Source of the DNA: an uncultured Planctomycetia bacterium
Lineage (GTDB): Bacteria > Omnitrophota > Gorgyraeia > 2-02-FULL-51-18 > JAGOUK01
Length of the DNA stretch: 64,000 nucleotides
Assembly: GCA_964430735.1 (NCBI GenBank)
Contig: CAYSFB010000003.1
Coordinates: 2,039 to 66,038 of the forward strand
Direction: 5' to 3'
Shown here: piece by piece, positions 1-64,000 of the stretch
How the letters are laid out: each line of letters opens with the position of its first letter
Numbering within the stretch: the first letter of the stretch is position 1
The notes under the pieces: generated by a model
Databases searched by the model: none
Seen by the model: only the letters and a program-made list of their open reading frames with translations
What the model was told of the DNA's origin: nothing
Program-made: the position numbers and the translations under genes

Positions 1-250
1 GCATGCCCGCGGCGTTTTGTGTCTTGCCGCCGGGATGCACAAAGTTCCTCTGACCAATATTCCTTCCACCCGGGTCAAGAAAAGCGTCATCTCGCACGGC
101 CATGCCTCAAAAGACCAGGTGGCCCGGGCCGTTCAGGGAATACTAGGCCTCAAGCAGCCGCCCAAGCCGCACGACGTGACCGACGCGCTTGCGGTCGCGA
201 TCAGCTATGCCTTTACGCGCCGGCATGCGGCGCACGCGGTCTACGCATGA
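1..250 (+). CDS. ruvC: Holliday junction resolvase RuvC, C-terminal fragment (gene starts upstream of window)
   Basis: Frame ending at 250 translates to ...SHGHASKDQVARAVQGILGL...DVTDALAVAISYAF, a typical RuvC C-terminus. It overlaps the ruvA start by ATGA. Confidence 0.8.
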   Translation, partial: HARGVLCLAAGMHKVPLTNIPSTRVKKSVISHGHASKDQVARAVQGILGLKQPPKPHDVTDALAVAISYAFTRRHAAHAVYA

Positions 251-891
251 TTACGCGCATCGAGGGCCTCCTGGTCGAGTTGGCCGAAACCAGCGTGTCG
301 ATCAATTGCGGCGGGATTCACTACGAAGTTTTTGTCCCCGCCAACGTGCTGAAAAGTCTGCAGGCGACTCAACCCGGGCAACCGGTCTCGTTGGTGACCT
401 TCCACTACGCCCAGGTCGACCCTTCGAGGTCGGTTCCGGTACTCATCGGGTTTTTGAACAAGATCGAACGCGAGTTTTTTGAGAAATTCATCACCGTTTC
501 GGGCATCGGCCCCAAGGCGGCGGTGAAGGCGCTCACGGTTCCGATTCCGCAGATCGCGGACGCGATCGATGCGGGCGACCGGATTTTTCTCAAGACGCTT
601 CCCGGGGTCGGCGAACAACGCGCCCGCGAAATCATCGCAAAGCTGCAAGGCAAGGTCGCGCGCTTCGGCCTCATCCAGGAGGAGGGCGGGACACCGAAGG
701 GTGCGGGCAAGGGCGCTGCGTCGCGCTCGGACTTCAAGTCCGAAGCGATCGAGGTGCTGCTGCAGCTCCAATACCGGCGTGAGGAGGCCCAGCGGATGAT
801 CGACCGCGCCGTTTCCCAGAACCCGGACATCCGGACGGCGGAAGAGCTTCTCAATCAGGTTTATCGGCAAAAAAGCGGGGCGGGGGCTTAA
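247..891 (+). CDS. ruvA: Holliday junction DNA helicase subunit RuvA
   Basis: Internal ATG at 247 gives MITRIEGLLVEL...; the domain layout matches RuvA and it sits directly upstream of ruvB. Confidence 0.9.
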   Translation: MITRIEGLLVELAETSVSINCGGIHYEVFVPANVLKSLQATQPGQPVSLVTFHYAQVDPSRSVPVLIGFLNKIEREFFEKFITVSGIGPKAAVKALTVPIPQIADAIDAGDRIFLKTLPGVGEQRAREIIAKLQGKVARFGLIQEEGGTPKGAGKGAASRSDFKSEAIEVLLQLQYRREEAQRMIDRAVSQNPDIRTAEELLNQVYRQKSGAGA

Positions 892-894
892 TCC

Positions 895-2013
895 ATGGAT
901 CTCGACGATTACAAATCGGATCTCACCAAGGAAGATCTTGAGCCGCGCAAGGCCAAGCGGCAGGCCATCGATTTTGAGCGGGACGAGCGCGAGAAGATCG
1001 TGACCGCGGCGGCGACCGACGAGGAAAAGGTCGTCGAATTGACGCTGCGGCCCAACCTGCTCGGTGAATTCACCGGCCAGGAGTCGGTCAAAGAAAATCT
1101 GCAGATCGCGATTCAGGCCGCGAAGAAACGCGGCGAGCCGATGGAGCACGTGCTGTTGTCGGGCCCGCCCGGACTGGGCAAGACCACGCTGGCCCACATC
1201 ATCGCGCACGAAATGGGCGCCAAGATCACGGCGACGTCCGGTCCGGCGATCGAACGCGCGGGCGACCTGATCGGCATCCTGACCAACCTGAATCGCGGCG
1301 ATGTGCTCTTTATCGATGAGATTCATCGGATGTCCAAGGTCGTCGAAGAGTTCATCTATCCGGCGATGGAGAACTACAACATCGACTTCGTGATCGACAA
1401 GGGTCCGTACGCCAAGACGATCAAATTCTCCCTCAAGAACTTCACGCTTATCGGCGCGACGACCCGCTCGGGCCTCTTGTCGGCGCCGCTTCGGGACCGC
1501 TTCGGAATCATGGCGCATCTGGATTTTTATGAACCGGCGGATTTGATCCGCATCGTGGAGCGCTCGGCGAGCCTGCTGGGCATCGGCATCGACCGCGAGT
1601 CTGCGATGGCGGTGGCTTCCCGCTCCCGGGGTACGCCGCGTATCGCCAACCGTTTGTTGCGCCGCGTCCGGGATTATGCGCAGGTGAAATCCAACGGCGC
1701 GTTGACCCGGGAACTCACGCTCAAGGCGCTTGAGGGGCAGGGGGTGGACGCGGCCGGATTGGACGCGATGGACCGGCGGGTGCTCAAATCCATCATCGAT
1801 ATTTATGACGGCGGACCGGTCGGCGTCGATTCGCTGGCGGCGACGTTGAACGAGGAGTCCGACACCATTGTGGACGTCGTGGAGCCCTATCTTCTCAAAG
1901 CCGGGTTTCTTAAGCGGACTTCGCGCGGACGGTCTGTCACCCGACTGGCCTACGAACATTTCAAGCTCAAGCCGAAGCCGGACGCGCCGACCGGCGAAGG
2001 GCTTTTTGGATAA
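895..2013 (+). CDS. ruvB: Holliday junction DNA helicase RuvB (AAA+), with a ~25-aa N-terminal extension if the first ATG is used
   Basis: LRPNLLGEFTGQE...GPPGLGKTTLAHIIAHEMG Walker A and the RuvB C-terminal domain. Confidence 0.92.
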   Translation: MDLDDYKSDLTKEDLEPRKAKRQAIDFERDEREKIVTAAATDEEKVVELTLRPNLLGEFTGQESVKENLQIAIQAAKKRGEPMEHVLLSGPPGLGKTTLAHIIAHEMGAKITATSGPAIERAGDLIGILTNLNRGDVLFIDEIHRMSKVVEEFIYPAMENYNIDFVIDKGPYAKTIKFSLKNFTLIGATTRSGLLSAPLRDRFGIMAHLDFYEPADLIRIVERSASLLGIGIDRESAMAVASRSRGTPRIANRLLRRVRDYAQVKSNGALTRELTLKALEGQGVDAAGLDAMDRRVLKSIIDIYDGGPVGVDSLAATLNEESDTIVDVVEPYLLKAGFLKRTSRGRSVTRLAYEHFKLKPKPDAPTGEGLFG

Positions 2014-2020
2014 CCGCTGG

Positions 2021-3193
2021 GTGCGTCAGACCCTCTCTCTTGCGGCAGCTTGGATCACCGCGCTGGGCCTTCTGCTCCAGCCGGCCGCCGTGTCAGCCGC
2101 TGCTCCGATCGACACAACCCATCAGATTCGCGTCCTGATTTCCGAAGGACAGGATGTTCTCAAGTTGACCGTGATGAACGGGTACCGCATCATCGACCCC
2201 AAGACACAGAAGGTTCTGGCGGCGTCCAAGCGGCTGGCCGGGGTGAACATCCGCAGCCGCGACGGCGGCCTCGTCGTCGCGGGCGTCGCCTTTCCGGAAA
2301 ACATTCAAATCCATTCCGTCCATCCTGCCGACCTTTTTATCAACAATCGGCCCTTCCGCGGTTTTTTGTCGGTGCATCGGCAGCCGGACGGCTCTCTGGC
2401 TGTGGTGAATCATATCGATGTTGAGGATTATCTCTATGGAGTGCTGTATCACGAGGTCGGGGCGTGGTGGCCCATGGAATCCCTGAAAGCCCAGGCGATT
2501 GCCGCGCGCACGTACGCGTTGTATCAAAAGCGCTTTACCGCCGGCCGCAAATTTGACGTCTATAACAACCAGTACTCCCAGATGTACGGCGGCGCGGACT
2601 CAGAGCGCAGCCGTTCCAACGAAGCGGTGGATTCAACCCGCGGACAGGTGCTCACGTTTCAGGGCGAGCTCTTTCCGGCGTACTATCACGCGGCCTGCGG
2701 CGGCCAGACACGTGACTCGTCGGAATTGTGGAACATCCAGTTGCCGCCCCTTTCGGGCGGGGTGAAGTGTGACTCCTGTTGGTTCTCGCCGCATTATTCC
2801 TGGCACGCCAGTGTGACTATCCGCGAAATGGAGGAGCTGCTCAAAGAGCGCGGCGTCTGGGTCGGGGCGATCCGCGATATGGACGTCATCACGCGGTCGC
2901 CGTCCGGACGCGTGTTGACGGCCGTGGTGAAGGGAGTGTCGGGTGAGAAGACGCTAAACGCCAAGGATTTGCGGCTGTGGGTCGGCCCCACCGTCGTGCG
3001 CAGCGAGAATTTTGAGACGCATGTGCGCTGGGGTAAAATCGTTTTTCAGGGAAAAGGCTGGGGTCACGGCGTCGGGATGTGTCAGTGGGGGGCGCTGGGC
3101 CAGTCCATCGTCGGCAGGAAGTGCGGCGAGATCCTCCAGTTTTACTATCCCGGATCCGCGATCAAACAAATCTATGAGGACGCCACCACATGA
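2021..3193 (+). CDS. SpoIID/LytB-domain protein (secreted; putative lytic transglycosylase or amidase enhancer)
   Basis: Signal peptide LSLAAAWITALGLLLQPAAVSAAAP, then AIAARTYALYQ...YYHAACGGQTRDS SpoIID motifs. GTG 2021 was chosen because the track ORF start overlaps ruvB. Confidence 0.75.
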   Translation: MRQTLSLAAAWITALGLLLQPAAVSAAAPIDTTHQIRVLISEGQDVLKLTVMNGYRIIDPKTQKVLAASKRLAGVNIRSRDGGLVVAGVAFPENIQIHSVHPADLFINNRPFRGFLSVHRQPDGSLAVVNHIDVEDYLYGVLYHEVGAWWPMESLKAQAIAARTYALYQKRFTAGRKFDVYNNQYSQMYGGADSERSRSNEAVDSTRGQVLTFQGELFPAYYHAACGGQTRDSSELWNIQLPPLSGGVKCDSCWFSPHYSWHASVTIREMEELLKERGVWVGAIRDMDVITRSPSGRVLTAVVKGVSGEKTLNAKDLRLWVGPTVVRSENFETHVRWGKIVFQGKGWGHGVGMCQWGALGQSIVGRKCGEILQFYYPGSAIKQIYEDATT

Positions 3194-3510
3194 GTGAACC
3201 GATCCCCGATTTGTCCGGTCATTTGACGCCCGCCGAGAAAAAAGTCCGCGACATCGAACTGGCGGAGCAGGCAAAAAAGTTCTTCGGAGGCTTGAACGAC
3301 GACGAGCGGCGACGGCTCGGCATGGAAGCGGAGCGCAGTCAGCCGTCAGCGGCCGCCGTTCTCGAGGCGGAAGGGATCGAGTCCGAAGACGGCGAAGCGG
3401 TCGCGGAGGACAAGCCGCGCGCTTCCACCGGAGTCGCCGACGGCGTGGCGGCGGCGCTGAGTCTGCTCGCGTTTATCGGAATTTTAATTTGGGTGATCGG
3501 CAGCCGCTGA
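3190..3510 (+). CDS. Hypothetical acidic protein with a C-terminal transmembrane helix (tail-anchored)
   Basis: The 106-aa ORF ends in ...AAALSLLAFIGILIWVIGSR, and ATGA overlaps the upstream stop. Confidence 0.5.
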   Translation: MSEPIPDLSGHLTPAEKKVRDIELAEQAKKFFGGLNDDERRRLGMEAERSQPSAAAVLEAEGIESEDGEAVAEDKPRASTGVADGVAAALSLLAFIGILIWVIGSR

Positions 3511-3540
3511 CGGGAGTCGGCGGCGGGGCGGGCAGGGGTT

Positions 3541-3900
3541 TTAGACCTGCTCCGGCATCATGAGCGGTTCGTATTTTTCGGGAGCTTGAAAGGGGAAGGT
3601 GGCGGCCTCGTAGATGCCGACGCCGGTTCGGGCGATGGCGAGGCCGACGCCGCGGGTTACACCCGTCGTCATGGCTTCGAAGAAGTTGCGTTCCTTGTTG
3701 AACTTGTCGACCGTGACCGGCGCTTCCATCCAGCCGGTGACTCCATTGTGAAGGCCTCGCTGGAGTTTTTTGCCGGCGGTGTACTGGTTCTCGGAGGCGG
3801 CGGGAGCGGCTGTTTCGGCGCCGGCAAGTGAAGGAACGGTGAGGATGCCCAGCATCAGACCCAGTGCGGCGGAAACGAGAGTCATTTGAAGTTTTTGCAT
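3541..3900 (-). CDS. Hypothetical secreted protein (signal peptide)
   Basis: MQKLQMTLVSAALGLMLGILTVPSLAGA signal, then the small conserved-looking segment GLHNGVTGWMEAPV. Internal ATG 3900 was chosen as start. Confidence 0.5.
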   Translation of the reverse strand: MQKLQMTLVSAALGLMLGILTVPSLAGAETAAPAASENQYTAGKKLQRGLHNGVTGWMEAPVTVDKFNKERNFFEAMTTGVTRGVGLAIARTGVGIYEAATFPFQAPEKYEPLMMPEQV

Positions 3901-3962
3901 ACGTCGAGAATACACCCCGGGCTGTTCCAACGTCAAGTGCGCGCATGCGCAGAGGAGAAGAG

Positions 3963-4472
3963 ATGAAGAAGCGGTGGGCGATTTTGGTGCTGGCGGCGAT
4001 GTCCTTTACCGGATTCGGATCGGCAGCGGAAGCGGCGGTTCGGCAGGCTCCTCAAAGCGTCCGGGATCAAGCGGCGCGTTACAGCCGTGCGGCCAGGGAG
4101 ATGATCGCGGCCGGCCGTGTGACCGACGGCGTCAAGATGATGCGTTTGGCGATCAAGACCAATCCACTGGACCCGATGCTGCGGATGAATTACGTGACGA
4201 TCATGAGCAAGAAGGGCGAGCAGAGCCTGTCGGAAGGCCGCCGCTCCGAAGCGATTGCCGTTTTTCGCAGTGTGGAAGAAGAGCTGATGTCGGCCGCCAA
4301 GCTTTTTAAGGACGGAGGCTCTCCGGCCAATGCGGCGCATGTGCTCTCGCAAGTGGCTCAAATCTACCGGTACGTTTATCAGAACGAAGGGAAGGCGCGC
4401 GCCTATTTTGATAAGGCGTTGGAGCTGGATCCCAGCTCTGCTCAAATCCGTTCTTTGGCCCTTTCCCGATAA
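3963..4472 (+). CDS. Secreted TPR-like repeat protein
   Basis: MKKRWAILVLAAMSFTGFGSAAEA signal and helical repeat-like sequence. AGAGGAGAAGAG Shine-Dalgarno sits upstream of ATG 3963. Confidence 0.55.
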   Translation: MKKRWAILVLAAMSFTGFGSAAEAAVRQAPQSVRDQAARYSRAAREMIAAGRVTDGVKMMRLAIKTNPLDPMLRMNYVTIMSKKGEQSLSEGRRSEAIAVFRSVEEELMSAAKLFKDGGSPANAAHVLSQVAQIYRYVYQNEGKARAYFDKALELDPSSAQIRSLALSR

Positions 4473-4527
4473 TTTTCCGGCCATCCCGTATTGAATAAAA
4501 TTAGTCATTAATGTATATTGATGATTA

Positions 4528-5301
4528 ATGAATACTACTGTGTATAAAAGATACCTACTTTTAATTGTTTCCATGATAAGCCTTGCGGTGGGTTCGTCGG
4601 CCAGGGCGGAAGAGGATCGCTGGCTGGTGGCGGCGATCGATGGCGGCGCCTGGAAGAGCTCGGATCGAGATCCGTCGGTGCGGACGGCACTGCAGCCCGG
4701 CGACGTGGTCCGGTCAACCGACCGCCTGGAGACGTTTCAGAACAATCAGGTGACGCTGGCGGGAGACCCGGCCGGCCAAAATCTGGTGGCGGTGCGCGGG
4801 GCATTCCGGGTCCGTCAGGCGGTCGCCAACACCAAGGTCGAATTGGACCGCGGCCGGGCGTTGGCGGTGCTCGACGGCTTGAAGGGGCGGGGCGACTTCA
4901 GCGTGGCGACTCCGACCGGCGTCGCGTCGGTCCGCGGGACGCGCTTCAGCGTGAATGCGCCGATGTCCCGGATGGAAGTTCGAACGTACGAGGGTGAAGT
5001 GCTGGTTCGGAGAGGCGGCAAGGCGGTCCGCGGCGGGAGTTCGGTGATCGTCGCCAAAGGCGATCAAACCGCCCTGGATGCTGACTCCAAAGAAAAGCCG
5101 ACGGTGCAAAAATTATCCAAGCGGGATTGGGACGACTATCAAAACGAACGCAAGGCGATCCGCTCGGCGCGACAGTCGTTGAAGGAAAACGGAGCGCATT
5201 GGTTTGAGGAGTCGGCCAAGCCCTCCCGGACGCGTTGGGTGCCTTCGGTTGAGCCGGATGCGTCCGGAGCAGACAAAGACGCCCAGACCATTCTGTTCTG
5301 A
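4528..5301 (+). CDS. FecR-domain protein (signal/TM plus FecR sensor domain)
   Basis: ...DFSVATPTGVASVRGTRFSV... FecR signature. The 5' end and upstream region are AT-rich. Confidence 0.65.
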   Translation: MNTTVYKRYLLLIVSMISLAVGSSARAEEDRWLVAAIDGGAWKSSDRDPSVRTALQPGDVVRSTDRLETFQNNQVTLAGDPAGQNLVAVRGAFRVRQAVANTKVELDRGRALAVLDGLKGRGDFSVATPTGVASVRGTRFSVNAPMSRMEVRTYEGEVLVRRGGKAVRGGSSVIVAKGDQTALDADSKEKPTVQKLSKRDWDDYQNERKAIRSARQSLKENGAHWFEESAKPSRTRWVPSVEPDASGADKDAQTILF

Positions 5302-5314
5302 TACAATCCCCGGC

Positions 5315-6031
5315 ATGAATCATCCCGGCATTTCCTCCGAGCGATTGAATCAAATGATGTGTTCCCGTTGGCTTTTGCCCGGAGCGCTGCTGGACGAATT
5401 GGCGCGGGACCGGGAGTTTGATGCGGCTCTACGCGCTCCGGTCGGGGTTCAGGTTGCATTCACGCTCCGGACGCATACGCTGCGCGTGATGGATTGCTAT
5501 GAAAAGCATTTTGCTCAGCGGTCCGGGGTTTTTCAGCGAGAGCGGGCATTGTTCCGGCTTTTTCTGGCGTTGCATGACATCGGCAAACCGCTGGCGATCG
5601 AGGCCGGCGATAAGCGTTGGCAGCATCGGTTCACGGTCGACTTGATGCGTAAAACGCGAAACTGCTACCCGGTGACGGATCGGGAGTTTGCCGATTGGAT
5701 TGCGTTGGTGGACGGTGACCCTCTGGGCTCTTTCCTCAAGAATGAAGTGGGCGCGGAAGAGGCAGCTGATACGCTCCGGGCGATGGCTGCGCGCTCATCG
5801 CTGGGCAAAGAAGATTTTTTAAAGCAAATGACCGTTTATTATCAATGCGACGTTTCTGCCTATACGCGACGGGCGGGTATTATGGGCGCGTTGGACGGGT
5901 TGTTTGACTGGGATCAAAATACGGACGAAATCGCGTTCGACGAGGAGGCCGGTTTGTTGAGATTTTCTGAAGCGGTGAAGCGGCGGCTGTCGGTATTTGG
6001 ACCGGCGCAAATCTGGGGTGCGGCCTCGTGA
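5315..6031 (+). CDS. Hypothetical protein, possible HD-domain phosphohydrolase-like
   Basis: LFLALHDIGKP (H..HD..GK-like) motif; internal ATG 5315 chosen as start. Confidence 0.4.
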   Translation: MNHPGISSERLNQMMCSRWLLPGALLDELARDREFDAALRAPVGVQVAFTLRTHTLRVMDCYEKHFAQRSGVFQRERALFRLFLALHDIGKPLAIEAGDKRWQHRFTVDLMRKTRNCYPVTDREFADWIALVDGDPLGSFLKNEVGAEEAADTLRAMAARSSLGKEDFLKQMTVYYQCDVSAYTRRAGIMGALDGLFDWDQNTDEIAFDEEAGLLRFSEAVKRRLSVFGPAQIWGAAS

Positions 6032-7086
6032 GCGCGGCCCGGCATCAGGAGGACGAGCGGCGCCGGGAATCGGCGCACCGGCTCGACGATTTTGACTACG
6101 TGCTTCCGCCCGAGCGGATCGCCCAAGCTCCGCTCGCCAACCGTTCCGACTCGCGTCTCCTTGCGGTCGGACGCCGCGACGGAGAAATGCGGGACTGCAA
6201 GTTCGCCGATATTTTGGAATATATTCAGCCTGGCGATGTGGTCGTGATGAACGACTCGAAGGTTTTTTCTGCAAGGTTGGAAGGCGCCAAGACGACCGGC
6301 GGCAAGATTGAGCTTCTGCTCGTCGCGCCGGCGGACGCGGAGGACCGCCGCTGGAAAGTGCTGTGCCGGCCCCAGCTGAAGGAGGGGCAGACCGTTCAAA
6401 TCGGCGAGGCCCGCGCGCGGTGCCTTGGACGCGCCGCTTCCGGTTACATGGAAGTGGAGTTCGAAGGAATGACGGGCCGCGCCGCGGCGGAGCGTTACGG
6501 GGAGATGCCGCTTCCTCCCTACATCAAGCGCAAGCCCGACGCTTCGGACCGGAGCCGTTACCAGACCGTTTATGCGGATCGGGAGGGGTCGATCGCGGCG
6601 CCGACGGCGGGGCTGCACTTCACACCGGAGCTTTTGTCCGCCCTGGACCGCAAGGGAGTCGAGAGGGCCGCGGTCACGCTCCATGTGGGCTACGGAACGT
6701 TTCAGATGGTCCGCGACATCGAAGAGCACGAGATGCATTCCGAGCGCTTCGAGCTGACCGACGCGGCAGCCAAATCGATCAACCGCGCCTTGGGCGAAAA
6801 AAAGCGCGTGTGGGCGGTCGGCACGACTTCCGCGCGCGTACTGGAAACCTGCGTGCAGGGAGGAAAAGTGATCGCCGGCGCGGGCGAAACCAACTTGTTC
6901 ATCGTGCCGCCGTTCGAGTTCGAGGCGGTCGGCGGGCTGATTACGAACTTTCATCTTCCCAAATCGACGCTGCTGATGCTGGTCGCGGCCTTTATGGGCC
7001 GGGACCGGATGATGCGGGCGTACGAGCACGCGGTCGCGTCCGGCTACCGTTTTTATTCGTACGGCGACGCCATGGTTATTCACTAA
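6028..7086 (+). CDS. queA: S-adenosylmethionine:tRNA ribosyltransferase-isomerase
   Basis: RLDDFDYVLPPERIAQAPLANRSDSRLL... and full-length QueA architecture. Confidence 0.9.
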   Translation: MSAARHQEDERRRESAHRLDDFDYVLPPERIAQAPLANRSDSRLLAVGRRDGEMRDCKFADILEYIQPGDVVVMNDSKVFSARLEGAKTTGGKIELLLVAPADAEDRRWKVLCRPQLKEGQTVQIGEARARCLGRAASGYMEVEFEGMTGRAAAERYGEMPLPPYIKRKPDASDRSRYQTVYADREGSIAAPTAGLHFTPELLSALDRKGVERAAVTLHVGYGTFQMVRDIEEHEMHSERFELTDAAAKSINRALGEKKRVWAVGTTSARVLETCVQGGKVIAGAGETNLFIVPPFEFEAVGGLITNFHLPKSTLLMLVAAFMGRDRMMRAYEHAVASGYRFYSYGDAMVIH

Positions 7087-7095
7087 GCGCGCCTG

Positions 7096-7548
7096 TTGCG
7101 TGAAAAAATCGGTATAATGACGGCCATGGCAGACGATCAAAAAATACGGCAGGACATCGCTTTTTATTACTGGACCGGCATGGTGCTGTACGTCAGCTCC
7201 GCGGTCTTGAGTGTGATTCATATCTACCAATGGAAGGGAAGGCAGCCGGTCGACTTCGCCTTCATCCTGATCCTTCTGTCTATCAACATATCGCTTCTGG
7301 CCAAGATCCGCTCGTACAGCAATTGGGCGCGCAAGCTTTATCTGGCGCGGCTCGTGGCGTTTTCGATGTTTTTTTACCCGATTCTGATCTTCGGGAACGA
7401 CGCTTGGGCTTATTCCAAGCATTGGCCTCACGGCATTCTCCAGCGGGTCTGCAACTTCAGCATCGTCGTCTACGAAATCTACTTCGTGCTGTACCTGTTC
7501 CGCCGCTCGGTCCGCTACCACTTCGCCCATCACGGGAAGGGCCGCTGA
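7096..7548 (+). CDS. Hypothetical integral membrane protein
   Basis: 150 aa with several hydrophobic helices; no recognisable motif. Confidence 0.45.
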   Translation: MREKIGIMTAMADDQKIRQDIAFYYWTGMVLYVSSAVLSVIHIYQWKGRQPVDFAFILILLSINISLLAKIRSYSNWARKLYLARLVAFSMFFYPILIFGNDAWAYSKHWPHGILQRVCNFSIVVYEIYFVLYLFRRSVRYHFAHHGKGR

Positions 7549-8996
<1,448 letters not shown>

Positions 8997-9001
8997 GCCG
9001 C

Positions 9002-11182
9002 ATGAATACCCGTTCGCTCCAGTGGAGAATTCCGGTCGCCGCATTGGCGATCGCCGCGTGTTTTGCCTTCGTTTACCCTCCCTTTGATACGGACGGGAGT
9101 GGCCCTGCCGAAGGAAAGCTCAAGCTTGGTCTCGACCTTCAGGGCGGCATGCACCTGGTGCTCCGCGTCAAAACCGAAACGCTTCCGGTCGCCGAGCGTA
9201 AGTCGGCCGCCGAGCGCGCGGTCGGAGTCATCCGCAACCGCATCGACCAATTCGGCGTTTCTGAACCCGTGATCCAGCAGCAGGGCGAGGACCGCCTGCT
9301 GATCCAGCTCCCGGGCGTCAGCGACCGCGAGCGCGCGCTGGCCCTGATCGGCAAGACGGCGCATCTGGAATTCCGCATGGTCGCCGAGGCAGGTGAAACG
9401 GGCGGCGGTGTCCTTTTTAAGGAGAGCGACGGCGGCGAAATCTGGCTTGAAAAAACCGCTCCGGTTGAAGGCAAGATGCTCAAGGACGCCAAGCAGGAGC
9501 TCAGCCACGACTTCATGGAGCCCACCGTCATGATCCAATTCGATTCTGAGGGCGCCAAAAAGTTCGGCGAGATCACGTCCCAGGGGGTTGGCCGCCGGAT
9601 GGCCATTGTCTTGGACGATGTCGTCCTGTCCGCGCCGGTGATCCGCGAGCCGATATTGAATGGCGATGCGGTCATTTCGGGGTCGTTCACGATCGACCAG
9701 GCCAGGGATCTGGCGATCGCCCTCAAGGCGGGCGCGCTTCCGGCTCCGATCGAAATCCAGGAAGAGCGGACGGTTGGACCCTCGCTCGGCAAAGATTCGA
9801 TTGATCAGGGGATGCGGGCCATGTACTGGGCGGCGATGCTGGTCGTCGGCTTTATGGCCATTTACTACCTGTTCGGCGGCATGATCGCCAACGCGGCCTT
9901 GCTCATCAACATCCTGATTATCGGCGGACTGCTGGCTTACTTCAAAGGAACCCTGACGCTGCCGGGCATCGCGGGCGTCATCCTCACGATCGGTATGGCG
10001 GTCGACGCCAACGTGCTCATCATGGAGCGTATCCGCGAAGAGCTCGCGCTTGGAAAGTCGATTCAGGCGGCCGTTGCCGCTGGATATAAGAAGGCGTTTT
10101 GGGCGATCTTTGACTCGAACGTCACCACCATCCTTACGGCCTTCATCCTGTTTTATGTCGGGACCGGCGCCATCCGCGGTTTTGCGACGACGATGATCAT
10201 CGGTATTTTGGGCAGCTTCTTTTCGGGGCTGTTCATCACACGTCTTCTTTTTGACATCTTGCTGCCGGTTCTCAAGCTGAAGAAACTTCATATGATGCAA
10301 GTCCTTCCCGGTAACCTTTCGATTCCGTTCCTGAAGATCGGCAGGGTATTTTCGATGCTTTCGGCCGCGCTGGTTCTGTTCGGATTATTTTCGATCGTCA
10401 CGCAGGGGTCCAAACACCTCGGCGTCGACTTTTCGGGCGGGTCACTTCAGGAATTCAGATTCGAAAAACCCATCGAAGCGGACGCGCTGCGAACGGCGCT
10501 CAAGTCCGTCGGCTTGGACGGCGCGACCATCCAGAAAATCGGCGACACCGGCAAGGACTTCATTCTGAGGACGCCTGCGGATACGGAAAACACCGTGGTG
10601 AACGCCCTAAAGACCTCGATCAAGGACAGCCGCTTTGAGCGTGTGCGTCTGGAAACGGTCGGACCGCTGGTCGGCCGCGAGCTTACCGAGAAGGCGATCT
10701 GGGCGATCATCCTGTCGCTCATCGTGATGCTGGTGTATGTCGCGGCGCGCTTCGAATTGAGTTATTCGACCGGCGCCATCCTGGCCTTGTTCCATGACGC
10801 GATCATTGCGCTGGCCTTTGTGGTCTGGTCCGGCCGCGAAATCTCCATCTCTGTTCTGGCGGCCGTGCTTACGATCGTCGGTTTTTCGATCAATGACACG
10901 ATCGTCATTTTTGACCGCGTCCGCGAGAACTTCCGGCGTGGATCCAAAATGACACCGCCTGAGCTGATCAATCACAGTCTGAATGAAACGCTGTCGCGCA
11001 CCATTCTGACGTCGTTCACCGTTTTCATGGTGGTCGGCGCGCTGTATTGGTTCGGCGGACCCGTGATCAATGACTTCGCGTTTACCATGCTCGTGGGTGT
11101 GATTGCCGGTGTGTATTCGACGATCTATATCGCATGTCCGGTCGTCGCTTACTGGCCCGGGAAAAAGAAGCTGAAAAAATAG
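9002..11182 (+). CDS. secDF: Fused protein-export membrane protein SecDF
   Basis: SecD periplasmic and TM domains continue into SecF TM repeats in a single 726-aa ORF. Confidence 0.85.
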   Translation: MNTRSLQWRIPVAALAIAACFAFVYPPFDTDGSGPAEGKLKLGLDLQGGMHLVLRVKTETLPVAERKSAAERAVGVIRNRIDQFGVSEPVIQQQGEDRLLIQLPGVSDRERALALIGKTAHLEFRMVAEAGETGGGVLFKESDGGEIWLEKTAPVEGKMLKDAKQELSHDFMEPTVMIQFDSEGAKKFGEITSQGVGRRMAIVLDDVVLSAPVIREPILNGDAVISGSFTIDQARDLAIALKAGALPAPIEIQEERTVGPSLGKDSIDQGMRAMYWAAMLVVGFMAIYYLFGGMIANAALLINILIIGGLLAYFKGTLTLPGIAGVILTIGMAVDANVLIMERIREELALGKSIQAAVAAGYKKAFWAIFDSNVTTILTAFILFYVGTGAIRGFATTMIIGILGSFFSGLFITRLLFDILLPVLKLKKLHMMQVLPGNLSIPFLKIGRVFSMLSAALVLFGLFSIVTQGSKHLGVDFSGGSLQEFRFEKPIEADALRTALKSVGLDGATIQKIGDTGKDFILRTPADTENTVVNALKTSIKDSRFERVRLETVGPLVGRELTEKAIWAIILSLIVMLVYVAARFELSYSTGAILALFHDAIIALAFVVWSGREISISVLAAVLTIVGFSINDTIVIFDRVRENFRRGSKMTPPELINHSLNETLSRTILTSFTVFMVVGALYWFGGPVINDFAFTMLVGVIAGVYSTIYIACPVVAYWPGKKKLKK

Positions 11183-11373
11183 TTCGGGAAATATTTAGCA
11201 AGCTTAGACGGCCGCGGGGCGCATCGTCGCCTCGCGGCCATTTTTATTCAAGAAAATGTAAGTAGTATCAATATTAAGAAAGCTTTCCAAATATAATTAA
11301 AAATTCACAGGAGCTTGTAATTGAAAGCGTGCATGGCATACTCGCCTTGTGAGACGAGAGGGAGGAAGCGAGT

Positions 11374-11793
11374 ATGTCACTGCAATTTTTTAAAAGACGG
11401 CGGGTTTTGGCGGGTGCCATGTTGATCTGCTCGGTCTGGGCTTTAACGGCTGGCTGCGGTAATGCGTTGGCCCAGGCCGCGGGGAATTGGACGGACATTC
11501 TGGGTGAAAGTTCGGGTGTCAACCGCTCTTTTTCGAGCGGCGAAACACAGGGCGGCTCCGGGACCGGTGTTCCGGACATTACCGCCGGATCCACACATGT
11601 CGAGTTGCAGGGTGTGGATATGGAAGTCCTTGAGATGCAGAGTAATCTGGCTTCGGATTTTTCGAGCGTGACGGATTTTAATTCCACAATGGCCAGCACT
11701 TTTACCACCAGCGCCAGCGGCGTCATGGCGGTTGCGGCGAATCGCGGCGCTTCGTCAAGCGGCGGGGGAGGCGGTGAGGATCTTGTCGATTGA
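11374..11793 (+). CDS. Hypothetical secreted/lipoprotein-like Ser/Thr/Gly-rich protein
   Basis: MLICSVWALTAGCGN signal or lipobox-like N-terminus; low-complexity S/T/G-rich body; GGAGG RBS. Confidence 0.45.
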   Translation: MSLQFFKRRRVLAGAMLICSVWALTAGCGNALAQAAGNWTDILGESSGVNRSFSSGETQGGSGTGVPDITAGSTHVELQGVDMEVLEMQSNLASDFSSVTDFNSTMASTFTTSASGVMAVAANRGASSSGGGGGEDLVD

Positions 11794-11814
11794 GATTCGG
11801 CGCCCGGTAGCGGG

Positions 11815-13299
11815 TCAGTAATCCCAAGAGAGCCGGCTGTAGAAGTACTGAGTCGGTTCCTGAATGTCGGGCGGGAAGGCCCCTGCCGGCATGAATATTC
11901 CGTAGCGAAAACTCCATAAGAGATTCTGCATGAGCTGCCAGTGGATGTAAACGTCCCATTCTTGCCCAAGGGCATTCTCGTCTTCGACCGACTCAAAGTC
12001 GGATGTTCCACCCTCTTTTTCATCCTTGAAAAATAAGTAGGCCTTGGTTCCAATCAGCAAGCGTTTGAACGTCGGAACGTGTTCCAATGGCTGCAAGTTT
12101 GCACCCGCGCTGTATACGAACAGGTTCGAGAGGCGCGGTTGGAAGGCGTAGCCGGCGCCGTAATACCCGAAATACAGGAAGTTGTCGTCCGAAACGTCCG
12201 TCGTTCCGTTGACCGTATTGGTTACGAGAATGCGGTCGCCATCCCCCGATCCGTAGGCCGCTTCAGCTTCGATTGTAGGTTTGAGCGGAAGTTGATCCCA
12301 TGAGTGCTTGCCGCCGAGGATCCAGGCCCAGGCGGAGACTTCTGTTTTACGCAGTTCGGAGCGCAGCGTGTCGGTATAGCCGCTTCCGGTCTCTCCGACA
12401 ATTTCGCCCCACAGTTGAAGGCGTCCAAAAGGGTTGGCCGCGAAGCCCGAGCCGTAATAAAACGAATCGTAATGATAGGGTTGAGGGTTGTCCCACGGGA
12501 GTTCGCCGCTTTCGTCCTCCTGCCCTACGACATAACCGTAAAAGGAGATTCGGGGAACGACGTTGAGCGTCCATTCACCGCCGTAAAAAAACCGCTCGCC
12601 TTCTTTGTCGAATCCGGGGACGCTGAAATCGATATTGTCCAGACGCGGAGTTGTCTTGGCGACGAAATATTTGTGGGCCCATGCGCGGTTCGGGATTTCC
12701 ACCTGAACACCGTCGCTGATCGCAAAATAAGCGAGGCCGCGGCCGACATATTGAACCTGGCGGCCCAGGGTCAGACGGATCGGATCCGCGCCCGCAGCCG
12801 TTTTGAAGTCTTTGACCACGAAGGCCAGGTCCAGCAGGGGACCTTCCACATCCGCCCCGATGCCGGTATAGGTCGGTCCGACACCGCGGTCGATGTTGTT
12901 GATGCTGCCCCGGACAAAACCCCGCCAATCAGCTAAAGCAAACGAGGTCCAAAGCGCGGCCCGTTCTTCCAGCGCCCAACGCAAGAAATCAGGGTTGGAG
13001 TCCTGATTGTCGATGTCCCGGTACCAGCGGAAAGTTGCGGACAAGTTGGCCCCATAAATGCCGGTCAGTCCGCCTAGAGCATAGGAGTTTTTCTGGTCTG
13101 CGCCGGCGGGTCCGACGGCTTGTGCGCCCTTCGATTCGTCCAGGGTGGTCGAGTATGCGTCTTCCTTGAGGGTGGTGCTTTGGCGCTCGTCGGAAATGGG
13201 CCGCAACTCGGCCGCTTGGACCGCATCCGCGGGCAGGAGGAAGGGGGCGGCGAGCGAAGCTGCGATGAAAGCGCTGAAAAATCGATGAGAAATTAACAT
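11815..13299 (-). CDS. Outer-membrane beta-barrel protein (porin / alginate-export-like)
   Basis: N-terminal signal peptide, alternating amphipathic pattern, C-terminal ...RLSWDY aromatic terminus typical of OM beta-barrels. Confidence 0.6.
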   Translation of the reverse strand: MLISHRFFSAFIAASLAAPFLLPADAVQAAELRPISDERQSTTLKEDAYSTTLDESKGAQAVGPAGADQKNSYALGGLTGIYGANLSATFRWYRDIDNQDSNPDFLRWALEERAALWTSFALADWRGFVRGSINNIDRGVGPTYTGIGADVEGPLLDLAFVVKDFKTAAGADPIRLTLGRQVQYVGRGLAYFAISDGVQVEIPNRAWAHKYFVAKTTPRLDNIDFSVPGFDKEGERFFYGGEWTLNVVPRISFYGYVVGQEDESGELPWDNPQPYHYDSFYYGSGFAANPFGRLQLWGEIVGETGSGYTDTLRSELRKTEVSAWAWILGGKHSWDQLPLKPTIEAEAAYGSGDGDRILVTNTVNGTTDVSDDNFLYFGYYGAGYAFQPRLSNLFVYSAGANLQPLEHVPTFKRLLIGTKAYLFFKDEKEGGTSDFESVEDENALGQEWDVYIHWQLMQNLLWSFRYGIFMPAGAFPPDIQEPTQYFYSRLSWDY

Positions 13300-13343
13300 G
13301 GTTGATAAAATTATATAAGATTGTATGTTAAAATTCTACATAT

Positions 13344-15032
13344 ATGATTAAACGAATACCGGCATTGGCCGCTCTTTTGCTGCTGACTACGGCGCTTTCT
13401 GCATTTTTTGTACTGGTGGTCAGCCGCGCGGACTTCATCGAAAACCTGCGGCTCAAATCCATCGACAGCCTGTTTGCGATGCGATCCTCTCTTTCTCCGG
13501 CCAGCCCCAGTCTGGCTCAGATCGTGATCGTCGGCGTCGACGACGAGTCCTTCACCCGCATGAAGCGCTCCTGGCCCTGGAGTCGGGATGTCTTTGCTTT
13601 TTTTCTGGAAAAATTAACCGCCGCCTCGCCCCGGGTGGTGGCTTTTGACTTCGTCTTCAGCGGCTCGGGTCCGAATCCCAAGGCGGATGCCTGGTGGGCC
13701 AAAACCATCGCTCAATCAGGCAATACGATTCTGGCGAGTTATTACGGCGCCGAAAACACGCTGGTCCTGCCGCATCCTCAAATCGCAGGAGCCGCGCTGG
13801 CACTGGGGCTGGTCGACAAACCTCAGGACGTAGACGGCAGCAACCGCAAAACACGGGCTTTTGTGGAGGAGAAAAACAGGACGATGTTTTCTTTGGCGAT
13901 CGAGGCTTATTACCGCGGGATGGGTGCGGATCCGGCGCATTACTTGCGGGCGTTTCCCGGAAGACTGGAGTATGCGGAGCCGGAGATGCCCGACGCTTCG
14001 GCCTCGGGACGAACCGTTGCGGCGCAAACGGACCGGGAGGGAAAGATCTGGTTGTCCTACCGCTATCGGCCTGAGCGGTTCGCCTACGTGCCGTTTTGGC
14101 GCATTCTGCAGGGCGGGGAGGAATTGGCCAGGCTGAAGGGCAAAACGGTTCTCGCCGGGCCGGTCAGTCCGGTTTTTCATGACATTCATGCGACACCGAT
14201 CGGCCGGATGCCGGGCGTTTTTGCCATGGCGAACGAGTTGGCCGCGCTGATGGATCGGGATTTTGTCCGGGAGCCGTTTGCGGACACGGAGGCCCTGTTC
14301 ACGGTTCTGCTGGGGGTCTTATTCACGCTGGCGATCTACCGATTCGCCTTCGGCATCCAGCTGGCCGGGTATATCGGCATCTCCGTCATTTTTTACGGCT
14401 TGTGCGCAATTCTGTTCTGCCGGGCCGGATGGCTGATCGATCCGTTTTATCCCATCGTTGTGTTCACGCTCAACTTTATTTCCGTGGCGTCCTGGAAGGC
14501 GCTGAAGACGTTCTTGGACAACATCGCGCTTCAACGGCAGGTGATCACGGACAGTCTGACGGGATTGTACGGCCATCGCTTTTTGACCCTGAAACTTGGA
14601 AGCATCTTTTTGCACGCCATGCAGAACAAGCAGGAATTCTGCGTAGCGATGCTGGACGCCGACCATTTTAAAAAGGTCAACGACACATACGGCCATGACG
14701 TCGGCAACCAGGTGCTGATCGGAATCACCAAGGTGATGAAGCAGCATGTTCGGCGTCAGGACATCGCCGCCCGGTTCGGCGGCGAAGAGTTCTCGGTGGT
14801 GCTGATCGGCACGGATACGAAGGGCGCGCGGGAATGCCTGGAGCGGATGCGGAAGGCGATCGAGGATCTCGAATTCCATTCCGATAAAGGCAAGTTCAAG
14901 GTGACCATCAGCTCCGGACTTGTGTCGAATCAGAATCCGGCGGTGAAGACGTCCGACGATATGCTGAAGCTGGCCGATAAGGCGCTGTACCAGGCCAAGC
15001 AGGAGGGGCGCAACCGCGTCTGCACGGCATGA
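13344..15032 (+). CDS. CHASE2 sensor-domain diguanylate cyclase (GGDEF)
   Basis: N-terminal TM plus periplasmic CHASE2-like region, a second TM block, then GGDEF domain with the RFGGEEF active site. Confidence 0.8.
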   Translation: MIKRIPALAALLLLTTALSAFFVLVVSRADFIENLRLKSIDSLFAMRSSLSPASPSLAQIVIVGVDDESFTRMKRSWPWSRDVFAFFLEKLTAASPRVVAFDFVFSGSGPNPKADAWWAKTIAQSGNTILASYYGAENTLVLPHPQIAGAALALGLVDKPQDVDGSNRKTRAFVEEKNRTMFSLAIEAYYRGMGADPAHYLRAFPGRLEYAEPEMPDASASGRTVAAQTDREGKIWLSYRYRPERFAYVPFWRILQGGEELARLKGKTVLAGPVSPVFHDIHATPIGRMPGVFAMANELAALMDRDFVREPFADTEALFTVLLGVLFTLAIYRFAFGIQLAGYIGISVIFYGLCAILFCRAGWLIDPFYPIVVFTLNFISVASWKALKTFLDNIALQRQVITDSLTGLYGHRFLTLKLGSIFLHAMQNKQEFCVAMLDADHFKKVNDTYGHDVGNQVLIGITKVMKQHVRRQDIAARFGGEEFSVVLIGTDTKGARECLERMRKAIEDLEFHSDKGKFKVTISSGLVSNQNPAVKTSDDMLKLADKALYQAKQEGRNRVCTA

Positions 15033-15052
15033 TCAAGCGGTTGCGGGCAAAG

Positions 15053-15090
15053 AAAAACGCCGCATCTTGCGGATGCGGCGTTTTTCTTTT
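15053..15090. terminator. Bidirectional rho-independent terminator between the CHASE2-GGDEF gene and rpmB
   Basis: AAAAACGCCGCATC-TTGCG-GATGCGGCGTTTTT: perfect 14-bp stem with A-tract and T-tract on opposite sides. Confidence 0.8.
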
Positions 15091-15109
15091 GAAGCTGAGT
15101 TCGGAGGAC

Positions 15110-15364
15110 TTAGGCCTTGGCCGGGACGCGGCGGACGGGGGCTTTGGTCACCTTGCCGGCCTTGATGCACTTGGTGCAGACACGGACGACGCGGACGCCG
15201 CCGTTGACCAGAGCGCGGATGCTCTGAAGGTTCGGAAGGAAGCGGCGGGTGGTGATACCCGTGGTCTTCAAACCGATACCGCCGGCCTTTTTGGAAATAC
15301 CGCGGCGGGCAATCTGCTTGCCGGTCAGGGGTTTTTTGTCGCAAACTTCGCAAATTCTTGCCAT
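15110..15364 (-). CDS. rpmB: 50S ribosomal protein L28
   Basis: MARICEVCDKKPLTGKQIARRG... Confidence 0.92.
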   Translation of the reverse strand: MARICEVCDKKPLTGKQIARRGISKKAGGIGLKTTGITTRRFLPNLQSIRALVNGGVRVVRVCTKCIKAGKVTKAPVRRVPAKA

Positions 15365-15390
15365 GTTGGGGTGCCTCTAAAGTCGTGAAA

Positions 15391-17502
15391 ATGATGCCCG
15401 TGAAAGAGCAACAATTTAACACCCAAACCCCTGTACATCAAGATAAAAAGCAGGCGAACCCGCTCCTGCTTCCGCTGCGTTTCGTGAAGGGGGTGGGGCC
15501 CAAACGGCTCCTGGAGCTCGAGCGGCTGGGGATCCACACGGTGCGGGACCTCCTGTCCCACTTTCCGAGGCGGTACGAGGACCGGCGGCTGGTCAGGGAC
15601 CCGGCGGGGGAGAAGGCGCTGTTTGAGGGTCGGGTGCGGCACGTGCGGCTGATCCGGACCCGGCGGGGGCCAACCATCCTGAGGCTCGAGCTGGATTCTC
15701 AGGCGGGTCCGGTCGCGGCGCTCTGGTTCCGGTCGGATTATCTGCACGAGACGTTCAAGGGGGTTGCGCGGATCGCGCTCTTCGGCCGTTTTGAGCGGAA
15801 GGCCGGCGAGATCCAGCTGATTCATCCGGACTACGAAGTGCTTGTCGACGGACCCGAGGCCCGGCGGACGCACACCGGCCGCATCGTGCCGTTTTATTCG
15901 GCGGGCGGTGACCTGACGCCGCGCGTCCTGCGCAGCATCGAATATCAGCTCCTCACCGACGCGCTCCCGCACGTGGACGACCCGTTCGCCGTCGAGATGC
16001 GCAAGTCGCTGGCCCTTGAGAACCGGCGCTTTGCGCTGAAAAGCATCCACTTTCCGTCAAACGAAGAGGATCTGGCGCGCGCGTACCGACGCTTCGTGTT
16101 CGACGAGTTCTTTTTTATCCAGCTGCTGCTCATGCTGCGACGCCACCGGCGCGCGGCGTCGCCGGCCGCCCGGATCAAGGCGGACGCTGCGGTGGCGGAC
16201 GTGTTCGCCAAATTTCTCCCGTTCGAAATGACCGACGCGCAAAAAGGCGCGATCAAGGCCGTGGCCGCCGATCTGGACAACGCGAAGCGGATGAAACGCC
16301 TCCTTCAAGGGGACGTCGGCAGCGGCAAGACGACGGTTGCGGCATTCGCGCTATTCGCCGCCGCGCGCGACGGTCGGCAGGGCGCCATCCTCGCCCCGAC
16401 CGAAATTCTGGCGCAGCAGCACTACATGACGCTGAGCCGCCTCTTTCTTGATTCGGGGATTCGCGTCGGACTCCTTTGCCGCGGTGTCTCGGCCGCCGAG
16501 CGGACCCAGACGCTGGCGGAGCTGGCCGACGGAACGATCGGGATCGTTGTCGGGACGCACGCGCTGCTTCAGGACGCGGTGAAGTTTAAAAAACTCGACA
16601 TGCTGGTCGTCGACGAGCAGCACAAGTTCGGCGTGTTTCAACGCGCGCAGCTGGAGAAAAAAGCGTCCGCGCCGCACGTGCTCATGATGACCGCGACGCC
16701 GATTCCGCAGACGCTGGCGATGTCCCTTTACGGCGACATGGACGTGACGGAAATGAAGGGCCGGCCGGCAGGGCGCGGACGGGTGAGCACCTGCTGGACG
16801 GCGTCGGACCGGCGCGCGGAGATGATCGCGTGGATCCGACGCGAGGCGGAGCAGGGGCGGCAGGCGTACGTGGTGTATCCGGCGCTGGAGGCTGCCGCGG
16901 ATGCGGCCGGCAGGATGAAGTCGGTCCAGCTCGGCGTGGAAGAGCTCCGACGCGAACTCAAGGATCTGAAGGTCGACTGGATCCACGGCAAGATGAGCGC
17001 GGACGAGAAAAAGCGTGCCATGGCGGGATTCGTGAAGAACCAAACGCAGGTGCTGGCGGCGACCACCGTGATCGAAGTCGGCGTCGACGTGCCGAACGCG
17101 ACCCTCATGATCATCGAGAACGCCGAGCGCTTCGGCCTGAGCCAGCTGCACCAGCTGCGCGGGCGCATCGGCCGCGGAAAGCACGAAGCTTTTTGCGTGC
17201 TCATGTCCGACGCGGACGATCCGGCGTCGCGCGAGCGGTTGGAGGCTTTTTGCGAGACGGAGAGCGGGTTCGAGATCGCGGAAAAAGATTTGAAGCTGCG
17301 CGGTCCGGGCGACATCTGGGGTGCGCGCCAGCACGGACTTCCGCAGCTCAAGATCGGAAACCTGTCGCGCGACGGCGAAATCATGGCTGCAGCCCGCGCC
17401 GAAGCCGCCCGATGGATCGCGGAGGACCCGCACTTGAAAAAACCCGAGCACGCCGTCGCCCGCGAAGAGCTCAAGGCGCGCTTCCCGGAATTCACCGTAT
17501 GA
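15391..17502 (+). CDS. recG: ATP-dependent DNA helicase RecG
   Basis: Wedge domain plus DVGSGKTTVA Walker A and helicase C-terminal motifs. ATG 15391 chosen to avoid overlap with the divergent rpmB start. Confidence 0.88.
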   Translation: MMPVKEQQFNTQTPVHQDKKQANPLLLPLRFVKGVGPKRLLELERLGIHTVRDLLSHFPRRYEDRRLVRDPAGEKALFEGRVRHVRLIRTRRGPTILRLELDSQAGPVAALWFRSDYLHETFKGVARIALFGRFERKAGEIQLIHPDYEVLVDGPEARRTHTGRIVPFYSAGGDLTPRVLRSIEYQLLTDALPHVDDPFAVEMRKSLALENRRFALKSIHFPSNEEDLARAYRRFVFDEFFFIQLLLMLRRHRRAASPAARIKADAAVADVFAKFLPFEMTDAQKGAIKAVAADLDNAKRMKRLLQGDVGSGKTTVAAFALFAAARDGRQGAILAPTEILAQQHYMTLSRLFLDSGIRVGLLCRGVSAAERTQTLAELADGTIGIVVGTHALLQDAVKFKKLDMLVVDEQHKFGVFQRAQLEKKASAPHVLMMTATPIPQTLAMSLYGDMDVTEMKGRPAGRGRVSTCWTASDRRAEMIAWIRREAEQGRQAYVVYPALEAAADAAGRMKSVQLGVEELRRELKDLKVDWIHGKMSADEKKRAMAGFVKNQTQVLAATTVIEVGVDVPNATLMIIENAERFGLSQLHQLRGRIGRGKHEAFCVLMSDADDPASRERLEAFCETESGFEIAEKDLKLRGPGDIWGARQHGLPQLKIGNLSRDGEIMAAARAEAARWIAEDPHLKKPEHAVAREELKARFPEFTV

Positions 17503-18050
17503 AAATTCTGACCGGCCGGCTCAAGGACACGCCGATTCCGTTCAAGGAACAGCCGGGGCTGCGGCCGACGCCGGACCGCGTCCGCAAGGCGATCATGGAT
17601 TCGCTCGCGCACGGCTGGGACGGCGCGCAGGTGCTGGACCTTTACAGCGGGACGGGCGCGTTGGGGTTGGAGGCTATTTCGGCGGGAGCAGCGTCGGCGG
17701 TGTTTGTGGAATCGGATCGCCGGCGGGCGCAGGACATTGAGCGGCTCATCGGCTCCTGGGGACTGGACCAAACGTGCCGGGTCGAGGCCGGCGACGTGCT
17801 GGCGGTGATGGACCAGCTGGAAGACCGGGGCGAGCGCTTCGACCGGGTGTTTGCCGACCCGCCGTACGAGAAGGGTCATGCGTTGAAGACGCTGGAGTTT
17901 TTTAAGAACGGTGCGGCTTTGCAGCCGGGGGCCTGGCTGGTGATCGAGACCTATAAAAAGGAAGCGATGCCCGAGGCGCTGGGCCGGCTGGAATGCCGGC
18001 GCAGCGCTTTTTACGGCGATACGGCGGTCCACTACTATCTTTTGGTTTAG
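17499..18050 (+). CDS. rsmD: 16S rRNA (guanine966-N2)-methyltransferase RsmD
   Basis: LDLYSGTGALGLEAISAGA...FADPPY motif; ATGA overlap with recG. Confidence 0.85.
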   Translation: MKILTGRLKDTPIPFKEQPGLRPTPDRVRKAIMDSLAHGWDGAQVLDLYSGTGALGLEAISAGAASAVFVESDRRRAQDIERLIGSWGLDQTCRVEAGDVLAVMDQLEDRGERFDRVFADPPYEKGHALKTLEFFKNGAALQPGAWLVIETYKKEAMPEALGRLECRRSAFYGDTAVHYYLLV

Positions 18051-18147
18051 TTTTACTTCCGCTACCCGGCCAGAGTGTTGCACGGCCTAGCCGCATACTA
18101 TATAATGCACAACCATTGTCCGACCGGCTCAAGATTTTGGAGGCCTC

Positions 18148-18651
18148 ATGGCCAAAAAAGCGAAGTTGGCGATCTGTCCGGGAACCTTTGATCCGGTGAC
18201 CTACGGTCATCTGGACCTGATCGACCGTGCGCTCAAAATCTTTGACCGGGTGATCGTCGCGGTGGCCGAAAACGCCGGCAAGGACCCGCTTTTTTCCCTG
18301 GAAGAGCGGCTGGACATGGTTCGGAACGCCACGGCGAAAAAGCCGGCCGTTTCCGTCGAAACGTTCGACGGGCTCGTCGTCGAATACGCGATGAAAAAGG
18401 GGGCGGCGGCCCTGATCCGCGGCGTGCGCATGCTCTCGGATTTCGAATACGAATTCCAAATGGCGCTCACGAACCGCAAGCTCGAGCCGCGCGTCGAAAC
18501 GCTTTTTTTGATGCCGAACGAATCGTACGCGTATTTGACGAGCCGTCTGATCAAGGAAATTGCCAAGAACGGCGGCGAAACGCGATCCTACGTTCCCAAG
18601 TACGTCCACGGACGGCTCGCGGAACGCTTCGCGCGGCCCCGCAAGCGGTAA
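18148..18651 (+). CDS. coaD: Phosphopantetheine adenylyltransferase
   Basis: LAICPGTFDPVTYGHLDLI... Confidence 0.92.
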   Translation: MAKKAKLAICPGTFDPVTYGHLDLIDRALKIFDRVIVAVAENAGKDPLFSLEERLDMVRNATAKKPAVSVETFDGLVVEYAMKKGAAALIRGVRMLSDFEYEFQMALTNRKLEPRVETLFLMPNESYAYLTSRLIKEIAKNGGETRSYVPKYVHGRLAERFARPRKR

Positions 18652-18653
18652 AT

Positions 18654-19094
18654 ATGGCCGGCCCGGGGACGACGGATATCCGGCGCATCGCGGTGCTGCA
18701 TTTGCATCGGGGTCCGATGGACTTCGATACGACGGTTTCGGGCGAGGACTTCGATCTCGGCGCGGACGCGCCCCGGTTCCTCAAGCCGATCCGGATCACC
18801 GGCAACGTCTCGATCGTGGACGACCAGGTGATCGCGAGCGTCAAGCTGCGCGGTGAGGGGACGGCCCCCTGCGCGCGCTGCCTCGAAGACGCGAAGCAGG
18901 AATTCAATCAGGATTTTTTTCTGGCCTTCGAATTGCCGAAGGAACGTTTTATCGATCTTTTGCCCTTGCTCCGGGAAGAGATGCTTCTGGAGCAGCCCTT
19001 GCAGGTCCTGTGCCGGCCCAAATGCAAGGGGCTTTGCGCCGAGTGCGGAACGAACCTGAATACGGGTTCCTGCAAATGCGTCAAGCGGTCATAA
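18654..19094 (+). CDS. yceD: YceD/DUF177 family protein (large-subunit rRNA accumulation protein)
   Basis: C-terminal CxxC...CxxC cluster, and it sits immediately upstream of rpmF as in many bacteria. Confidence 0.75.
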   Translation: MAGPGTTDIRRIAVLHLHRGPMDFDTTVSGEDFDLGADAPRFLKPIRITGNVSIVDDQVIASVKLRGEGTAPCARCLEDAKQEFNQDFFLAFELPKERFIDLLPLLREEMLLEQPLQVLCRPKCKGLCAECGTNLNTGSCKCVKRS

Positions 19095-19136
19095 CGCGTC
19101 TCGTTCACCAACAGCAGTACACGTAAGGAAACCACC

Positions 19137-19316
19137 ATGCCCAATCCCAAACGCCGGCATTCCAACGAACGCACCCGGAAGCGCCGTACCCACGACAAGA
19201 TCACGTCCAACGCCGCCTCCAAATGCTCCCAGTGCGGAGCGGACCGCGAGCCGCATCGCGTGTGCGTGAAGTGCGGTTACTACAAAGGCAAGCCGGTCAT
19301 CAGCGCCAAGGCCTAA
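19137..19316 (+). CDS. rpmF: 50S ribosomal protein L32 (59 aa; below the ORF-track size cutoff)
   Basis: Manual translation gives MPNPKRRHSNERTRKRRTHDKITSNAASKCSQCGADREPHRVCVKCGYYKGKPVISAKA with the C4 zinc ribbon; AAGGAA RBS upstream. Confidence 0.85.
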   Translation: MPNPKRRHSNERTRKRRTHDKITSNAASKCSQCGADREPHRVCVKCGYYKGKPVISAKA

Positions 19317-20345
19317 GTGAGCCCCGACATCAGCCGTCCGCTCAAGATCGCGGTCGACGCCATGGGAGGCGATCACGCGCCCCGCGCGATCGTCGAAGGC
19401 GCGGTCGAAGCCGCCCGGGCTTACGACCACCACATCGTTCTCGTCGGCCAGACCGACGCGATCGAGCGTGAGCTGGCGCGGATCGGCGACCGGCCCCGGA
19501 ACCTTTCGATCCATCACGCGGAGAGCGTGATCGGAATGTCCGAGTCGGCTTCTGTCAGCGTCCGCCGCAAAAAGGACGCCTCCGTCTGCGTCTGCGCGGA
19601 CCTGGCCAAGGCGGAGCTGGTCGACGCCATCGTCACCGCGGGCCACACCGGCGCCGCGGTCGCGGCGACGACGCTCAAGCTGCGGCTGCTTGAAGGGATC
19701 GACCGTCCCGGCATCGGCATCGCGTTTCCGACGCTCAAAGGCCCGTCCTTCCTGATCGACGTCGGCGCGAACATCGAGACCAAGCCCATTCACTACCTCC
19801 AGTACGCGACGATGGGCGACGTGTATTTCCGCAACATCCTCGGCAAGCGCAACCCGACGGTCGGCATCCTCAACATCGGCGAGGAAGACTCGAAGGGGAC
19901 CGAGAACATCAAGGAAGCGCGCAAGCTGCTCGAAGCCAGCAAGCTCAACTTCATCGGCAACGTCGAAGGCCGCGACATCTTCAACGGCAAGGTCGACATC
20001 ATCGTCTGCGACGGCTTCGTCGGCAATGTCGTCCTCAAAGTCGCGGAGTCGATCGTCGACGTCATCGGCCAGCTCCTCAAGAAGAACCTCAAGAAAAATT
20101 ACATGACGATGCTCGGCGCGCTCCTTTCGAAGTCGGCCTTCAAGGCCCTGAAGCGCGAAGTTGATTACACCGAATACGGCGGCGCTCCGCTTCTCGGCAT
20201 CGACGGAACCTGCATCATCAGCCACGGATCCTCCAATCCCAACGCGATCAAGAACGCGATCCGCGTCGCGGGCGAATTCGTCCGCTGCCGCATCAACGAG
20301 CGCATCGTCCAGGAAGCGCGCCTCCTCAAAGGCAACGCCGCTTGA
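19317..20345 (+). CDS. plsX: Phosphate acyltransferase PlsX
   Basis: LKIAVDAMGGDHAPRAIVEGA...; GTG start abuts the rpmF stop. Confidence 0.9.
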   Translation: MSPDISRPLKIAVDAMGGDHAPRAIVEGAVEAARAYDHHIVLVGQTDAIERELARIGDRPRNLSIHHAESVIGMSESASVSVRRKKDASVCVCADLAKAELVDAIVTAGHTGAAVAATTLKLRLLEGIDRPGIGIAFPTLKGPSFLIDVGANIETKPIHYLQYATMGDVYFRNILGKRNPTVGILNIGEEDSKGTENIKEARKLLEASKLNFIGNVEGRDIFNGKVDIIVCDGFVGNVVLKVAESIVDVIGQLLKKNLKKNYMTMLGALLSKSAFKALKREVDYTEYGGAPLLGIDGTCIISHGSSNPNAIKNAIRVAGEFVRCRINERIVQEARLLKGNAA

Positions 20346-21325
20346 GTTCCTTCGGCATCGTCGGGATCGGCCATGCCGTCCCGTCCAAAATCCTGACCAA
20401 TAAAGACCTTGAGCGGATGGTCGAAACATCCGACGAGTGGATTGTCACCCGCACGGGCATCCGTGAGCGCCGCATCGCCGAGCCCGGCGACGGGACCAGC
20501 CGCTGGGCCGTCGAGGCCGCGCGGAAGGCGATGGCTCAAGCCGGCGTCACCGCCGAAGAGTTGGACCTCATCATCGTCGGTACGACGACGCCCGACATGC
20601 CGCTGCCCTCTACTGCCTGCTTTGTGCAGCGCGACCTGGGCGCGAAGAACGCCGTCTGCTTCGACCTCGCCGCCGCCTGCGCGGGCTTCCTGTACTCCCT
20701 TTCGACCGCGCATCAATTCCTGATGTCGGGTGCCGCAAAGACGGCTCTCGTGATCGGCGCCGACCAGATCTCTTCTTTTTTGGACTGGAAAGACCGTTCG
20801 ACCTGCGTGCTGTTCGGCGATGCGGGCGCGGCGGTCGTGGTGAAGGCCGTTCCGGGCCGCGGCATCATCGCGTGCTCGCTCGGATCGGCCGGAGAGCACG
20901 CCGACCTCCTCAAGATTCCGGGCGGCGGCTCCAAGAGTCGGCCGACCAATGCGACGGTCGCGGCCGGAGACCACTTTTTGAAGATGAGCGGTTCGGAAGT
21001 GTTCAAACTCGCCGTGCGCGGGATGTCACAGTCGATCGCGTCGGTTCTGGAAAAAGCCAATGTGAGCATCGGCGAAGTGGCCTGCATCGTCCCGCATCAG
21101 GCGAACATGCGCATCATCGACGCGGTCGCCGAACGTCTCGGCGTCGAAAAATCCAAAGTATTCCTGAATCTGGACCGTTACGGCAACACGTCCGCGGCTT
21201 CGGTTGCAATGGGGCTGTCGGAAGCGGCCGAGCAAAAAGTGATCAAGAAGGGCGACCTCGTCCTGTTGACGACGTTCGGCGCGGGCCTCGTCTGGGGCAG
21301 CGCGCTCATCGAGTGGGGGATTTGA
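20342..21325 (+). CDS. fabH: 3-oxoacyl-ACP synthase III
   Basis: FabH fold with active-site Cys in the AAACAGF context. Confidence 0.92.
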   Translation: MSSFGIVGIGHAVPSKILTNKDLERMVETSDEWIVTRTGIRERRIAEPGDGTSRWAVEAARKAMAQAGVTAEELDLIIVGTTTPDMPLPSTACFVQRDLGAKNAVCFDLAAACAGFLYSLSTAHQFLMSGAAKTALVIGADQISSFLDWKDRSTCVLFGDAGAAVVVKAVPGRGIIACSLGSAGEHADLLKIPGGGSKSRPTNATVAAGDHFLKMSGSEVFKLAVRGMSQSIASVLEKANVSIGEVACIVPHQANMRIIDAVAERLGVEKSKVFLNLDRYGNTSAASVAMGLSEAAEQKVIKKGDLVLLTTFGAGLVWGSALIEWGI

Positions 21326-22266
21326 TGAAAGTCGGATATATTTTTCCGGGACAGGGCGCGCAGTTCGCCGGCATGGGCCAGGACCTCTACGCGCACTTCG
21401 CCGAAGCGAAGCAGGTTTATGACCGCGCGAACGAGCTGCTCGGGTTCGATGTGAAGCGGATTTCTTTCGAGGGTCCGGCGTCGGATCTGCAGAAGACCCG
21501 TTATGCGCAGGCGGCGATCTTCGTGAACAGCATCGCGGCGCTCAAGGTGTTCGAAGCCAAATACAAGCCGGCCGGCGAGACGATCGCGGCCGCCGCGGGT
21601 TTGAGTCTGGGCGAGGCGACGGCGCTGGTCGCGGCCGGGGCGATCGGACTCGACGAGGGTATCGCCTTCGTGCGGGACCGCGGACTTTTTATGGACGAAG
21701 CGTCGATTGAGGTTCCGGGGTCCATGGCCGCGGCGATCGGGATGACCGTCGCCGAGGTCGAGGCCGTTTGCGCGGAAACCGGCGCCGAGGTGGGGAATTT
21801 GAACTGTCCGGGGCAGATTGTGATTTCGGGCAAGAAGGCGATGGTCGAAGCGGCCGTGAAGCGCTGTCAGGAGCTCGGCAAGCGGGCGGTCCCGCTGGAT
21901 GTGAGCGGCGCTTTTCATTCCACCTGCATGAACTCGGCCTGCCGCCGGATCGAGCAGGCGCTTACAAAGATCAGCGTCCGCCAGCCCGCCTATCCGGTCG
22001 TCTCGAACCTGACCGCTCAAGAAGAGGCCGATCCCGTCCAGATCAAAAAGAACCTCGTCGACCAGATGAATCATCGGACGCTGTGGGAAGACTCCTGCCG
22101 CCGGATGATCGCGATGGGGATCACCAAGTTTTATGAATTAGGCCCGGGCAAGGTCCTCAAAGGGTTGATGCGCAAGATCGACTCGTCGGTGACCGTCGTG
22201 TCGCTCGGAACCGCGGAAGACTTCAGAACGCTCGAATCCGGAGGGGCTCATGCTGCTCAAAAATAA
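21325..22266 (+). CDS. fabD: Malonyl-CoA:ACP transacylase
   Basis: MKVGYIFPGQGAQFAGMG...GLSLGE active site. Confidence 0.92.
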   Translation: MKVGYIFPGQGAQFAGMGQDLYAHFAEAKQVYDRANELLGFDVKRISFEGPASDLQKTRYAQAAIFVNSIAALKVFEAKYKPAGETIAAAAGLSLGEATALVAAGAIGLDEGIAFVRDRGLFMDEASIEVPGSMAAAIGMTVAEVEAVCAETGAEVGNLNCPGQIVISGKKAMVEAAVKRCQELGKRAVPLDVSGAFHSTCMNSACRRIEQALTKISVRQPAYPVVSNLTAQEEADPVQIKKNLVDQMNHRTLWEDSCRRMIAMGITKFYELGPGKVLKGLMRKIDSSVTVVSLGTAEDFRTLESGGAHAAQK

Positions 22267-22993
22267 GGTGGCTATCGTGACCGGCGCCTCGAGAGGCATC
22301 GGCCGGGAGATCGCGTTGAGATTTGCTCAAGAGGGCGCCAAGGTCGTTTTGGCCGCCCGGAACGTCGACCAGCTCAACGCCTTGAGGGACGAAATCAAGG
22401 CCCTGGGCCTCGAGGAGCCGTATGTAGTACCTACAGACGTTTCTAAAGAGGATTCTATACAATCCCTAGTGGATAGTGTCGTTGACAAATGGAACGAAAT
22501 TGATATACTCGTCAACAATGCGGGCATCACCCGCGACGGTCTTTTGGTGCGCATGTCGGAAGAGGAATGGGACGAGGTCATGAACGCGAACCTGAAGGGT
22601 GCGTTCCTGGGAACCAAGGCCGTTGCCAAGCAGATGATGCGCCAGAGACGCGGCAGGATCATTAACATCGCCTCGGTGATCGGTCTCGTCGGCAACGCCG
22701 GCCAGGCCAATTACGCCGCCAGCAAGGCAGGGATCATCGCCCTGTCCAAGTCGGCGGCCAAGGAGCTCGCGAGCCGGAACATTCTGGTCAACGCGATCGC
22801 TCCCGGGTTTATCCAGACCGAAATGACGGATAAGCTTCCCGAAGCAGTCAAAAACGGCATTCTTCAAGCTATTCCGCTGAAAAAGTACGGCAGCGCCGCG
22901 GATGTCGCGGCTTCAGCAGTTTTTCTGGGTTCGGACATGAGCAATTACATGACCGGCCAAGTCCTCACTGTGGACGGCGGCATGGTGATGTAA
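22250..22993 (+). CDS. fabG: 3-oxoacyl-ACP reductase
   Basis: [16 protein letters not shown] Rossmann motif...YAASKAG; contains an AT-rich patch at ~22420-22520. Confidence 0.92.
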
Positions 22994-23016
22994 CCTCAAC
23001 AAAAGAAGGAACAACG

Positions 23017-23271
23017 ATGTCATCAGCAGATACCCAAACCAAAGTTAGATCGATCATCGCCGAGCAGCTCGGCGTCAAGGTCGAAGAAGTCGTTGATCAA
23101 GCGTCCTTTACGGACGATCTTGGCGCCGATTCGCTGGACACCGTCGAGCTCGTCATGGCGCTCGAAGAAGAATTCGGCATCGAAATCCCCGACGAAGACG
23201 CCGAGAAGATGCGTACCGTCGGCGACGCGATGCGCTACATCGCCGAAAAGTCCAAAGCCAACGCCGACTAA
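23017..23271 (+). CDS. acpP: Acyl carrier protein
   Basis: ...[21 protein letters not shown]... Confidence 0.95.
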
Positions 23272-23277
23272 ATTCCC

Positions 23278-24525
23278 ATGTCCGAACGACGTGTCGTCGT
23301 CACCGGATTGGGCGCCATCACCCCGATCGGCCTGAATGCGGCCGATACGTGGGCAGCGCTTCTTTCCGGTAAGTCCGGCGTCTCCCGCATCACCCAATTT
23401 GATCCCAGCGCGCTGGAATGCCACATCGCGGCTGAGATCAAAGGATTCGACCCTCTCAAGGCCCTTCCCTTAAAAGAGTCGCGCCGCATGGAGCGTTTTA
23501 CACAGCTCGCGGTGGCGGCCGCTTTTGAGGCCTGGCAGGACGCGGGTTTTCCGAAGGAAGCGGCGAACGCGTCGGACCGCGACGACTGGGGCGTCGTGAT
23601 CGGTTCCGGTATCGGCTCCCTCAGTATCATCGAGAAACACCACTCCCTCTACCTCGAACACGGCACCAAGAAGTTCAGCCCCTTCATGATCCCGATGCTC
23701 ATCATCAACATGGCGTCGGGCTGGACCTCCATGCTGCTCGGTCTCCGCGGCCCGAACATGGCCGCCGTGACCGCTTGCGCGACAGCGAACCACGCGATCG
23801 GCGAAGCGTTCCGGATGATCCAGCGCGGCGACGCGACCGTCATGGTCGCCGGCGGCACGGAGAGCTGCATCACGCCGCTCGGTGTCGGCGGATTCTGCGC
23901 GCTCAAAGCCCTTTCGACCCGCAACGACGCGCCCGAGCAGGCCTCCCGTCCTTTCGACAAGGACCGCGACGGGTTCGTGATGGGTGAGGGCGCGGGCATC
24001 GTCGTCCTCGAGGAATACGAGCACGCCAAGAAGCGCGGAGCCAAGATTTATGCGGAGCTGGCCGGCTATTCGGCGACGGGCGACGCGTTCCACATGACCG
24101 CGCCCCATCCGGAAGGCGACGGCGCGATGCGTGCGATGAAGCTCGCCATGAAGGACGCCAAGCTCAACCCCACCGATATCGATTACGTGAACGCGCACGG
24201 CACGTCCACAGCGATGAATGACCAGATCGAAACGTTCGCGATCAAACGGGCGTTCGGCGACCATGCCAAAAAGCTCCAGATCAGCTCGACCAAATCCATG
24301 ACCGGGCATCTGCTCGGCGCGGCCGGCGGCGTGGAATTCGTCGCGTGCTGCAAATCCATTCAGGAAGACGTCCTGCACCCGACGATCAATCAGACGACGC
24401 CGGATCCGGACTGCGACCTCGACTACATTCCGAACGCGGCCCGCAAGACCAAGGTCCGCGCGACCATTTCGAATTCGTTCGGCTTCGGCGGCCACAACAC
24501 CTGCCTCGTATTGAAAAAGGTTTAA
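23278..24525 (+). CDS. fabF: 3-oxoacyl-ACP synthase II
   Basis: KAS II with Cys-His-His triad regions. Confidence 0.92.
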
Positions 24526-24531
24526 TCGACC

Positions 24532-25308
24532 ATGGCGAATCTCCTCCAAGGCAAGCGCGGGATCATCTTCGGCGTCGCGAACAAGCGGAGTCTCGCGTGG
24601 GCGATCGCCCAAGCCGCGCACCGCGAAGGCGCCGAAATCGCATTGACCTATCAGAGCGAGCGCCTCAAGGAAAACGTCGACGAGCTCGCGCCCGCGGTCG
24701 GAGCCAAACTCCTCCTGCAGTGCGAGGCGACCAAGGAAGAAGACCTGGCCCGCGTGTTCGCGGAAGTGGAAAAGCAATGGGGCCGCCTCGACTTCATGGT
24801 CCACGCGATCGCGTTCGCGAAGGCCGATGACCTGGAGGGCGAGTACATCAAGGCGTCTCCGGACGGATTCGCGCTGGCCCTCAACGTGAGCGCCTACACT
24901 TTGACCGCGATGGCCCGTGCCGCGCGTCCGCTTCTGGCCAAGGCCGAAAAGGGCGGGGCGATCGTGACGCTGACTTATCTCGGCGGCGAGCGCGTGATGC
25001 CCGGTTACAACACGATGGGCGTCGCCAAGGCCGCGCTCGACATGAGCGTCAAATACCTCGCCAACGACCTCGGCGCGCAGAATATCCGCGTCAACGCCGT
25101 CTCAGCCGGGCCCGTGAACACGCTGGCCGCCCGCGGCATCCACGGCTTTTCGGAAATCCTGAAACACGTGCGGGAAAAAGCTCCTCTCAAGCGCAACATC
25201 GAAGCGGCGGAAGTCGGCGATGCGGCGGCGTTTCTCCTGAGCGACATGGCCCGGGGGATCACGGGGGAGATCGTGCACGTGGATGCAGGCTTCAGCATCA
25301 CTTCGTAG
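24532..25308 (+). CDS. fabI: Enoyl-ACP reductase [NADH]
   Basis: KRGIIFGVANKRSLAWAIAQ... Confidence 0.9.
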   Translation: MANLLQGKRGIIFGVANKRSLAWAIAQAAHREGAEIALTYQSERLKENVDELAPAVGAKLLLQCEATKEEDLARVFAEVEKQWGRLDFMVHAIAFAKADDLEGEYIKASPDGFALALNVSAYTLTAMARAARPLLAKAEKGGAIVTLTYLGGERVMPGYNTMGVAKAALDMSVKYLANDLGAQNIRVNAVSAGPVNTLAARGIHGFSEILKHVREKAPLKRNIEAAEVGDAAAFLLSDMARGITGEIVHVDAGFSITS

Positions 25309-25351
25309 CCCTTTTCCTCTCTTAGTACCCCTTAATACCCGTTAGTATCGG

Positions 25352-25380
25352 TTGACAAAAATTTAGCGCACAGCTAAAAT
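25352..25380 (+). promoter_or_regulatory. Sigma70-like promoter upstream of smc
   Basis: TTGACA, 17 nt, TAAAAT in the AT-rich fabI-smc spacer. Confidence 0.55.
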
Positions 25381-25439
25381 TGTTTTGGTTTTTTGAATTA
25401 TTTGCTGCGAACGATCTTCCTATTAATTAAGAGGTAAGA

Positions 25440-28400
25440 ATGCATTTTAAGAAACTCGAGATCATCGGTTTTAAGTCGTTCGCGGAAAAAACCAAGCTCG
25501 AATTCCACCCCGGCGTGACGGCCATCGTCGGCCCCAACGGCTGCGGCAAATCCAACGTCTCCGATTCCATCAAGTGGGTGCTCGGCGAGCAAAGCGCGCG
25601 CAGCCTGCGCGGCCATCGGATGGAGGACATCATCTTCAACGGCGCGGCGATGCGCGAGCCGGTCAACTTCGCGGAAGTTTCCATCACCTTTTCGAACGAA
25701 GACCGTTCGGTTCCGCTCGACTACGACGAAGTCGTCATTTCGCGCAAGCTGTACCGCAGCGGCGAATCCGAATATCTCATCAACAAGAGCCAGGTCCGCC
25801 TCAAGGACATCCAGAGTCTGCTCGCGGGCACGGGGCTCGGCGTCGGCAATTATTCCGTCATCGAACAGGGCCGCATCAACCAGATCCTGACCGCCAAGCC
25901 CGAAGACCGCCGCACCCTCTTCGAGGAAGCCGCGGGCATTACGCGCTTCAAACAGCAGAAAAAGGAAGCGCTCCGCAACCTCGAGGCCACCGAGCAGAAC
26001 CTGCAGCGCGTCACCGACATCATCGTTGAGCAGAAACGGCAGATCGGTTCGCTCGAGCGCCAGGCGAAGAAAGCCGAGGCCTACAAGCGCGACTTCGAAA
26101 AACTGAAGACCCACGATCTCATCGTCGCGCGCGAAGAGCGCGAACAGTTCATCCAGGCGCTCGACGCGCGCCGGGCGATGAGCGAAGAACTCAAGACCGG
26201 ACTCGAAGAGCTCGCGGGCCTGTGCGCGTCCGCCGAAGAGGAATTGGCCGACGCGCGCGCGGCGCTGCAGGCGATCGATCAGGAGTACCAGGAGACGAAG
26301 TCCCAGCACCTGATCCTTGAGAACCAGATCAAGAACAACGACGAAAAGATCGCGATTTTTTCGACCTACATCGAGGAGATCCGCACGAAACTCGCCGAGA
26401 TTGATTCGGCTGCGGCCGAAGCGACGCAGCGCGTGGCGGGACTTGAAGCTGAGGAGGCGGGTCTTGCGGAGACGCTGGTTGCGATTGAGGCGGAGCGCGA
26501 AGCGGGGCAGCAGCTCGTTGAGGAATCCGAGGCGCTCTTTGCCGGGATCGAAGCGGAGCTGGCGTTGGCCAAGGAAGAGGCGGCGTTGCTCAAGACGACT
26601 TTGTCGGACGCCGTTGAAGAAGAGCATCGCGCTGAGAGCGCGCTGGGCCTGACGGCGAGCGAACGAGCCGCCAAGGAAGCCGACCGCGCCGAAACGGCCG
26701 CCGAAATCCACTCGCTGGACGTCCAGCAGCAGATCATCAGCGACGAATGCCGCACGGCCGAAGAGCAGGCGCATGCGCTCGCTCAGGAAATCCGCGAGCG
26801 GATTCTCGAGCGCGAACGGCTCGAGGCGCAGCTGGCGCAGGATCGCGACGAAAAGAACTCGCTCGACGCGCAACTGGCGGAGATGCATCAGGACGCGGCT
26901 TCGAAGCGCTCGAAGCTTGAGATGATGGAAAATTTTGCGAAGAGCCACGAGGGGTTTTCCCAGGGCGCACGCCATATCCTTGGTTTGGCCCAGTCGGAGC
27001 CGGCGTGGGAATCGCGCGTGCTCGGCGCGTTGGCGGACTTGGTCGAAGTCGACCGCGGTTACGAAGTCGCTGTGGAATCCGCGCTCGAGACCCTCTCCCA
27101 GGCCATTGTCTGCGAGCGGGACGAAGACGTGACCGAATTGTCGCGCCGCCTTCGCGACGCGAAGCAGGGGCGGGCGGTGCTCCTCCGGCTGGACGCCGCG
27201 ACGGATGCTTTGAATTCCATGCCCGCAGTCGCTCTCGAAGACGGACTGCGCCGGCTCAGCGACGTGACCCGCGCGGAAGAGCGCGTGGCGCGTCTGTACA
27301 GCCACCTCGTCCGGGACATTTATGTCGCGACCGATCCCGCCCAGGCGGCCGCCTTGAGCCGCCGGTATCCGCACGCCGTGTTCGTGACGCGCGAGGGCGA
27401 AGCTTACCGCTCGATGACGGTGCTCGCCGGAAGCGCGGACTCGTCCGAAGAGAGTCTGATCTTCGGCCGCGAAGGCCGCATCAAAGAGATCAAGAACCAG
27501 CAGGTCGAGCTGCAGCTGGAGACGGAGCGTCTCACGGTCCGCCGCGACCAGGTCGCCGCGCACATCGCCGCGATCGAAGAGAATCTGAAGCAGCAGGGTG
27601 AGCTTGTGCCGCGCCTCCAGGTGAAGCTGGCCGACGTGCAGAGCCGCAAAGAGCATCGCGGTAACGAGCGCGGCAAGATCCAGGAGCGTCTGGACCGCCT
27701 CCGTGTGTCGTTGTCCGATCTTGAGACGCGCCTGGCCGCGCTGAGCGGCGAAGAGGCCGTACTGCGCGACTCGCTCGAGACGGCGAGCGCGCGGAAATCC
27801 GAAGCCGAAACGCGTTCCGCTTCTTTGCAGGAGATCATCGACTCGGCCGCCCAGCGGCGCGAGGACGGGCTGGTCGAAATTACCCGTCGCAAGTCCCAGT
27901 TTGAAACGGTGCTCGAGCGTTCTGAGCAGGCCAACCGCAACCTGGACCGCCTCCGCGAAGCGCTCCGGGTCGAGCGTGCCGCGACCGAGATGCGCCGCCG
28001 CGACCAGGAAAGCCTGGTGAGCCGCGAAGCCGAAACGCGCGAACAGCTCGACGCGCTCCAGTCGCAGTCGATGCAGCTGACCCAGGAGCGCGAGACGCTG
28101 CTCGAGCGCCACAACGCGATCGCGATCGAAAAGGAAGATCGTGCCGCGCGCCTGGTCGAGACCGAGAGCCGTCACGCAGAGCTTTTTCAGCGCCAGCAGT
28201 CCGACCGCGAAAAGATCCATGGGCTCGAGATGGACATCGAGCGCTCGATGCACGAAGCGCAGCGCCTCAAGGACAGGATCCTGGCCGCGTACCAGATTGA
28301 TTTGGACAACGAACCGGTGCTGACGATGATCGCCGAGCTTCCGGCCCTGCCGGAACGCGCCGAGGGCGAAGAAGCGCCGGCGGGTGATGCGGGCGAAGGG

Positions 28401-29213
28401 CAGGGGCAGGCGGCCGCCGCAGCCCAGCCCCAGCCGGAGCCGATCGTTTATGACCCTAATGCGGGCCGTCTGGATCCGGTGGAAGCCGAGGAATTGCGCC
28501 AGAAGCTCGCCAAGATGGGCCCCGTGAACCTGGTCGCGATGGAAGAGTACGAAGACCTCCAGAAGCGCCATGAGTTCCTGTCCCGCGAGAAGGAAGATCT
28601 GCTGCGCGCCAAAGACGACATCCACAAGGCGCTGCTCAAGATCAACCGCACGACGCGCGAAATGTTCATCGACACGTTCACGAAGATTCAGGGTTACTTC
28701 GTCGATTACTTCAAGCTGCTCTTCAACGGCGGAACCGCCGAGATCGTTCTGCTCGACGAGGGCGACGTCCTCGAGAGCGGTATCGAGATCGTGGCGCGTC
28801 CTCCCGGCAAGAAGCTGAACAGCATTACGCTGATGTCAGGCGGAGAACAGGCTCTCACCGCGATCGCGCTCATGTTCGCGGTCTTCAAGGTGAAGCCCAG
28901 CCCGTTCTGCGTGCTGGACGAAATCGACGCCCCGCTCGACGATTCCAACGTCCAGCGGTTCGCCAACGCGCTCCAGGAATTCATCAAGGAGTCGCAGTTC
29001 ATCATCATCACGCACAACAAACGCACCATGTCGGTCGCGGACGTCCTGTACGGCGTCACGATGCAGCGGTCGGGCGTTTCGCAGGTGGTGTCGGTGAAGT
29101 TCGGCGGCGACGGCCCCGTTCTGGGCCAGGCGATGGAAAACAAGGAAGCCGACGCGTCGAAGCTCAGCGAATCGCCGAGCCGGCAGCAGATGATCTCGGA
29201 GAACCTCGCCTAG
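25440..29213 (+). CDS. smc: Chromosome partition protein SMC
   Basis: N-terminal GPNGCGKSN Walker A, long coiled coils, hinge, C-terminal LSGGE signature and Walker B. Confidence 0.95.
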   Translation: MHFKKLEIIGFKSFAEKTKLEFHPGVTAIVGPNGCGKSNVSDSIKWVLGEQSARSLRGHRMEDIIFNGAAMREPVNFAEVSITFSNEDRSVPLDYDEVVISRKLYRSGESEYLINKSQVRLKDIQSLLAGTGLGVGNYSVIEQGRINQILTAKPEDRRTLFEEAAGITRFKQQKKEALRNLEATEQNLQRVTDIIVEQKRQIGSLERQAKKAEAYKRDFEKLKTHDLIVAREEREQFIQALDARRAMSEELKTGLEELAGLCASAEEELADARAALQAIDQEYQETKSQHLILENQIKNNDEKIAIFSTYIEEIRTKLAEIDSAAAEATQRVAGLEAEEAGLAETLVAIEAEREAGQQLVEESEALFAGIEAELALAKEEAALLKTTLSDAVEEEHRAESALGLTASERAAKEADRAETAAEIHSLDVQQQIISDECRTAEEQAHALAQEIRERILERERLEAQLAQDRDEKNSLDAQLAEMHQDAASKRSKLEMMENFAKSHEGFSQGARHILGLAQSEPAWESRVLGALADLVEVDRGYEVAVESALETLSQAIVCERDEDVTELSRRLRDAKQGRAVLLRLDAATDALNSMPAVALEDGLRRLSDVTRAEERVARLYSHLVRDIYVATDPAQAAALSRRYPHAVFVTREGEAYRSMTVLAGSADSSEESLIFGREGRIKEIKNQQVELQLETERLTVRRDQVAAHIAAIEENLKQQGELVPRLQVKLADVQSRKEHRGNERGKIQERLDRLRVSLSDLETRLAALSGEEAVLRDSLETASARKSEAETRSASLQEIIDSAAQRREDGLVEITRRKSQFETVLERSEQANRNLDRLREALRVERAATEMRRRDQESLVSREAETREQLDALQSQSMQLTQERETLLERHNAIAIEKEDRAARLVETESRHAELFQRQQSDREKIHGLEMDIERSMHEAQRLKDRILAAYQIDLDNEPVLTMIAELPALPERAEGEEAPAGDAGEGQGQAAAAAQPQPEPIVYDPNAGRLDPVEAEELRQKLAKMGPVNLVAMEEYEDLQKRHEFLSREKEDLLRAKDDIHKALLKINRTTREMFIDTFTKIQGYFVDYFKLLFNGGTAEIVLLDEGDVLESGIEIVARPPGKKLNSITLMSGGEQALTAIALMFAVFKVKPSPFCVLDEIDAPLDDSNVQRFANALQEFIKESQFIIITHNKRTMSVADVLYGVTMQRSGVSQVVSVKFGGDGPVLGQAMENKEADASKLSESPSRQQMISENLA

Positions 29214-29244
29214 AAATAAATAGTACGTGTCCCTAATTCATCAA

Positions 29245-29280
29245 CCCGGGAGATGGGTGACCGTCTCCCGGGTTTTTTAT
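29245..29280. terminator. Rho-independent terminator shared by convergent smc and the GAF-GGDEF gene
   Basis: CCCGGGAGA-(10 nt loop)-TCTCCCGGG-TTTTTT; A-tract on the other side. Confidence 0.8.
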
Positions 29281-30464
29281 TTGGAGGCGGGGCGCTCGGA
29301 CGGGGGAAGGTAGGCGCGGGCGCAGTTTTTGCCGGCGGCTTTGGCGGCGTAGAGGGCGGCGTCGGCGCAGTAAATGAGCTTTTCGCGTTCGAGCGCGTGC
29401 TCGGGGTAGGTGGCGATGCCGATCGAGACGGTGATGGTCTTGAGCGTTTGCATGTTGAGGACGCCGGTGGACTTGGACTCGATCTGGCTGCGGAGTTTTT
29501 CGGCGATCTCGAGGGCTTCTTCGCGGGAAGTGCCGGGGAGGATGACGGCGAACTCTTCGCCTCCATAGCGAGCGAGCGTGTCGCTTTTTCGCAAGGCGCG
29601 GAAGGCCGTTTCGGCGACGAAGCGGAGGGCGCGGTCGCCCTGTTGGTGGCCGAGCTGGTCGTTGTACTTCTTGAAGTCGTCCACGTCGAAGAAAAGGACC
29701 GAGAGCGGCGCCTTGACCAGCTGGGCGGACTGGATCGCCCAGAGCAGGAGCTCCTGGAAGCGCGCGTGGTTCCAGAGGCCGGTGAGCGGGTCGCGGCGCG
29801 AGCGGTCGACGGCGTGGCTGTAGGCCATCGCGTTCTCGATCGCGAGGCCGGCGTGGTCGCCGAGCATCGTCAGGTCGCGGATCTCGTCGCGCGTGATGGG
29901 GCTGCGGTTCGAAATATTGTCGACGAGCAGGACGCCGATCACATGGTCCTTACCTTTGATCGGGACGGCGACGAATTCGCGGCTCTGGATCTCGTCCAGG
30001 AACGGGTCGCGGATCGCGGCGCGGGCTTCGGGTGTGAGGACGGTCATGGGAGCGGCCTCTCTCAGCACGCGGTCGAAGACGAGTTCGCGGGTGACGAGCG
30101 CGCGGTAGCGGCGGACAGCGTCGTTGAGGCCCACGTCGATGCGGCCTTGGGACTTGCGGTAAATATCGAGAAAGCCGTCGAGCTGCAGCTTGGCGGCGCC
30201 GATGTCGTGCCAGATGCGGGCGGCTTCTTCGGGGGTTTTGGGGCCGATGCCCATGACGCCGGTGAGGGCGTCGCCGGATTCGCTCAGAAGGAAGAGGATG
30301 GCGCGGTTGAATCCGAGGCCTTCGTGGCTGGTGACGGCGCTCAAGATCAGGAAGTTCAGCTCGTCGAGTTGGATCGTGCGGCGCATCAAATTCCCGATCT
30401 CGTACAGGAGCAAAAGTTGCCGCCGAACCTTGCGCAGTTCGGCTTGTAATTTGGTTGCTTCCAT
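29277..30464 (-). CDS. GAF-domain diguanylate cyclase (GGDEF)
   Basis: N-terminal GAF-like domain and C-terminal GGDEF with RYGGEEF. Confidence 0.8.
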   Translation of the reverse strand: MEATKLQAELRKVRRQLLLLYEIGNLMRRTIQLDELNFLILSAVTSHEGLGFNRAILFLLSESGDALTGVMGIGPKTPEEAARIWHDIGAAKLQLDGFLDIYRKSQGRIDVGLNDAVRRYRALVTRELVFDRVLREAAPMTVLTPEARAAIRDPFLDEIQSREFVAVPIKGKDHVIGVLLVDNISNRSPITRDEIRDLTMLGDHAGLAIENAMAYSHAVDRSRRDPLTGLWNHARFQELLLWAIQSAQLVKAPLSVLFFDVDDFKKYNDQLGHQQGDRALRFVAETAFRALRKSDTLARYGGEEFAVILPGTSREEALEIAEKLRSQIESKSTGVLNMQTLKTITVSIGIATYPEHALEREKLIYCADAALYAAKAAGKNCARAYLPPSERPASK

Positions 30465-30506
30465 ATTAGTATCAGGCTTTTAAGGCGTGATTAATTTTAC
30501 TCACAA

Positions 30507-31292
30507 TTGACAATAGTGTACCCCATGGCCCAAACCCCCGCCACTTCACAAAACAACCGCCTCGCGCCGCCCGACACCGAGTCGGTTCGGCGGCTTTTTG
30601 ACGCGATCGCAGCGCGGTACGACCGGTTCAACTCCCTTTCCAGCTTCGGGCGGGACGGGGCGTGGCGGCGTGCGGCGCTGGAGTTCGTGAAGCCCGGGAT
30701 GCGGGTGCTGGATTTGGGGACGGGGACGGGTGATCTGGCGCTTGAGGCGGCGCGGCGAGCGGGCTCGGACGGCGCTGTCGTCGGGATCGACGTTTCGCAG
30801 CCGATGCTCGGCTTTGCGGCGCGGAAGACGGCGGAGCGCGAGGCCAAGGCGGTGGCGGCGGGCGTGCTGCCGGCGCCGATCCGCTGGGTGCATCGCGGGG
30901 CGCAGGAATTGCCGTTGGACGGCGAGCCGTACTTCGACGCGGCGGTGTCGGCGTTTGTACTGCGGAACGTACATAGCGAGATCGGCCGCGTGCTCGAGGG
31001 CGTCAAAAAAAGTCTGAAGCCCGGAGGGCGGATTTCGTTCCTGGATTTGACGGAGCCGGAGTCGCGATTTTTGGCCTGGGGGTCGCGGGTTTACATGTCG
31101 ACGGTGGTACTCGTGATCGGGACGCTGGTGTTCCGGGACGCGGAGCCGGTGCGGTATCTCAAGCAATCGATGCAGCGTTTTTTTAGGGCGAGCGAGTTCA
31201 AAGCATTATTAGAGAAGGCGGGATTCGTGAAGGTGCGGTCGCGGGCGTTTTTGTTCGGCGCGGTGACGCTGTACGAGGCGGAAAAAGCTTAA
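30507..31292 (+). CDS. ubiE: Demethylmenaquinone methyltransferase (UbiE/MenG family)
   Basis: VRRLFDAIAARYDRFNSLSSFGRDGAWRR...LDLGTGTGD SAM-MTase motif. Confidence 0.8.
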   Translation: MTIVYPMAQTPATSQNNRLAPPDTESVRRLFDAIAARYDRFNSLSSFGRDGAWRRAALEFVKPGMRVLDLGTGTGDLALEAARRAGSDGAVVGIDVSQPMLGFAARKTAEREAKAVAAGVLPAPIRWVHRGAQELPLDGEPYFDAAVSAFVLRNVHSEIGRVLEGVKKSLKPGGRISFLDLTEPESRFLAWGSRVYMSTVVLVIGTLVFRDAEPVRYLKQSMQRFFRASEFKALLEKAGFVKVRSRAFLFGAVTLYEAEKA

Positions 31293-31313
31293 AGGTTTTT
31301 TTAAAAAATATTC

Positions 31314-32774
31314 ATGCGTGGTTATGACGATTTAAAAAGCTGGGTGGCGGCGATGGAGCGGGCGGGGGAACTTGTGCGTGTGAAGGTCGAGGTCGACCCG
31401 ATCCTCGAAATCGCCGAAATCGCTGACCGGGAGTCCAAGAAGCCCAATGGCGGCAAGGCGCTTCTCTTTGAGAATGTGAAGGGCTCGAAGCTGCCGGTCC
31501 TCATCAACGCTTACGGGTCGTACGCGCGGACGGCGTTGGCGATGGGGCTTAAGGATTTTTCGGAGGTCGGGACGATGGTCGGCCGGCTCCTCAATGAGGA
31601 AGTGCTGCAGCAGGGCTGGGTCGAGAAGTTCAAGATGGCCGGTGAGCTCGCGAAGGTCGCGATGGTGTTTCCCAAAGTCGTCGGGTCGGGGCCGTGTCAG
31701 GAGATCGTGCTCACGGGCGATCAGGTTGACCTGGGGCTGCTTCCGATCATTCAGTGCTGGCCGAAGGACGCCAACCGATTCATTACATTTCCGTCGGTGA
31801 TCACGAAGGATCCGGAGACGGGCAAGCGCAATGTGGGCATGTACCGGATGCAGGTTTTTGACAAGAAAACGACCGGGATGCACTGGCAGACGCAAAAAGA
31901 CAGCGCGATCCATTCGGCCAAGAGTCGGATGCGGTCCAAGCGGCTTGAGGTCGCGGTTGTGATCGGGGCGGATCCGTCGGTGACATTCGCCGGCATCGTG
32001 CCGCTGCCGTTCGGCGTGGACGAATTTATGCTGGCGGGCTTCCTGCGCGGGAAGCGGCTGGACCTTGTGAAGTGCAAGACGATCGACCTCGAAGTGCCGG
32101 CGAACGCCGAGATCGTGCTCGAGGGGTTCGTTGATCCGGACGACTTGCGCGAAGAGGGGCCGTTTGGCGACCACACCGGCGTTTACACACCGGTCGAAAT
32201 GTTTCCTGCGTTCCACATCACGGCGATCACGATGCGGCGCGAACCCGTTTACATCACGACAATTGTGGGCAAACCCCCGATGGAGGACCTCTACATGGGC
32301 AAGGCAGTGGAACAGATCTTTTTGCCGGTGCTGAAGAAGCAGATCCCGGAGCTCGTGGACATGAACTTCTTCCAGGAAGGCACATTCAACAACGCGGTGA
32401 TCGTTAGTATCGACAAGCAGTACCCGTTCCAGGCGCGCAAGGTCGCGCACGCGATCTGGGGGCTCGGGCAGCTGAGTTACATGAAGGTCGTGATCATCGT
32501 CGACAAAACGGTGAACGTGCACGACGTGTCGGCGGTGGCGCTGGCCGTTTTCAATAATATTGATCCCAAGCGTGACTGCTTCTTCGTTGAGGGGCCGGTC
32601 GATACTTTGAATCACGCCGCGCCCGTGCGGGACTTCGGTTCCAAGATGGGCATCGACGCGACCGCCAAGTGGAAGGAAGAGGGTTACACGCGCGTCTGGC
32701 CCGACGAGATCGAAATGGACGAGGCCACCAAGGCCAAGGTCACGGCCCGCGCGGCCGAATACGGCATTCAGTAG
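31314..32774 (+). CDS. UbiD-family (prenylated-FMN dependent) decarboxylase, MqnL-like
   Basis: 486-aa UbiD-family architecture, adjacent to UbiA-like and UbiX-like genes. Confidence 0.8.
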   Translation: MRGYDDLKSWVAAMERAGELVRVKVEVDPILEIAEIADRESKKPNGGKALLFENVKGSKLPVLINAYGSYARTALAMGLKDFSEVGTMVGRLLNEEVLQQGWVEKFKMAGELAKVAMVFPKVVGSGPCQEIVLTGDQVDLGLLPIIQCWPKDANRFITFPSVITKDPETGKRNVGMYRMQVFDKKTTGMHWQTQKDSAIHSAKSRMRSKRLEVAVVIGADPSVTFAGIVPLPFGVDEFMLAGFLRGKRLDLVKCKTIDLEVPANAEIVLEGFVDPDDLREEGPFGDHTGVYTPVEMFPAFHITAITMRREPVYITTIVGKPPMEDLYMGKAVEQIFLPVLKKQIPELVDMNFFQEGTFNNAVIVSIDKQYPFQARKVAHAIWGLGQLSYMKVVIIVDKTVNVHDVSAVALAVFNNIDPKRDCFFVEGPVDTLNHAAPVRDFGSKMGIDATAKWKEEGYTRVWPDEIEMDEATKAKVTARAAEYGIQ

Positions 32775-32804
32775 CGCATTCCTCAAGAAAGATCCCGAGA
32801 CCCC

Positions 32805-33677
32805 ATGAGACCCTTTTTTGAAAAAAATCGCGTATTTCTGGAGATGATCAAGTTTGAGCATACGGTGTTTGCGCTGCCGTTTGCTTATCTGGGGTATGTG
32901 TTTGGGGCGGGCGGGGAGTTGGATTTGCGGGAGCTTCTGCTGATCACGATTATTATGGTCGCGGCGCGGACGGCGGGGATGTGTCTCAATCGGATTATTG
33001 ATATTCGGATCGATGCGAAGAATCCGCGGACGCAGCGGCGGGCGTTGGTGACGGGGGAGCTTAGTAAGAATTTTGCGATCGGGGCGTGTGCGGTGAGCTT
33101 CGTCGTGTTTATCGCGGCGGTGTTTCAGCTGCCGAAGATCTGTGTCGAACTGCTTCCGGTGGCGGTTGCGCTTCTGGTGGCTTACCACTTCATGAAGCGG
33201 TACACGATCCTGTGCCACTTCGGCGCGGGACTGGTGCTGGCTTGCGCGCCGATCGGCGGGTGGCTGGCGGCAACGGGGGTGATGGAGCCGGGGGCGATCG
33301 CGCTGGGGTTGGGTGTCATGTGCTGGGTGGCGGGGTTCGACATCTTCTACAGTCTGCAGGACGCGGACTTTGACCGGTCGGCGCGGCTCTACTCGATCCC
33401 GGCGCGGTACGGGGAGGAAACGGCCCTCAAAGCGGCTGTTTGGGCCCATGTGGGAGTTCTGATTTTATTCTCGGCGGTTGGTATAATGTTGCGGTCCAAC
33501 GGGGTGTATTGGGCGGCTTTGGGGCTTGCGGCGGCCATTCTCGGGATCGAGCACTTTTTGGTCCGGCAGGACCGCGCCAAGTATGTGAATACGGCTTTTT
33601 TTACGCTCAATGGGGTTCTCAGCATCGTTTTTTGCGGCATCGCGGCCTTCAGCATGCCGATCAAGTTCGCGCAGTAG
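32805..33677 (+). CDS. UbiA-family polyprenyltransferase (MqnP-like)
   Basis: Multi-TM protein with the NRIIDIRID aspartate-rich motif. Confidence 0.8.
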   Translation: MRPFFEKNRVFLEMIKFEHTVFALPFAYLGYVFGAGGELDLRELLLITIIMVAARTAGMCLNRIIDIRIDAKNPRTQRRALVTGELSKNFAIGACAVSFVVFIAAVFQLPKICVELLPVAVALLVAYHFMKRYTILCHFGAGLVLACAPIGGWLAATGVMEPGAIALGLGVMCWVAGFDIFYSLQDADFDRSARLYSIPARYGEETALKAAVWAHVGVLILFSAVGIMLRSNGVYWAALGLAAAILGIEHFLVRQDRAKYVNTAFFTLNGVLSIVFCGIAAFSMPIKFAQ

Positions 33678-33699
33678 CGGCAACCGAACGGTTTTTTTC

Positions 33700-34311
33700 A
33701 TGAAGCACATTATTTTTGCCGTGACGGGCGGGTCGGGGGCGCCGATCGCCCAGAGGACGCTTGAGCTTTTGCTGGCGGCGGAGGATGTGCGGGTCACGAT
33801 GCTGATGAGCGATTACGCGCGCGACGTCTGGCGCGCCGAGAACGGGATCGACCTCGGTAAGACTCAAGGCGACCTCGCGGCGGGCCTCGCCAAACACTTT
33901 ACGCTGAACAGCCGGTTCGAGCTCATGGAAATTCGGAACATGGCCGCGCGCGTGTCGTCCGGTTCCGTGCAGAACGAAGGCATGATTATCGCGCCGTGCA
34001 GCATGTCGACGCTGGGCACGATCGCCAATGGGATCACGATGAACCTCATCCACCGCGCGGCGAACGTGATGCTCAAGGAAAAGCGGCAGCTCATTCTGGT
34101 CCCGCGCGAGAGCCCGTACAGCCCCATCCATCTCAAGAACATGCTGGAGCTGGCGCAGTGCGGCGCGCATATCGTCCCGGCGACGACGGCGTTTTACCAC
34201 CAGCCGAAGACGGTGGGGGACATGGTCGACTTCGTCGTGATGAAAGTTCTCGACCTGGCGGGCGTCGCCCACGGGCTCGACAAACGCTGGAAAGGCATCG
34301 AAACCGACTAA
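33700..34311 (+). CDS. ubiX: Flavin prenyltransferase UbiX
   Basis: MKHIIFAVTGGSGAPIA...; ~200 aa flavoprotein fold. Confidence 0.85.
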   Translation: MKHIIFAVTGGSGAPIAQRTLELLLAAEDVRVTMLMSDYARDVWRAENGIDLGKTQGDLAAGLAKHFTLNSRFELMEIRNMAARVSSGSVQNEGMIIAPCSMSTLGTIANGITMNLIHRAANVMLKEKRQLILVPRESPYSPIHLKNMLELAQCGAHIVPATTAFYHQPKTVGDMVDFVVMKVLDLAGVAHGLDKRWKGIETD

Positions 34312-34332
34312 CATGCAGGACTTCAGCTAAAC

Positions 34333-35427
34333 ATGCAGGTCATCCAGGAATTCACCGACATCTGGGCCAAGGTCCAGGCAGGCACCCCGCTCACGCGCGA
34401 AGACGGCTACCGCCTCATCAAATCCACGAACCTGGCCGAGCTCGGCTACATGGCCGATTACGTCCGCCGGAAAAAGCACGGCAAGAAGACCTACTTCACC
34501 CATTCGATCAACGTGAATTACACGAACCTGTGCGTGCTGACGTGCAAGTTCTGCGCTTTTTCGCGGACGAAGAAGGATCCGGATCATTACACGTGGACCG
34601 TGGACGAGATCACCAACAAGGTCCGCAACGCCGCCAAGAAGGGCGTCTGGGAAGTCCACATCGTCGGCGGGCTTCACCCCGACAAGCGCATGGATTACTA
34701 CGAAGACATGTGCCGCAGCATCAAGGCGGCCTGCCCGGGCGTCCTCATCCAGGGCTTCACGGCGGTCGAGCTCGACCTGTTCGCGCGGCAGAACAAGATC
34801 GACGTGCGCGAAGTCCTCACGCGCCTCAAGGCGGCGGGCCTCGGCGGCGTGCCGGGCGGCGGGGCGGAGATTTTTGCGGAAAAAGTGCGCAAGGAGATCT
34901 GCGGGACCAAGATCACCGGCAAACGCTGGCTCGAAGTTCACGAAGTCGCGCATGAAGTCGGCTTCCGGACCAACGCGACCATGCTCTACGGCCACATCGA
35001 AAGCCCCGAGGACCGCGTGGACCACATGATGGACCTGCGCGACCTGCAGGACAAAACGGGCGGCTTCCTGGCCTTCGTGCCGCTGGCCTACCTCCCGGAA
35101 AACAACGAGCTTCAATGCCCGCGCACCACGGGGATCACCGACCTGCAGGTGCTGACCGTGTCGCGCCTGCTCCTCCACAACTTCGACCACATCCGCCAGC
35201 TCTGGAACTACGTCGACAAAAAGCTCATCCAGGCCGCCCTCTACTTCGGTGTGGACGACCTCGGCGGAACCAACTACGACGAGACGATCGCGCGCGAAGC
35301 CGGCTGTCATGAGTCGGGCTTTACCCACGGCGAGCTGATGGACCTCATCCGCCGCACGGGGCACGAGCCGGTCGAATCCAATTCCATCTATTCCGAACTG
35401 CGCAAGGACGAGCTCGTCGCAGCTTAA
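34333..35427 (+). CDS. Radical SAM menaquinone biosynthesis enzyme, MqnE/MqnC family
   Basis: CxxxCxxC (CKFCAF) and MqnC/MqnE-type conservation; the two paralogs cannot be assigned from sequence alone. Confidence 0.75.
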   Translation: MQVIQEFTDIWAKVQAGTPLTREDGYRLIKSTNLAELGYMADYVRRKKHGKKTYFTHSINVNYTNLCVLTCKFCAFSRTKKDPDHYTWTVDEITNKVRNAAKKGVWEVHIVGGLHPDKRMDYYEDMCRSIKAACPGVLIQGFTAVELDLFARQNKIDVREVLTRLKAAGLGGVPGGGAEIFAEKVRKEICGTKITGKRWLEVHEVAHEVGFRTNATMLYGHIESPEDRVDHMMDLRDLQDKTGGFLAFVPLAYLPENNELQCPRTTGITDLQVLTVSRLLLHNFDHIRQLWNYVDKKLIQAALYFGVDDLGGTNYDETIAREAGCHESGFTHGELMDLIRRTGHEPVESNSIYSELRKDELVAA

Positions 35428-35430
35428 CCG

Positions 35431-36318
35431 ATGACCCCGACCCCCAAGACCCTGCGGCTCGGCTCGATCGCGTACATCAATTCGCTGCCGGTCGACCTGG
35501 GGATCCTGAAGGGCGCGGTCGATCCGGGTCCGGATGTCACCATCATCCCGGACGTTCCGAGCGGCCTTAATGCGCACGTGATCGCCGGCCGGTTGGACAT
35601 CACTCCCGTTTCTGCGCTTCATTACGCCGACAACGCCGACAGCCTGGTCCTTTTGCCGGACCTTTCCGTGAGCTCCGAGAGCGGCGTGCAGAGCGTGCTG
35701 TTGTTTTCGAAGCGGCCGATCCTTGAGATCGGGCGCGCCCCGATCCGCATGACCGATCAGGGGAGGACGACGCCGGCTCTTTTGAGGATTTTGCTCGAGA
35801 AGCGCTACGGGCTCAAGCCCCTGTACCTACTCGGGCCCTCGACCTCGGACCTGTCGACGGTCCTGGACGACGCGATCCTGCTCATCGGCGACGACGCGCT
35901 GCGCGCGGCGGATTCGCCCGAGGCCGCCGGATGGCAGGTGACCGACCTCGCTCAGGAGTGGCAGGCCTGGACCGGCCGCCCGTTCGTGTTCGCGGTCTGG
36001 ACCGCGCGCCGCGACTTCTGGCAGAAGCATCCCGACGACGTGCTGCGCGTACTCGCGGCGCTGCTTAAAAGCCGCCGGTGGGCCGCGGAGCATGAGTGGG
36101 AGCTGATCGACGAAGCCGAGCTTCGCAGCGGCCTCAAGCCCGACCGGCTGCGGCGCTACTACAAGGAGCTGCGGTTCGACATGGACGTGACGCTCGTGAA
36201 GGGGATGATGCAATATTTTGATATGGCGGCGCAGTTCGGGATCCTCCGCAAGGCCCCGAAGCTGGAATGGCTGCCGGCAGGACTGGCAACGCAACAAGGA
36301 GCGACGACGCATGGTTAA
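35431..36318 (+). CDS. MqnA/MqnD-family protein (chorismate dehydratase or 1,4-dihydroxy-6-naphthoate synthase)
   Basis: LRLGSIAYINSLPV N-terminus typical of the family. Confidence 0.7.
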   Translation: MTPTPKTLRLGSIAYINSLPVDLGILKGAVDPGPDVTIIPDVPSGLNAHVIAGRLDITPVSALHYADNADSLVLLPDLSVSSESGVQSVLLFSKRPILEIGRAPIRMTDQGRTTPALLRILLEKRYGLKPLYLLGPSTSDLSTVLDDAILLIGDDALRAADSPEAAGWQVTDLAQEWQAWTGRPFVFAVWTARRDFWQKHPDDVLRVLAALLKSRRWAAEHEWELIDEAELRSGLKPDRLRRYYKELRFDMDVTLVKGMMQYFDMAAQFGILRKAPKLEWLPAGLATQQGATTHG

Positions 36319-37420
36319 CGCACGGCAAGAAGTGGAACGACTGCTCGACAAGGCCGAATCCGGCCAGCGGATCACGACGGCGGAAGGGGAGCTCCTCTTC
36401 ACCGAAGCCAATCTTTTTGAGCTCGGCGCCGTCGCCGAGCGCCTGAAGCACCGGCGCGTTCCGGGTTCCGACAAGCAGGCGACTTTCGTCGTCGACCGGA
36501 ACATTAACTACACGAATTACTGCAACTCGCTCTGCAAGTTCTGCGCCTTCTACCGCATCCCCGGCGACACCAAAGAGGGCTATGTCCGCGGCATCGACGA
36601 AATCTTCCAGAAGATCGACGAACTCGTCGCCATCGGCGGCACCCAGGTCCTCATGCAGGGCGGCCACAACCCCGACCTCGGAATCGAGTACTACGAGGAC
36701 CTGATCTCGAAGGTGCATGCGAAGTTTCCGCAGGTGATCATCCACTCGCTGTCGGCCTCGGAGATCTGCCACATCGCCAAGACCTCCAACATCAGCCGCA
36801 AGGAAGCGCTCGAGCGCGTCCGCGCAGCCGGCATGGAATCGCTCCCCGGCGGGGGTGCCGAGATTCTCGTCGACCGCGTCCGCAACCGCATCAGCCCCTT
36901 GAAGACGAAGACCGCCGACTGGGTCGACGTCCACCGCACGGCCCACCAGCTCGGCATGAAGGGCACCGCCACGATGGTCTACGGCTTCGACGAAACGATC
37001 GCCGAGCGCATGGAGCACTTCGAAGTGGTCCGCAAGCTCCAGGACGAAACGGGCGGCTTCCGCGCCTTCATCCCCTGGAGCTTCATCTCCGAATCCACGG
37101 AAATGGACCTCCCGCACCGCACCGGTGACGAATACCTCCGTATGCTCGCTATCAGCCGCATCATGCTCGATAACATCCAGCATCTCCAGGCAGGTTTTGT
37201 GACCGAAGGGGAAAAGCTCGCCCAAGCCGCCCTGAGCTTCGGCGCGGACGACTTCGGCGGGATCCTCATGGAGGAGAACGTGGTGACCGCGACGGGATTG
37301 GAGTTTAAGGGATTCCCGAAAGAAGAGGCGGTTAGGCAGATTCGGGAGGCGGGTAAGATACCTATACAACGTAATACTAGATACGAGTTAGTGCAAGCAT
37401 TTCTCGATTTACTCAATTAA
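36311..37420 (+). CDS. Radical SAM menaquinone biosynthesis enzyme, MqnC/MqnE family (3' end AT-rich and chimeric)
   Basis: CNSLCKFCAF cluster; paralog of the gene at 34333. Its last ~22 codons (37355-37420) have island-like low GC. Confidence 0.75.
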   Translation: MVNARQEVERLLDKAESGQRITTAEGELLFTEANLFELGAVAERLKHRRVPGSDKQATFVVDRNINYTNYCNSLCKFCAFYRIPGDTKEGYVRGIDEIFQKIDELVAIGGTQVLMQGGHNPDLGIEYYEDLISKVHAKFPQVIIHSLSASEICHIAKTSNISRKEALERVRAAGMESLPGGGAEILVDRVRNRISPLKTKTADWVDVHRTAHQLGMKGTATMVYGFDETIAERMEHFEVVRKLQDETGGFRAFIPWSFISESTEMDLPHRTGDEYLRMLAISRIMLDNIQHLQAGFVTEGEKLAQAALSFGADDFGGILMEENVVTATGLEFKGFPKEEAVRQIREAGKIPIQRNTRYELVQAFLDLLN

Positions 37421-37422
37421 TT

Positions 37423-39420
37423 ATGAAAATGTTGAATGATGATGTTCGTCCGGGTTTTCATCGAGCGTTCAACTCGGTTGATTATACGGAGAGCGAACAA
37501 CTAATCTTACGTAAATTATCCCAAGAATGGTACATAACGAAATCAGGCACTCCGATTAACTTGGGAGCCTCCAGTTACAGATATTTCTTTATGAAGCCCA
37601 CGGCGATTTTTTCTGAGATGTTCAATATTGATAGAGAAATCGTCTGCATTTTCAGCCCATACACTCATTTTGAACCAAGAACATTAGACGCCTTTGATGA
37701 AGCGGTAGCGAAATCCCCTCAATTACGGTTAGAAAGCGTATGCCGCGTTTTAATAAGTGCAACTGAGAGCATTGAACAAAAAATTGAAGACTTGATCAAA
37801 TCCGATCCTGAGCAGCCTGTTGTAATTCCTTTCTCATACAAAGAATTGTTGGATACTAAAGACCCTTACTTTATCCGCAATCGATTTCGCAGACACTTTT
37901 ACTCAAGAGATTTGTTTGCTTTTTCTTCACCCCTCAAGAAAGATTTGTACTTTTTTGGGCGCAACCCACTCGTCCATGATCTTGTTAACAGACACAGATC
38001 TGGCGAGCATGCCGGATTGTTCGGTCTCCGTAAGAGTGGTAAAACTTCTATCATCTACGCAATCGAGCGATTGATGAGCGCAAATGATGAAGTGTATGTG
38101 TCGATCGATTGCGAGAGCCCGTCCATTCACAGGCTTCGCTGGTATGAGTTGCTGCATAAAATCGTTGCTAAGTATCACGCTACTAGAGATTCAAAAATAA
38201 GCTTGCGGCCTATGCAAGAATATACAGAGAAAATGGCTGCCGAGTTATTTGAATCCGAGATATTAGCTATTTACGGGTCAAAAAAGCGCAAAAGATCTCT
38301 ATTTGTTTTTGATGAAATAGAGCACATATCACCCGACACAGGCTCTTCAGAACATTGGAAATCAAATGAAGATTTTGTGCTTTTTTGGCAATCCATGCGA
38401 GCATTTCATCAGCGCCATAGTGAAGTTATGACTTATATGCTCGTTGGCACCAATCCGTCAGCAGTTGAACGGGCGAAGTTATGTGGAGGGGATAATCCGT
38501 TATTTGGTTCCATTCCTGTCCAGTATGTGCCGAGTTTTACCTATGAGCAAGTGCGCGAAATGGTTAGAAAACTTGGTAGGTATATGGGGATAAAGTTTGA
38601 TGAGATGGTATTTGCCAAAATTGCCGAAGAATGGGGTGGTCACCCTTTTTTGATCAGGCAATTTTGTAGCAAGATTAATAGTGCATGCACAGGGGATCGG
38701 CCGATAAACGTTGATAGGGCCATGTATGAATCGGTAAAGAGATCATTCGCTGAATCAGCCGATGATTATCTAGAGTCTATCGTCCAAGTCTTACACGATT
38801 GGTATCGGGATGAATATGACATGTTGATGTTTTTGGCGATGAATGATCACGAGACATTCAAGAAATTCGCCACAGACCACAATCTCTACACGCGCCATTT
38901 GTTGGGATATGGACTTATACAGCAAAGTGAACACGGCTTCACTTTTATAATTAGCTCGCTTCGAGAGCATCTCGCCAAAAAGCATAAATTCAAAAAATTA
39001 AACATGACTACTCAAGAAATGGTCGATGAATGCTCTGCTCGTCGAAATCAGCTTGAAAAGTCCTTAAGATTGCTTACGAAAAGACTAATGAAGTTGGAGT
39101 ATGGAGATAAAGCGGTCGAGGTGCTGTTGGGAGCAATCCCAGGCGAAAGAAGAGAAAAAATGCGTGGTATGACTATAGAGCAATTAACGAACTCAGATTC
39201 TTGTCCTCTATATTTTTCAGATTTGACCGCCCTACTTAAGAGGGAGTGGAAAATATTTGGAAAAATCTTCTCATTCGATTGTGAAAGAATGTCAGTCATG
39301 ATGGCTGATATAAATCGATATGCTAGACCTGACGCGCATGCAAAGAACATAAAAAAGGAAGATTTTGATCTGGTGCGTAATTATTTTGAGCGGATTGAAA
39401 AAGCCATATCCGATTGGTAG
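37423..39420 (+). CDS. Island-encoded P-loop AAA+/STAND-type NTPase with a C-terminal R-x6-H (HEPN-like) motif; candidate defense protein
   Basis: Low-GC codon usage. FFGRNPLVHDLVNRHRSGEHAGLFGLRKSGKTS (Walker A, nt ~38023-38049), LFVFDEIEH (Walker B, ~38299-38325), C-terminal RYARPDAHAK (~39316-39345). Resembles the Orc1/archaeal-ATPase (PF01637-like) signature. Confidence 0.6.
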   Translation: MKMLNDDVRPGFHRAFNSVDYTESEQLILRKLSQEWYITKSGTPINLGASSYRYFFMKPTAIFSEMFNIDREIVCIFSPYTHFEPRTLDAFDEAVAKSPQLRLESVCRVLISATESIEQKIEDLIKSDPEQPVVIPFSYKELLDTKDPYFIRNRFRRHFYSRDLFAFSSPLKKDLYFFGRNPLVHDLVNRHRSGEHAGLFGLRKSGKTSIIYAIERLMSANDEVYVSIDCESPSIHRLRWYELLHKIVAKYHATRDSKISLRPMQEYTEKMAAELFESEILAIYGSKKRKRSLFVFDEIEHISPDTGSSEHWKSNEDFVLFWQSMRAFHQRHSEVMTYMLVGTNPSAVERAKLCGGDNPLFGSIPVQYVPSFTYEQVREMVRKLGRYMGIKFDEMVFAKIAEEWGGHPFLIRQFCSKINSACTGDRPINVDRAMYESVKRSFAESADDYLESIVQVLHDWYRDEYDMLMFLAMNDHETFKKFATDHNLYTRHLLGYGLIQQSEHGFTFIISSLREHLAKKHKFKKLNMTTQEMVDECSARRNQLEKSLRLLTKRLMKLEYGDKAVEVLLGAIPGERREKMRGMTIEQLTNSDSCPLYFSDLTALLKREWKIFGKIFSFDCERMSVMMADINRYARPDAHAKNIKKEDFDLVRNYFERIEKAISDW

Positions 39421-39435
39421 TTTTTTGAAAGAAAA

Positions 39436-40101
39436 GTGAAAGAATTAATATTTGGACCTGGAGGTTTGATTTTATTGGGCGCTTTGCTGAGCGCGAGCGG
39501 CGCGCTTTGGGCTGGTCATCGGCAGCAAATATTCGATAGTGATATTCACTTAAAAAATCAGCAGCTTTTGTCAAAAAGTGACGAGATAGCACGAATGCAA
39601 GAGACCATTCGGCTCTCTGTAACGGGATCGGGTTACTGTTTCATTGCCCTCACAAATCTCAATCGTACCACCAATGAACAGAATGTAATGCTTATGAATC
39701 CCGGCGGGTACCCTCTTTATGATGTCGGAATTCGCGTAGTTGATTTGAAGAAGTGGGAAGATTTGGCAAAGGGCGGATCTATTAATTACGAGTCAATGAG
39801 AGCTGCCGAAACAATTTATCAATTTGGTGAATTAGGTCCGGAAAGAGTTTTGGATATAGGCAAATGGGATTTGGGGGATTCTGATGCGAGAGATTTTAAT
39901 ATTTTTATATCAAGTCGGAGCGGTTTTATATCGGAGCGTCTCCGGCTCAGAAGGGTCGAAGGCGAATGGGTTGCGGCCACTCAAGTCGTTAAGGGTAATA
40001 CGACAATTAAAGATAACGTGATTCAATTGGAGGGCGAAATTTTACACGAGACTATTCATGACAAATTCCCTCGAAATGCATCTGGCGTGGTTGATTGGTA
40101 A
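39436..40101 (+). CDS. Island-encoded hypothetical protein with an N-terminal transmembrane anchor
   Basis: GTG start; LIFGPGGLILLGALLSASGALWAG helix, then a ~190-aa soluble domain with no recognisable motif; same low GC as the ATPase gene. Confidence 0.5.
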   Translation: MKELIFGPGGLILLGALLSASGALWAGHRQQIFDSDIHLKNQQLLSKSDEIARMQETIRLSVTGSGYCFIALTNLNRTTNEQNVMLMNPGGYPLYDVGIRVVDLKKWEDLAKGGSINYESMRAAETIYQFGELGPERVLDIGKWDLGDSDARDFNIFISSRSGFISERLRLRRVEGEWVAATQVVKGNTTIKDNVIQLEGEILHETIHDKFPRNASGVVDW

Positions 40102-40107
40102 GCATAT

Positions 40108-40989
40108 ATGGATAGCAGGATTTTGCAAGAATGTACTGATTTGGCTTTTAAAGGAAAGATTACTTTTCCCGAAGTCGTGCGGCGTATGGCCGATACTGGC
40201 GTGGAACGGTACTGCGCGGACCTGGTCACTTTTCAAAAAATCATTTATGCAGCTGATGGGCAGAATCACACCGTTGCGCTACCGCTGACGAACCCACCCG
40301 CAATCGCCCAGGAATTCTCGGCCGCCGGCGTGATCGAAGCCATCCGGACCATCCAAAAGGGTGGGATCGACTACCCGGAATTCCTGAGGCGTATCATGAA
40401 ATCAGGAACCGTCTTTTATGACGTGTTCATCCGCGGGGGGAAGACCATTTATGTGGGGCGGAACGGGGATTTTCACGTGGAAACTTTTCCAATATCCAAG
40501 GAGGGCAATATCATGGCAAACGCAATTCCTAATGGGTATCGTTCCGTGACTCCGAGCATGACGTTCAAAGACACTCAGAAGGCGCTCGACTTCTACAAAA
40601 AAGCGTTCGGCGCGAAAGTGATGGACCTGTTTCCGAGCCCGGCCGGCAAGGGCATCATGCACGCGACGATGCAGATTGGCGACTCGATCGTCATGATGGG
40701 CGACGAGATGCCGACCTGCAAGAGCGCGGAGACGATGGGCGGTTCGCCCATGGGGCTTTTCATCTACGTGCCGAATGTGGACGAGGTGTTCCAGCAGGCG
40801 GTGGCGGCGGGAGCCAAGGTGACGATGCCGGTGGCGGAGATGTTCTGGGGCGACCGCTGCGGGAACGTCAAAGACCCGTTCGGCTACGACTGGATGATCG
40901 CCACGCACACCAAGGACCTTTCCAAGGAAGAGATCCGCAAGGGTGGCGAGGCGTTTTTCGCTCAGATGGCCAACCAGAGCAAGTCGTAA
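40108..40989 (+). CDS. DUF1398 (YbcV-like) fused in frame to a VOC/glyoxalase (PhnB-like) domain
   Basis: N-terminal 135 aa match DUF1398 (...PEFLRRIMKSGTVFYDVFIRGG...). An internal AAGGAGG Shine-Dalgarno plus ATG at 40513 begins a complete PhnB-like VOC domain with no intervening stop. Confidence 0.6.
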   Translation: MDSRILQECTDLAFKGKITFPEVVRRMADTGVERYCADLVTFQKIIYAADGQNHTVALPLTNPPAIAQEFSAAGVIEAIRTIQKGGIDYPEFLRRIMKSGTVFYDVFIRGGKTIYVGRNGDFHVETFPISKEGNIMANAIPNGYRSVTPSMTFKDTQKALDFYKKAFGAKVMDLFPSPAGKGIMHATMQIGDSIVMMGDEMPTCKSAETMGGSPMGLFIYVPNVDEVFQQAVAAGAKVTMPVAEMFWGDRCGNVKDPFGYDWMIATHTKDLSKEEIRKGGEAFFAQMANQSKS

Positions 40990-41024
40990 GTCAATAAGAC
41001 CCGCGCCAGGCGAATCATAAGCTC

Positions 41025-41258
41025 ATGAAAAGATCGACGAACCCGCTGGATGGCATGACTCTGGAGAAGATTCTGGAGCGGCTGGTTCAGGAGTATGGCT
41101 GGGCCGAGTTGGGGCGGAAGGTCAAGATCCGCTGCTTCAATGCGGACCCGAGCATCAAGTCGAGCCTGACCTTTTTGCGTAAGACGCCCTGGGCGCGGAC
41201 GAAAGTCGAACAGCTTTTTATTGCGCTTCCAACACGGTACATCAAGAAGCCCAGTTGA
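41025..41258 (+). CDS. DUF2132 (VF530-like) small protein
   Basis: [28 protein letters not shown]...[18 protein letters not shown]. Confidence 0.65.
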
Positions 41259-41269
41259 GGGAGGGGATT

Positions 41270-41560
41270 ATGAGGCAAAAACTGAACGCTTTATTCATCG
41301 CCCTGATGCACGTCGCCTTTTACCCCGCGGCGGCGATTGCTGCAGCATTGCCCTGCTCCGAGGAGTACGGCAGGATGAATGAGGCGTCCCTTCTGATGGC
41401 GTCGCCGGACCTCAAGCCCGAAGCCATTGAAGAAGCGCAGAGGATTCTCGATGAGTGGCAGCCCAAGTATGATGCGTGCGTGAGTGATTACGGCGAGCGC
41501 AACGGCGCTGACGCACGGGCTGATTTGGAAGTCCGGCTCGCCGCGGGAGGGCAGTCCTGA
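41270..41560 (+). CDS. Hypothetical secreted protein
   Basis: GGAGGGG RBS before ATG 41270; signal-like ALFIALMHVAFYPAAAIAAA. Confidence 0.4.
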   Translation: MRQKLNALFIALMHVAFYPAAAIAAALPCSEEYGRMNEASLLMASPDLKPEAIEEAQRILDEWQPKYDACVSDYGERNGADARADLEVRLAAGGQS

Positions 41561-41862
41561 TGCGGCTCACCGAAGGAAAGGGCTGGACGCTCAGCTCCGT
41601 CGACAGTTCACATCCTCAGCCCAAGCCGGCCCAGAAGGCCAATCCGAATTCGCCCAAGCCCCATATCCGCATCGAGAAACGCAACGGCAAGGCCGTCACG
41701 TGTATCGCCAATCTTCACACCTACGGTTCCGACCGTCTGGAGAAAATGGCCAAAGAGTGGAAGGCGCAATTCGGCACCGGCGGCACCGTCAAAGACGGTG
41801 TGATCGAGATCCAGGGCGACCGTGTCGCCGCCATCAAAGAATGGTTCGCCAAACAACGTTAG
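41560..41862 (+). CDS. yciH: Translation initiation factor SUI1/YciH family
   Basis: ...GKAVTCIANL...KEWKAQFGTGGTVKDGVIEIQGDRV... Confidence 0.8.
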   Translation: MRLTEGKGWTLSSVDSSHPQPKPAQKANPNSPKPHIRIEKRNGKAVTCIANLHTYGSDRLEKMAKEWKAQFGTGGTVKDGVIEIQGDRVAAIKEWFAKQR

Positions 41863-41871
41863 GAGGGAAGC

Positions 41872-42069
41872 ATGGCCGGTAAAGCTAGCAGCAATACCTC
41901 GAGTCTTAAAAAGATCAGCGCGAAGAAGGTCAAGGTCTTCAAGGTCCGCAACCGCCGCTGCTATGCGGCGATCTGCATGGACAACCTCTGCGAAGGGACC
42001 ACGCCTCAGCAGGCCGTCCGGCGCCTCTACCATCCGCTGCGGCGGATGGGGTTCGAGCTCGTCCTGTAA
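41872..42069 (+). CDS. Hypothetical small basic Cys-containing protein
   Basis: 65 aa with RRCYAAICMDNLCEG; GGAGGG RBS upstream. Confidence 0.35.
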   Translation: MAGKASSNTSSLKKISAKKVKVFKVRNRRCYAAICMDNLCEGTTPQQAVRRLYHPLRRMGFELVL

Positions 42070-42096
42070 CCCCCCCAGGCAGGCGAAGAATCCAGT

Positions 42097-42125
42097 TTGA
42101 CAACGCCGCGTCCTTCCGCTATCAT
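42097..42125 (+). promoter_or_regulatory. Sigma70-like promoter for rplM-rpsI
   Basis: TTGACA, 17 nt, TATCAT ~40 nt upstream of the rplM ATG. Confidence 0.55.
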
Positions 42126-42164
42126 ATGCGACTCTTAATCTCGTAAGGAATATAAGGATTTATC

Positions 42165-42626
42165 ATGAGCACAAGCACCGCTATCGGAAAAGACCGTTTG
42201 ACCGCCAAGGATTCTTGGTACATCGTCGACGGCAAAGACCAGGTTCTCGGACGTCTCGCGTCGTTTTTGGCGATGGCGCTCATGGGCAAAAACAAGCCCA
42301 CGTACACCCGTCACATCCCGAGCCGCACCCACATCATCGTCATCAACGCCGACAAGATCCGCGTCACCGGCAACAAGATGGACGACAAGATCTACAAGTA
42401 CTACTCCGGTTTTCCGAGCGGTCTGCGCGAAGCCAAGCTCAAGCAGGTGATCGCGAAGGATTCGACCCGGCCGATCAAAGAAGCCGTTTGGGGAATGCTC
42501 CCGAAGACGGCACTGGGTCATGACATGCGGACGAAGCTTTTCGTCTACAAAGACGCGACGCATCCGCACATCGCTCAGGCCCCTCAACCCCTGGCCGCAC
42601 CGGCCTCCGCAAAGGCGAAAAAGTAA
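42165..42626 (+). CDS. rplM: 50S ribosomal protein L13
   Basis: WYIVDGKDQVLGRLASFLAMALMGKNKPTYT... Confidence 0.95.
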   Translation: MSTSTAIGKDRLTAKDSWYIVDGKDQVLGRLASFLAMALMGKNKPTYTRHIPSRTHIIVINADKIRVTGNKMDDKIYKYYSGFPSGLREAKLKQVIAKDSTRPIKEAVWGMLPKTALGHDMRTKLFVYKDATHPHIAQAPQPLAAPASAKAKK

Positions 42627-43055
42627 ATGACAACCGAAGTCGAAAAGAAGCCGAAAAAAGCATCCGCCACCATCCTTGCGACCGCCACCGGCCGCCGGAA
42701 GACCTCTTCCGCGCGCGTGCGCATCGCCGAAGGCTCGGGCCAGATCACGATCAACGGCGAAAAGTCCACCGACTATCTTCATCGTCCGACGCTCCAGATG
42801 CACATCATGGAGCCGATGGAACTCCTCCAGTGCGCCACCAAGTATGACGTGTTCGTCAACGTCATGGGCGGCGGCAAGGCCGGACAGGCCGGAGCGATCC
42901 GTCACGGCATTTCGCGCTGCCTCGCGCAGCTCGATGAAAAGTTCCAGGTCGAGCTCCGAAAGGGACCGTTCATGACCCGCGACTCCCGTATGAAAGAACG
43001 CAAAAAATACGGTCAGCGCGGAGCACGTCGCCGGTTCCAGTTCTCGAAGCGTTAA
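42627..43055 (+). CDS. rpsI: 30S ribosomal protein S9
   Basis: ...[19 protein letters not shown]...KKYGQRGARRRFQFSKR. Confidence 0.95.
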   Translation: MTTEVEKKPKKASATILATATGRRKTSSARVRIAEGSGQITINGEKSTDYLHRPTLQMHIMEPMELLQCATKYDVFVNVMGGGKAGQAGAIRHGISRCLAQLDEKFQVELRKGPFMTRDSRMKERKKYGQRGARRRFQFSKR

Positions 43056-43076
43056 TCTCTCGACGATATCACTCAA

Positions 43077-43134
43077 AACGCACCCCGGCGCCTGTGCAGA
43101 CAGGGCAAGCCGGGGTGCGTTTTTTATTTTTCTC
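43077..43134 (+). terminator. Rho-independent terminator after rpsI
   Basis: AAACGCACCCCGGC...GCCGGGGTGCGTTTTTTATTTTT. Confidence 0.8.
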
Positions 43135-43181
43135 AACCTGTTGGAAATAAACGACTTACGTGTTTTTTACAAGCATTTTTA

Positions 43182-43209
43182 TTGACTCTGCAGAGCAGGG
43201 TGCTAAAAT
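43182..43209 (+). promoter_or_regulatory. Sigma70-like promoter for the arg operon
   Basis: TTGACT, 16 nt, TAAAAT upstream of argC. Confidence 0.5.
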
Positions 43210-43253
43210 AACGCGCAAGTTTTTTCCATCAACGACAAGAAAGCAAGAGTTAG

Positions 43254-44267
43254 GTGAAAAAGATCAGGGCCGGCATCGCCGGCGTCACCGGCTACAGCGG
43301 TGAAGAGCTTCTCAAAATTCTCGTCGACCATCCGCATGTCGAAGTGGCGTACGCCGCCGCGCACGCGGACCGCCAGCGCAAGATCCAGGAACTTTTTCCG
43401 TATCTCCAGGGAAAAATAGATTTGGACTGCAGGGTCATGAACGCCGATGACGCGGCGCGCGCGTGCGACGTGGTGTTTCTGGCGACGCCGCACGGTGCGT
43501 CGATGCAGGCCGCGCCCGCGATCCTCAAGGCCGGCAAACGCGTGGTCGACATCAGCGCGGATTACCGTCTCAAGAACGCCGCGTGGTATCCCGAGTATTA
43601 TCAGTTCGAGCACACCGACCCTGCGAACCTTCCGGGCGCCGTGTACGGGCTGTCCGAATACCGCCGCAAGGAAGTCGCGGGCGCGAAGCTCGTCGCGAAT
43701 CCCGGCTGTTATCCGACCGCCGTGCAGCTGGCGCTGTTGCCGCTCGTCGAAGCCGGCGTCGCGTGGACCGCGCCGTGCGTGATCGACGCCAAGAGCGGTG
43801 TGACCGGCGCCGGACGCAAGGCGTCGCAGTCGCTGCTTTTTTCCGAAATCGCGGAGAGCTTCAAGGCCTACAAGGTGCTCGGACATCAGCACGAGGCCGA
43901 GATCCGTCAGGGGCTGGGCACGGTGAACTTCGCCTTCATCCCGCACCTGCTGCCGATCAACCGCGGGATTCTCGCGACGATTTACGTGACGCCGTCCAAG
44001 CCGGTCGGCGCCGAGCAGCTGCGCTCGATTTTTGTTTCCAAGTACGCCGCCGAGCCCTTCGTGAAGGTGCTGCCGGCAGGAGAGTTTCCGGAGCTGCGGA
44101 ATGTGAACGGCACGAATCAGTGCCATATCGGCGTCGGCGTCCGCAAGGACACGGGCGTCCTGGTCATCATCTCGGCCATCGACAATCTCGTGAAAGGCGC
44201 GAGCGGACAGGCCGTCCAGAACATGAATCTCATGTTCGGGTTTGACGAAAAAGAGGGTCTAAAGTAA
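43254..44267 (+). CDS. argC: N-acetyl-gamma-glutamyl-phosphate reductase
   Basis: IAGVTGYSGEELLKIL...; GTG start. Confidence 0.9.
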   Translation: MKKIRAGIAGVTGYSGEELLKILVDHPHVEVAYAAAHADRQRKIQELFPYLQGKIDLDCRVMNADDAARACDVVFLATPHGASMQAAPAILKAGKRVVDISADYRLKNAAWYPEYYQFEHTDPANLPGAVYGLSEYRRKEVAGAKLVANPGCYPTAVQLALLPLVEAGVAWTAPCVIDAKSGVTGAGRKASQSLLFSEIAESFKAYKVLGHQHEAEIRQGLGTVNFAFIPHLLPINRGILATIYVTPSKPVGAEQLRSIFVSKYAAEPFVKVLPAGEFPELRNVNGTNQCHIGVGVRKDTGVLVIISAIDNLVKGASGQAVQNMNLMFGFDEKEGLK

Positions 44268-45500
44268 ATGAAAGAAGTGATTCGCGGCGGCATCACGGCG
44301 CCCCAGGGATTCAAGGCCAACGGAATTTTTTGCGGCATCAAGAAGTCCAAGAAGCGCGACCTCATGCTCATCGCATCGGACACTCCGTGCGTGGCCGCGG
44401 GCGTCTTTACGACCAACCAGCTCAAGGCCGCGTGCGTCCAGTTCAACATCAAGCAGCTCAAGAACAACCACGCGCAGGCGATTCTCGCCAACTCGGGCAA
44501 CGCCAACTGCCTCACCGGCCCTGCCGGCAAGCGGCACAACGCGCAAATGGCCGAGGCGGCCGCCAAGGCGCTCGGCATTGCGCCGTCTTTGGTCCTCACG
44601 GCGTCGACCGGCGTCATCGGCCAGCGGCTCCCGATCGACCGGGTGCTCGAAGGCATGCAGGAGCTCGCCGAGGGCGTGCGTACCGGGCAGCAGGCGTCTG
44701 AGGACGCGGCCGAGGCGATTCTGACGACCGACCTCGTGACCAAGGAAAAAGCTTACAAGATCCGCATCGGCGGACGCAGCGTCCGGATCGCGGCCATCTC
44801 CAAGGGCTCGGGGATGATGCATCCGTACATGACCGTGAACGGGCAGCGGCACGCGACGATGCTGTGCTTCGTGACCACCGACGCGGTGATCTCGGAAGCG
44901 GCGCTGAAGTCGGCCCTGAACCGCGCGGTGGGGAAGAGCTTCAACATGATCTCCGTCGACGGCGACCAGTCGACGAACGACATGGTGCTCGTGCTGGCCA
45001 ACGGCCGCGCGCGCAACCAGATGATCAAGGAGAAGACGCCCGAGTTCAACAAGTTTCTCGACGCGCTCGAAGACATCTGCGTCGACATGGCCAAGGCCAT
45101 GATCCGCGACGCCGAAGGCGCGACCAAGTTCGTCGAGATCGCGGTCAAGAATGCGAAGACCGCCGAAGACGCGCGCACGGTCGCGATGTCGATCGGCTGC
45201 TCCAACCTGGTGAAGACCGCGCTGTACGGCTGCGATCCGAACTGGGGCCGCATCGCAGCGAGCATCGGCTATTCCGCCGTGGGCGTCGACCCCCAGAAGC
45301 TTCAGATCAAGATCGGTTCGTTCACCGTCCTCAAGGGCGAGCAGGGCTACCGCGAGAACGAGGCGGCGCTGGCCAGGATTTTTCGCAAGCAGGACATCCG
45401 CATCACGGTGGATCTGGGCATCGGCAAGAAGAGCGCGACCATCTGGACGAGCGACCTGTCGACCCAGTACGTGAAGATCAACTCCGCGTACCGCACGTAA
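44268..45500 (+). CDS. argJ: Bifunctional glutamate N-acetyltransferase / amino-acid acetyltransferase
   Basis: ArgJ-family architecture with the self-cleavage-site region ...ATML. Confidence 0.9.
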   Translation: MKEVIRGGITAPQGFKANGIFCGIKKSKKRDLMLIASDTPCVAAGVFTTNQLKAACVQFNIKQLKNNHAQAILANSGNANCLTGPAGKRHNAQMAEAAAKALGIAPSLVLTASTGVIGQRLPIDRVLEGMQELAEGVRTGQQASEDAAEAILTTDLVTKEKAYKIRIGGRSVRIAAISKGSGMMHPYMTVNGQRHATMLCFVTTDAVISEAALKSALNRAVGKSFNMISVDGDQSTNDMVLVLANGRARNQMIKEKTPEFNKFLDALEDICVDMAKAMIRDAEGATKFVEIAVKNAKTAEDARTVAMSIGCSNLVKTALYGCDPNWGRIAASIGYSAVGVDPQKLQIKIGSFTVLKGEQGYRENEAALARIFRKQDIRITVDLGIGKKSATIWTSDLSTQYVKINSAYRT

Positions 45501-45529
45501 GCCCCATAGAAGGAAGCCGCAAGAGCACC

Positions 45530-46408
45530 ATGGAACAATCGCAGATCGAAAAAAACATCGCCAAGGCCGACGTGATGATTGAGGCCCTGCCGTACATCCA
45601 GAGCTTCTTCGAGAAAATCGTCATCATCAAGTACGGCGGTTCGGCGATGCTGGACGACACGATCCGCAAGGACGTTCTACAGGACATCGTATTCATGAAC
45701 TTCGTCGGCATGCGGCCCATCCTGGTCCACGGCGGCGGACCCTTCATCAACAAGAAGCTTGAGACGAAGGGCAAGAAGGCCGTGTTTATGAACGGCGTGC
45801 GCGTCACGGACGAAGATACGATGTCGGTTGTCGAAGAAGCCTTGACGGAAGTGAACCGCGAGATCGTGCGGGACCTGATTTCGCTCGGCGCCAGCTCCAT
45901 CTCCCTGTCCGGCAAGGACGACCATCTCATCATGACCCGGAAGCATCCGGAAGTCGACGGCGTCGACCTCGGCTACGTCGGTGAAGTGACCCAGTGCAAC
46001 GTCTCGATCCTGGAAAAGCTCGTGACCAGCGACATCATCCCGGTCATTTCGCCGATCGGGATCGGGAAAGACGGCTTCGCGTACAACGTCAACGCCGACA
46101 CCGCCGCGGCCGAGATTGCGCGCGAGCTCAAGGCGCTCAAGTTCGTGCTGCTCACGGACAAGGACGGGATCCTCGAAGACGTCCACAAGCCCGAAACGCT
46201 CATTTCTCAAGTGAAGGTCAACGAAGCCGAAGAATTGATCCAGAAGGGCATCGTCAAGGGCGGCATGATCCCGAAGGTGCGGGCCTGCCTGCGCGCGATG
46301 GACCGGGGCGTCAAAAAGTCCCACATCATCAACGGGACGATCCCGCACGCGATCCTGCTCGAAATCTTCACCGATAAGGGTATCGGAACCGAAATCGTCA
46401 AGCGGTAA
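45530..46408 (+). CDS. argB: Acetylglutamate kinase
   Basis: IVIIKYGGSAM...; internal ATG 45530 with GAAGGAAG RBS. Confidence 0.9.
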   Translation: MEQSQIEKNIAKADVMIEALPYIQSFFEKIVIIKYGGSAMLDDTIRKDVLQDIVFMNFVGMRPILVHGGGPFINKKLETKGKKAVFMNGVRVTDEDTMSVVEEALTEVNREIVRDLISLGASSISLSGKDDHLIMTRKHPEVDGVDLGYVGEVTQCNVSILEKLVTSDIIPVISPIGIGKDGFAYNVNADTAAAEIARELKALKFVLLTDKDGILEDVHKPETLISQVKVNEAEELIQKGIVKGGMIPKVRACLRAMDRGVKKSHIINGTIPHAILLEIFTDKGIGTEIVKR

Positions 46409-46410
46409 GC

Positions 46411-47631
46411 ATGAAAAACACTTCGAACGCTTCCAAGATCATTGATCAGTATTCGCAGTACGTCGTCGGCTGCTACACCAAGCAGCCGGTCGTGTTCACG
46501 CACGGCAAGGACGTCTGGCTCTGGGATTCCAACGGCCGCAAATTCCTTGATTATTTTTCGGGTTGGGCTGTTTCGGGTCTCGGCCACTGCCACCCGATCG
46601 TTTCGAAGGCGATCCAGAAGCAGGCGGGCGAGATGATCCATCTGCCGAACAATTTTTATCACGCGGGCCAGGGCGCTCTCGCCGAAGCGATCGTGAAGCG
46701 CGCTTTTCCCGGAAAGGTGTTCTTCTGCAACTCGGGCGCGGAAGCGGTCGAGGGCGCGATCAAGCTCGCGCGCGCGTACGGCTTTGCGTCCAAGCGCACC
46801 GAGATCATCACGATGTTCCGCTCGTTCCACGGCCGGACCATGGGCGCCATGTCGGCGACGGGGCAGGTGAAGTACCAGAAGGGCGTGCGGCCCCTGCTCG
46901 GCGGGTTCAAGATGGTGCCGCTGAACGACCTCGAGCTCCTCAAGAAGGCGATCACGAAGAAGACGATCGCGATCATGCTCGAGCCCGTGCAGGGCGAGGG
47001 CGGCGTCAACATCGCCTCCGACGAGTATCTCCGGTTCATCGACAAGTTGCGCCGCGAGCGCGACATTCTTTACATCGCCGACGAGGTGCAGACGGGCTTC
47101 GGGCGCACGGGCGAGTGGTTCGGCTTCCAGCACACCGGCATCGTTCCGGACATCATGACGCTGGCCAAGTCGCTGGGCGGGGGATTCCCGATCGGCGCGC
47201 TGGTCGCGGGCAAAAAAGTCCAGGACGTGTTCAAGCCCGGGATGCACGCGAGCACCTTCGGCGGAAGCCCGATCGCCTGCGCGGCCGCGCTCGGCGTGGT
47301 CGAGGCGATTGAGAAGGAAAAAATCCTGCCGCACGCGCGGAAGATGGGCACGTACCTCGTCAAGGGGCTCGCGCGGCTCAAGGCCAAGTATCCCGCGCTC
47401 GTCAAAGACGTGCGCGGCAAGGGGCTGCTCGCCGCCATGGAACTCACGGTGCCGGGCAAGCCCGTTTACGACTTTTGCTTCAAGGAAGCAATTTTGATCA
47501 ATGTCACCCAGGACAGCGTTGTGCGTCTGGCGCCGCCTCTCACCGTGAAAACGGCCGAGTCGGACCGCCTGCTCGCAACATTGGACCGGGCCTTGGCGCA
47601 GCTGGCTGCGTCCCAGGGCGCCTCTAACTAA
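46411..47631 (+). CDS. argD: Acetylornithine aminotransferase
   Basis: Class-III aminotransferase motifs. Confidence 0.9.
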   Translation: MKNTSNASKIIDQYSQYVVGCYTKQPVVFTHGKDVWLWDSNGRKFLDYFSGWAVSGLGHCHPIVSKAIQKQAGEMIHLPNNFYHAGQGALAEAIVKRAFPGKVFFCNSGAEAVEGAIKLARAYGFASKRTEIITMFRSFHGRTMGAMSATGQVKYQKGVRPLLGGFKMVPLNDLELLKKAITKKTIAIMLEPVQGEGGVNIASDEYLRFIDKLRRERDILYIADEVQTGFGRTGEWFGFQHTGIVPDIMTLAKSLGGGFPIGALVAGKKVQDVFKPGMHASTFGGSPIACAAALGVVEAIEKEKILPHARKMGTYLVKGLARLKAKYPALVKDVRGKGLLAAMELTVPGKPVYDFCFKEAILINVTQDSVVRLAPPLTVKTAESDRLLATLDRALAQLAASQGASN

Positions 47632-47649
47632 CACCGGGAGTAGCAGCAC

Positions 47650-48660
47650 ATGGCAACGAAGTCTAAAAAATCCTCACCCGCGAAGAAGGCCGACAAATCG
47701 GCGCCCGCCGTGAGAAAGCCCAAGGGTCCGTTCGCCGAGAAGGACCTGCTGTCGCTGAAAAGTCTCGTCGCGGACGACGTGACGCAGCTGTTCAAGCTCA
47801 CCGACGCGATGAAGAAGTCGCCGGAACGTTTCCACAACACGCTGCGCGGCAAGACGCTCGGCCTGCTGTTCCAGAAGCCTTCCAGCCGCACCCGCGTGTC
47901 GTTTGAAGTGGGCATGGCCCAGCTCGGCGGCCAGGCGATCTATCTTTCCGACAACGAAGTGCAGATGGGCGTCCGTGAACCCATCCGCGACGTCGCCCGT
48001 ACGCTGGCCGGCTACTTCGACGGCATCGTCCTGCGCACGCATGCGCACGCCAACGTCGAGGAGTTTGCCAAGTTCGCGTCGGTTCCGGTGATCAACGGCC
48101 TTTCCGACACGGAGCACCCGTGCCAGATCCTCTCGGACTTTTACACGATCTACGCGAAGTACGGCAAGCTCAAGGGCATCAACGTCACGTACATCGGCGA
48201 CAGCAACAACGTGCTGATCTCGATGCTGTACGGTGCGGCGGTCACGGGCGTGAACCTGTCGATCGTGACGCCCCGCGGCTACGAGCCCTCGGAAGAGCTG
48301 ATGAAGGACATCAAGATCCTGTCCAAGGATTCCGGGGCTAAGTTCCAGATGTCCAACAGCCCGTTCGCGTCGCTCAAGAACGCGCACGTGATTTACACGG
48401 ACGTGTGGGTCAGCATGGGCCAGGAGCGCCAGAAGGAACAGCGCCTGCGCGACTTCCAGTCGTTCCAGGTGAACCAGACGATCGCGTCCAAGGCCCTGCC
48501 CGACGCGCTCGTCATGCACTGTCTGCCGGCGCACCGCGGCGAAGAAATCACCGACGAGGTGATCGAAGGGCCGCACTCGATCGTGTTCGAGCAGGCGCAC
48601 AACAAGATGCACGTCCAGAAGGCGCTTTTGTCGTACATGCTCGGCCGGAAAAAGAAATAA
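47650..48660 (+). CDS. argF: Ornithine carbamoyltransferase (or N-acetylornithine carbamoyltransferase) with a Lys-rich N-terminal extension
   Basis: STRTR and HCLP carbamoyltransferase motifs; the first ~35 aa are MATKSKKSSPAKKADKSAPAVRKPKG. Confidence 0.85.
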   Translation: MATKSKKSSPAKKADKSAPAVRKPKGPFAEKDLLSLKSLVADDVTQLFKLTDAMKKSPERFHNTLRGKTLGLLFQKPSSRTRVSFEVGMAQLGGQAIYLSDNEVQMGVREPIRDVARTLAGYFDGIVLRTHAHANVEEFAKFASVPVINGLSDTEHPCQILSDFYTIYAKYGKLKGINVTYIGDSNNVLISMLYGAAVTGVNLSIVTPRGYEPSEELMKDIKILSKDSGAKFQMSNSPFASLKNAHVIYTDVWVSMGQERQKEQRLRDFQSFQVNQTIASKALPDALVMHCLPAHRGEEITDEVIEGPHSIVFEQAHNKMHVQKALLSYMLGRKKK

Positions 48661-48716
48661 GCGGTTTCCGTAAACTTTTTGGTCAAAACTAAAACATAAA
48701 GGACTCGTCACTCAAC

Positions 48717-49907
48717 ATGAAGAAGAAGGTCGTTCTCGCATATTCAGGCGGTTTGGACACGTCGGTTTGCATTCCCTGGTTCATGGACCGGGGCTACGAA
48801 GTCGTTTGCTTCATGGCCGACGTCGGTCAGGGGCAGGACGTGAAGCCCGCCATTGAGCGCGGCAAGATCGCCGGCGCCAAGAAGATCGTCGTCCGCGACC
48901 TCAAGGAAGAGTTCGTCACCGATTACATCTGGCCCGCGCTCAAGGCCAACGCGTGGTACGAAGGCCGCTACTGCCTCGCCACGTCGCTGTCGCGTCCGCT
49001 GATCGCCAAGGAGCTCGTCAAGGTCGCCCAGGAAGAAGGCGCCACCGCGGTCGCCCACGGCTGCACCGGCAAGGGCAACGACCAGGTCCGCATCGAAATG
49101 TCCGTCCAGATCCTCGATCCCAAGCTCGAGATCATCGCGCCGCTGCGCATCTGGGAAATGAAGTCCCGCGACCAGGAGATCGAATACGCCCGCAAGCGCG
49201 GCATTCCGATCGACGTTTCCAAGAAGAGCCCGTACTCCACCGACAAGAACCTCTGGGGCGTGTCGATCGAGTCCGGCGTGCTCGAAGATCCCTGGACCGC
49301 GCCTCCTGCGGACTGCTACATCTGGACCAAGGGCGCCGAGAAGTCCAAGGGCGGAGAAACTGTCGTGATCGACTTCACGAACGGCATTCCGACGGGCCTG
49401 AACGGCAAGAAGATGGGCGGACAGGAACTCATCCGGACGCTCAACGCCAAGGGCGCCAAGTACGGCATCGGCCGCGTCGACATGGTCGAGAACCGTTTCG
49501 TCGGCATCAAGTCGCGCGAGATATATGAAGCGCCGGCCGCCGCGATCCTCCTGACCGCGCACCGCGACCTCGAATCCGTGACGCTGGACCGCGCGACGAC
49601 GCAGTTCAAGGACGAAATCGCCGGCCGCTACGCCCGGATGATTTACGAAGGGTTCTGGTTCGTGGATCTCAAGCGCTCGCTCGACGCGTTCATCGACGAC
49701 ACGCAGAAGCGCGTCACCGGCTCGGTCCGTGTGGAACTCAAGCCCCACGTCGCGATCGTCACCGGCCGCAAGTCTCCGTTCTCGCTGTACGAGGAAGCGC
49801 TGGCGACCTACACCGAAAAAGACGCGTTCGATCACAAGCTCGCCAAGGGCTTCATCGACATCACGGCGCTGCCCTTCAAGGGCCAGCGGGCGCGCGGGAA
49901 GAAGTAA
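48717..49907 (+). CDS. argG: Argininosuccinate synthase
   Basis: VVLAYSGGLDTSV PP-loop. Confidence 0.95.
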   Translation: MKKKVVLAYSGGLDTSVCIPWFMDRGYEVVCFMADVGQGQDVKPAIERGKIAGAKKIVVRDLKEEFVTDYIWPALKANAWYEGRYCLATSLSRPLIAKELVKVAQEEGATAVAHGCTGKGNDQVRIEMSVQILDPKLEIIAPLRIWEMKSRDQEIEYARKRGIPIDVSKKSPYSTDKNLWGVSIESGVLEDPWTAPPADCYIWTKGAEKSKGGETVVIDFTNGIPTGLNGKKMGGQELIRTLNAKGAKYGIGRVDMVENRFVGIKSREIYEAPAAAILLTAHRDLESVTLDRATTQFKDEIAGRYARMIYEGFWFVDLKRSLDAFIDDTQKRVTGSVRVELKPHVAIVTGRKSPFSLYEEALATYTEKDAFDHKLAKGFIDITALPFKGQRARGKK

Positions 49908-49914
49908 AAGTCCC

Positions 49915-51303
49915 ATGGCCAAAAAACTCTGGGGCGGGCGGTTCAAGAAGCCGATTCACGCGGGATTCGAGCGCTTCAGCTCGAGTCTGCCGGTGGACTG
50001 CGAGCTTGCGCCGTACGACCTGGAGGCCTCCAAGGCGCATGCCAACGCGCTCGGCCGCGCGGGCATTTTGAGTCGGCCGGTCGCGGCGAAGATCGCCTCG
50101 GCGCTGGACGCAATTTACCGCGATCTGCCCAAACTGGCGCTCTCGTTTCATCGGCGCGACATCGAGGACATCCACTCGCTCATCGAGTCGGAGCTGGTCC
50201 GGCGCGCCGGTCCGGACGCCAAGCGGATTCATGCAGGGCGCTCCCGCAATGACCAGGTCAACGTGGCGACGCGCCTGTATTGCAAGCGCCGTCTGCTCGC
50301 GATCGAAACCGAGATCGCCCGGCTTCAGGCCGCGATCGTCCGGTCCGCGAAGGCCCACAAGGGCATCGTGGTCGCGGGCATGACGCATCTGCAGAAGGCG
50401 ATGCCGGTGTTGTGGGCGCATTGGCTGCTGTGTTACGTCGAGGCATTGGACCGGTCGCGCACCGTGATCGCGGATACACGGGCCCGCTTGGACGTGCTGA
50501 CGCTCGGGTCGGGCGCTTTGGCCGGCTCAGGTCTGGCGATCGACCGCGAGGCGGTCCGCAAGGAACTGGGCTTCGCTTCGGTGAGCCGGAACAGCATGGA
50601 TGCGGTCGGTTCGCGCGACTTCGTCTCGGAGACCACGTACGCGCTGGCGCACCTGGGCGTGAACCTGTCGCGCATCGCCGAGGACTTGTTGATTTTTCAG
50701 ATCGAGGAGATGGGCTGGGTGGATCTGCCCGAAGAGCTCTGCACCGGAAGCTCGATGATGCCGCAGAAGAAAAACGCGGACTTTTTGGAACTGGCGCGGG
50801 GCGCGAGCTCCATTCTGGCGGGGAATTGCTCGGCTCTTTTGATGCTTCAAAAGGGCCTGCCGAGCTCGTACAACCGCGACCTGCAGTGGGACAAGGAGCC
50901 GTTGTTCCGTTCCGTGCGCCTGGTCGAGGAAATGCTGCCGATCTTCACCGTTTTGTTCAAGGGCATCCGGCTGCGCGAAGACCGCGCGGCGCGTTCGATC
51001 ACGAACGACCAGCTTGCCGCGACGGACCTGGCTGAGGCGCTCGTGGCCGCGGGCGTGCCGTTCCGCGACGCGCACGAACGGGTCGGCCGGCTGGTGCAGG
51101 AAGCGGAGGCCGACGGCTGTTCGCTGCGCAAGGTGCCGGAGGCCAAGGCGATACAAATTTTGGGACCGTTGGTCAAGGATTGGAAAGCGGTGCTGGACCC
51201 GGCTTTGTCGGTCGGCCGCAAGCGGACGTCGGGCAGCACGCGGCCCGCGGAAGTCGAACGTCAAGTCGCGCGCTGGGAGAAAATTCTTCATGCATCTTTT
51301 TAA
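49915..51303 (+). CDS. argH: Argininosuccinate lyase
   Basis: MAKKLWGGRF...; fumarate-lyase signature region. Confidence 0.92.
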   Translation: MAKKLWGGRFKKPIHAGFERFSSSLPVDCELAPYDLEASKAHANALGRAGILSRPVAAKIASALDAIYRDLPKLALSFHRRDIEDIHSLIESELVRRAGPDAKRIHAGRSRNDQVNVATRLYCKRRLLAIETEIARLQAAIVRSAKAHKGIVVAGMTHLQKAMPVLWAHWLLCYVEALDRSRTVIADTRARLDVLTLGSGALAGSGLAIDREAVRKELGFASVSRNSMDAVGSRDFVSETTYALAHLGVNLSRIAEDLLIFQIEEMGWVDLPEELCTGSSMMPQKKNADFLELARGASSILAGNCSALLMLQKGLPSSYNRDLQWDKEPLFRSVRLVEEMLPIFTVLFKGIRLREDRAARSITNDQLAATDLAEALVAAGVPFRDAHERVGRLVQEAEADGCSLRKVPEAKAIQILGPLVKDWKAVLDPALSVGRKRTSGSTRPAEVERQVARWEKILHASF

Positions 51304-52549
51304 GTTCAAAAAGGGCGAACTTCACGCCGAAAATGTTCCGGTGACCCGGATCGTCAAAAAAGTCGGAAGCCCCGTGTACATCTACAGCATCGGGACGTTT
51401 CTGGACCATTTTTTGAAGCTGAAGCGCGCGTTCTCGCCGATCGACTGCCTGATCTGCTTTTCGGTGAAGTCGAATTCGAACCTCACGGTCCTGAAGGCGC
51501 TCACGAAGGCCGGCTCGGGCCTCGACATTGTGTCGGGCGGAGAGCTCTTCAAGGCGCTCAAGGCAGGGGCTGATCCCAAAAAGATCGTGTTCGCATCCGT
51601 CGGCAAGACCGATGAGGAGATCACGGCCGCGATCCGCGCCGGCATTCTGTCGTTCAACGTCGAGTCTGAAGAGGAGCTCGACGCGATCAACCGGTCCGCC
51701 CGCAAGCTGAACAAAAAGCAGAGCATTTCTTTGCGGATCAATCCGGACGTGCAGCCCAAGACGCACCACTACATCACGACCGGTTCCAAAGGGAACAAGT
51801 TCGGGATCGACATGGAAACGGCGTTCCGTCTGTACGTCGAGGCGTTTAAGTATCCGTTCCTCAAATTTTCGGGCGTGCATCTGCACATCGGTTCGCAGAT
51901 CACCGAGAGCAAACCCTTCGTCGAGGCGCTCCACAAGGCCGCGGACTTCGTCGGCCGCCTGCGCCGCGCGGGCGTGGCCATCGAGGTTCTGAACATCGGC
52001 GGCGGCCTCGGCATCGTCTACAACGATGAAACGCCGCAGACGGCGGCCGACTATGCGAAGGCCGTGCTTCCGATCCTGAAAAAGCTCAACGTGCGCGTCA
52101 TTCTCGAGCCCGGCCGTTTCATTTCCGGAAACAGCGGCATCCTGGTGACCCGGGTGCTTTTTTGGAAATCGTCGCCGTCCAAAACCTTCGCGATCGTCGA
52201 CGCGGGCATGAACGACCTGATCCGCCCTTCCATCTACAGCGCGTATCACGAGATCACGCCGGTCCTCGAGTCCAAGCGGAAGGAAAAAGCGCTTCCGGAA
52301 GTCGACATCGTGGGACCCATCTGCGAGTCCGGGGACTTTTTGGGCAAGGGCCGCAAGCTTCCGAAGCTCGCCACGGGCGATCTCCTGGCCGTGATGTCGG
52401 CCGGAGCGTACGGATATGTCATGTCGTCCAATTACAATTCGCGGCCCCGGATCCCCGAGGTCGTCGTGCGCGGATCCAAGTTCGCCGTCGCCCGCAAGCG
52501 CGAGACGTTCGCGGACCTGGTGCGCGGGGAGAGCATCCTCGATGTTTAA
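51290..52549 (+). CDS. lysA: Diaminopimelate decarboxylase
   Basis: PLP fold-III decarboxylase; 14-nt overlap with argH. Confidence 0.9.
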   Translation: MHLFKFKKGELHAENVPVTRIVKKVGSPVYIYSIGTFLDHFLKLKRAFSPIDCLICFSVKSNSNLTVLKALTKAGSGLDIVSGGELFKALKAGADPKKIVFASVGKTDEEITAAIRAGILSFNVESEEELDAINRSARKLNKKQSISLRINPDVQPKTHHYITTGSKGNKFGIDMETAFRLYVEAFKYPFLKFSGVHLHIGSQITESKPFVEALHKAADFVGRLRRAGVAIEVLNIGGGLGIVYNDETPQTAADYAKAVLPILKKLNVRVILEPGRFISGNSGILVTRVLFWKSSPSKTFAIVDAGMNDLIRPSIYSAYHEITPVLESKRKEKALPEVDIVGPICESGDFLGKGRKLPKLATGDLLAVMSAGAYGYVMSSNYNSRPRIPEVVVRGSKFAVARKRETFADLVRGESILDV

Positions 52550-53348
52550 AGGGTCGCAGAAGCGCTTTTCGCAGTATTCGGCCAGCGGCAACACCTTTGT
52601 CCTGCTGGACAACCGCCGGGACGCGCTCGCGCAGCCGGCCGAATCGGCCAAGGAACTCTGCGGCCGCCTGGGCGTGGACGGCATGCTCTTGATGGAAGAT
52701 TCGGACAAAGCCGCGATTCGGATGCGCATCCTGAACCGTGACGGTTCGGAGGCCTCCATGTGCGGCAACGGTTCGCGCGCGGCGGCGCACTGGGCGCACC
52801 ACGAGGCGAAGCTTCCGCAGGAATTCAAGATTGAGACGCTGGCCGGTATTCTGAACGCGCGCGTCGAAGGCGACGTGGCGAAGATACGGCTCACGGACCC
52901 CAAGGACTTCAAGGAAGTCGACGGGCTCGAGGTGCCGGGAGCGCTCGAAGGGACTTATTTTGTGAACACGGGCGTGCCGCATCTGGTCACCGAAATCGAA
53001 GATCTGGCGGTGTTGAACGTCCATGAGCAGGGCCAGCGGATCCGTTACCACGAGCGTTTCAAGCCCGCGGGAACGAACGCGTCGTTCTTCCAGTCGCTGG
53101 CGCCCGGTCACATCCGTGTGCGCGTGTACGAGCGCGGCGTGGAGGGCGAGACTCAGGCCTGCGGCACCGGTTCCGCGGCGTGCGCGATCGTCGCGGCCCA
53201 CAAGTACAGCTACCCGTCGCCCGTCAAGGTGCGCGTGGAGTCGGGGGACGAGCTTAGGATTTATTTCGAGCAATCGGCATCAGGATTCAAGAACGTGGAT
53301 TTGGAGGGCGCCGTCCGGTGCCTCAAACAGGGAGTGATCGCTCTATGA
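52542..53348 (+). CDS. dapF: Diaminopimelate epimerase
   Basis: FSQYSASGNTFVLLDN...; paired catalytic Cys regions. Confidence 0.9.
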   Translation: MFKGSQKRFSQYSASGNTFVLLDNRRDALAQPAESAKELCGRLGVDGMLLMEDSDKAAIRMRILNRDGSEASMCGNGSRAAAHWAHHEAKLPQEFKIETLAGILNARVEGDVAKIRLTDPKDFKEVDGLEVPGALEGTYFVNTGVPHLVTEIEDLAVLNVHEQGQRIRYHERFKPAGTNASFFQSLAPGHIRVRVYERGVEGETQACGTGSAACAIVAAHKYSYPSPVKVRVESGDELRIYFEQSASGFKNVDLEGAVRCLKQGVIAL

Positions 53349-54250
53349 TGAATTTATCGGGTTCGATGACGGCGCTCATCACGCCGTTCGAGAACGACAA
53401 GGTGGACGCCGCGGCGCTCCGCCGGCAGATCGAAGACCAGATCAAGGGCGGCACGAGCGCGCTCATCCCGTGCGGGACGACCGGCGAATCGCCGACCCTG
53501 TCCCACGCGGAGCACAAGAACGTGATCGCGATCACGGTTGAAGCCGCCGCGGGACGCGTTCCGGTCATCGCCGGCACCGGCTCGAACAGCACGGACGAAG
53601 CGATCGAACTGACGCGATTCGCCAAAAAGGCGGGCGCGAAGGCGTCCTTGAGCGTCGTTCCGTATTACAACAAGCCGACCCAGAAGGGCATGTACGAGCA
53701 CTTCAAGGCCATCGCGAAGTCCGCCGGACTTCCGATCGTCCTTTACAACATCCCGGGCCGCTGCGGAGCGGGCCTCACGGCCGCCACGATCGCGGAGCTC
53801 TCCAAGATCGACTTGATCGTCGCTGTCAAAGAGGCGACCGGCAGCATGGACATGGCTTCCGAAATCATCGGCCGCACCGACCTCGCGGTCCTTTCGGGCG
53901 ATGATTCGCTGACGCTGCCGATCCTGGCGCTCGGCGGAAAAGGCGTCATCTCCGTTTTTGCCAACCTCTATCCGTCGCACCTGTCCAAAATGGTCCGCGC
54001 CTTTTTTGACGGCGACATCGACGAGGCCCGCAAGCTCCATTACGCGATGCTGCCCCTGTGCAAGGCGCTGTTCGTCGAAACGAATCCGATCCCGGTCAAG
54101 ACGGCCATGCGGATCTTGAAGCGCGACACGGGCGATCTGCGCATGCCGCTTACGGGCATGGAGCCGGAAAACGAAGCGACGCTCAAGCGCGCGCTCGAGG
54201 CCTTTGGACGCTACCTGGCCGCACCGCGCGGCAAGGGAGGCCGCTCATGA
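53345..54250 (+). CDS. dapA: 4-hydroxy-tetrahydrodipicolinate synthase
   Basis: ALITPF...GTTGES motifs. Confidence 0.92.
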   Translation: MMNLSGSMTALITPFENDKVDAAALRRQIEDQIKGGTSALIPCGTTGESPTLSHAEHKNVIAITVEAAAGRVPVIAGTGSNSTDEAIELTRFAKKAGAKASLSVVPYYNKPTQKGMYEHFKAIAKSAGLPIVLYNIPGRCGAGLTAATIAELSKIDLIVAVKEATGSMDMASEIIGRTDLAVLSGDDSLTLPILALGGKGVISVFANLYPSHLSKMVRAFFDGDIDEARKLHYAMLPLCKALFVETNPIPVKTAMRILKRDTGDLRMPLTGMEPENEATLKRALEAFGRYLAAPRGKGGRS

Positions 54251-55068
54251 TCCGTCTTGCTGTCGCGGGAGCGATGGGCCGGATGGGATCTTCCATCCTG
54301 CGCCTGGCCGCCCAGAACAAAAAAGTCTTTACGCCGACCCTGGCCCTGGAATCGACCGGCCATGCGGGCGTCGGCCGGAACGTAGGCGAGGCCAACGCTT
54401 CGCTTGTGGGTTTGGGTCTCGGTCAGATGATCGTCAAGTCCGCGCCGCACGCGGACTGGAAGTCGATCGACGTCCTGATCGACTTCACGGCACCCGAGGC
54501 CACTGTCGAACACGCCAAGCTCTGCGCCAAATACGGCGTGGCTCTGGTGATCGGCACGACCGGCATGAGCAAACAGCAGGTCGCGCAGGTCCGGGCCGCA
54601 TCGGCCAAAACGGCGATCGTGATGGCATCCAACATGAGCGTCGGAGCTAACCTTCTTTTTGCGCTGGCGGCCCAGGCCGCGCGAGTGCTGAATTCCGATT
54701 ACGACATCGAAATCGTCGAAGCTCATCACCGCCACAAGAAGGACGCGCCGAGCGGGACCGCCAAGTCGCTTGCCGAATCCATCGCCGATGCGAAGGGCTG
54801 GGATTTGGAATCCTGCGCCGTTTATGGCCGCGAGGGCATGACGGGGGAGCGGCCGAAGAATCAGATCGGCATCCACGCCGTGCGCGCCGGCGAAATCATC
54901 GGCGAGCACACCGCGTACTTCAGCGGCCCCGGCGAGACGATCGAACTCAAGCACCACGCGGCGTCGCGCGACGCGTTCGCCCGCGGAGCACTGGTCGCGG
55001 CGCAATTTGCCGCGAAGAAGAAAAAAGGCCTTTTTAACATGCAAGACGTTTTGGGGATGACACGCTAA
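54247..55068 (+). CDS. dapB: 4-hydroxy-tetrahydrodipicolinate reductase
   Basis: MIRLAVAGAMGRMG Rossmann N-terminus. Confidence 0.9.
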   Translation: MIRLAVAGAMGRMGSSILRLAAQNKKVFTPTLALESTGHAGVGRNVGEANASLVGLGLGQMIVKSAPHADWKSIDVLIDFTAPEATVEHAKLCAKYGVALVIGTTGMSKQQVAQVRAASAKTAIVMASNMSVGANLLFALAAQAARVLNSDYDIEIVEAHHRHKKDAPSGTAKSLAESIADAKGWDLESCAVYGREGMTGERPKNQIGIHAVRAGEIIGEHTAYFSGPGETIELKHHAASRDAFARGALVAAQFAAKKKKGLFNMQDVLGMTR

Positions 55069-56241
55069 ATGAAAATCACGTTTGAACCCGCCAAGCGGGT
55101 GAAGGAACTGCCGCCGTATCTTTTCCTGGAAATTGACCGCGCCAAGCGCGCCGCCCGCGAAAAAGGCGCCGACATCATCGACTTCGGTATCGGCGATCCG
55201 GACCTGCCGACGCCTCAATTCGTCGTCGACGCCTTCAACCAGGCCGTCAAGGACCCTTCGACTCACCGGTATCCGCTTGATGCCGGCCGCAAAGAATTCC
55301 GCGACGCAGTCGCGGCCTGGTATCAGGAGCGCTTCGATGTGAAGCTCGATCCCGATTCCGAAATTCTGCCGCTCATCGGCTCCAAGGAAGGGCTGACGCA
55401 TCTCCCGCTGGCCTTTGTGAACCCCGGAGATCGCGCCTTCGTTCCCGATCCCGCCTATCCGGCTTATACCCGCGCCGTCGCTTTTGCCGGTGGAAAATCG
55501 GTCGCGTACCCTCTGCTCGAGAAGAATCGCTTCCTGCCCGATTGGAAAGAGCTCGAGAAGATGCGCCCGGACGGAGCGAAGCTTTTTTACTTCAACTACC
55601 CGAACAACCCCACCGGCGCCGTCGCTGGCCCTGACACCTTCGACAAAGCGGTGCGGTTCGGTAAGAAGCACAAGATCCTGATGTGCCACGACAACGCCTA
55701 TTCGGAAGTTTATTTTGGCCACGAGAAGCCGGCGAGCTTCCTGCAGGCCGCCGGAGCCAAGGCGGTCGGGCTGGAATTCCATTCGCTTTCGAAAACCTTC
55801 AACATGACCGGATGGCGTCTCGGCTTCGTCGCCGGCAACGCGGAGGCAATCTCGGCGCTGGCGAAGATCAAGTCGAACATCGATTCCGGTGTCTTTAGCG
55901 CGATCCAGCTGGCTGGTGCGGATGCCCTGAAGCGCACTGCCAAATTCACCGGCGAAACGAACGCGATGTATGCCAAGCGCCGTAACGTCCTCATCGCGGG
56001 TCTCAAGAGCCTGGGCTGGAACGTGCAGGCGCCTGAAGCGACGTTCTATGTCTGGTGCCGCCTGCCGAAGGGCCACACCTCGTCCATCGAGTTCAGCAAA
56101 TTCCTCCTGGACAAGGCCCACATCGTCTGCACGCCGGGCGTCGGTTTCGGCAAATACGGAGAGGGCTATGCCCGCTTCACACTGACCGTTCCCGAAGACC
56201 GGATCAAGCTCGCCATCGAGCGCATGAAGAAGGTTCTCTGA
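55069..56241 (+). CDS. dapL: LL-diaminopimelate aminotransferase (DapL-type class I aminotransferase)
   Basis: Class I aminotransferase sitting between dapB and folK in a dap operon that has no dapD, dapC or dapE. Confidence 0.75.
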   Translation: MKITFEPAKRVKELPPYLFLEIDRAKRAAREKGADIIDFGIGDPDLPTPQFVVDAFNQAVKDPSTHRYPLDAGRKEFRDAVAAWYQERFDVKLDPDSEILPLIGSKEGLTHLPLAFVNPGDRAFVPDPAYPAYTRAVAFAGGKSVAYPLLEKNRFLPDWKELEKMRPDGAKLFYFNYPNNPTGAVAGPDTFDKAVRFGKKHKILMCHDNAYSEVYFGHEKPASFLQAAGAKAVGLEFHSLSKTFNMTGWRLGFVAGNAEAISALAKIKSNIDSGVFSAIQLAGADALKRTAKFTGETNAMYAKRRNVLIAGLKSLGWNVQAPEATFYVWCRLPKGHTSSIEFSKFLLDKAHIVCTPGVGFGKYGEGYARFTLTVPEDRIKLAIERMKKVL

Positions 56242-56765
56242 TGCACGTCTGCTTCGTCGCGGTCGGCACGAACCAGGGGGACCTGGACGCGAACATCGCC
56301 CAGGCCGCCGAGCTCATCAAGGAGATTCCCGATACCTCCATCGAAGCGCAGTCGTCCTTTCGCGATTACGCGCCGGAAGACACCGCGTCGGGACAGCCGG
56401 ATTACCGCAACGGCGTGTTCCGCCTCAAGACGGACCTGGGTCCGCTGGATCTCCTGCACAAGCTGCAGGTGATCGAGCGCCGCATGGGCCGTTCGGCCGC
56501 TTCCAAGGGCGACGGCTCCTCCCGCACCATCGACCTCGACATCCTTTCGTACGGCAGCGAGGTCGTCATTCAGGGCAAGACGCTCACGATCCCGCATCCC
56601 CGGATGAGCCGCCGTCTCTTCGTGCTCGAACCTCTCGCAGAAATCGCGCCGGACTGGAAAGATCCGCGCTCCGGCAAGACGGCCGCCGAATTGCTCGCGG
56701 AACTCCGGTCGTCCGCGTCCGATGAAAATCCTGCATCCAGCTGCTCCGCTTCAAGCGGAAATTGA
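56241..56765 (+). CDS. folK: 2-amino-4-hydroxy-6-hydroxymethyldihydropteridine pyrophosphokinase
   Basis: HPPK fold (...IDLDIL...PHPRM...). Confidence 0.85.
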   Translation: MHVCFVAVGTNQGDLDANIAQAAELIKEIPDTSIEAQSSFRDYAPEDTASGQPDYRNGVFRLKTDLGPLDLLHKLQVIERRMGRSAASKGDGSSRTIDLDILSYGSEVVIQGKTLTIPHPRMSRRLFVLEPLAEIAPDWKDPRSGKTAAELLAELRSSASDENPASSCSASSGN

Positions 56766-57615
56766 CCGGCTCCGCCGGCTCGCGCCCCGGCGACCCTCCC
56801 GTTCCCGCTCCGCCCGATACCGCATCGGTTTTGTGCCCACGATGGGCGCGCTTCATGAGGGCCACGCCGAACTCATCCGCGCCGCCCGCCGCTCCTGTGA
56901 CGCGGTGATCGTCTCCATTTTCGTCAATCCGCTTCAGTTCGGTCCCAAGGAGGATTTGGCCAAGTATCCCCGGACGCTGGCCGCAGACGCGCGTATCTGC
57001 CGCCGGGCCGGGGCGGACGTCATTTTTGCGCCGGACGCGGATACTTTTCTCAAAATGAAAAGCCTGAAGACCGTCCGTGCGGACGCCGCGCTCAAGCGCC
57101 GCCTCTGCGGACCGTTTAGACCAGGCCACTTCGACGGCGTGACGACGATCGTGGCTCATTTTTTTCGGATCGTCCGTCCGGACGCGGCTTTTTTTGGTCT
57201 GAAGGACTACCAGCAGTACCGAGTGATCGCGGAGATGACCCGGCGCGTCTTCCACGGCCGTCCGGTGATCGTACCGGTCGCGACCGTCCGGGAAAAGGAC
57301 GGGCTGGCGATGAGTTCGCGGAACCGCTACCTGTCGCCGGCGGACCGGAAGAAGGCCCCTGCTTTTTACCGGGCGCTGGATGCGGCGCGCAAGGGAATCC
57401 AGGCCGGGCGTCTGCGCTCGGGTGCGGAGGCGAAGCTTTTTCTCCGAAAGGAGCTCGATAAGGCGGGGTGTTTTACCGTCCAGTACGCCGAAGTGTCGGA
57501 CGCGGAAACGCTGCGGACGCTCAAGGGTCCGTTCGACCTGCGAAAAGGCGGGATCGTGCTCGCGGCCGCCGTTTTCCTCGGACAGACAAGACTCATCGAT
57601 AACGTTTTGGTATAA
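56722..57615 (+). CDS. panC: Pantoate-beta-alanine ligase
   Basis: FVPTMGALHEGH HIGH motif. Confidence 0.92.
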   Translation: MKILHPAAPLQAEIDRLRRLAPRRPSRSRSARYRIGFVPTMGALHEGHAELIRAARRSCDAVIVSIFVNPLQFGPKEDLAKYPRTLAADARICRRAGADVIFAPDADTFLKMKSLKTVRADAALKRRLCGPFRPGHFDGVTTIVAHFFRIVRPDAAFFGLKDYQQYRVIAEMTRRVFHGRPVIVPVATVREKDGLAMSSRNRYLSPADRKKAPAFYRALDAARKGIQAGRLRSGAEAKLFLRKELDKAGCFTVQYAEVSDAETLRTLKGPFDLRKGGIVLAAAVFLGQTRLIDNVLV

Positions 57616-57624
57616 TCGCAACTT

Positions 57625-57996
57625 ATGCTCCGCGTCATCCTCAAATCCAAAGTCCACAACGCCCGCGTCACCCAGGCCAACGTCAAGTACGAAGGATCGA
57701 TCACGATCGACCGCGCCGTCATGCGCGCGGCCAACCTTGTCGCGTTTGAGCGTGTGCAGGTTTCGAGCGTCACGAGCGGCACGCGGCTTGAGACGTATGT
57801 GATCGAAGGCGAGTCCGGTTCGGGCGTTATCGGCCTGAACGGCGCGGCCGCCAAGCTCATCAAAAAGGGTGAGACCGTCCACATCATGTCCTACGCCTGG
57901 ATGCCCGACGCCTCCATCAAAAAGTTCAAGCCCATCGTCGTCCAGCTCAACGACCGGAACGCCGTCCGCTCCGTCGTCCGGGGAACCGCCAAGTGA
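57625..57996 (+). CDS. panD: Aspartate 1-decarboxylase
   Basis: MLRVILKSKVHNARVT...GSITID self-processing site. Confidence 0.92.
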   Translation: MLRVILKSKVHNARVTQANVKYEGSITIDRAVMRAANLVAFERVQVSSVTSGTRLETYVIEGESGSGVIGLNGAAAKLIKKGETVHIMSYAWMPDASIKKFKPIVVQLNDRNAVRSVVRGTAK

Positions 57997-58799
57997 TCCG
58001 CGTCGGCATCGTCGGCGCCGGCACCATCGGTGCGGAGCTGGCCCGGCAATGCGCCACCACCTTCAAAGAAGAGGTCCGTCTTGTTGGTATTGTGGACGCG
58101 GACGCCAATCGCGAACGTCTGATTCGCAAGGAACTCGGCCTGACCCGGACTTTTAAACTTGAGCAGCTGGTCGCCCAAGTGGACCTCCTGATCGAAGCCG
58201 CTTCCGCCTCGGCCGCATATCCGGTCGCCAGAACCGCGTTGTCCCATGGCAAGGACGTGATGATCATGTCCGCCGGCGGACTGGTTCATCATGAGCAGGC
58301 GATTTGGAAACTCGCGACGGAGCACCGCTCCTGCGTTTATCTGCCCAGCGGCGCCATCGCCGGTTTGGACGGCCTCAAGTCCGCCAGCATCGGCAAGATC
58401 CGCCGCGTCTCGCTCACGACGCGCAAGAATCCGATCAGCTTCCGAGGCGCTCCGTACATCGTGAAGAAAAAAATCGACCTCAACACGATTCGCGAAGAGA
58501 CGCTCTTGTTCGACGGCTCGGCGGAAAAGGCGATCGAGGGCTTCCCCCAGAACATCAACGTGTCGGCGACGCTGAGTCTCGCCGGGATCGGCGCCAAAAA
58601 AACACGGGTCAAAATTTTCGCTTCTCCGGGACTGACGCATCACGTGCATGAAGTTGCCATCGACGGGGACTTCGGCTCCGTTTACACGCGCACCCAGAAC
58701 CTTCCCTCCAAAAAGAATCCCAAGACCAGCCACCTGGCGATTCTCTCGGCCGTCGCGACCTTGCGGCGCATCTTCGCCAACGTTAAAATCGGCACTTAG
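57993..58799 (+). CDS. L-aspartate dehydrogenase-like protein (NadX family)
   Basis: MIRVGIVGAGTIGAE Rossmann N-terminus, ~268 aa, NadX-like C-terminal domain. Confidence 0.65.
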   Translation: MIRVGIVGAGTIGAELARQCATTFKEEVRLVGIVDADANRERLIRKELGLTRTFKLEQLVAQVDLLIEAASASAAYPVARTALSHGKDVMIMSAGGLVHHEQAIWKLATEHRSCVYLPSGAIAGLDGLKSASIGKIRRVSLTTRKNPISFRGAPYIVKKKIDLNTIREETLLFDGSAEKAIEGFPQNINVSATLSLAGIGAKKTRVKIFASPGLTHHVHEVAIDGDFGSVYTRTQNLPSKKNPKTSHLAILSAVATLRRIFANVKIGT

Positions 58800-58813
58800 C
58801 GCTTTTTAGTCTG

Positions 58814-59410
58814 TTGAGTCCCAGGGATTGGCCGGCAGAGAAGTTGGTGTCGGAATGTCTGGCGGAAAAAGGCCAGGCCTGGGACGAGCTCGTCCGGCGT
58901 TTTGGACCCGTCGTGTACGGAACGATCCGCAAACAGCTCGCGCGCTTCGGGTGCTCGCAGCGGCAGGACCTCGCCGAAGACGCGTATCAGGAAGTTTTTT
59001 TGACATTGTCCCGTGAGCGGACCTTGGGACGGCTGACCGATACGCGGGCTCTGCCGGGATATCTGGCGGCTGTTGCCGTCTCCAAGGCCGTGGACGCGGT
59101 CCGCGGCATCTCGCGGGACGGATCGTATGTGGAATGGACCGCCGAAGGACCGGCCGACGACTACGCCTGTCCGCAGCCGAATCCGCGGGATGAGGCGCAG
59201 CGGCGCGACGTGCGGGACCTCGTCGAACGCGAGCTGTCGGATCTGCCGGCCCGGGAAGCGCTCGTCGTCCGGCTCAAATGGCAGCACGACATGACGCTTG
59301 AGAGCATTGCCCGGCAATTGGAGCTCCCGGCCGGAACGGTGGCGACGGTGCTGCAGCGGGCGCGGAATCTCGTGCGGGGGCGCTTGGAAGACAAGGGGAT
59401 TGAGGGATGA
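58814..59410 (+). CDS. ECF-type RNA polymerase sigma factor
   Basis: Sigma-70 region 2 and region 4 (...LESIARQLELPAGTVATVLQRAR...); TTG start. Confidence 0.8.
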   Translation: MSPRDWPAEKLVSECLAEKGQAWDELVRRFGPVVYGTIRKQLARFGCSQRQDLAEDAYQEVFLTLSRERTLGRLTDTRALPGYLAAVAVSKAVDAVRGISRDGSYVEWTAEGPADDYACPQPNPRDEAQRRDVRDLVERELSDLPAREALVVRLKWQHDMTLESIARQLELPAGTVATVLQRARNLVRGRLEDKGIEG

Positions 59411-59889
59411 ATCAACAAGGCTGGTTCAAATCGCAGGAGCCGCAGACATCCTGTCCTTCGGCGGACGAACTGTTCTTTTTTGTCCGGGGCAGCATGGCCG
59501 CCGATCGCCGCGACACGGTCCGCGAACATATGGCCGGTTGCGTCTGGTGCTCCGAAAAAATCGCCCGCCTGGCCGAAGGGGATGCGGCCGCTGGATCCGA
59601 GCCCGTCCCGGACGCGCTGAGCCGTCGAACCCGCCGTCTCTGGCACTCGCATCCGCTGCAAAAAATCTGGCGCTCCCCGATGCTCTGGATGACGCTGTTC
59701 ATCGTATCGTTGGGCATCTCCTTCGGCCTGCCCCGGTACTACAAGCAATTCCTCGTGATTGCCCTCGTGGCCGGCATCCGCTGGGCCATGAATGAGCGCC
59801 TCGCCCGCCACCACATCACCGTCACCAAGCTCGAAACCCCTTCCTCCAACCGATCCTCAGTCAACCGGGACGTTTCCTCGCGTTCCTGA
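59407..59889 (+). CDS. Zinc-binding (ZAS-type) anti-sigma factor with a TM helix
   Basis: HMAGCVWC (H-x3-C-x2-C) then a TM segment; ATGA overlap with the sigma gene. Confidence 0.7.
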   Translation: MNQQGWFKSQEPQTSCPSADELFFFVRGSMAADRRDTVREHMAGCVWCSEKIARLAEGDAAAGSEPVPDALSRRTRRLWHSHPLQKIWRSPMLWMTLFIVSLGISFGLPRYYKQFLVIALVAGIRWAMNERLARHHITVTKLETPSSNRSSVNRDVSSRS

Positions 59890-59951
59890 ATCGCCCCGTT
59901 CCTTTTAAAACGGCAGCACGGACACCGAGTATGATATAATCCACGGCTTAT

Positions 59952-60029
59952 CGGAATGTGGCTCAACTTGGCTAGAGCGCTCGGTTCGGGACCGAGAGGT
60001 TCCGGGTTCGAATCCCGGCATTCCGACCA
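59952..60029 (+). tRNA. tRNA-Pro (anticodon CGG)
   Basis: Manual fold gives acceptor CGGAATG/CATTCCG, D-stem GCTC/GAGC, anticodon loop TTCGGGA, T-arm CCGGG-TTCGAAT-CCCGG, and a genomically encoded CCA. Confidence 0.85.
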
Positions 60030-60036
60030 AATTTAT

Positions 60037-61854
60037 ATGAATATCCTCGGCATCTCTGCCTTCTATCATGACAGCGCGGCCTGCCTCGTCCGGGACGGCG
60101 TAATTCTCGCCGCCGCCCAGGAAGAGCGGTTCACCCGCAAGAAGCACGACTGGGATTTTCCTCACCGTGCCGTGGAATACTGTCTCCGCGAAGGCGGGAT
60201 CAAGGTCCAGGACCTCGACCTTGTTGTTTTTTACGACAAACCCTTCCTCAAGTTCGAACGCATTCTCGAAACCCACCTGGCCTACGCCCCGCGGGGATTA
60301 CGGGCTTTTCTCAAAGCCATGCCCGTCTGGATCAAGGAAAAGATCTGGGCCAAGCAGGTCATTCAGGACGAGTTGGGCTTCCAGGGCAAGGTACTGTTTC
60401 CCGAGCATCACGAGTCGCATGCGGCCAGCGCTTTTTATCCCTCTCCCTTTCAAAAAGCCGCGTTTCTGACCGTTGACGGAGTCGGGGAGTGGACGACGAC
60501 CAGCTACGGCACGGGTAACGGCCACCAGATGTCGATCCAGGGCGACATCGCCTTCCCGCATTCGCTCGGCCTCCTGTATTCCGCCTTTACCTACTACACG
60601 GGTTTTAAGGTCAATTCCGGCGAGTACAAACTCATGGGTCTGGCGCCGTACGGCGAACCCAAATACAAAGACCTGATTCTGAAACATCTGATCGACGTGA
60701 AGCCCGACGGCTCATTCCGGATGAACATGGACTACTTCAGCTATTGCGCGGGCCTCACGATGACGAATGCCAAGTTCGACCAGCTGTTCGGCGGGCCGCG
60801 CCGCAGCCCCGAAACCAAGCTCACGCAGCGCGAAATGGATCTGGCCCGGTCGGTCCAGGAAGCCCTCGAAGAAATCCTGCTCAAAATCATCCGCCACGTG
60901 CACAAGGTCACAGGCGAGGAGTATCTCTGCCTCGCCGGCGGGGTCGCGCTCAACTGCGTCGCCAACGGCCGGCTGCTGCGCGAGGGTCCCTTCAAGGACA
61001 TCTGGATCCAGCCCGCCGCCAGCGATGCCGGAGGCGCGCTCGGCGCGGCCCTCTACGCCTGGCACCATTACCTCGGCAACCCGCGGAAGGCCGACGGCGT
61101 CCACGACACCCAGCGAGGTTCGCTCCTGGGACCCGGCTTCACCGACGAGGAAATTGGCTCTTATCTGGCCGAAGCGAAGATTCCGCACGAAAAAGTGTCG
61201 CGCCCCGAACTCGTCCGCAAAACCGCCGACATGATCGCGGACGAAAAAGTGATCGCCTGGTTCCAGGGCCGGATGGAATTCGGCCCGCGCGCCTTGGGAG
61301 CCCGCTCGATCCTCGGCGACGCGCGTTCGCCGCGCCTGCAGGAAACGATGAACCTCAAGATCAAATTCCGCGAGTCGTTCCGTCCGTTCGCGCCGATCGT
61401 CAAGGCGGACCGGGTCTCCGAATACTTTGAGCTCGACCGTCCCAGTCCGTACATGATGCTCGTCGCTCCGGTCAAAACGTCGCGCCGCAAAGCCATGACG
61501 GCCGAGCAGTCGGCGCTCTTCGGGATCGACAAGCTCAAGATCGTCCGCTCGGACATTCCGGCCGTCACGCACGTGGATTACTCCGCCCGCATCCAGACTG
61601 TGGACGCGGCGACCAATCCGCTTTTGCACGACATCCTGACGGACCTGGAAGCGCGTCATGCGACGCCGGTCATCATCAATACATCGTTCAATGTGCGCGG
61701 CGAGCCGATCGTCTGCACGCCCCAGGACGCGTACCGCTGCTTCATGCGCACAAACATGGATGTGCTCATCATGGGCAGCCATCTCATCCACAAGTCCGAA
61801 CAGCCCAAGCTTGCCGGCGACACCGACTGGAAAAAAGAATTCGAACTGGATTGA
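60037..61854 (+). CDS. Carbamoyltransferase (NodU/CmcH family)
   Basis: MNILGISAFYHDSAACLV... N-terminal Kae1/YgjD-like and C-terminal carbamoyltransferase domains. Confidence 0.88.
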   Translation: MNILGISAFYHDSAACLVRDGVILAAAQEERFTRKKHDWDFPHRAVEYCLREGGIKVQDLDLVVFYDKPFLKFERILETHLAYAPRGLRAFLKAMPVWIKEKIWAKQVIQDELGFQGKVLFPEHHESHAASAFYPSPFQKAAFLTVDGVGEWTTTSYGTGNGHQMSIQGDIAFPHSLGLLYSAFTYYTGFKVNSGEYKLMGLAPYGEPKYKDLILKHLIDVKPDGSFRMNMDYFSYCAGLTMTNAKFDQLFGGPRRSPETKLTQREMDLARSVQEALEEILLKIIRHVHKVTGEEYLCLAGGVALNCVANGRLLREGPFKDIWIQPAASDAGGALGAALYAWHHYLGNPRKADGVHDTQRGSLLGPGFTDEEIGSYLAEAKIPHEKVSRPELVRKTADMIADEKVIAWFQGRMEFGPRALGARSILGDARSPRLQETMNLKIKFRESFRPFAPIVKADRVSEYFELDRPSPYMMLVAPVKTSRRKAMTAEQSALFGIDKLKIVRSDIPAVTHVDYSARIQTVDAATNPLLHDILTDLEARHATPVIINTSFNVRGEPIVCTPQDAYRCFMRTNMDVLIMGSHLIHKSEQPKLAGDTDWKKEFELD

Positions 61855-62276
61855 TGATGCTCATTAAAGAAATCAAAAATATCAAAAGCACGCCCAAGGA
61901 GCTGAGAGAATTCGGCTTTGTGGTCGGCGGCATGCTGCTGCTGATCGCGTGTCTCTCGGCCTGGAAGCACGGCTGGGTTTGGAATTATTGGCTCATTGGC
62001 CCCGGTGCTGTGCTGACGGCGGTCGGCGCCGTGTTTCCGGCCGTACTGCTGCCGCTGCAGAAGGTCTGGATGGGGTTGGCGCTCGTGATGGGCGCCGTGA
62101 TGAGCCGCGTGATCCTGTCGCTGCTCTTTTTTGTGATTCTGACGCCGCTGGCGCTCATTCTGCGCGCGCAGGGGAAGCGTTTTTTGGGACGGGGCGCGGA
62201 AGCGTCCGCGGACACCTATTGGAACCTGCGCGGACCCGAGAGCGCGGACCCGAAGCGCTGCGAGCGGCAATACTAA
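61854..62276 (+). CDS. SxtJ-like small membrane protein
   Basis: ~140 aa, multi-TM, immediately downstream of the carbamoyltransferase, matching a commonly conserved linkage. Confidence 0.6.
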   Translation: MMLIKEIKNIKSTPKELREFGFVVGGMLLLIACLSAWKHGWVWNYWLIGPGAVLTAVGAVFPAVLLPLQKVWMGLALVMGAVMSRVILSLLFFVILTPLALILRAQGKRFLGRGAEASADTYWNLRGPESADPKRCERQY

Positions 62277-62289
62277 CCGGAGGGCGACG

Positions 62290-62448
62290 ATGTCTAAGTT
62301 TTCGATCCTGAAGGAATTCTGGGATTTTTTGAAGGTCCGCAAGAAATGGTGGCTCACGCCGATCGTGATTTTTCTCGTCGCTCTCGGCGCACTGATCGTG
62401 ATGGCGGGCGGCTCCGCTTTTTCTCCGTTCATCTACACGCTGTTCTAA
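62290..62448 (+). CDS. SxtK-like/DUF5989 small membrane protein (52 aa; below ORF-track cutoff)
   Basis: MSKFSILKEFWDFLKVRKKWWLTPIVIFLVALGALIVMAGGSAFSPFIYTLF. Confidence 0.55.
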   Translation: MSKFSILKEFWDFLKVRKKWWLTPIVIFLVALGALIVMAGGSAFSPFIYTLF

Positions 62449-63273
62449 ATGTCCTCCCGGCGCCCGCTGTCCGCGGATCCGGAGCTGGACTTCATCGTCG
62501 CGACGGCGCAGGCGGCCGGCAAGGTCGTCATGGCGCATTACCGCCGGGCGTCCGGCCGTCGGCAATATAAAGAGGACCGCTCGCCGGTCACCGCCGCCGA
62601 CCTCGCCGCGAATCGGCTAATCGTTGCCGCACTCAAGAAGCACAACCCCTCCATTCCCGTAATCTCCGAAGAGTCGCCGATGCCCGCGCCGGCTGTCCGC
62701 CGCCGCTGGAAGGCCTTCTGGCTTGTGGATCCCGTCGATGGCACGCGCGAATTCCTGAGTCGGACCGGTCACTTCACAGTGAACATCGCGCTCATCCGGC
62801 GCGGCGTTCCGGTCGCGGGCGCGGTGCTGGCTCCCGCGATGAACCTCCTGTACTACGGCAGCGTCCGGTCCCGTTCCTGGCGCGTCCGGGGCGCGGGGAA
62901 GCCGAAGCGGATTTTTCCCCGGCCGCCGCGCAGGGGCGAGGCGCCGAAGATTCTCGTGAGCCGGCTGCACGAAAGCGAGTCGACGCTCAAGGCGCTCGCA
63001 CGGATCCCGGGCGCCAAGCTCATCCGCGTCGGCAGCTCGCTCAAATTCGGACTGGTCGCCGAAGGCCGCGCGCACGCGTATCCGCGGTTCGGACCCACGT
63101 CGGAGTGGGACGTGGCCGCGGGCGACGCGGTCTGGCGCTACGCGTGCCGGCCGGGTGAGACAAACCCGTCGCCGCTCAAGTACAATAAGGCGTCGCTCAA
63201 AAACGCTTCGTTCCACATCGGATGGAGGCCCGCGTCCCGTGCCGTCAGTCAAAAGCAAAAAAAAGCCTTCTAA
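62449..63273 (+). CDS. cysQ: 3'(2'),5'-bisphosphate nucleotidase (inositol monophosphatase family)
   Basis: ...WLVDPVDGTREF... metal-binding motif. Confidence 0.8.
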   Translation: MSSRRPLSADPELDFIVATAQAAGKVVMAHYRRASGRRQYKEDRSPVTAADLAANRLIVAALKKHNPSIPVISEESPMPAPAVRRRWKAFWLVDPVDGTREFLSRTGHFTVNIALIRRGVPVAGAVLAPAMNLLYYGSVRSRSWRVRGAGKPKRIFPRPPRRGEAPKILVSRLHESESTLKALARIPGAKLIRVGSSLKFGLVAEGRAHAYPRFGPTSEWDVAAGDAVWRYACRPGETNPSPLKYNKASLKNASFHIGWRPASRAVSQKQKKAF

Positions 63274-63337
63274 GAAAAAACCCGCGCCAAAAGCTAAGCG
63301 GGTCGCGGCCGACGCTCAGCCGTCCTGCCGCATCGAA

Positions 63338-63604
63338 GTGACCTACAAAGGCCGTGTTCAGGGCGTCGGGTTCCGCTTCAACGCCGAAAAAGTCGCGCTC
63401 GAATGCGGCGCGAAGGGCTGGGTCCGCAACGAGCAGAACGGCGACGTCAAACTCGTGGCGGAGGGCTCCAAGGGGACGCTTGATGCGCTCCTCGAGGGCA
63501 TCCGCCGCTGCCCGGTCGGCCGTCACATCACCAAAGAACAGGTCCACTGGGAGCCGTTTCAGAACCAGTTCGACGACTTCACGATCGAATACCACTTCGC
63601 GTAA
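63338..63604 (+). CDS. acyP: Acylphosphatase (start uncertain)
   Basis: ...VTYKGRVQGVGFRF...GWVRNEQNGDV.... There is no in-frame ATG after the cysQ stop, so GTG 63338 is the nearest plausible start. Confidence 0.65.
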   Translation: MTYKGRVQGVGFRFNAEKVALECGAKGWVRNEQNGDVKLVAEGSKGTLDALLEGIRRCPVGRHITKEQVHWEPFQNQFDDFTIEYHFA

Positions 63605-63620
63605 CGACGGGACTTCCTGC

Positions 63621-64000
63621 ATGGCCCCGATCACCCGCAAAGAATACCTGCGCCTCCTCGACGAGGTCCGCGAACACGACCGGAAATACTACGGCGAAGC
63701 ACGGCCGCAGGTTTCGGACTCCGAGTACGATGCTCTTCTCCGCAAACTCAAAAAAATAGAATCCGATCATCCCGATTGGGCCCCGTCCGACTCCCCGACG
63801 CTCAAGCTCGGCGACCGGACGACGACGGGCTTTAAGACGGGCGAACACCGGGCGCCGATGCTGTCGATCGACAACACGTATTCCGACGACGAACTCCGCG
63901 AGTTCGACGCGCGCGTTCTCAAGGTCCTCAAGCTGCCCGAGGGGACGGAGGTTCGGTACTCCGTGGAACTCAAGATCGACGGCGTGTCGCTGTCCCTGAC
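63621..64000 (+). CDS. ligA: NAD-dependent DNA ligase LigA, N-terminal part (continues past window)
   Basis: ...YYGEARPQVSDSEYDAL...ELKIDGVSL (KxDG adenylation motif). Confidence 0.88.
   Translation, partial: MAPITRKEYLRLLDEVREHDRKYYGEARPQVSDSEYDALLRKLKKIESDHPDWAPSDSPTLKLGDRTTTGFKTGEHRAPMLSIDNTYSDDELREFDARVLKVLKLPEGTEVRYSVELKIDGVSLSL

Follow-up and report, generated by a model that had tools for sequence, protein, structure and literature searches.

A horizontally acquired AT-rich tract following mqnC carries a candidate single-gene defence ATPase and an independent membrane protein gene

A 2.8-kb tract of AT-rich foreign DNA was acquired horizontally behind the menaquinone (vitamin-K2) biosynthesis gene mqnC, and it carried two genes, A and B (Table 1). 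Gene B was independent cargo and no partner of A, and gene A belonged to a widespread, highly conserved, uncharacterised single-gene family. The best reading of the locus is that the 3' end of mqnC is a strain-variable slot in which two unrelated, independently distributed cargo genes are stacked. For the function, we lean towards a reading in which the slot holds two independent cargo genes and A is a candidate anti-phage or anti-mobile-element HEPN RNase switched by NTP.

Table 1. Features of the acquired tract, with positions in the window
Feature	Position	Strand	Basis or remark
Left junction: last 26 codons of mqnC, recoded to A/T-ending codons	37343..37420	+	GC 0.40, GC3 0.35 vs 0.615, 0.85 in the mqnC body
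Gene A, candidate defence protein, single polypeptide, 665 aa, ATG start	37423..39420	+	ORF; ATG 2 nt past the mqnC stop codon
A residues 1-165, N-terminal alpha/beta domain, restriction-endonuclease-like (PD-(D/E)xK) fold	37423..37917	+	
A residues ~175-345, P-loop ATPase core	37945..38457	+	Walker A 38023-38049, Walker B 38299-38322
A residues ~346-520, helical lid with GGHPFLIRQ (GxP-like) motif, then winged-helix region	38458..38982	+	Model secondary structure
A residues 530-665, C-terminal all-helical Swt1-like HEPN domain (predicted)	39010..39417	+	PF18731 match
Gene B, 221-aa single-pass membrane protein, uncharacterised family, GTG start	39436..40101	+	ORF
Right junction: first 26 codons of DUF1398-VOC fusion ORF, A/T-rich	40108..40185	+	GC 0.41, GC3 0.385 vs 0.57, 0.76 in the gene remainder

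Composition, edges and contents of the acquired tract

The tract stood out by composition in the window, that is, the whole 64-kb stretch of DNA that was analysed. Its G+C was 0.412 over positions 37355-40180 versus a mean of 0.610 (sd 0.020, minimum 0.547) in all other segments of the same length, which corresponded to z ~-9.9, and G+C fell below 0.50 nowhere else in the window. The preliminary description had reported a sharp drop to ~40% over this interval, which the measurement reproduced, against a background that it put at ~65% and that was in fact about 60%. The refined low-GC tract covered positions 37343-40185 (~2.8 kb, 41% G+C versus 61 ± 2% elsewhere in the window). The switch to A/T-ending codons, also described earlier, was equally clear, with GC3 of 0.42 in gene A and 0.405 in gene B versus 0.74-0.87 in the neighbouring genes.

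Exactly two ORFs were present in the island, both on the + strand and separated by 15 nt, in agreement with the two tightly packed genes of 665 and 221 aa reported before. It had also been stated that the island lacked an integrase, transposase, tRNA or inverted repeat, and we found the same: there was no integrase or transposase within ~10 kb, where the genes were menaquinone, ribosomal and arginine genes, no meaningful direct or inverted repeats flanked the island, and the sole tRNA of the window lay at 59952, 20 kb away. At the left junction, the MqnC tail kept the amino-acid sequence of a sister strain while the DNA diverged from ~37354. At the right junction, the Pfam DUF1398 match began already at residue 5 of the DUF1398-VOC ORF, and public gene calls placed the start of this gene at 40186.

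Two contigs of the sister strain showed what else can occupy this position. Their MqnC was 92% identical at the protein level and ~85% at the DNA level up to window position 37387, and directly after mqnC they carried a different low-GC gene encoding a 422-aa AAA_15/AAA_21 ATPase, which matched PADLOC NsnB (Menshen) with E 2e-50. In this comparison with one sister lineage, the cargo of the slot, accessory or defence, differed between close relatives, as in a hotspot; no empty site was found.

Gene B, for which public gene calls used a later TTG start (208 aa), had no Pfam, NCBIfam, PADLOC or PHROG match. An exhaustive HMMER search recovered 997 cluster representatives of its family, 360 of them at E <= 1e-10, with conserved motifs. 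The N-terminal membrane anchor ascribed to B earlier was recovered as a hydrophobic segment that was conserved across the family.

Domain architecture of gene A

The architecture of A was read from profile matches and from an AlphaFold model with a mean pLDDT of 86.9. In the predicted structure, the N-terminal domain showed an alpha-beta-beta-beta-alpha-beta core fold, and its closest structural neighbours were the restriction and defence DNases FokI, LlaBIII, Can2, Card1, Cap4, HamA and McrC. Residues E25 and K58 were conserved at plausible catalytic positions, and E65, R71, E72, R86, R102, E104 and E130 were invariant charged residues. A conserved acidic pair was absent from the predicted strands beta2 and beta3, and the canonical D...(D/E)xK triad could not be placed.

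A had been called a STAND/AAA+ P-loop NTPase, and this assignment was upheld for its central part by Walker A (GLRKSGKTS) and Walker B (LFVFDEIE) motifs that were invariant across the family, by the model topology and by Foldseek matches to 2qen, Cdc6/ORC, NRC3, RFC, TnsC and Avs4. The alignments to 2qen and Cdc6 spanned ~380-430 columns. Pfam matches to AAA_22, AAA_14, nSTAND1, AAA_16 and nSTAND6 were each sub-threshold; nSTAND1 reached E 1.4e-3 and 18.7 bits (cut-off 27.1), with generic AAA profiles scoring alike, and nSTAND6 reached E 2e-3 and 18.6 bits (cut-off 27.7). In the lid, G405, G406, H407, F409, L410 and R412 were invariant across the family. Taken together, the motifs, the model topology and Foldseek showed the STAND-type layout of Walker A/B, helical lid with a GxP-type motif and winged helix. 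No repeat-type sensor domain (TPR, WD40 or LRR-like) was detected in A, where only the all-helical residues 530-665 followed the winged helix.

This C-terminal domain matched PF18731 (HEPN_Swt1) over profile positions 5-115 of 115 with E 6.3e-5 and 23.7 bits (cut-off 27.5). The same profile was matched by 16 of 30 family members (E <= 0.01; best E 6.8e-6), always just under the Pfam cut-off. The putative catalytic residues R635-P-D-A-H639 were encoded at 39325-39339, as confirmed by translation. Across the family, H639 was invariant, R635 nearly so and an RRNxxE helix was conserved, suggesting selection on the HEPN site. The spacing was Rx3H (RPDAH, RNDAH or RKDAH) versus the canonical Rx4-6H.

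The N-terminal nuclease-fold domain and the C-terminal HEPN domain had been missed in the preliminary description, and with them A is a self-contained multi-domain protein. Its earlier claim that the gene pair resembled no named defence system agreed with our searches, since no PADLOC (2023), NCBIfam or Pfam model matched at threshold. The sole match of A in PADLOC-DB 2.0 (2023) was PDC-S01 with E 6.7e-4, which covered the P-loop only.

Distribution and genomic contexts of the gene A family

Searches with A returned 1929 matches of ~665 aa with 52-58% identity. In the family alignment, the mean column identity was 63%, and the Walker A/B motifs, GGHPF and H639 were invariant. Relatives were confirmed at 151 places among 185,579 species-representative genomes, in >15 phyla. 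In E. coli the family was rare (7 of 5426 complete genomes). Two E. coli homologues were WP_021563882 and WP_097318268; the former shared ~35% identity with A across 97% of its length and fell in another clade of the family than the window copy. The copies in E. coli KL53 and on a Klebsiella plasmid shared ~94% DNA identity.

Actinobacteria had a fission variant, in which the ATPase protein lacked the HEPN part and an overlapping downstream gene encoded a 373-aa protein ending in PIRNRLAH, a classic Rx4H motif (canonical RNRLAH). This protein was co-linear with the HEPN profile of A, although the match was weak (hhalign E 0.029), and HEPN_Swt1 was matched by 2 of 10 members. A PIN_12 gene followed the 373-aa gene.

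In the full-length clade, neighbouring genes differed between genomes and none was conserved. Homologues were carried by conjugative plasmids, satellites and prophages, and some lay between IS copies. In E. coli KL53, a P4-like satellite located at tRNA-Sec carried the homologue as the only gene of its int-psu interval, and the same satellite was also present in two IMG/VR contigs. The int-psu slot of P4 has been validated as a defence hotspot, and validated defence systems are among the other cargo found there (Rousset et al. 2022, PMC9122126). Table S1 of that paper lists WP_021563882 as 'AAA_35' cargo, by its Pfam label only, and the text searched gave no sign of naming or testing of this protein. 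One homologue adjoined a prophage integrase, type I hsdM lay directly upstream or downstream of homologues in two lineages only, and Mrr_cat, Fic, AbiEii, toxin-antitoxin pairs and IS elements were found near others. The window copy had no R-M gene nearby and, like many others, no mobile element around it.

Among 120 immediate neighbours at ~31 independent loci, a minority were defence or mobile genes and many were housekeeping genes, and therefore a classical 'defence island' enrichment was weak for this family. The leaning towards defence expressed earlier was nevertheless favoured by the contexts in other genomes, namely the NsnB-like gene in the sister slot, the P4 hotspot, the prophage integrase and hsdM.

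Proposed function, alternatives and known systems

From the architecture and contexts, we infer for A a defence function, an RNase activity and an activation driven by oligomerisation. The STAND/ORC-like ATPase with its helical lid and winged helix would be an NTP-dependent switch, the Swt1-like HEPN domain would be the RNase effector, and the restriction-endonuclease-fold N domain might be a nucleic-acid sensor or a second nuclease. An infection cue would be sensed by the N domain, the winged helix or both, and would lead to nucleotide-dependent oligomerisation. Two HEPN domains could then be paired into a composite active site that would cut tRNA, rRNA or mRNA, so that growth would be arrested and phage spread limited. 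More tentatively, the family may represent a new class of compact single-chain immune receptors that dispense with a repeat sensor and combine a degenerate nuclease-fold sensor for an infection-specific nucleic acid or protein, a STAND/ORC-like ATPase oligomeriser and an Rx3H HEPN RNA cleaver, with a split ATPase/HEPN/PIN version in Actinobacteria. This is a possibility that we hold below the defence reading itself.

The preliminary description had instead proposed that A and B work together as a single defence system, the NTPase as sensor and the membrane protein as effector. The short gap between the genes, their common strand and deviant composition and the conserved membrane anchor of B agree with such a system, and two further sequencing runs on this organism showed the A-B arrangement as well. 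However, a profile of 141 B-family proteins found no B relative in any of ~85 other loci with an A homologue, the neighbours of A were not conserved, and no A relative was present in five B-family loci, which were unlike one another and held the B member alone. The preliminary description had itself named a lack of conserved linkage of the gene pair in other genomes as decisive against its proposal, and this lack is what we observed. Moreover, A already has candidate effector domains of its own. We thus consider a joint A-B system very improbable.

If A acts alone, it could still be a restriction-like enzyme that targets DNA, in which the PD-(D/E)xK N domain is the ATPase-driven effector, as in McrBC and type IV enzymes, and the HEPN domain is non-catalytic and has a regulatory or RNA-binding role. 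The DNase neighbours of the N domain, its many invariant charged residues, the non-canonical spacing of the HEPN motif and the type I R-M genes beside some homologues all fit this explanation. Against it stand the canonical triad that could not be placed on the predicted strands, the apparent selection on the HEPN site and the classic RNRLAH retained in the actinobacterial split version, and we regard it as unlikely. A non-immune role also has to be weighed, in which A serves its carrier elements, for instance as an addiction or stability factor, in competition between elements or in a DNA transaction of the ORC/TnsC type, or acts as a stress-response RNase. Cdc6/ORC and TnsC were among its structural neighbours, the gene travels on the mobile elements listed above, and many copies lay amid housekeeping genes lacking other defence genes. 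On the other hand, no transposase, replication or partition gene was consistently linked to the family, the window copy and many others had no surrounding mobile element, and the family sits in slots known or shown to hold defence cargo. In addition, the joining of a switch ATPase with nuclease-fold and HEPN domains is typical of conflict systems (PMC3710099). A non-immune role is therefore improbable in our view, and A as an NTP-switched HEPN RNase of defence remains the reading we prefer.

If A is confirmed as a defence gene, it will add a widespread single-gene system missed by the PADLOC 2023 models, from a family of ~1900 protein clusters in >15 phyla that also reaches Klebsiella plasmids, E. 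coli P4-like satellites and prophages. The locus would then be a clean case of a defence hotspot that sits where a housekeeping operon ends and lacks mobility genes. Since the architecture has no repeat sensor, it makes a tractable question of how a STAND-like switch recognises infection, and the natural E. coli homologues make the family directly testable. The island also illustrates that tight gene spacing alone is no proof of one system.

Among known proteins, the archaeal Walker ATPase PAB2304 (PDB 2qen; Pfam ATPase_2) was the best structural match for the ATPase-lid-winged-helix module of A (Foldseek E 9e-9, TM 0.66 on target), but it has neither the N-terminal nuclease-fold domain nor the HEPN domain. 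In proteins of the Ava_2192 type, which are encoded in R-M operons and for which a role in conflict has been inferred, a HEPN domain of the Swt1/Abi2 family is fused with a DUF499 AAA+ ATPase (Anantharaman et al. 2013, PMC3710099). A likewise joins a predicted domain of the Swt1-like HEPN subfamily to an AAA+ ATPase. However, the HEPN domain is C-terminal in A and N-terminal in Ava_2192, A does not match DUF499, and A stands alone whereas the Ava_2192 family is bound to operons with helicase and methylase genes.

Like A, PrrC and RloC are single chains in which the NTPase domain precedes a C-terminal RNase of the HEPN type (predicted in A). Type I hsdM/hsdS genes directly adjoin some A homologues, and a type I R-M locus is the classical context of PrrC (PMC3710099). 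In contrast to these proteins, the NTPase of A is AAA+/STAND-like by profile and fold and not ABC/Rad50-like, A has an additional N-terminal nuclease-fold domain and no sequence match to them, and most copies of its family, including that of the window, have no R-M neighbour. The Avs/AVAST STAND NTPases differ from A in their length (1000-2000 aa versus 665 aa) and in their C-terminal TPR-like repeat sensor, in place of which A ends in a predicted 135-aa HEPN domain; the nSTAND1/nSTAND6 matches of A were sub-threshold, and its top structural match was PAB2304 and Cdc6 rather than an Avs protein. Avs4 and the plant NLR NRC3 were nevertheless among its Foldseek matches. Similar to Avs proteins such as Avs4 (PDB 8dgf), A is one chain that begins with a nuclease fold and continues with a P-loop switch ATPase, its helical lid and a winged helix, and its family shares with them a patchy distribution driven by horizontal transfer, with members in P4 hotspots and prophages.

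The low-GC tract and the slot after mqnC

The G+C content of positions 37355-40180 was 0.412, compared to a mean of 0.610 (sd 0.020, minimum 0.547) over all other windows of equal length in the 64 kb (z ~ -10), and nowhere else in the window did it fall below 0.50. Thus, the sharp drop noted from the sequence alone was real, although the background given with it (~65%) was actually ~60%. The codon-usage switch was also evident, since third-position GC was 0.42 in gene A, which encodes a P-loop ATPase protein, and 0.405 in gene B, which encodes a single-pass membrane protein, vs 0.74-0.87 in their neighbours. As the preliminary description had stated, the tract carried exactly two tightly packed + strand ORFs, spaced by 15 nt, and mobility signals were indeed absent: the sole tRNA of the window was at 59952, flanking repeats or att-like duplications of the tract amounted to short chance matches, and the genes surrounding the tract included no mobility genes.

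Both edges of the tract were located inside the flanking genes. The A/T-rich ends of these genes still encoded the expected MqnC tail and DUF1398 domain start, and the recoded ends look as though they had been brought in along with the island. The mqnC stop was followed by the ATG of gene A 2 nt on (37418-37425, TAATTATG), and no promoter-like site was found in a scan upstream of gene A. Therefore, gene A may be transcribed with the menaquinone operon or translationally coupled to it. On the other side, public gene calls placed the start of the DUF1398-VOC gene 26 codons later, at 40186. Its DUF1398 domain appeared to be internally duplicated since both halves matched the same region of the profile.

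For comparison of the slot, only a sister strain represented by two metagenome contigs was informative. Its MqnC was 92% identical to that of the window in protein, and its DNA was ~85% identical up to position 37387. Directly 3' of mqnC the slot was filled by a different low-GC gene (0.30-0.45) encoding a 422-aa AAA_15/AAA_21 ATPase, which matched NsnB (Menshen) in PADLOC with an E of 2e-50, as well as PDC-M55A and AriA. The sister-strain junction was at another position than that of the window, and the contig ended too early to show any partner genes. An empty site was not found among relatives; MqnC relatives at 65-69% identity had no synteny past mqnC. Judging from the sequence of this one sister strain, mqnC therefore has at its 3' end a putative strain-variable slot with defence-type cargo.

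Table. Location of the features discussed; plain positions refer to the window and L-numbers to fetched loci or contigs
Feature	Location	Strand	Description
Gene A	37423-39420	+	ORF, 665 aa
Gene B	39436-40101	+	ORF, 221 aa from GTG start
Left edge of low-GC tract	37343 (37343-37420)		in the final 26 codons of mqnC, GC3 0.35
Right edge of low-GC tract	40185 (40108-40185)		in codons 1-26 of the DUF1398-VOC ORF, GC3 0.385
Upstream neighbours			ubiE/ubiD/ubiA-like, mqnE, mqnA, mqnC
Downstream neighbours			DUF1398-VOC, SUI1, rplM, rpsI, argC
DUF1398-VOC gene	40108-40989		DUF1398 domain fused to glyoxalase/VOC (YjdN-like) domain
Sister-strain cargo after mqnC	L094:1199-2467 (Ga0209573_1028624), L093:2960-3160 (Ga0058869_1510419)
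A homologue in P4-like satellite	L149:7823-12101		E. coli KL53
A homologue on plasmid	L142:6678-8977		Klebsiella
A homologue between IS3 copies	L002/L018:7048-11169		Ketobacteraceae chromosome OZ244969
Three-gene variant	L077:9362-13506 (Microbacterium hominis), also L078-L090		ATPase(IF2_N) / HEPN-like / PIN_12
B-family locus			beside coaX
B-family locus			between housekeeping genes, long intergenic gaps
B-family locus			within integrase/MNT-HepT island
B-family locus			adjoining fusA
B-family locus			3' of purine genes

Separate distributions of the two genes

About 85 further loci encoding A relatives were fetched from species-representative genomes and encoding contigs. No B relative was detected in them by tblastn with B, and the sole matches of a profile HMM made from 141 proteins of the B family were the window and two assemblies that duplicate it. 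An all-against-all comparison of the flanking ORFs revealed no conserved neighbour for the full-length A clade. Conversely, B was solitary in each of five B-family loci, whose contexts differed from one another, and no A relatives were present there. Since B was missing from the A-relative loci and solitary in varied contexts, the island is a stack of two independent cargo genes. The claim of a novel two-gene module was not supported; in spite of the 15-nt spacing, we consider it very unlikely that A and B form one system.

The B family comprised 997 cluster representatives in an exhaustive search, 360 of them at E <= 1e-10, which overturned the status of B as an orphan taken from two matches in a word-indexed search. 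The relatives were mostly 200-250 aa long and had an N-terminal hydrophobic helix and conserved motifs in common; a PDB sequence search with B gave nothing significant. The only close homologue of B had upstream a partial gene, considered as an A relative, which encoded a type III pantothenate kinase instead. Six giant proteins of 2,400-6,600 aa (search matches P0124, P0125, P0156, P0175, P0183, and P0260) matched B residues ~9-90, a membrane helix with a coiled-coil-like segment, in 11-23 separate stretches. They may be repeat proteins from a B-related unit or a composition artefact.

Domains and genomic contexts of the gene A family

Gene A had 1929 homologues, nearly all of 660-670 aa, that aligned end to end with 52-58% identity. 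The gene was nevertheless rare. Relatives were confirmed at no fewer than 151 places among 185,579 species-representative genomes, a lower bound because the scan relied on short peptide patterns. In E. coli, 7/5426 complete genomes had the gene, and no match was found in the deposited phage genomes of INPHARED.

An AlphaFold2 model from a 49-sequence alignment was confident, with a mean pLDDT of 86.9. Foldseek matches in the PDB fell mostly on the central ATPase module and included PAB2304 (archaeal Walker ATPase, 2qen, E 9e-9), Cdc6/ORC, the plant NLR NRC3, RFC, RuvB, TnsC, and Avs4. Together with the invariant Walker A (GLRKSGKTS) and Walker B (LFVFDEIE) motifs, these matches upheld the initial assignment of A as a P-loop NTPase; the lid motif GGHPFLIRQ was also invariant. 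Pfam AAA_22, AAA_14, nSTAND1, AAA_16, and nSTAND6 matched only below threshold. The C-terminal 135 residues were all-helical in the model and covered the whole HEPN_Swt1 profile (domain E 6.3e-5 for the window protein). This profile was matched by 16/30 family members, the best at 6.8e-6, with every score slightly below the gathering cut-off. H639 was invariant and R635 nearly so, in an Rx3H spacing (RPDAH) vs the canonical Rx4-6H, and RRNxxE was conserved in the first helix. Structural neighbours of the N domain were LlaBIII, Can2, Rpb5, R.BspD6I, NucS, EcoT38I, Card1, AspBHI, HindIII, Cap4, HamA, and McrC, and Foldseek agreed weakly with the nuclease fold. A canonical catalytic triad found no place on the alignment, so this domain may serve for sensing instead of cleavage. 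PDB sequence searches with A, its N domain, or the HEPN profile gave nothing significant. Neither PADLOC (2023) nor NCBIfam nor PHROGs recognised A, in agreement with the earlier view that the gene pair matches no named system.

A distant actinobacterial clade matched only residues 67-506 of A. Its ATPase protein had an N-terminal IF2_N domain and no HEPN part, and its gene was always followed by a ~370-aa gene with overlapping stop and start codons, 3' of which was a PIN_12 gene. This three-gene arrangement was kept across 13 loci. The ~370-aa protein ended in PIRNRLAH and aligned co-linearly with the A HEPN profile, with weak statistics (hhalign E 0.029); HEPN_Swt1 was weakly matched by 2/10 members. 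Within these weak statistics, the arrangement matches what is expected of a fusion/fission pair and would tie the ATPase to a HEPN effector in function.

Several independent contexts of A homologues point to biological conflict. In E. coli KL53, a P4-like satellite at tRNA-Sec had the homologue as its sole gene between int and psu, and the same satellite was present in two IMG/VR contigs (L153, L154). The P4 int-psu slot was described as a defence hotspot by Rousset et al., whose Table S1 lists the KL53 homologue, WP_021563882, as just 'AAA_35' (PMC9122126). The family also occurred on conjugative Klebsiella plasmids; one plasmid copy had, close upstream, 93 aa left over from the same P4-type integrase, which suggests a satellite origin. 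In E. coli MB06234 another homologue adjoined a prophage integrase, in two lineages type I R-M hsdM/hsdS stood beside the homologue, and in Competibacter it was located between an upstream Mrr_cat gene and a downstream Fic gene. Toxin-antitoxin pairs, AbiEii, and integrases were found nearby as well. The Ketobacteraceae arrangement resembles a composite transposon; its IS3-family (HTH_Tnp_1 + rve) copies were near-identical and co-oriented, and a third one lay farther downstream. A Ralstonia megaplasmid copy of A appeared to be unannotated or degraded. Speaking against a conflict role, many copies were solitary among housekeeping genes (e.g., polA, gyrA, gatB), and defence or mobile genes made up just a minority of the 120 immediate neighbours.

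Proposed function and comparison with known systems

Protein A joined three parts: a domain of nuclease fold, a P-loop ATPase of the switch type that includes a winged helix, and a HEPN-like domain in which an Arg/His pair was conserved. It was a stand-alone, strongly conserved protein in a foreign island within a variable slot. In HEPN RNases the active site forms across the dimer interface (PMC3710099); DARNA and DS-11 are examples. From such dimer active sites and from STAND/AAA+ switches we infer a mechanism in which the N domain, the winged helix, or both would sense a cue, the ATPase would drive oligomerisation, and the paired HEPN domains would cut RNA, followed by growth arrest. On balance, we favour a defence protein working roughly by this route.

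Two other functions were considered. We regard a restriction enzyme of the DNase type, in which the HEPN domain would be regulatory, as unlikely. A mobile-element or stress function, distinct from immunity, seems improbable to a similar degree. Since the family has natural members in E. coli, the favoured defence protein is a good candidate for testing, yet untested hotspot cargos of this kind are numerous.

In the literature searched, no named or tested member of the A family was found, 'AAA_35' as a term gave only noise, and the only earlier sighting was the unlabelled hotspot entry (PMC9122126). Neither the DefensePredictor text nor that of the 2026 STAND survey contained a system matching A. 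DARNA was ruled out, as its HEPN domain is N-terminal, its C domain resembles Pds5, and an ATPase is absent. The HEPN-DUF499 fusions of Ava_2192 have a domain order opposite to that of A. In its probable mode of action, protein A resembles an Avs-type STAND protein or a PrrC-like NTPase-HEPN nuclease. It belongs to neither group, since Avs proteins are defined by a repeat sensor that A lacks, whereas PrrC and RloC have an NTPase of a class other than that of A.

Follow-up and report, generated by a model that had tools for sequence, protein, structure and literature searches.

The menaquinone operon and the genes behind mqnC

The window analysed here, a stretch of 64,000 nucleotides whose nearest genomes are Omnitrophota MAGs, carries a menaquinone operon of the futalosine pathway that leads through UbiA (32805-33677), UbiX (33610-34311), an MqnE-like radical-SAM gene (34333-35427) and a VitK2_biosynth gene (35431-36318) into mqnC (36311-37420, + strand), the gene for cyclic dehypoxanthinyl futalosine synthase. 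The first 8 nt of mqnC (36311-36318) are shared with the end of the VitK2_biosynth gene, stop codon included, and the tail of the latter shows a mildly reduced GC3 of 0.59, the normal size of a coupling effect in this genome. The curated equivalog model TIGR03699 matches residues 19-360 of the 369 residues of MqnC (model positions 1-341 of 342) with 460.9 bits against a cut-off of 428.1, while the MqnE model scores the product below its own cut-off; of the double name MqnC/MqnE proposed in an earlier note on this DNA, only the first half is therefore retained.

Directly behind mqnC, an island of 2.7 kb with a GC content of about 40% interrupts a genome of about 62% GC and contributes two genes. 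The first (37423..39420, + strand) encodes a 665-residue AAA+/STAND-like P-loop NTPase with weak Pfam matches to AAA_22, AAA_14, nSTAND1 and HEPN_Swt1, each below its curated cut-off. An AF2 model of the protein (pLDDT 79) returns PAB2304, RuvB, RFC and Avs in Foldseek, matches that reflect generic AAA+/STAND folds only. The C-terminus possibly forms a Swt1-like HEPN domain; it scores 18.8 bits against HEPN_Swt1 (cut-off 27.5), with a match in four of 20 family members. This region also bears a conserved GRPDAH motif (R-x3-H), in which H639 is invariant and R635 is found in at least 90% of members, with a spacing that departs from the canonical HEPN Rx4-6H. No system in PADLOC-DB v2 accounts for the cargo, the sole match being to PDC-S01, which covers 56 residues of the P-loop region at E = 6.7e-4, and no name for the NTPase emerges from PADLOC, NCBIfam, a PDB sequence search or phage genomes.

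The NTPase family is well conserved, with members 53-58% identical across phyla and a best non-self match of 58%. In most of 80 metagenome loci (L045-L124) spread over many phyla, the gene has a lower GC content than its flanks (0.34 versus 0.64, for example), and it usually forms a single-gene island with sharp borders and without a recombinase. More distant homologues of about 35% identity are found on conjugative or mobilisable plasmids of Klebsiella and Ralstonia, and the family is absent from phage genomes. None of the 80 loci places the NTPase beside mqnC, DUF1398 or the membrane protein described below, nor do their upstream regions show similarity to the mqnC tail. Chimeric gene ends were considered as a trait of the NTPase family and rejected, given that composition boundaries elsewhere are mostly intergenic and lie 70-240 nt upstream of the gene. 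A defence role for the NTPase is plausible.

The second cargo gene (39436..40101, + strand) encodes a putative membrane protein of 208-221 residues with an N-terminal hydrophobic stretch, its start being either the GTG at 39436 or position 39475, as called in the Logan assembly L043. It belongs to no known family, with no match in Pfam, NCBIfam or PADLOC and no tblastn homologue in any fetched locus, including the position beside mqnC in relatives. The proposal that it is a conserved partner of the NTPase was discarded, as it is missing from all 80 loci. The cargo is tightly packed into the operon, with 2 nt between mqnC and the NTPase and 6 nt between the second cargo gene and the gene that follows, and no promoter-like or terminator-like site was detected between mqnC and the NTPase or within the mqnC tail. 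With no such site detected, read-through from the mqn operon probably accounts for transcription of the cargo.

The right flank begins with a DUF1398-VOC (glyoxalase-type) fusion (40108..40989, + strand), a conserved gene with orthologues 77-86% identical. Its DUF1398 and VOC/glyoxalase (PhnB-like) parts are fused in one ORF, and the fusion is kept in five relatives at this same level of identity. Gene callers start the ORF 26 codons late, yielding 267 residues in the window (P0241) and 266 in the relative L127, and the DUF1398 part is an internal duplication (repeat D7, 40168 versus 40375). The remainder of the interval (40990..42164, + strand) holds VF530 (41025-41258), a small ORF, orf101 (41255-41560), and SUI1 (41560-41862), ahead of rplM, which starts at 42165 and is followed by rpsI and argC.

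A break in composition and ancestry within mqnC

The composition of mqnC changes abruptly near its 3' end. GC3 amounts to 0.85 over codons 1-347 and to 0.26 over the last 23 codons, for which the binomial probability of finding 6 or fewer GC-ending codons of 23 at p = 0.847 is 5e-10. A likelihood change-point analysis places the base-level shift in GC at 37354 and that in GC3 at codon 348 (37352). When the tails of 53 host-like ORFs of the window are compared, the last 22 codons of mqnC (GC3 0.27) rank lowest, set against a mean tail GC3 of 0.75 (sd 0.14) and a second-lowest value of 0.50. The stop codon TAA (37418-37420) is separated by only 2 nt from the ATG of the NTPase at 37423. The earlier note had described an AT-rich end of about 22 codons on an otherwise GC-rich gene, with its stop 2 nt from the NTPase start, and both observations are borne out.

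Comparison with relatives refines the position of this break. Syntenic relatives were recovered by a search with the DUF1398-VOC protein, the closest of them being Logan assembly SRR23592399 (L127), which has 96% MqnC identity. Over the last 570 nt upstream of 37357 the two sequences are 92% identical, and the mismatch rate rises from 7.9% there to 33% over the next 30 nt (Fisher 1.3e-4), with third-position mismatch rising from 22% to 90% across the junction (Fisher 2e-5). The final bases common to both before the junction read GGT AAG AT, and homology to this relative stops at 37377 by blastn and at about 37359 by blastn-short. Change-point and divergence shift together confine the left junction to 37354..37359, with the change of ancestry at 37357/37358, such that mqnC divides into a native GC-rich part (36311..37357, + strand; codons 1-349, GC3 0.85) and an AT-rich 3' end (37358..37420, + strand) of roughly 20 codons and the stop, encoding IPIQRNTRYELVQAFLDLLN. 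The island edge thus lies inside the 3' end of the radical-SAM gene, where the earlier note had placed it.

This structure is reproduced exactly in two independent Logan assemblies, L044 and L043, the latter of which spans mqnA to rplM. Since these assemblies derive from two sequencing runs, the junction is not an assembly artefact, and a chimera that joined two organisms during assembly or binning at the conserved mqnC motif, which the metagenomic origin of the genome and the location of the junction in such a motif might have suggested, is highly improbable, the same structure being present in the 269 kb NCBI contig, with host-like DNA on both sides of the island and flanking reading frames intact at both junctions. 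As a separate observation, the contig of a relative with 89% MqnC identity (L023:8530-8543; JAGVCY010000087.1, Omnitrophota MAG WC_9) ends 3-4 nt beyond the position of the window's junction, and this end may represent a strain-level or assembly-graph branch produced by allele variation at the same site.

The AT-rich segment is nonetheless genuine mqnC. In an alignment of 17 MqnC sequences it encodes GKIPIQRNTRYELVQAF and aligns with the orthologues free of gaps, the junction included. Residues G348, Q353, R354, N355, T356 and Y358 are invariant among the 17 orthologues and all are kept in the window, and the peptide at the junction is nearly unchanged (IPIQRNTRYE in the window, MPIQRNTRYE in L127). 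Nine of the 10 codons of this conserved block differ from L127 at the third position, compared to 22% in the rest of mqnC, and the non-conserved end differs in both sequence and length (ELVQAFLDLLN versus EVVRTFDEAPAKA). Because the invariant residues are kept while the DNA diverges abruptly from the closest relative, the tail is both foreign and homologous, namely the mqnC 3' end of another, AT-rich source. The mqnC tails of the GC-rich relatives L125 (JGI 3300055001) and L041 are GC-rich, in keeping with an island-supplied C-terminus as the earlier note proposed. The conserved residues and gap-free alignment rule out an arbitrary stretch of island sequence read through to a stop. Being of full length, in register and in possession of all conserved residues, MqnC is presumably functional. 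Of the tail peptides compared, that of P0010 comes closest (12/20), yet its gene is GC-rich and therefore uninformative on the donor. The window contains no displaced native tail, and the mqnC 3' end has no second copy there; tblastn with the window's own tail and those of its relatives finds only mqnC and the homologous tail of its MqnE paralogue.

At the right edge, blastn homology to the relatives L127 and L125 returns at 40124/40126, which places the end of cargo-specific DNA between 40101 and 40123, an edge region (40102..40123) made up of the 6 nt spacer and the first five codons of the DUF1398-VOC gene. AT-rich composition extends further, over 40108-40168, to a change-point at 40168 that corresponds to codon 20 of this gene. 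The first 20 codons have a GC3 of 0.30 in the window and 0.25 in L127, compared to 0.55-0.70 in four other orthologues. A chimeric right junction at 40168 was considered as the edge of the insertion and rejected, since the DNA from 40124 to 40168 is about 80% identical to L127 and is AT-rich there too. This shared feature suggests that the AT-rich start of the DUF1398-VOC gene is probably older than the insertion, and it may be the scar of an earlier exchange that predates the window's own.

Variable cargo between mqnC and rplM

The interval between mqnC and rplM is occupied differently in each relative. In the window, mqnC is followed by the NTPase and the membrane protein and then by the DUF1398-VOC gene, whereas in L127, with flanks 86-90% identical to those of the window at the nucleotide level, an AT-rich gene with SLFN_AlbA_2 and HATPase_c_4 domains (Schlafen/AlbA_2) occupies the same place. 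In L125, mqnC is followed by TfoX_N, an AT-rich NACHT-like NTPase and two unknown ORFs ahead of the DUF1398-VOC gene, and in L041 and L042 by HTH, Pkinase, TPR, AOX, ParE and further genes ahead of SUI1. The contig of L128 stops short of mqnC and carries a TIR_2 protein upstream of its DUF1398-VOC gene. Two more distant, low-GC relatives, L131 and L001, have an empty site in which rplM follows 69 and 92 nt after mqnC. Four different cargo sets (window, L127, L125 and L041) are thus found between mqnC and DUF1398-VOC or rplM, and in this Omnitrophota lineage the interval is a hotspot of horizontal gene acquisition. Neither an integrase nor a transposase nor a tRNA gene was found in any allele examined, as judged from Pfam and NCBIfam searches of the window ORFs, Pfam lists for L041, L125 and L127, and ARAGORN.

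The stretch between the DUF1398-VOC gene and rplM varies as well (window 40990-42164; L127:10801-14966; L125:10873-15695), with small genes that include VF530, SUI1, DoxX, RHH, HigB/A-like pairs, DUF1428 and a zinc ribbon; accordingly, there are several insertion points in this one interval.

A chimeric gene end is not confined to the window. The mqnC tail of L127 is chimeric too, with a GC3 of 0.35 versus 0.90 (L127:8380-9900), although its breakpoint lies several codons downstream of the window's and its stop codon falls 1 nt before the cargo ATG. Both junctions fall within the last 14-22 codons of mqnC. L125 has a native-like mqnC tail (GC3 0.86), and AT-rich DNA begins instead inside the 3' end of TfoX_N, where it replaces about 47 tail codons (L125:5776-8495); the start of the NACHT-like NTPase overlaps the TfoX_N stop by 4 nt.

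Proposed cassette exchange and comparison with known systems

Taken together, these features are best described by a cassette exchange in which the core genes on either side recombined homologously and the left crossover took place within mqnC, a reading to which we assign a probability of roughly 0.6. A fragment from a lower-GC relative would have brought the NTPase and membrane protein, at about 40% GC, from a donor in which the cargo already lay directly behind mqnC. Recombination in the conserved flanks would then have put this fragment in place of the resident allele. Given a left crossover at 37357/37358, the last 20 or so codons of mqnC would become the homologous, AT-rich version of the donor while the rest remained native, and an otherwise native gene would consequently end in the donor's AT-rich codons. 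The in-register join, together with the lack of a recombinase, att sites and a displaced tail in the window, argues for such an exchange, and the variation of breakpoints between lineages fits homologous crossovers rather than a fixed core site. Excess homologous recombination in flanking core genes is a property of many hotspots without mobile elements, for which the same model was put forward (Oliveira et al. 2017, PMC5635113). A suitable type of donor is plausible because the 'NTRYE' clade of MqnC has low-GC members (GC3 about 0.45 in L131 and 0.42 in L001). Against this reading, the search for a donor returned none, the nearest relative of the NTPase being 58% identical and the 80 NTPase loci having no mqnC neighbour. 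Partners with GC3 values as far apart as 0.85 and about 0.3 would also recombine rarely and very inefficiently, and the clustering of both mqnC junctions within the last 14-22 codons hints that the mechanism was more local or that tract length was strongly constrained.

Phage 21 and e14 integrate at the 3' end of icd and supply a substitute end, and many islands reside at tRNA genes. By analogy, an element could have integrated at the 3' end of mqnC, bringing a replacement end in its attP, with its integrase and most of the element later deleted so that only the NTPase and the membrane protein were left. A replaced end that is homologous and in register would suit such an element, as would the proximity of the window and L127 junctions and the contig break of L023 within 3-4 nt of the junction, which hints at a recurrent breakpoint. 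This site-specific integration is nevertheless unlikely, as neither the window allele nor the other hotspot alleles examined encode an integrase, no displaced native mqnC tail or tRNA is found in the window, and the breakpoints of the window and L127 differ. In particular, neither island ORF has a recombinase domain in Pfam or NCBIfam, and ARAGORN finds no tRNA.

The earlier note had also drawn attention to an imperfect direct repeat that could be an attachment-site remnant. The pair does exist, matching at 14 of 20 positions between 37391..37410 (+ strand; mqnC tail codons VQAFLDL) and 40123..40142 (+ strand; DUF1398-VOC codons 6-12, LQECTDL), but a 20-mer match at least as good arises in 11-30% of dinucleotide shuffles of both junction regions, and the pair is therefore no more than a chance-level match. 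The left copy sits 34 nt inside the foreign DNA, off the junction, and the right copy has better matches inside the island (D13 and D14, 88% over 16 nt). The right copy is also coding sequence conserved in relatives with other cargo, which, like the lack of an integrase and tRNA, opposes its function as an attachment site, and it does not bracket the island on the right, where homology resumes at 40124 and AT-rich composition runs to 40168. A repeat search of the window found no junction-flanking repeat. Of the earlier interpretation as a whole, the supply of the C-terminus by the island is upheld in the form of a homologous foreign tail, and the attachment site is abandoned.

Illegitimate or homology-facilitated illegitimate recombination, in which only one side is anchored by homology, the mqnC join forms at a microhomology, and selection keeps an in-frame and in-register product, is another explanation that we regard as improbable. 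The very divergent composition of host and donor makes long identical stretches unlikely and would favour joining of this kind, and in L125 the AT-rich DNA gives TfoX_N a non-homologous tail, as expected of it. The join in the window, on the other hand, is exactly in register and free of indels, which is hard to reconcile with illegitimate joining unless selection was very strong, and the same is true of L127.

It is also conceivable, if doubtful, that cargo of this type travels as an 'operon-tail module', equipped with a surrogate 3' end for the host gene that a dedicated local mechanism, and not generic recombination, splices in frame 1-4 nt from the stop. A candidate mechanism may be the break-induced co-conversion of flanking sequence, by analogy with intron-less homing. 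Were this the case, the recurrence in the window, L127 and L125, along with the contig break of L023, would point to the last conserved motif of mqnC as a favoured site of cutting or crossover.

Recoding of the native tail in situ is a still poorer description of the locus. Following the landing of the cargo, the tail would have turned AT-rich under selection for an unstructured translation-initiation region of the coupled gene; in the window as in L127, the AT-rich 45-65 nt do lie just upstream of a cargo start that follows the stop by 1-2 nt, and a mild drop in GC3 is seen elsewhere in this genome, at gene starts and at some gene ends within operons. Yet the 10 other tightly coupled host pairs in the window have tail GC3 values of 0.59-0.95, never near 0.27, and the cargo has kept its 40% GC without amelioration. 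Recoding is equally difficult to reconcile with the third-position differences from L127 in the conserved block, and with a non-conserved end that differs in sequence and length.

Returning to cassette exchange, the large difference in GC content between donor and recipient explains why its scar can still be seen in mqnC. The locus offers an example, resolved to the base pair, of how defence-like genes move in an uncultured phylum where no mobile-element machinery is apparent, and the mqnC-rplM interval is a place to seek new defence genes in Omnitrophota. It also holds a warning for annotators that island borders drawn from composition can lie inside intact, functional core genes.

The comparison with the icd elements is informative in both directions. 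As with phage 21 and e14, the chimeric mqnC appears to be kept functional by a homologous substitute 3' end; unlike them, the mqnC island is without an integrase, att repeats or a displaced 3' end, and its breakpoints differ between lineages. The NTPase likewise invites comparison with the nSTAND/Avs conflict NTPases, with which it shares a P-loop AAA+/STAND-like core, a possible HEPN domain, a patchy distribution, a GC content below that of its hosts and occurrence on plasmids; in contrast to these, it falls below the Pfam cut-offs and has no PADLOC match and no solved relative by sequence.

A further parallel is provided by gnd of E. coli, a housekeeping gene beside rfb that hitch-hikes with the polysaccharide locus, according to work cited within PMC5635113. 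In both cases a variable cassette is transferred together with part of the core gene next to it, which leaves a mosaic gene, although the replacement in mqnC is limited to the last 20 or so codons, and a defence-like cargo takes the place of the surface-polysaccharide locus. The comparison extends to the hotspots flanked by core genes that lack mobile-element genes and turn over by double homologous recombination in those flanks (PMC5635113), known also as sites of defence genes in E. coli and P. aeruginosa (PMC10121019, PMC10250203). Like these, the mqnC-rplM interval has conserved flanks, a cargo that differs in each relative and an empty site elsewhere; it bears no integrase, transposase or tRNA, and its breakpoint lies inside the flanking core gene (left flank, 37357/37358). 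It differs from the known cases in its residence in uncultured Omnitrophota, in partners that are far apart in GC content (GC3 0.85 versus 0.26), in a flanking tract of only about 63 nt, and in a cargo set into a biosynthetic operon with spacers of 1-6 nt. The mqnC case is a further instance of a known phenomenon, that of mosaic flanks at a recombination-driven hotspot.

Follow-up and report, generated by a model that had tools for sequence, protein, structure and literature searches.

A horizontally acquired NLR-like NTPase with a C-terminal HEPN domain, probably a single-protein abortive-infection sensor

The gene and its low-GC surroundings

The window, that is, the whole stretch of 64,000 nucleotides that was analysed, contains at 37423..39420 (+) a gene with an ATG start whose product of 665 aa comprises a restriction-endonuclease (REase)-like N-terminal domain, a STAND/Orc-like ATPase followed by a winged helix, and a HEPN domain. 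No long ORF competing with it was found when both strands were looked at, so that the ORF proposed in the initial annotation can be regarded as real. The description of the locus as an island also held, because the gene has a GC content of 41.1% and the next ORF one of 43.5%, against 60.8-61.5% in the flanks and about 61% in the genome, and the edges of the low-GC block are sharp. The second ORF of this block (39436..40101, +) codes for a protein of 221 aa with one N-terminal transmembrane (TM) helix, which had neither a Pfam match nor a homologue at the other loci of the family; it is regarded simply as co-acquired cargo and not as a conserved partner. A two-gene system including this downstream TM protein was rejected, since no homologue of it lies beside other members and no neighbour family recurs. 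An ncRNA partner, as in the type III toxin-antitoxin arrangement of AbiF, was also rejected, because the intergenic spaces measure just 2 nt and 15 nt and the Rfam search of positions 30000-46000 was empty.

Inside the window the neighbours of the ATPase gene are housekeeping genes, and none of them belongs to a restriction-modification (R-M) system. The ATPase was absent from all 40 of the 40 loci that hold the flanking mqnC-like gene, and in one relative (L015) rplM-rpsI come directly after mqnC. The ATPase gene was acquired horizontally. The edges of the island showed neither a convincing pair of direct or inverted repeats nor an adjoining tRNA gene, the sole tRNA being a tRNA-Pro at 59952.

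Domain architecture of the protein

The NTPase core (aa 173-430; 37939..38712, +) consists of a P-loop domain and a helical lid. All the ATPase motif strings reported previously were found, namely YFFGR (aa 176-180; 37948..37962, +), which is the 'hhGR' strand located upstream of the P-loop, the Walker A motif GLRKSGKTS (aa 201-209; 38023..38049, +) and the Walker B motif LFVFDEIE (aa 293-300; 38299..38322, +). The catalytic lysine of Walker A had been numbered K206, but residue 206 is a glycine and the lysine is K207. When 35 relatives sharing 26-47% identity were aligned, the Walker residues proved to be invariant, far beyond chance: G201, R203, G206, K207, T208 and S209 in Walker A, and D297 and E298 in Walker B (35/35), E300 being present in 34/35; G179 and R180 of the hhGR strand were likewise found in 35/35. 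The core also includes GTNP (342-345), N358-P359 and GGHPFLIR (405-412), of which N358-P359, G405-G406 and R412 are invariant and P408 of GGHP (405-408) is conserved at 90% or more. It is followed by a helical and winged-helix region (aa 431-527; 38713..39003, +) that contains two more invariant residues, E464 and the H492 of 'HLxGYGL', and that is predicted in the model to be helical from 432 to 495 and then to form a beta-hairpin with strands 499-502 and 505-508. As a speculation, H492 might be a nucleotide-sensing histidine.

The features of STAND NTPases were sought and found both in the alignment, where the hhGR strand, Walker A (GxxxxGK[ST]) and Walker B (hhhhD[DE]) are conserved in the 35 relatives, and in the model, where a helical lid with a GxP-type motif (GGHP) precedes the winged-helix elements, seen as helices and then a beta-hairpin at 476-508. 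A helical lid with a GxP-type motif and a winged helix are defining features of STAND NTPases, and the hhGR strand is typical both of them and of Orc/Cdc6-type NTPases, its link to STAND having reportedly been described by Leipe et al. in 2004. The Pfam families AAA_14, AAA_22, nSTAND1 and nSTAND6 were matched by 27/27 close relatives, and AAA_16 and AAA_35 by most of them. The STAND Pfam scores of the window protein itself all lay under the curated cut-offs; more distant relatives exceeded those of AAA_35 and of PF01637 ATPase_2 (45.2 bits against a cut-off of 33.2), relative P0235 being above the latter. Together, the Pfam matches of the relatives and the invariant motifs supported the earlier assignment to the AAA+/STAND ATPases of the PF01637 type. 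No significant match came from searches of PDB sequences, whether made with the whole protein or with profiles of the whole family, of the N-domain or of the C-domain; the best one was the PF01637-type archaeal ATPase 2fna, with which the pattern FF.R...GLRR.GK.S is common; NCBIfam gave no match to the window protein.

The N-terminal domain (aa 1-165; 37423..37917, +) was modelled confidently (pLDDT 92) as an alpha/beta restriction-endonuclease-like, or PD-(D/E)xK-like, fold. The model has the alpha-beta-beta-beta-alpha-beta core of these enzymes, and its fold matches the catalytic domains of FokI, Cap4, Can2, NucS, LlaBIII and HamA. The catalytic D...(D/E)xK expected on strands 2 and 3 is absent, the positions being assigned by secondary-structure order and not by superposition: in the modelled topology S50 is the first residue of strand 2 and the sequence of strand 3 is E72-I-V, so that the Asp and the Lys are both missing. 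None of the residues of this domain is invariant among the 35 relatives. Several charged ones are well conserved, namely K58 (K or R in 30/35), E72 (E or D in 33/35), R86, R102 and D/E104, and given this conservation a non-canonical catalytic activity of the domain is conceivable. Some relatives extend their N-terminal end with CSD (cold-shock) and OST-HTH (LOTUS) domains. Our data agree with the initial suggestion of a sensor role for this region, and the region itself can now be described as a proposed sensor or binding module with an REase-like fold that, according to the model, has no canonical catalytic triad. The literature already states the theme of an REase that is inactive and senses nucleotides beside an NTPase (PMC12839542).

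The C-terminus is a HEPN domain (aa 528-665; 39004..39417, +), Swt1/Abi2-like, and is the proposed RNase effector. Its identification had been put forward from the last residues of the protein, and it was upheld by a four-helix up-down HEPN fold in the predicted structure and by the invariance of three residues in the motif NRYARPDAH (aa 631-639; 39313..39339, +): R635, A638 and H639 were found in 35/35 homologues, and N631 in 34/35. R635 and H639 are the predicted catalytic pair and sit, in the model, in the loop that follows core helix 3 (620-633). HEPN domains have been described as having a second motif, Ex3[KR], upstream of R...H (PMC3710099), and it is present in the window protein as E545-x3-R549 within RRNQLEKSLR (aa 540-549; 39040..39069, +), with E545 conserved in 35/35 relatives, R549 being R or K in 35/35, and R541 in 33/35. 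Both this motif and the position of R...H agree with the published description (PMC3710099).

The proposal of an R-x6-H catalytic motif stood only in part. The string lies where it was reported, but the register starting at R632 is fortuitous and the conserved pair R635/H639 is R-x3-H. Residue 632 is an R in just 4/35 relatives, with K in 12 and S in 5. The window protein has 7 occurrences of R-x(4-6)-H against 4.8 +/- 2.0 in shuffles, and the chance of finding one in any 40-aa tail is 21%. Given the poor conservation of R632 and a pattern that chance alone would produce, R632-x6-H639 was rejected as the catalytic motif. Among 212 motif-bearing sequences of the family the spacing was R-x3-H in 199 and R-x4-H in 13. 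The R-x3-H spacer is one residue below the published R-x4-6-H range, and the R-H spacing of HEPN domains is described as variable (PMC3710099).

The sole Pfam family that recurred in the C-terminal domain was PF18731 (HEPN_Swt1), which was matched by 13/35 relatives with a best E of 3.6e-7 and an estimated best score of about 31 bits. The window protein reached 18.8 bits at full length and 22.6 bits (E 1.3e-4) with the domain alone, the latter alignment spanning profile positions 5-115 of 115. Both scores are under the gathering cut-off of 27.5 bits and the protein is not a curated member of PF18731; the domain was therefore filed as Swt1/Abi2-like at the superfamily level.

Distribution of the family and exchange of its C-terminal module

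We found 1929 homologues at E<=1e-3 and 1744 cluster representatives, the family amounting to about 1,700 clusters at 50% identity. Competibacter, Thermoanaerobaculia, Thermodesulfobacteriota, Zetaproteobacteria and Shewanella all have full-length relatives with about 55% identity, and at this level of identity the family crosses at least 6 phyla. Database names of the members are just 'hypothetical' or 'AAA-like domain-containing protein', and a literature search found no published function for any of them. The family is large, unnamed and widely transferred. Copies were present in 40 plasmid records, 36 of them of conjugative or mobilizable plasmids, and these include clinical Klebsiella IncF plasmids. 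The Klebsiella homologue WP_094716518.1 on pF13_1 has 35% identity to the window protein and retains every motif. A copy was also carried by 22 IMG/VR contigs, and prophage-like contigs are among the carriers; no homologue was found in the INPHARED phage genomes.

All three modules were recognised in 98 of the 150 best representatives, and alternative tails in 21. The N-domain and the NTPase are constant across the family, and the C-terminal module is replaced by TIR, by Schlafen/AlbA_2 or by a second R-x4-H domain. TIR_2 tails were found in P0140, P0160, P0173 and P0198 (E 1e-12 to 1e-17), SLFN_AlbA_2 tails in P0193 and P0226 (E 1e-13), and a cluster of 11 tails has an invariant R-x4-H. Because relatives keep the N-domain and the ATPase but change the tail, the C-terminus behaves as a swappable effector. 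With these natural exchanges of HEPN, TIR and Schlafen, the family lends itself directly to the question of how effectors that differ in their chemistry can be activated by a single switch. In PADLOC-DB 2.0 (2023) no model, including the Avs/NLR ones, covers the backbone of the protein, whose only matches were PDC-S01 over the 56 aa of the P-loop (E 6.7e-4) and LmuB (E 0.027); in the relatives only the TIR tails gave matches, to the models of ThsB and other TIR effectors.

No conserved partner gene was found across 86 loci, and the commonest neighbour family, which resembles an integrase, occurred in just 5 of them. The surroundings are variable, mobile or rich in defence genes, the defence context being judged from 10 annotated neighbourhoods. 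R-M, toxin-antitoxin, integrase and IS genes are frequent beside the relatives, and the individual neighbours include type I R-M, Mrr, KAP NTPase, Fic, HicAB, YoeB/Phd and PIN genes, an integrase, a resolvase and IS elements. Type I R-M genes adjoin the family in only one of these ten distinct contexts (L009-L011), where some 200 nt separate the homologue from the hsdR-hsdS-hsdM cluster upstream of it; in L006-L008 it comes directly after an Mrr_cat gene.

Proposed function and comparison with known systems

The protein is most likely a standalone, mobile NLR-like (STAND/Orc-type) NTPase that serves as a single-protein abortive-infection sensor. Its architecture and context suggest an ATP-gated abortive infection, and from them we infer the trigger, the RNA target and the ATP dependence. 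The constant N-terminal side, with its REase-like domain and in some members the nucleic-acid-binding cold-shock and LOTUS domains, would detect an infection cue, probably a nucleic acid or a nucleotide-type ligand. This detection would free the NTPase from an inactive state and allow its ATP-dependent oligomerisation, which would bring the HEPN domains together into an active RNase; the resulting cleavage of RNA would stop translation and abort the infection. If it is a defence system, this would be a compact NLR-like sensor encoded by one gene, in which a small domain of nuclease fold, and not a large repeat array, is the receptor.

The Avs and other bacterial NLR-like STAND proteins (Avs1-21, bNACHT; PMC13581612) likewise unite in one polypeptide a sensor, an NTPase switch of the STAND type and an effector that kills the cell, have modular effectors (nuclease, TIR and others), and are found in defence islands, plasmids and prophages, spreading by horizontal gene transfer. 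In contrast with the characterised Avs/bNACHT proteins, the domain order here is reversed, with the presumed sensor at the N-terminus and the swappable effector at the C-terminus, and the whole protein has just 665 aa. The sensor would be the REase-fold domain of about 165 aa, as opposed to the TPR, WD40 or other sensor of at least 400 aa in Avs; the large C-terminal repeat sensor of Avs and defence STANDs is absent, and its place is taken by the 138-aa HEPN domain. In a 2026 survey that distinguished 589 STAND clades, only sensor domains of at least 400 aa were clustered (PMC13581612), and compact proteins of this kind would fall outside that part of it for this reason. It is possible, though we propose it only tentatively, that the protein is the founding case of a widespread, as yet unnamed, compact 'reverse-polarity' NLR-like class with a triad-less REase-fold receptor, a STAND switch and interchangeable C-terminal effectors. 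The receptor of such a class could be directed at phage nucleic acid or a nucleotide signal, with cold-shock or LOTUS domains sometimes assisting. At the C-terminus the effector would be a HEPN of one of two kinds, a TIR or a Schlafen domain. Should this reading prove correct, bacterial pattern recognition would gain both a new kind of sensor and a new architecture, and the copy on Klebsiella IncF plasmids would be a tractable one.

The N-terminal domain could instead be catalytically active as a non-canonical nuclease, either as the true effector or as an additional one, leaving the HEPN domain mainly to RNA binding or sensing. The nuclease domains matched by its fold and its conserved charged residues are compatible with this reading, and characterised Avs proteins bear their nuclease effectors at the N-terminus. 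We nevertheless consider it unlikely, because the N-domain has no invariant residue whereas every catalytic residue of the HEPN and NTPase domains is found in 35/35 relatives, the modelled canonical positions appear to lack the Asp and the Lys, and the exchange for classic effectors such as TIR and Schlafen affects the C-terminal module while the N-domain stays constant.

It is similarly improbable that the protein has no antiviral role and either serves mobile elements in addiction or competition or is an ATPase of plasmids and islands that takes part in regulation or DNA transactions, in the manner of Orc/Cdc6, TnsC or clamp loaders. Such a role would suit the copies located near rep and par genes and an integrase on conjugative IncF plasmids, and the frequency of IS elements or integrases as neighbours. 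The conserved HEPN RNase site and its TIR and Schlafen alternatives, however, fit replication or transposition poorly, an antitoxin-like partner gene is not conserved, and there is no fixed link to any one element type.

A guard of the PrrC kind, held inactive by an adjoining R-M enzyme and releasing its RNase when a phage inhibits that enzyme, is also unlikely: the homologues near hsdR-hsdS-hsdM and directly after Mrr_cat, as well as the domain pair common to PrrC, speak for it, but no R-M or other partner recurs (top neighbour family in 5/86 loci), the window copy has no R-M neighbour, the NTPase of PrrC is ABC-type whereas the one described here is STAND/Orc-like, and the exchange with TIR and Schlafen effectors suits a self-contained sensor better. 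The resemblance to the anticodon nucleases PrrC and RloC lies in an N-terminal NTPase joined to an RNase of the HEPN type at the C-terminus, in which the R and the H are essential (PMC3710099); these enzymes act by abortive infection, and some homologues of our protein also adjoin type I R-M genes. PrrC has no REase-fold N-domain, and the family shows no consistent R-M link, no neighbour recurring in 86 loci, and the embedding in a type Ic R-M locus that is a trait of PrrC was not seen for it, type I R-M genes being present in one of ten contexts.

The preferred reading of a self-contained abortive-infection sensor can also be set against three other groups of proteins. The PF01637 'archaeal ATPase' proteins SSO1545 (PDB 2fna) and PAB2304 (2qen) have in common with it the signature FF.R...GLRR.GK(T/S)S...hhhhDE, but they have about 350 aa and consist of an ATPase and a winged helix only, without REase-fold or HEPN modules. 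The DUF499/BrxC-like ATPases (Ava_2192 and the 'BR' systems; PMC3710099, PMC12839542) also have a defence context and are likewise fusions of a P-loop ATPase with a HEPN of the Swt1 clade; in them the HEPN is N-terminal, the ATPase is of the DUF499 type and the gene belongs to a multigene methyltransferase-helicase system, whereas the gene studied here stands alone. Finally, the HEPN domains of the Swt1/Abi2 clade, including AbiF/AbiD (PDB 8vz6), the C-terminal domain of yeast Swt1 (4pqz) and PF18731, have the same helical fold, R...H motif after helix 3 and Ex3[KR] motif. The RNA-binding or sensing role that the nuclease alternative would leave to the HEPN domain corresponds to the one proposed for the inactive HEPN of eukaryotic Swt1. 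The HEPN domain of the window protein is fused to an NTPase, while AbiF stands alone (bound to ncRNA in 8vz6) and the HEPN of Swt1 follows a PIN domain. Its family has mostly 3 residues in the R-H spacer, against 4-6 in the Swt1/Abi2 clade, and such a variant, conserved as R-x3-H, would widen what is accepted as the active-site motif of HEPN domains.

C-terminal HEPN domain and ATPase core

The ORF encoding the ATPase (37423..39420, + strand, ATG start, 665 codons) was found where the initial annotation had placed it, and the peptides quoted there were located at residues 176-180 (YFFGR), 201-209 (GLRKSGKTS), 293-300 (LFVFDEIE) and 631-639 (NRYARPDAH). The opposite strand contained stops throughout.

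Residue conservation was determined by counts over 35 relatives having 26-47% identity to the window protein. R635, A638 and H639 were invariant, and N631 as well as a D or E at position 637 were each present in 34 of the 35, whereas position 632 was an R in only four. Of the three residues named there for checking, R635 and H639 were thus retained and R632 was not, so that the R-x6-H register (R632...H639) was not meaningful; the conserved spacing was R-x3-H in 199 of 212 motif-bearing members and R-x4-H in the other 13. R-x(4-6)-H occurred seven times in the protein versus 4.8 +/- 2.0 times in shuffles, and the chance of finding it in a random 40-residue tail was 21%. The motif match alone therefore carries no weight, as the annotation itself had conceded. 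A second invariant element, E545-x3-R549, was localised in the first long helix of the C-terminal domain and corresponded to Ex3[KR], the second HEPN signature according to Anantharaman et al. (PMC3710099).

The only Pfam family recurring in the C-terminal region was PF18731 (Swt1-like HEPN), which was matched by 12 of 27 close and 13 of 35 distant relatives (best E 3.6e-7). The full-length window protein scored 18.8 bits, and its isolated C-terminal domain (aa 528-665) 22.6 bits (E 1.3e-4, profile positions 5-115 of 115), both below the 27.5-bit cut-off. The two refuting outcomes named in the annotation, an unconserved motif and a non-HEPN fold at the C-terminus, were both checked and neither was found, and the HEPN assignment was kept.

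The Walker lysine was K207 and not K206 as previously given, because residue 206 is a glycine. Invariant residues of the NTPase were G179-R180, those of Walker A, R216, D297-E298, W312, E349, N358-P359, G389, G405-G406 (within GGHP), R412, E464 and H492; it is a matter of speculation that the last one, in the winged helix, might correspond to the histidine by which other STANDs contact the nucleotide. The window protein was below the Pfam cut-off for AAA_22, AAA_14, nSTAND1, AAA_16, nSTAND6 and AAA_35, and matches to these same models recurred in all or nearly all relatives. Some relatives exceeded the cut-offs: P0235 for PF01637 ATPase_2 (45.2 bits), P0227 for AAA_35 and P0218 for AAA_16. The best PDB sequence match was SSO1545 (2fna), a PF01637-type protein; it was not significant (E 0.23), and the alignment ran through the common FF.R...GLRR.GK.S...DE pattern. 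The invariant motifs and the match of P0235 supported the PF01637-type, STAND-like ATPase originally proposed.

N-terminal domain and exchange of effectors

Profiles of residues 1-172 gave no match in Pfam or PDB sequences. The N-domain, modelled alone from 35 diverse sequences, gave a very confident prediction (pLDDT 92.1, pTM 0.87), whose structure matches included Cap4 (6.4), AF1548 (6.4) and LlaBIII (6.2), followed by Can2, NucS, the RPB5 N-domain and N.BspD6I (all 5.9) and, at lower scores, by EcoT38I, HindIII, Sen15, HamA, Upx, McrC and SduA. Foldseek returned nothing significant for this domain, RPB5 N-domains being the best (E 0.03). When positions were assigned by strand order, the canonical Asp fell at about S50 and the (D/E)xK at E72-I-V, E72 being the only canonical catalytic residue retained (E or D in 33 of 35). 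No N-domain residue was invariant among the 35 relatives, and R86, R102, K/R58 and D/E104 were well conserved. The N-domain is read here as a restriction-endonuclease (REase) fold lacking the canonical catalytic motif and probably serving binding; it may hold an unusual active site.

Cold-shock and OST-HTH/LOTUS domains are nucleic-acid-binding modules. Relatives carried the former (P0133 and P0222, preceding the REase-like N-domain), the latter (P0154) or both (P0156 and P0182) as N-terminal additions, and P0184 had a long N-terminal extension. The cold-shock and LOTUS extensions are hints of RNA or single-stranded DNA sensing.

Of the 150 best representatives, 98 comprised all three modules, and 21 ended in another C-terminal tail, at least 100 residues long. 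Throughout, both N-domain and ATPase were kept. The exchanged tails included TIR domains (TIR_2 at E 1e-12 to 1e-17, with ThsB and other TIR effector models matched in PADLOC) and Schlafen/AlbA_2 domains (E 1e-13). Eleven members (P0218, P0227, P0235, P0247, P0249, P0257, P0259, P0262, P0264, P0267 and P0270) shared a C-terminal region of ~180 aa without Pfam match and with an invariant canonical R-x4-H (RIxxYR[HN]xxxHxxL; YR[HN]xxxH); this region is probably another HEPN-type effector, not described before, that is carried by the same N-domain and ATPase chassis. Since classic cell-killing enzymes are exchanged at the C-terminus while the N-terminal side is constant, the C-terminus is the effector, and the N-terminal side is presumably the sensing part.

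Proposed mode of action and comparison with known systems

STAND proteins are nucleotide-controlled switches that oligomerise upon ligand binding, HEPN RNases generally form their site only when two domains come together, and assembly is also the activating step for TIR and Schlafen effectors. On the basis of this behaviour, the best explanation, which we favour with some reserve, is that an infection cue would bind at the N-terminal side and trigger ATP-dependent assembly, which would activate the predicted HEPN RNase, arrest translation and lead to abortive infection. What the analysis shows are the three modules, the invariance of NTPase and HEPN catalytic residues, the exchange of effectors and a mobile context in which the gene stands alone; the domain-level finding is solid, and the proposed mechanism is plausible. 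A nucleic-acid or nucleotide-type cue is suggested by the REase fold, by the conserved arginines and by the added cold-shock and LOTUS domains. According to a recent comparative study, REase domains that are inactive and occur together with NTPases often serve to sense nucleotides (PMC12839542). A phage protein is an equally possible trigger.

The window protein resembled Avs/NLR-type sensors in its predicted mode of action; however, it lacks a large C-terminal sensor and shows reversed polarity, the order of a constant N-terminal side and a C-terminal effector being opposite to that of characterised Avs and bNACHT proteins. It shared with PrrC the combination of an NTPase and a (here predicted) HEPN RNase, but the family has no consistent R-M linkage. 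A 2013 paper (PMC3710099) lists fusions of Swt1-clade HEPN domains with ATPases and with STAND NTPases; in those the HEPN is N-terminal and the ATPases are others, whereas it is C-terminal here. PADLOC gave no match for the window protein, its matches among relatives coming from TIR tails. The literature search, with the clade tables of a 2026 STAND survey outside the comparison, found no paper on the architecture or the family, and the N-domain is presumably a previously undescribed small sensor domain.

Insertion site and spread of the gene

The ATPase gene had 41.1% GC compared with 60.8-61.5% in the rest of the window, in agreement with its description as an island. The low-GC block began 2 nt past the stop codon of a radical-SAM gene resembling mqnC/cofH and stopped just upstream of a DUF1398-glyoxalase ORF. 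The final ~80 nt of the mqnC-like gene (37340-37420) already had low GC (about 42-56%), so that composition did not sharply define the left insertion edge; the C-terminus of the mqnC-like protein was still alignable with relatives to about residue 364 of 369. A second low-GC ORF (39436-40101, + strand, 43.5% GC), probably co-acquired with the ATPase gene, encoded 221 aa with one N-terminal TM helix (residues 6-24), and showed no Pfam match and no homologue beside any other family member. The fusion ORF (40108-40989, + strand) had a partial DUF1398 match (residues 5-52) and a glyoxalase/bleomycin-resistance domain (153-264); GC climbed along it from about 48% to about 62%, and on an identical contig (L001) the gene caller gave it a later start (267 aa).

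The window belongs to a Candidatus Omnitrophota genome, whose mqnC-like protein showed 89% identity to that of isolate WC_9 and 64-69% to those of other Omnitrophota/Planctomycetia-labelled MAGs. The ATPase gene was absent from 40 of 40 related mqn loci. In an Omnitrophota relative (L015, 6001-8038) rplM-rpsI followed mqnC within about 90 nt; in the window, 4.7 kb (37420-42165) separated them, containing the ATPase, the TM ORF, the DUF1398-glyoxalase fusion, VF530, a 101-aa ORF and SUI1. The site at which the mqn (futalosine-pathway) operon meets rplM-rpsI was variable, and these absences together with the tight L015 junction identified the gene as a strain-specific acquisition at this spot.

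At E<=1e-3, a search of a 5.8-billion-protein collection gave 1929 proteins. The top 120 were all full length (mostly 660-690 aa, 52-58% identity), and those with a named source came from Competibacter, Thermoanaerobaculia, Thermodesulfobacteriota and Zetaproteobacteria. A close relative from Shewanella algae was annotated as 'hypothetical protein'. An exhaustive HMMER search of 50%-identity representatives gave 1744 matches (413 below 1e-30), with full-length relatives down to about 27% identity.

Across 86 loci whose flanks could be used, no fixed partner gene was found; the top neighbour family within 3 kb, integrase-like, occurred in five, and the TM ORF of the window had no counterpart in other family loci. 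Homologues were found next to a type I R-M cluster immediately upstream plus HicB, YoeB/Phd and PIN genes; Mrr_cat and Fic genes; flanking copies of IS3 to the left and right; HicAB; a KAP NTPase and a resolvase; or an integrase, an HTH gene, ISL3 and HicA. Further copies were surrounded by ordinary genes. Forty plasmid records bore a homologue (Ralstonia 18, Klebsiella 16, the others from Nostoc, Sinorhizobium and Deinococcus), 36 of them typed as conjugative or mobilizable. A relative was present on 22 IMG/VR viral contigs, and no homologue was found in INPHARED phage genomes. Qualitatively, the pattern matches a mobile defence-type gene that stands alone.

WP_094716518.1 (667 aa, 'AAA-like domain-containing protein'; L055 6974-8977), encoded by the conjugative IncFIB/IncFII plasmid pF13_1 of K. 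pneumoniae (NZ_CP026163.1), retained all the motifs. Its gene was situated close to rep and par genes, with an integrase gene on one side and, on the other, another AAA ATPase gene followed by vapBC; this homologue offers a practical experimental model. In a single locus (L013), and in no other, an HTH_3 (XRE-type) regulator gene (5607-5993) ended 8 nt upstream of the ATPase gene and could provide local transcriptional control.
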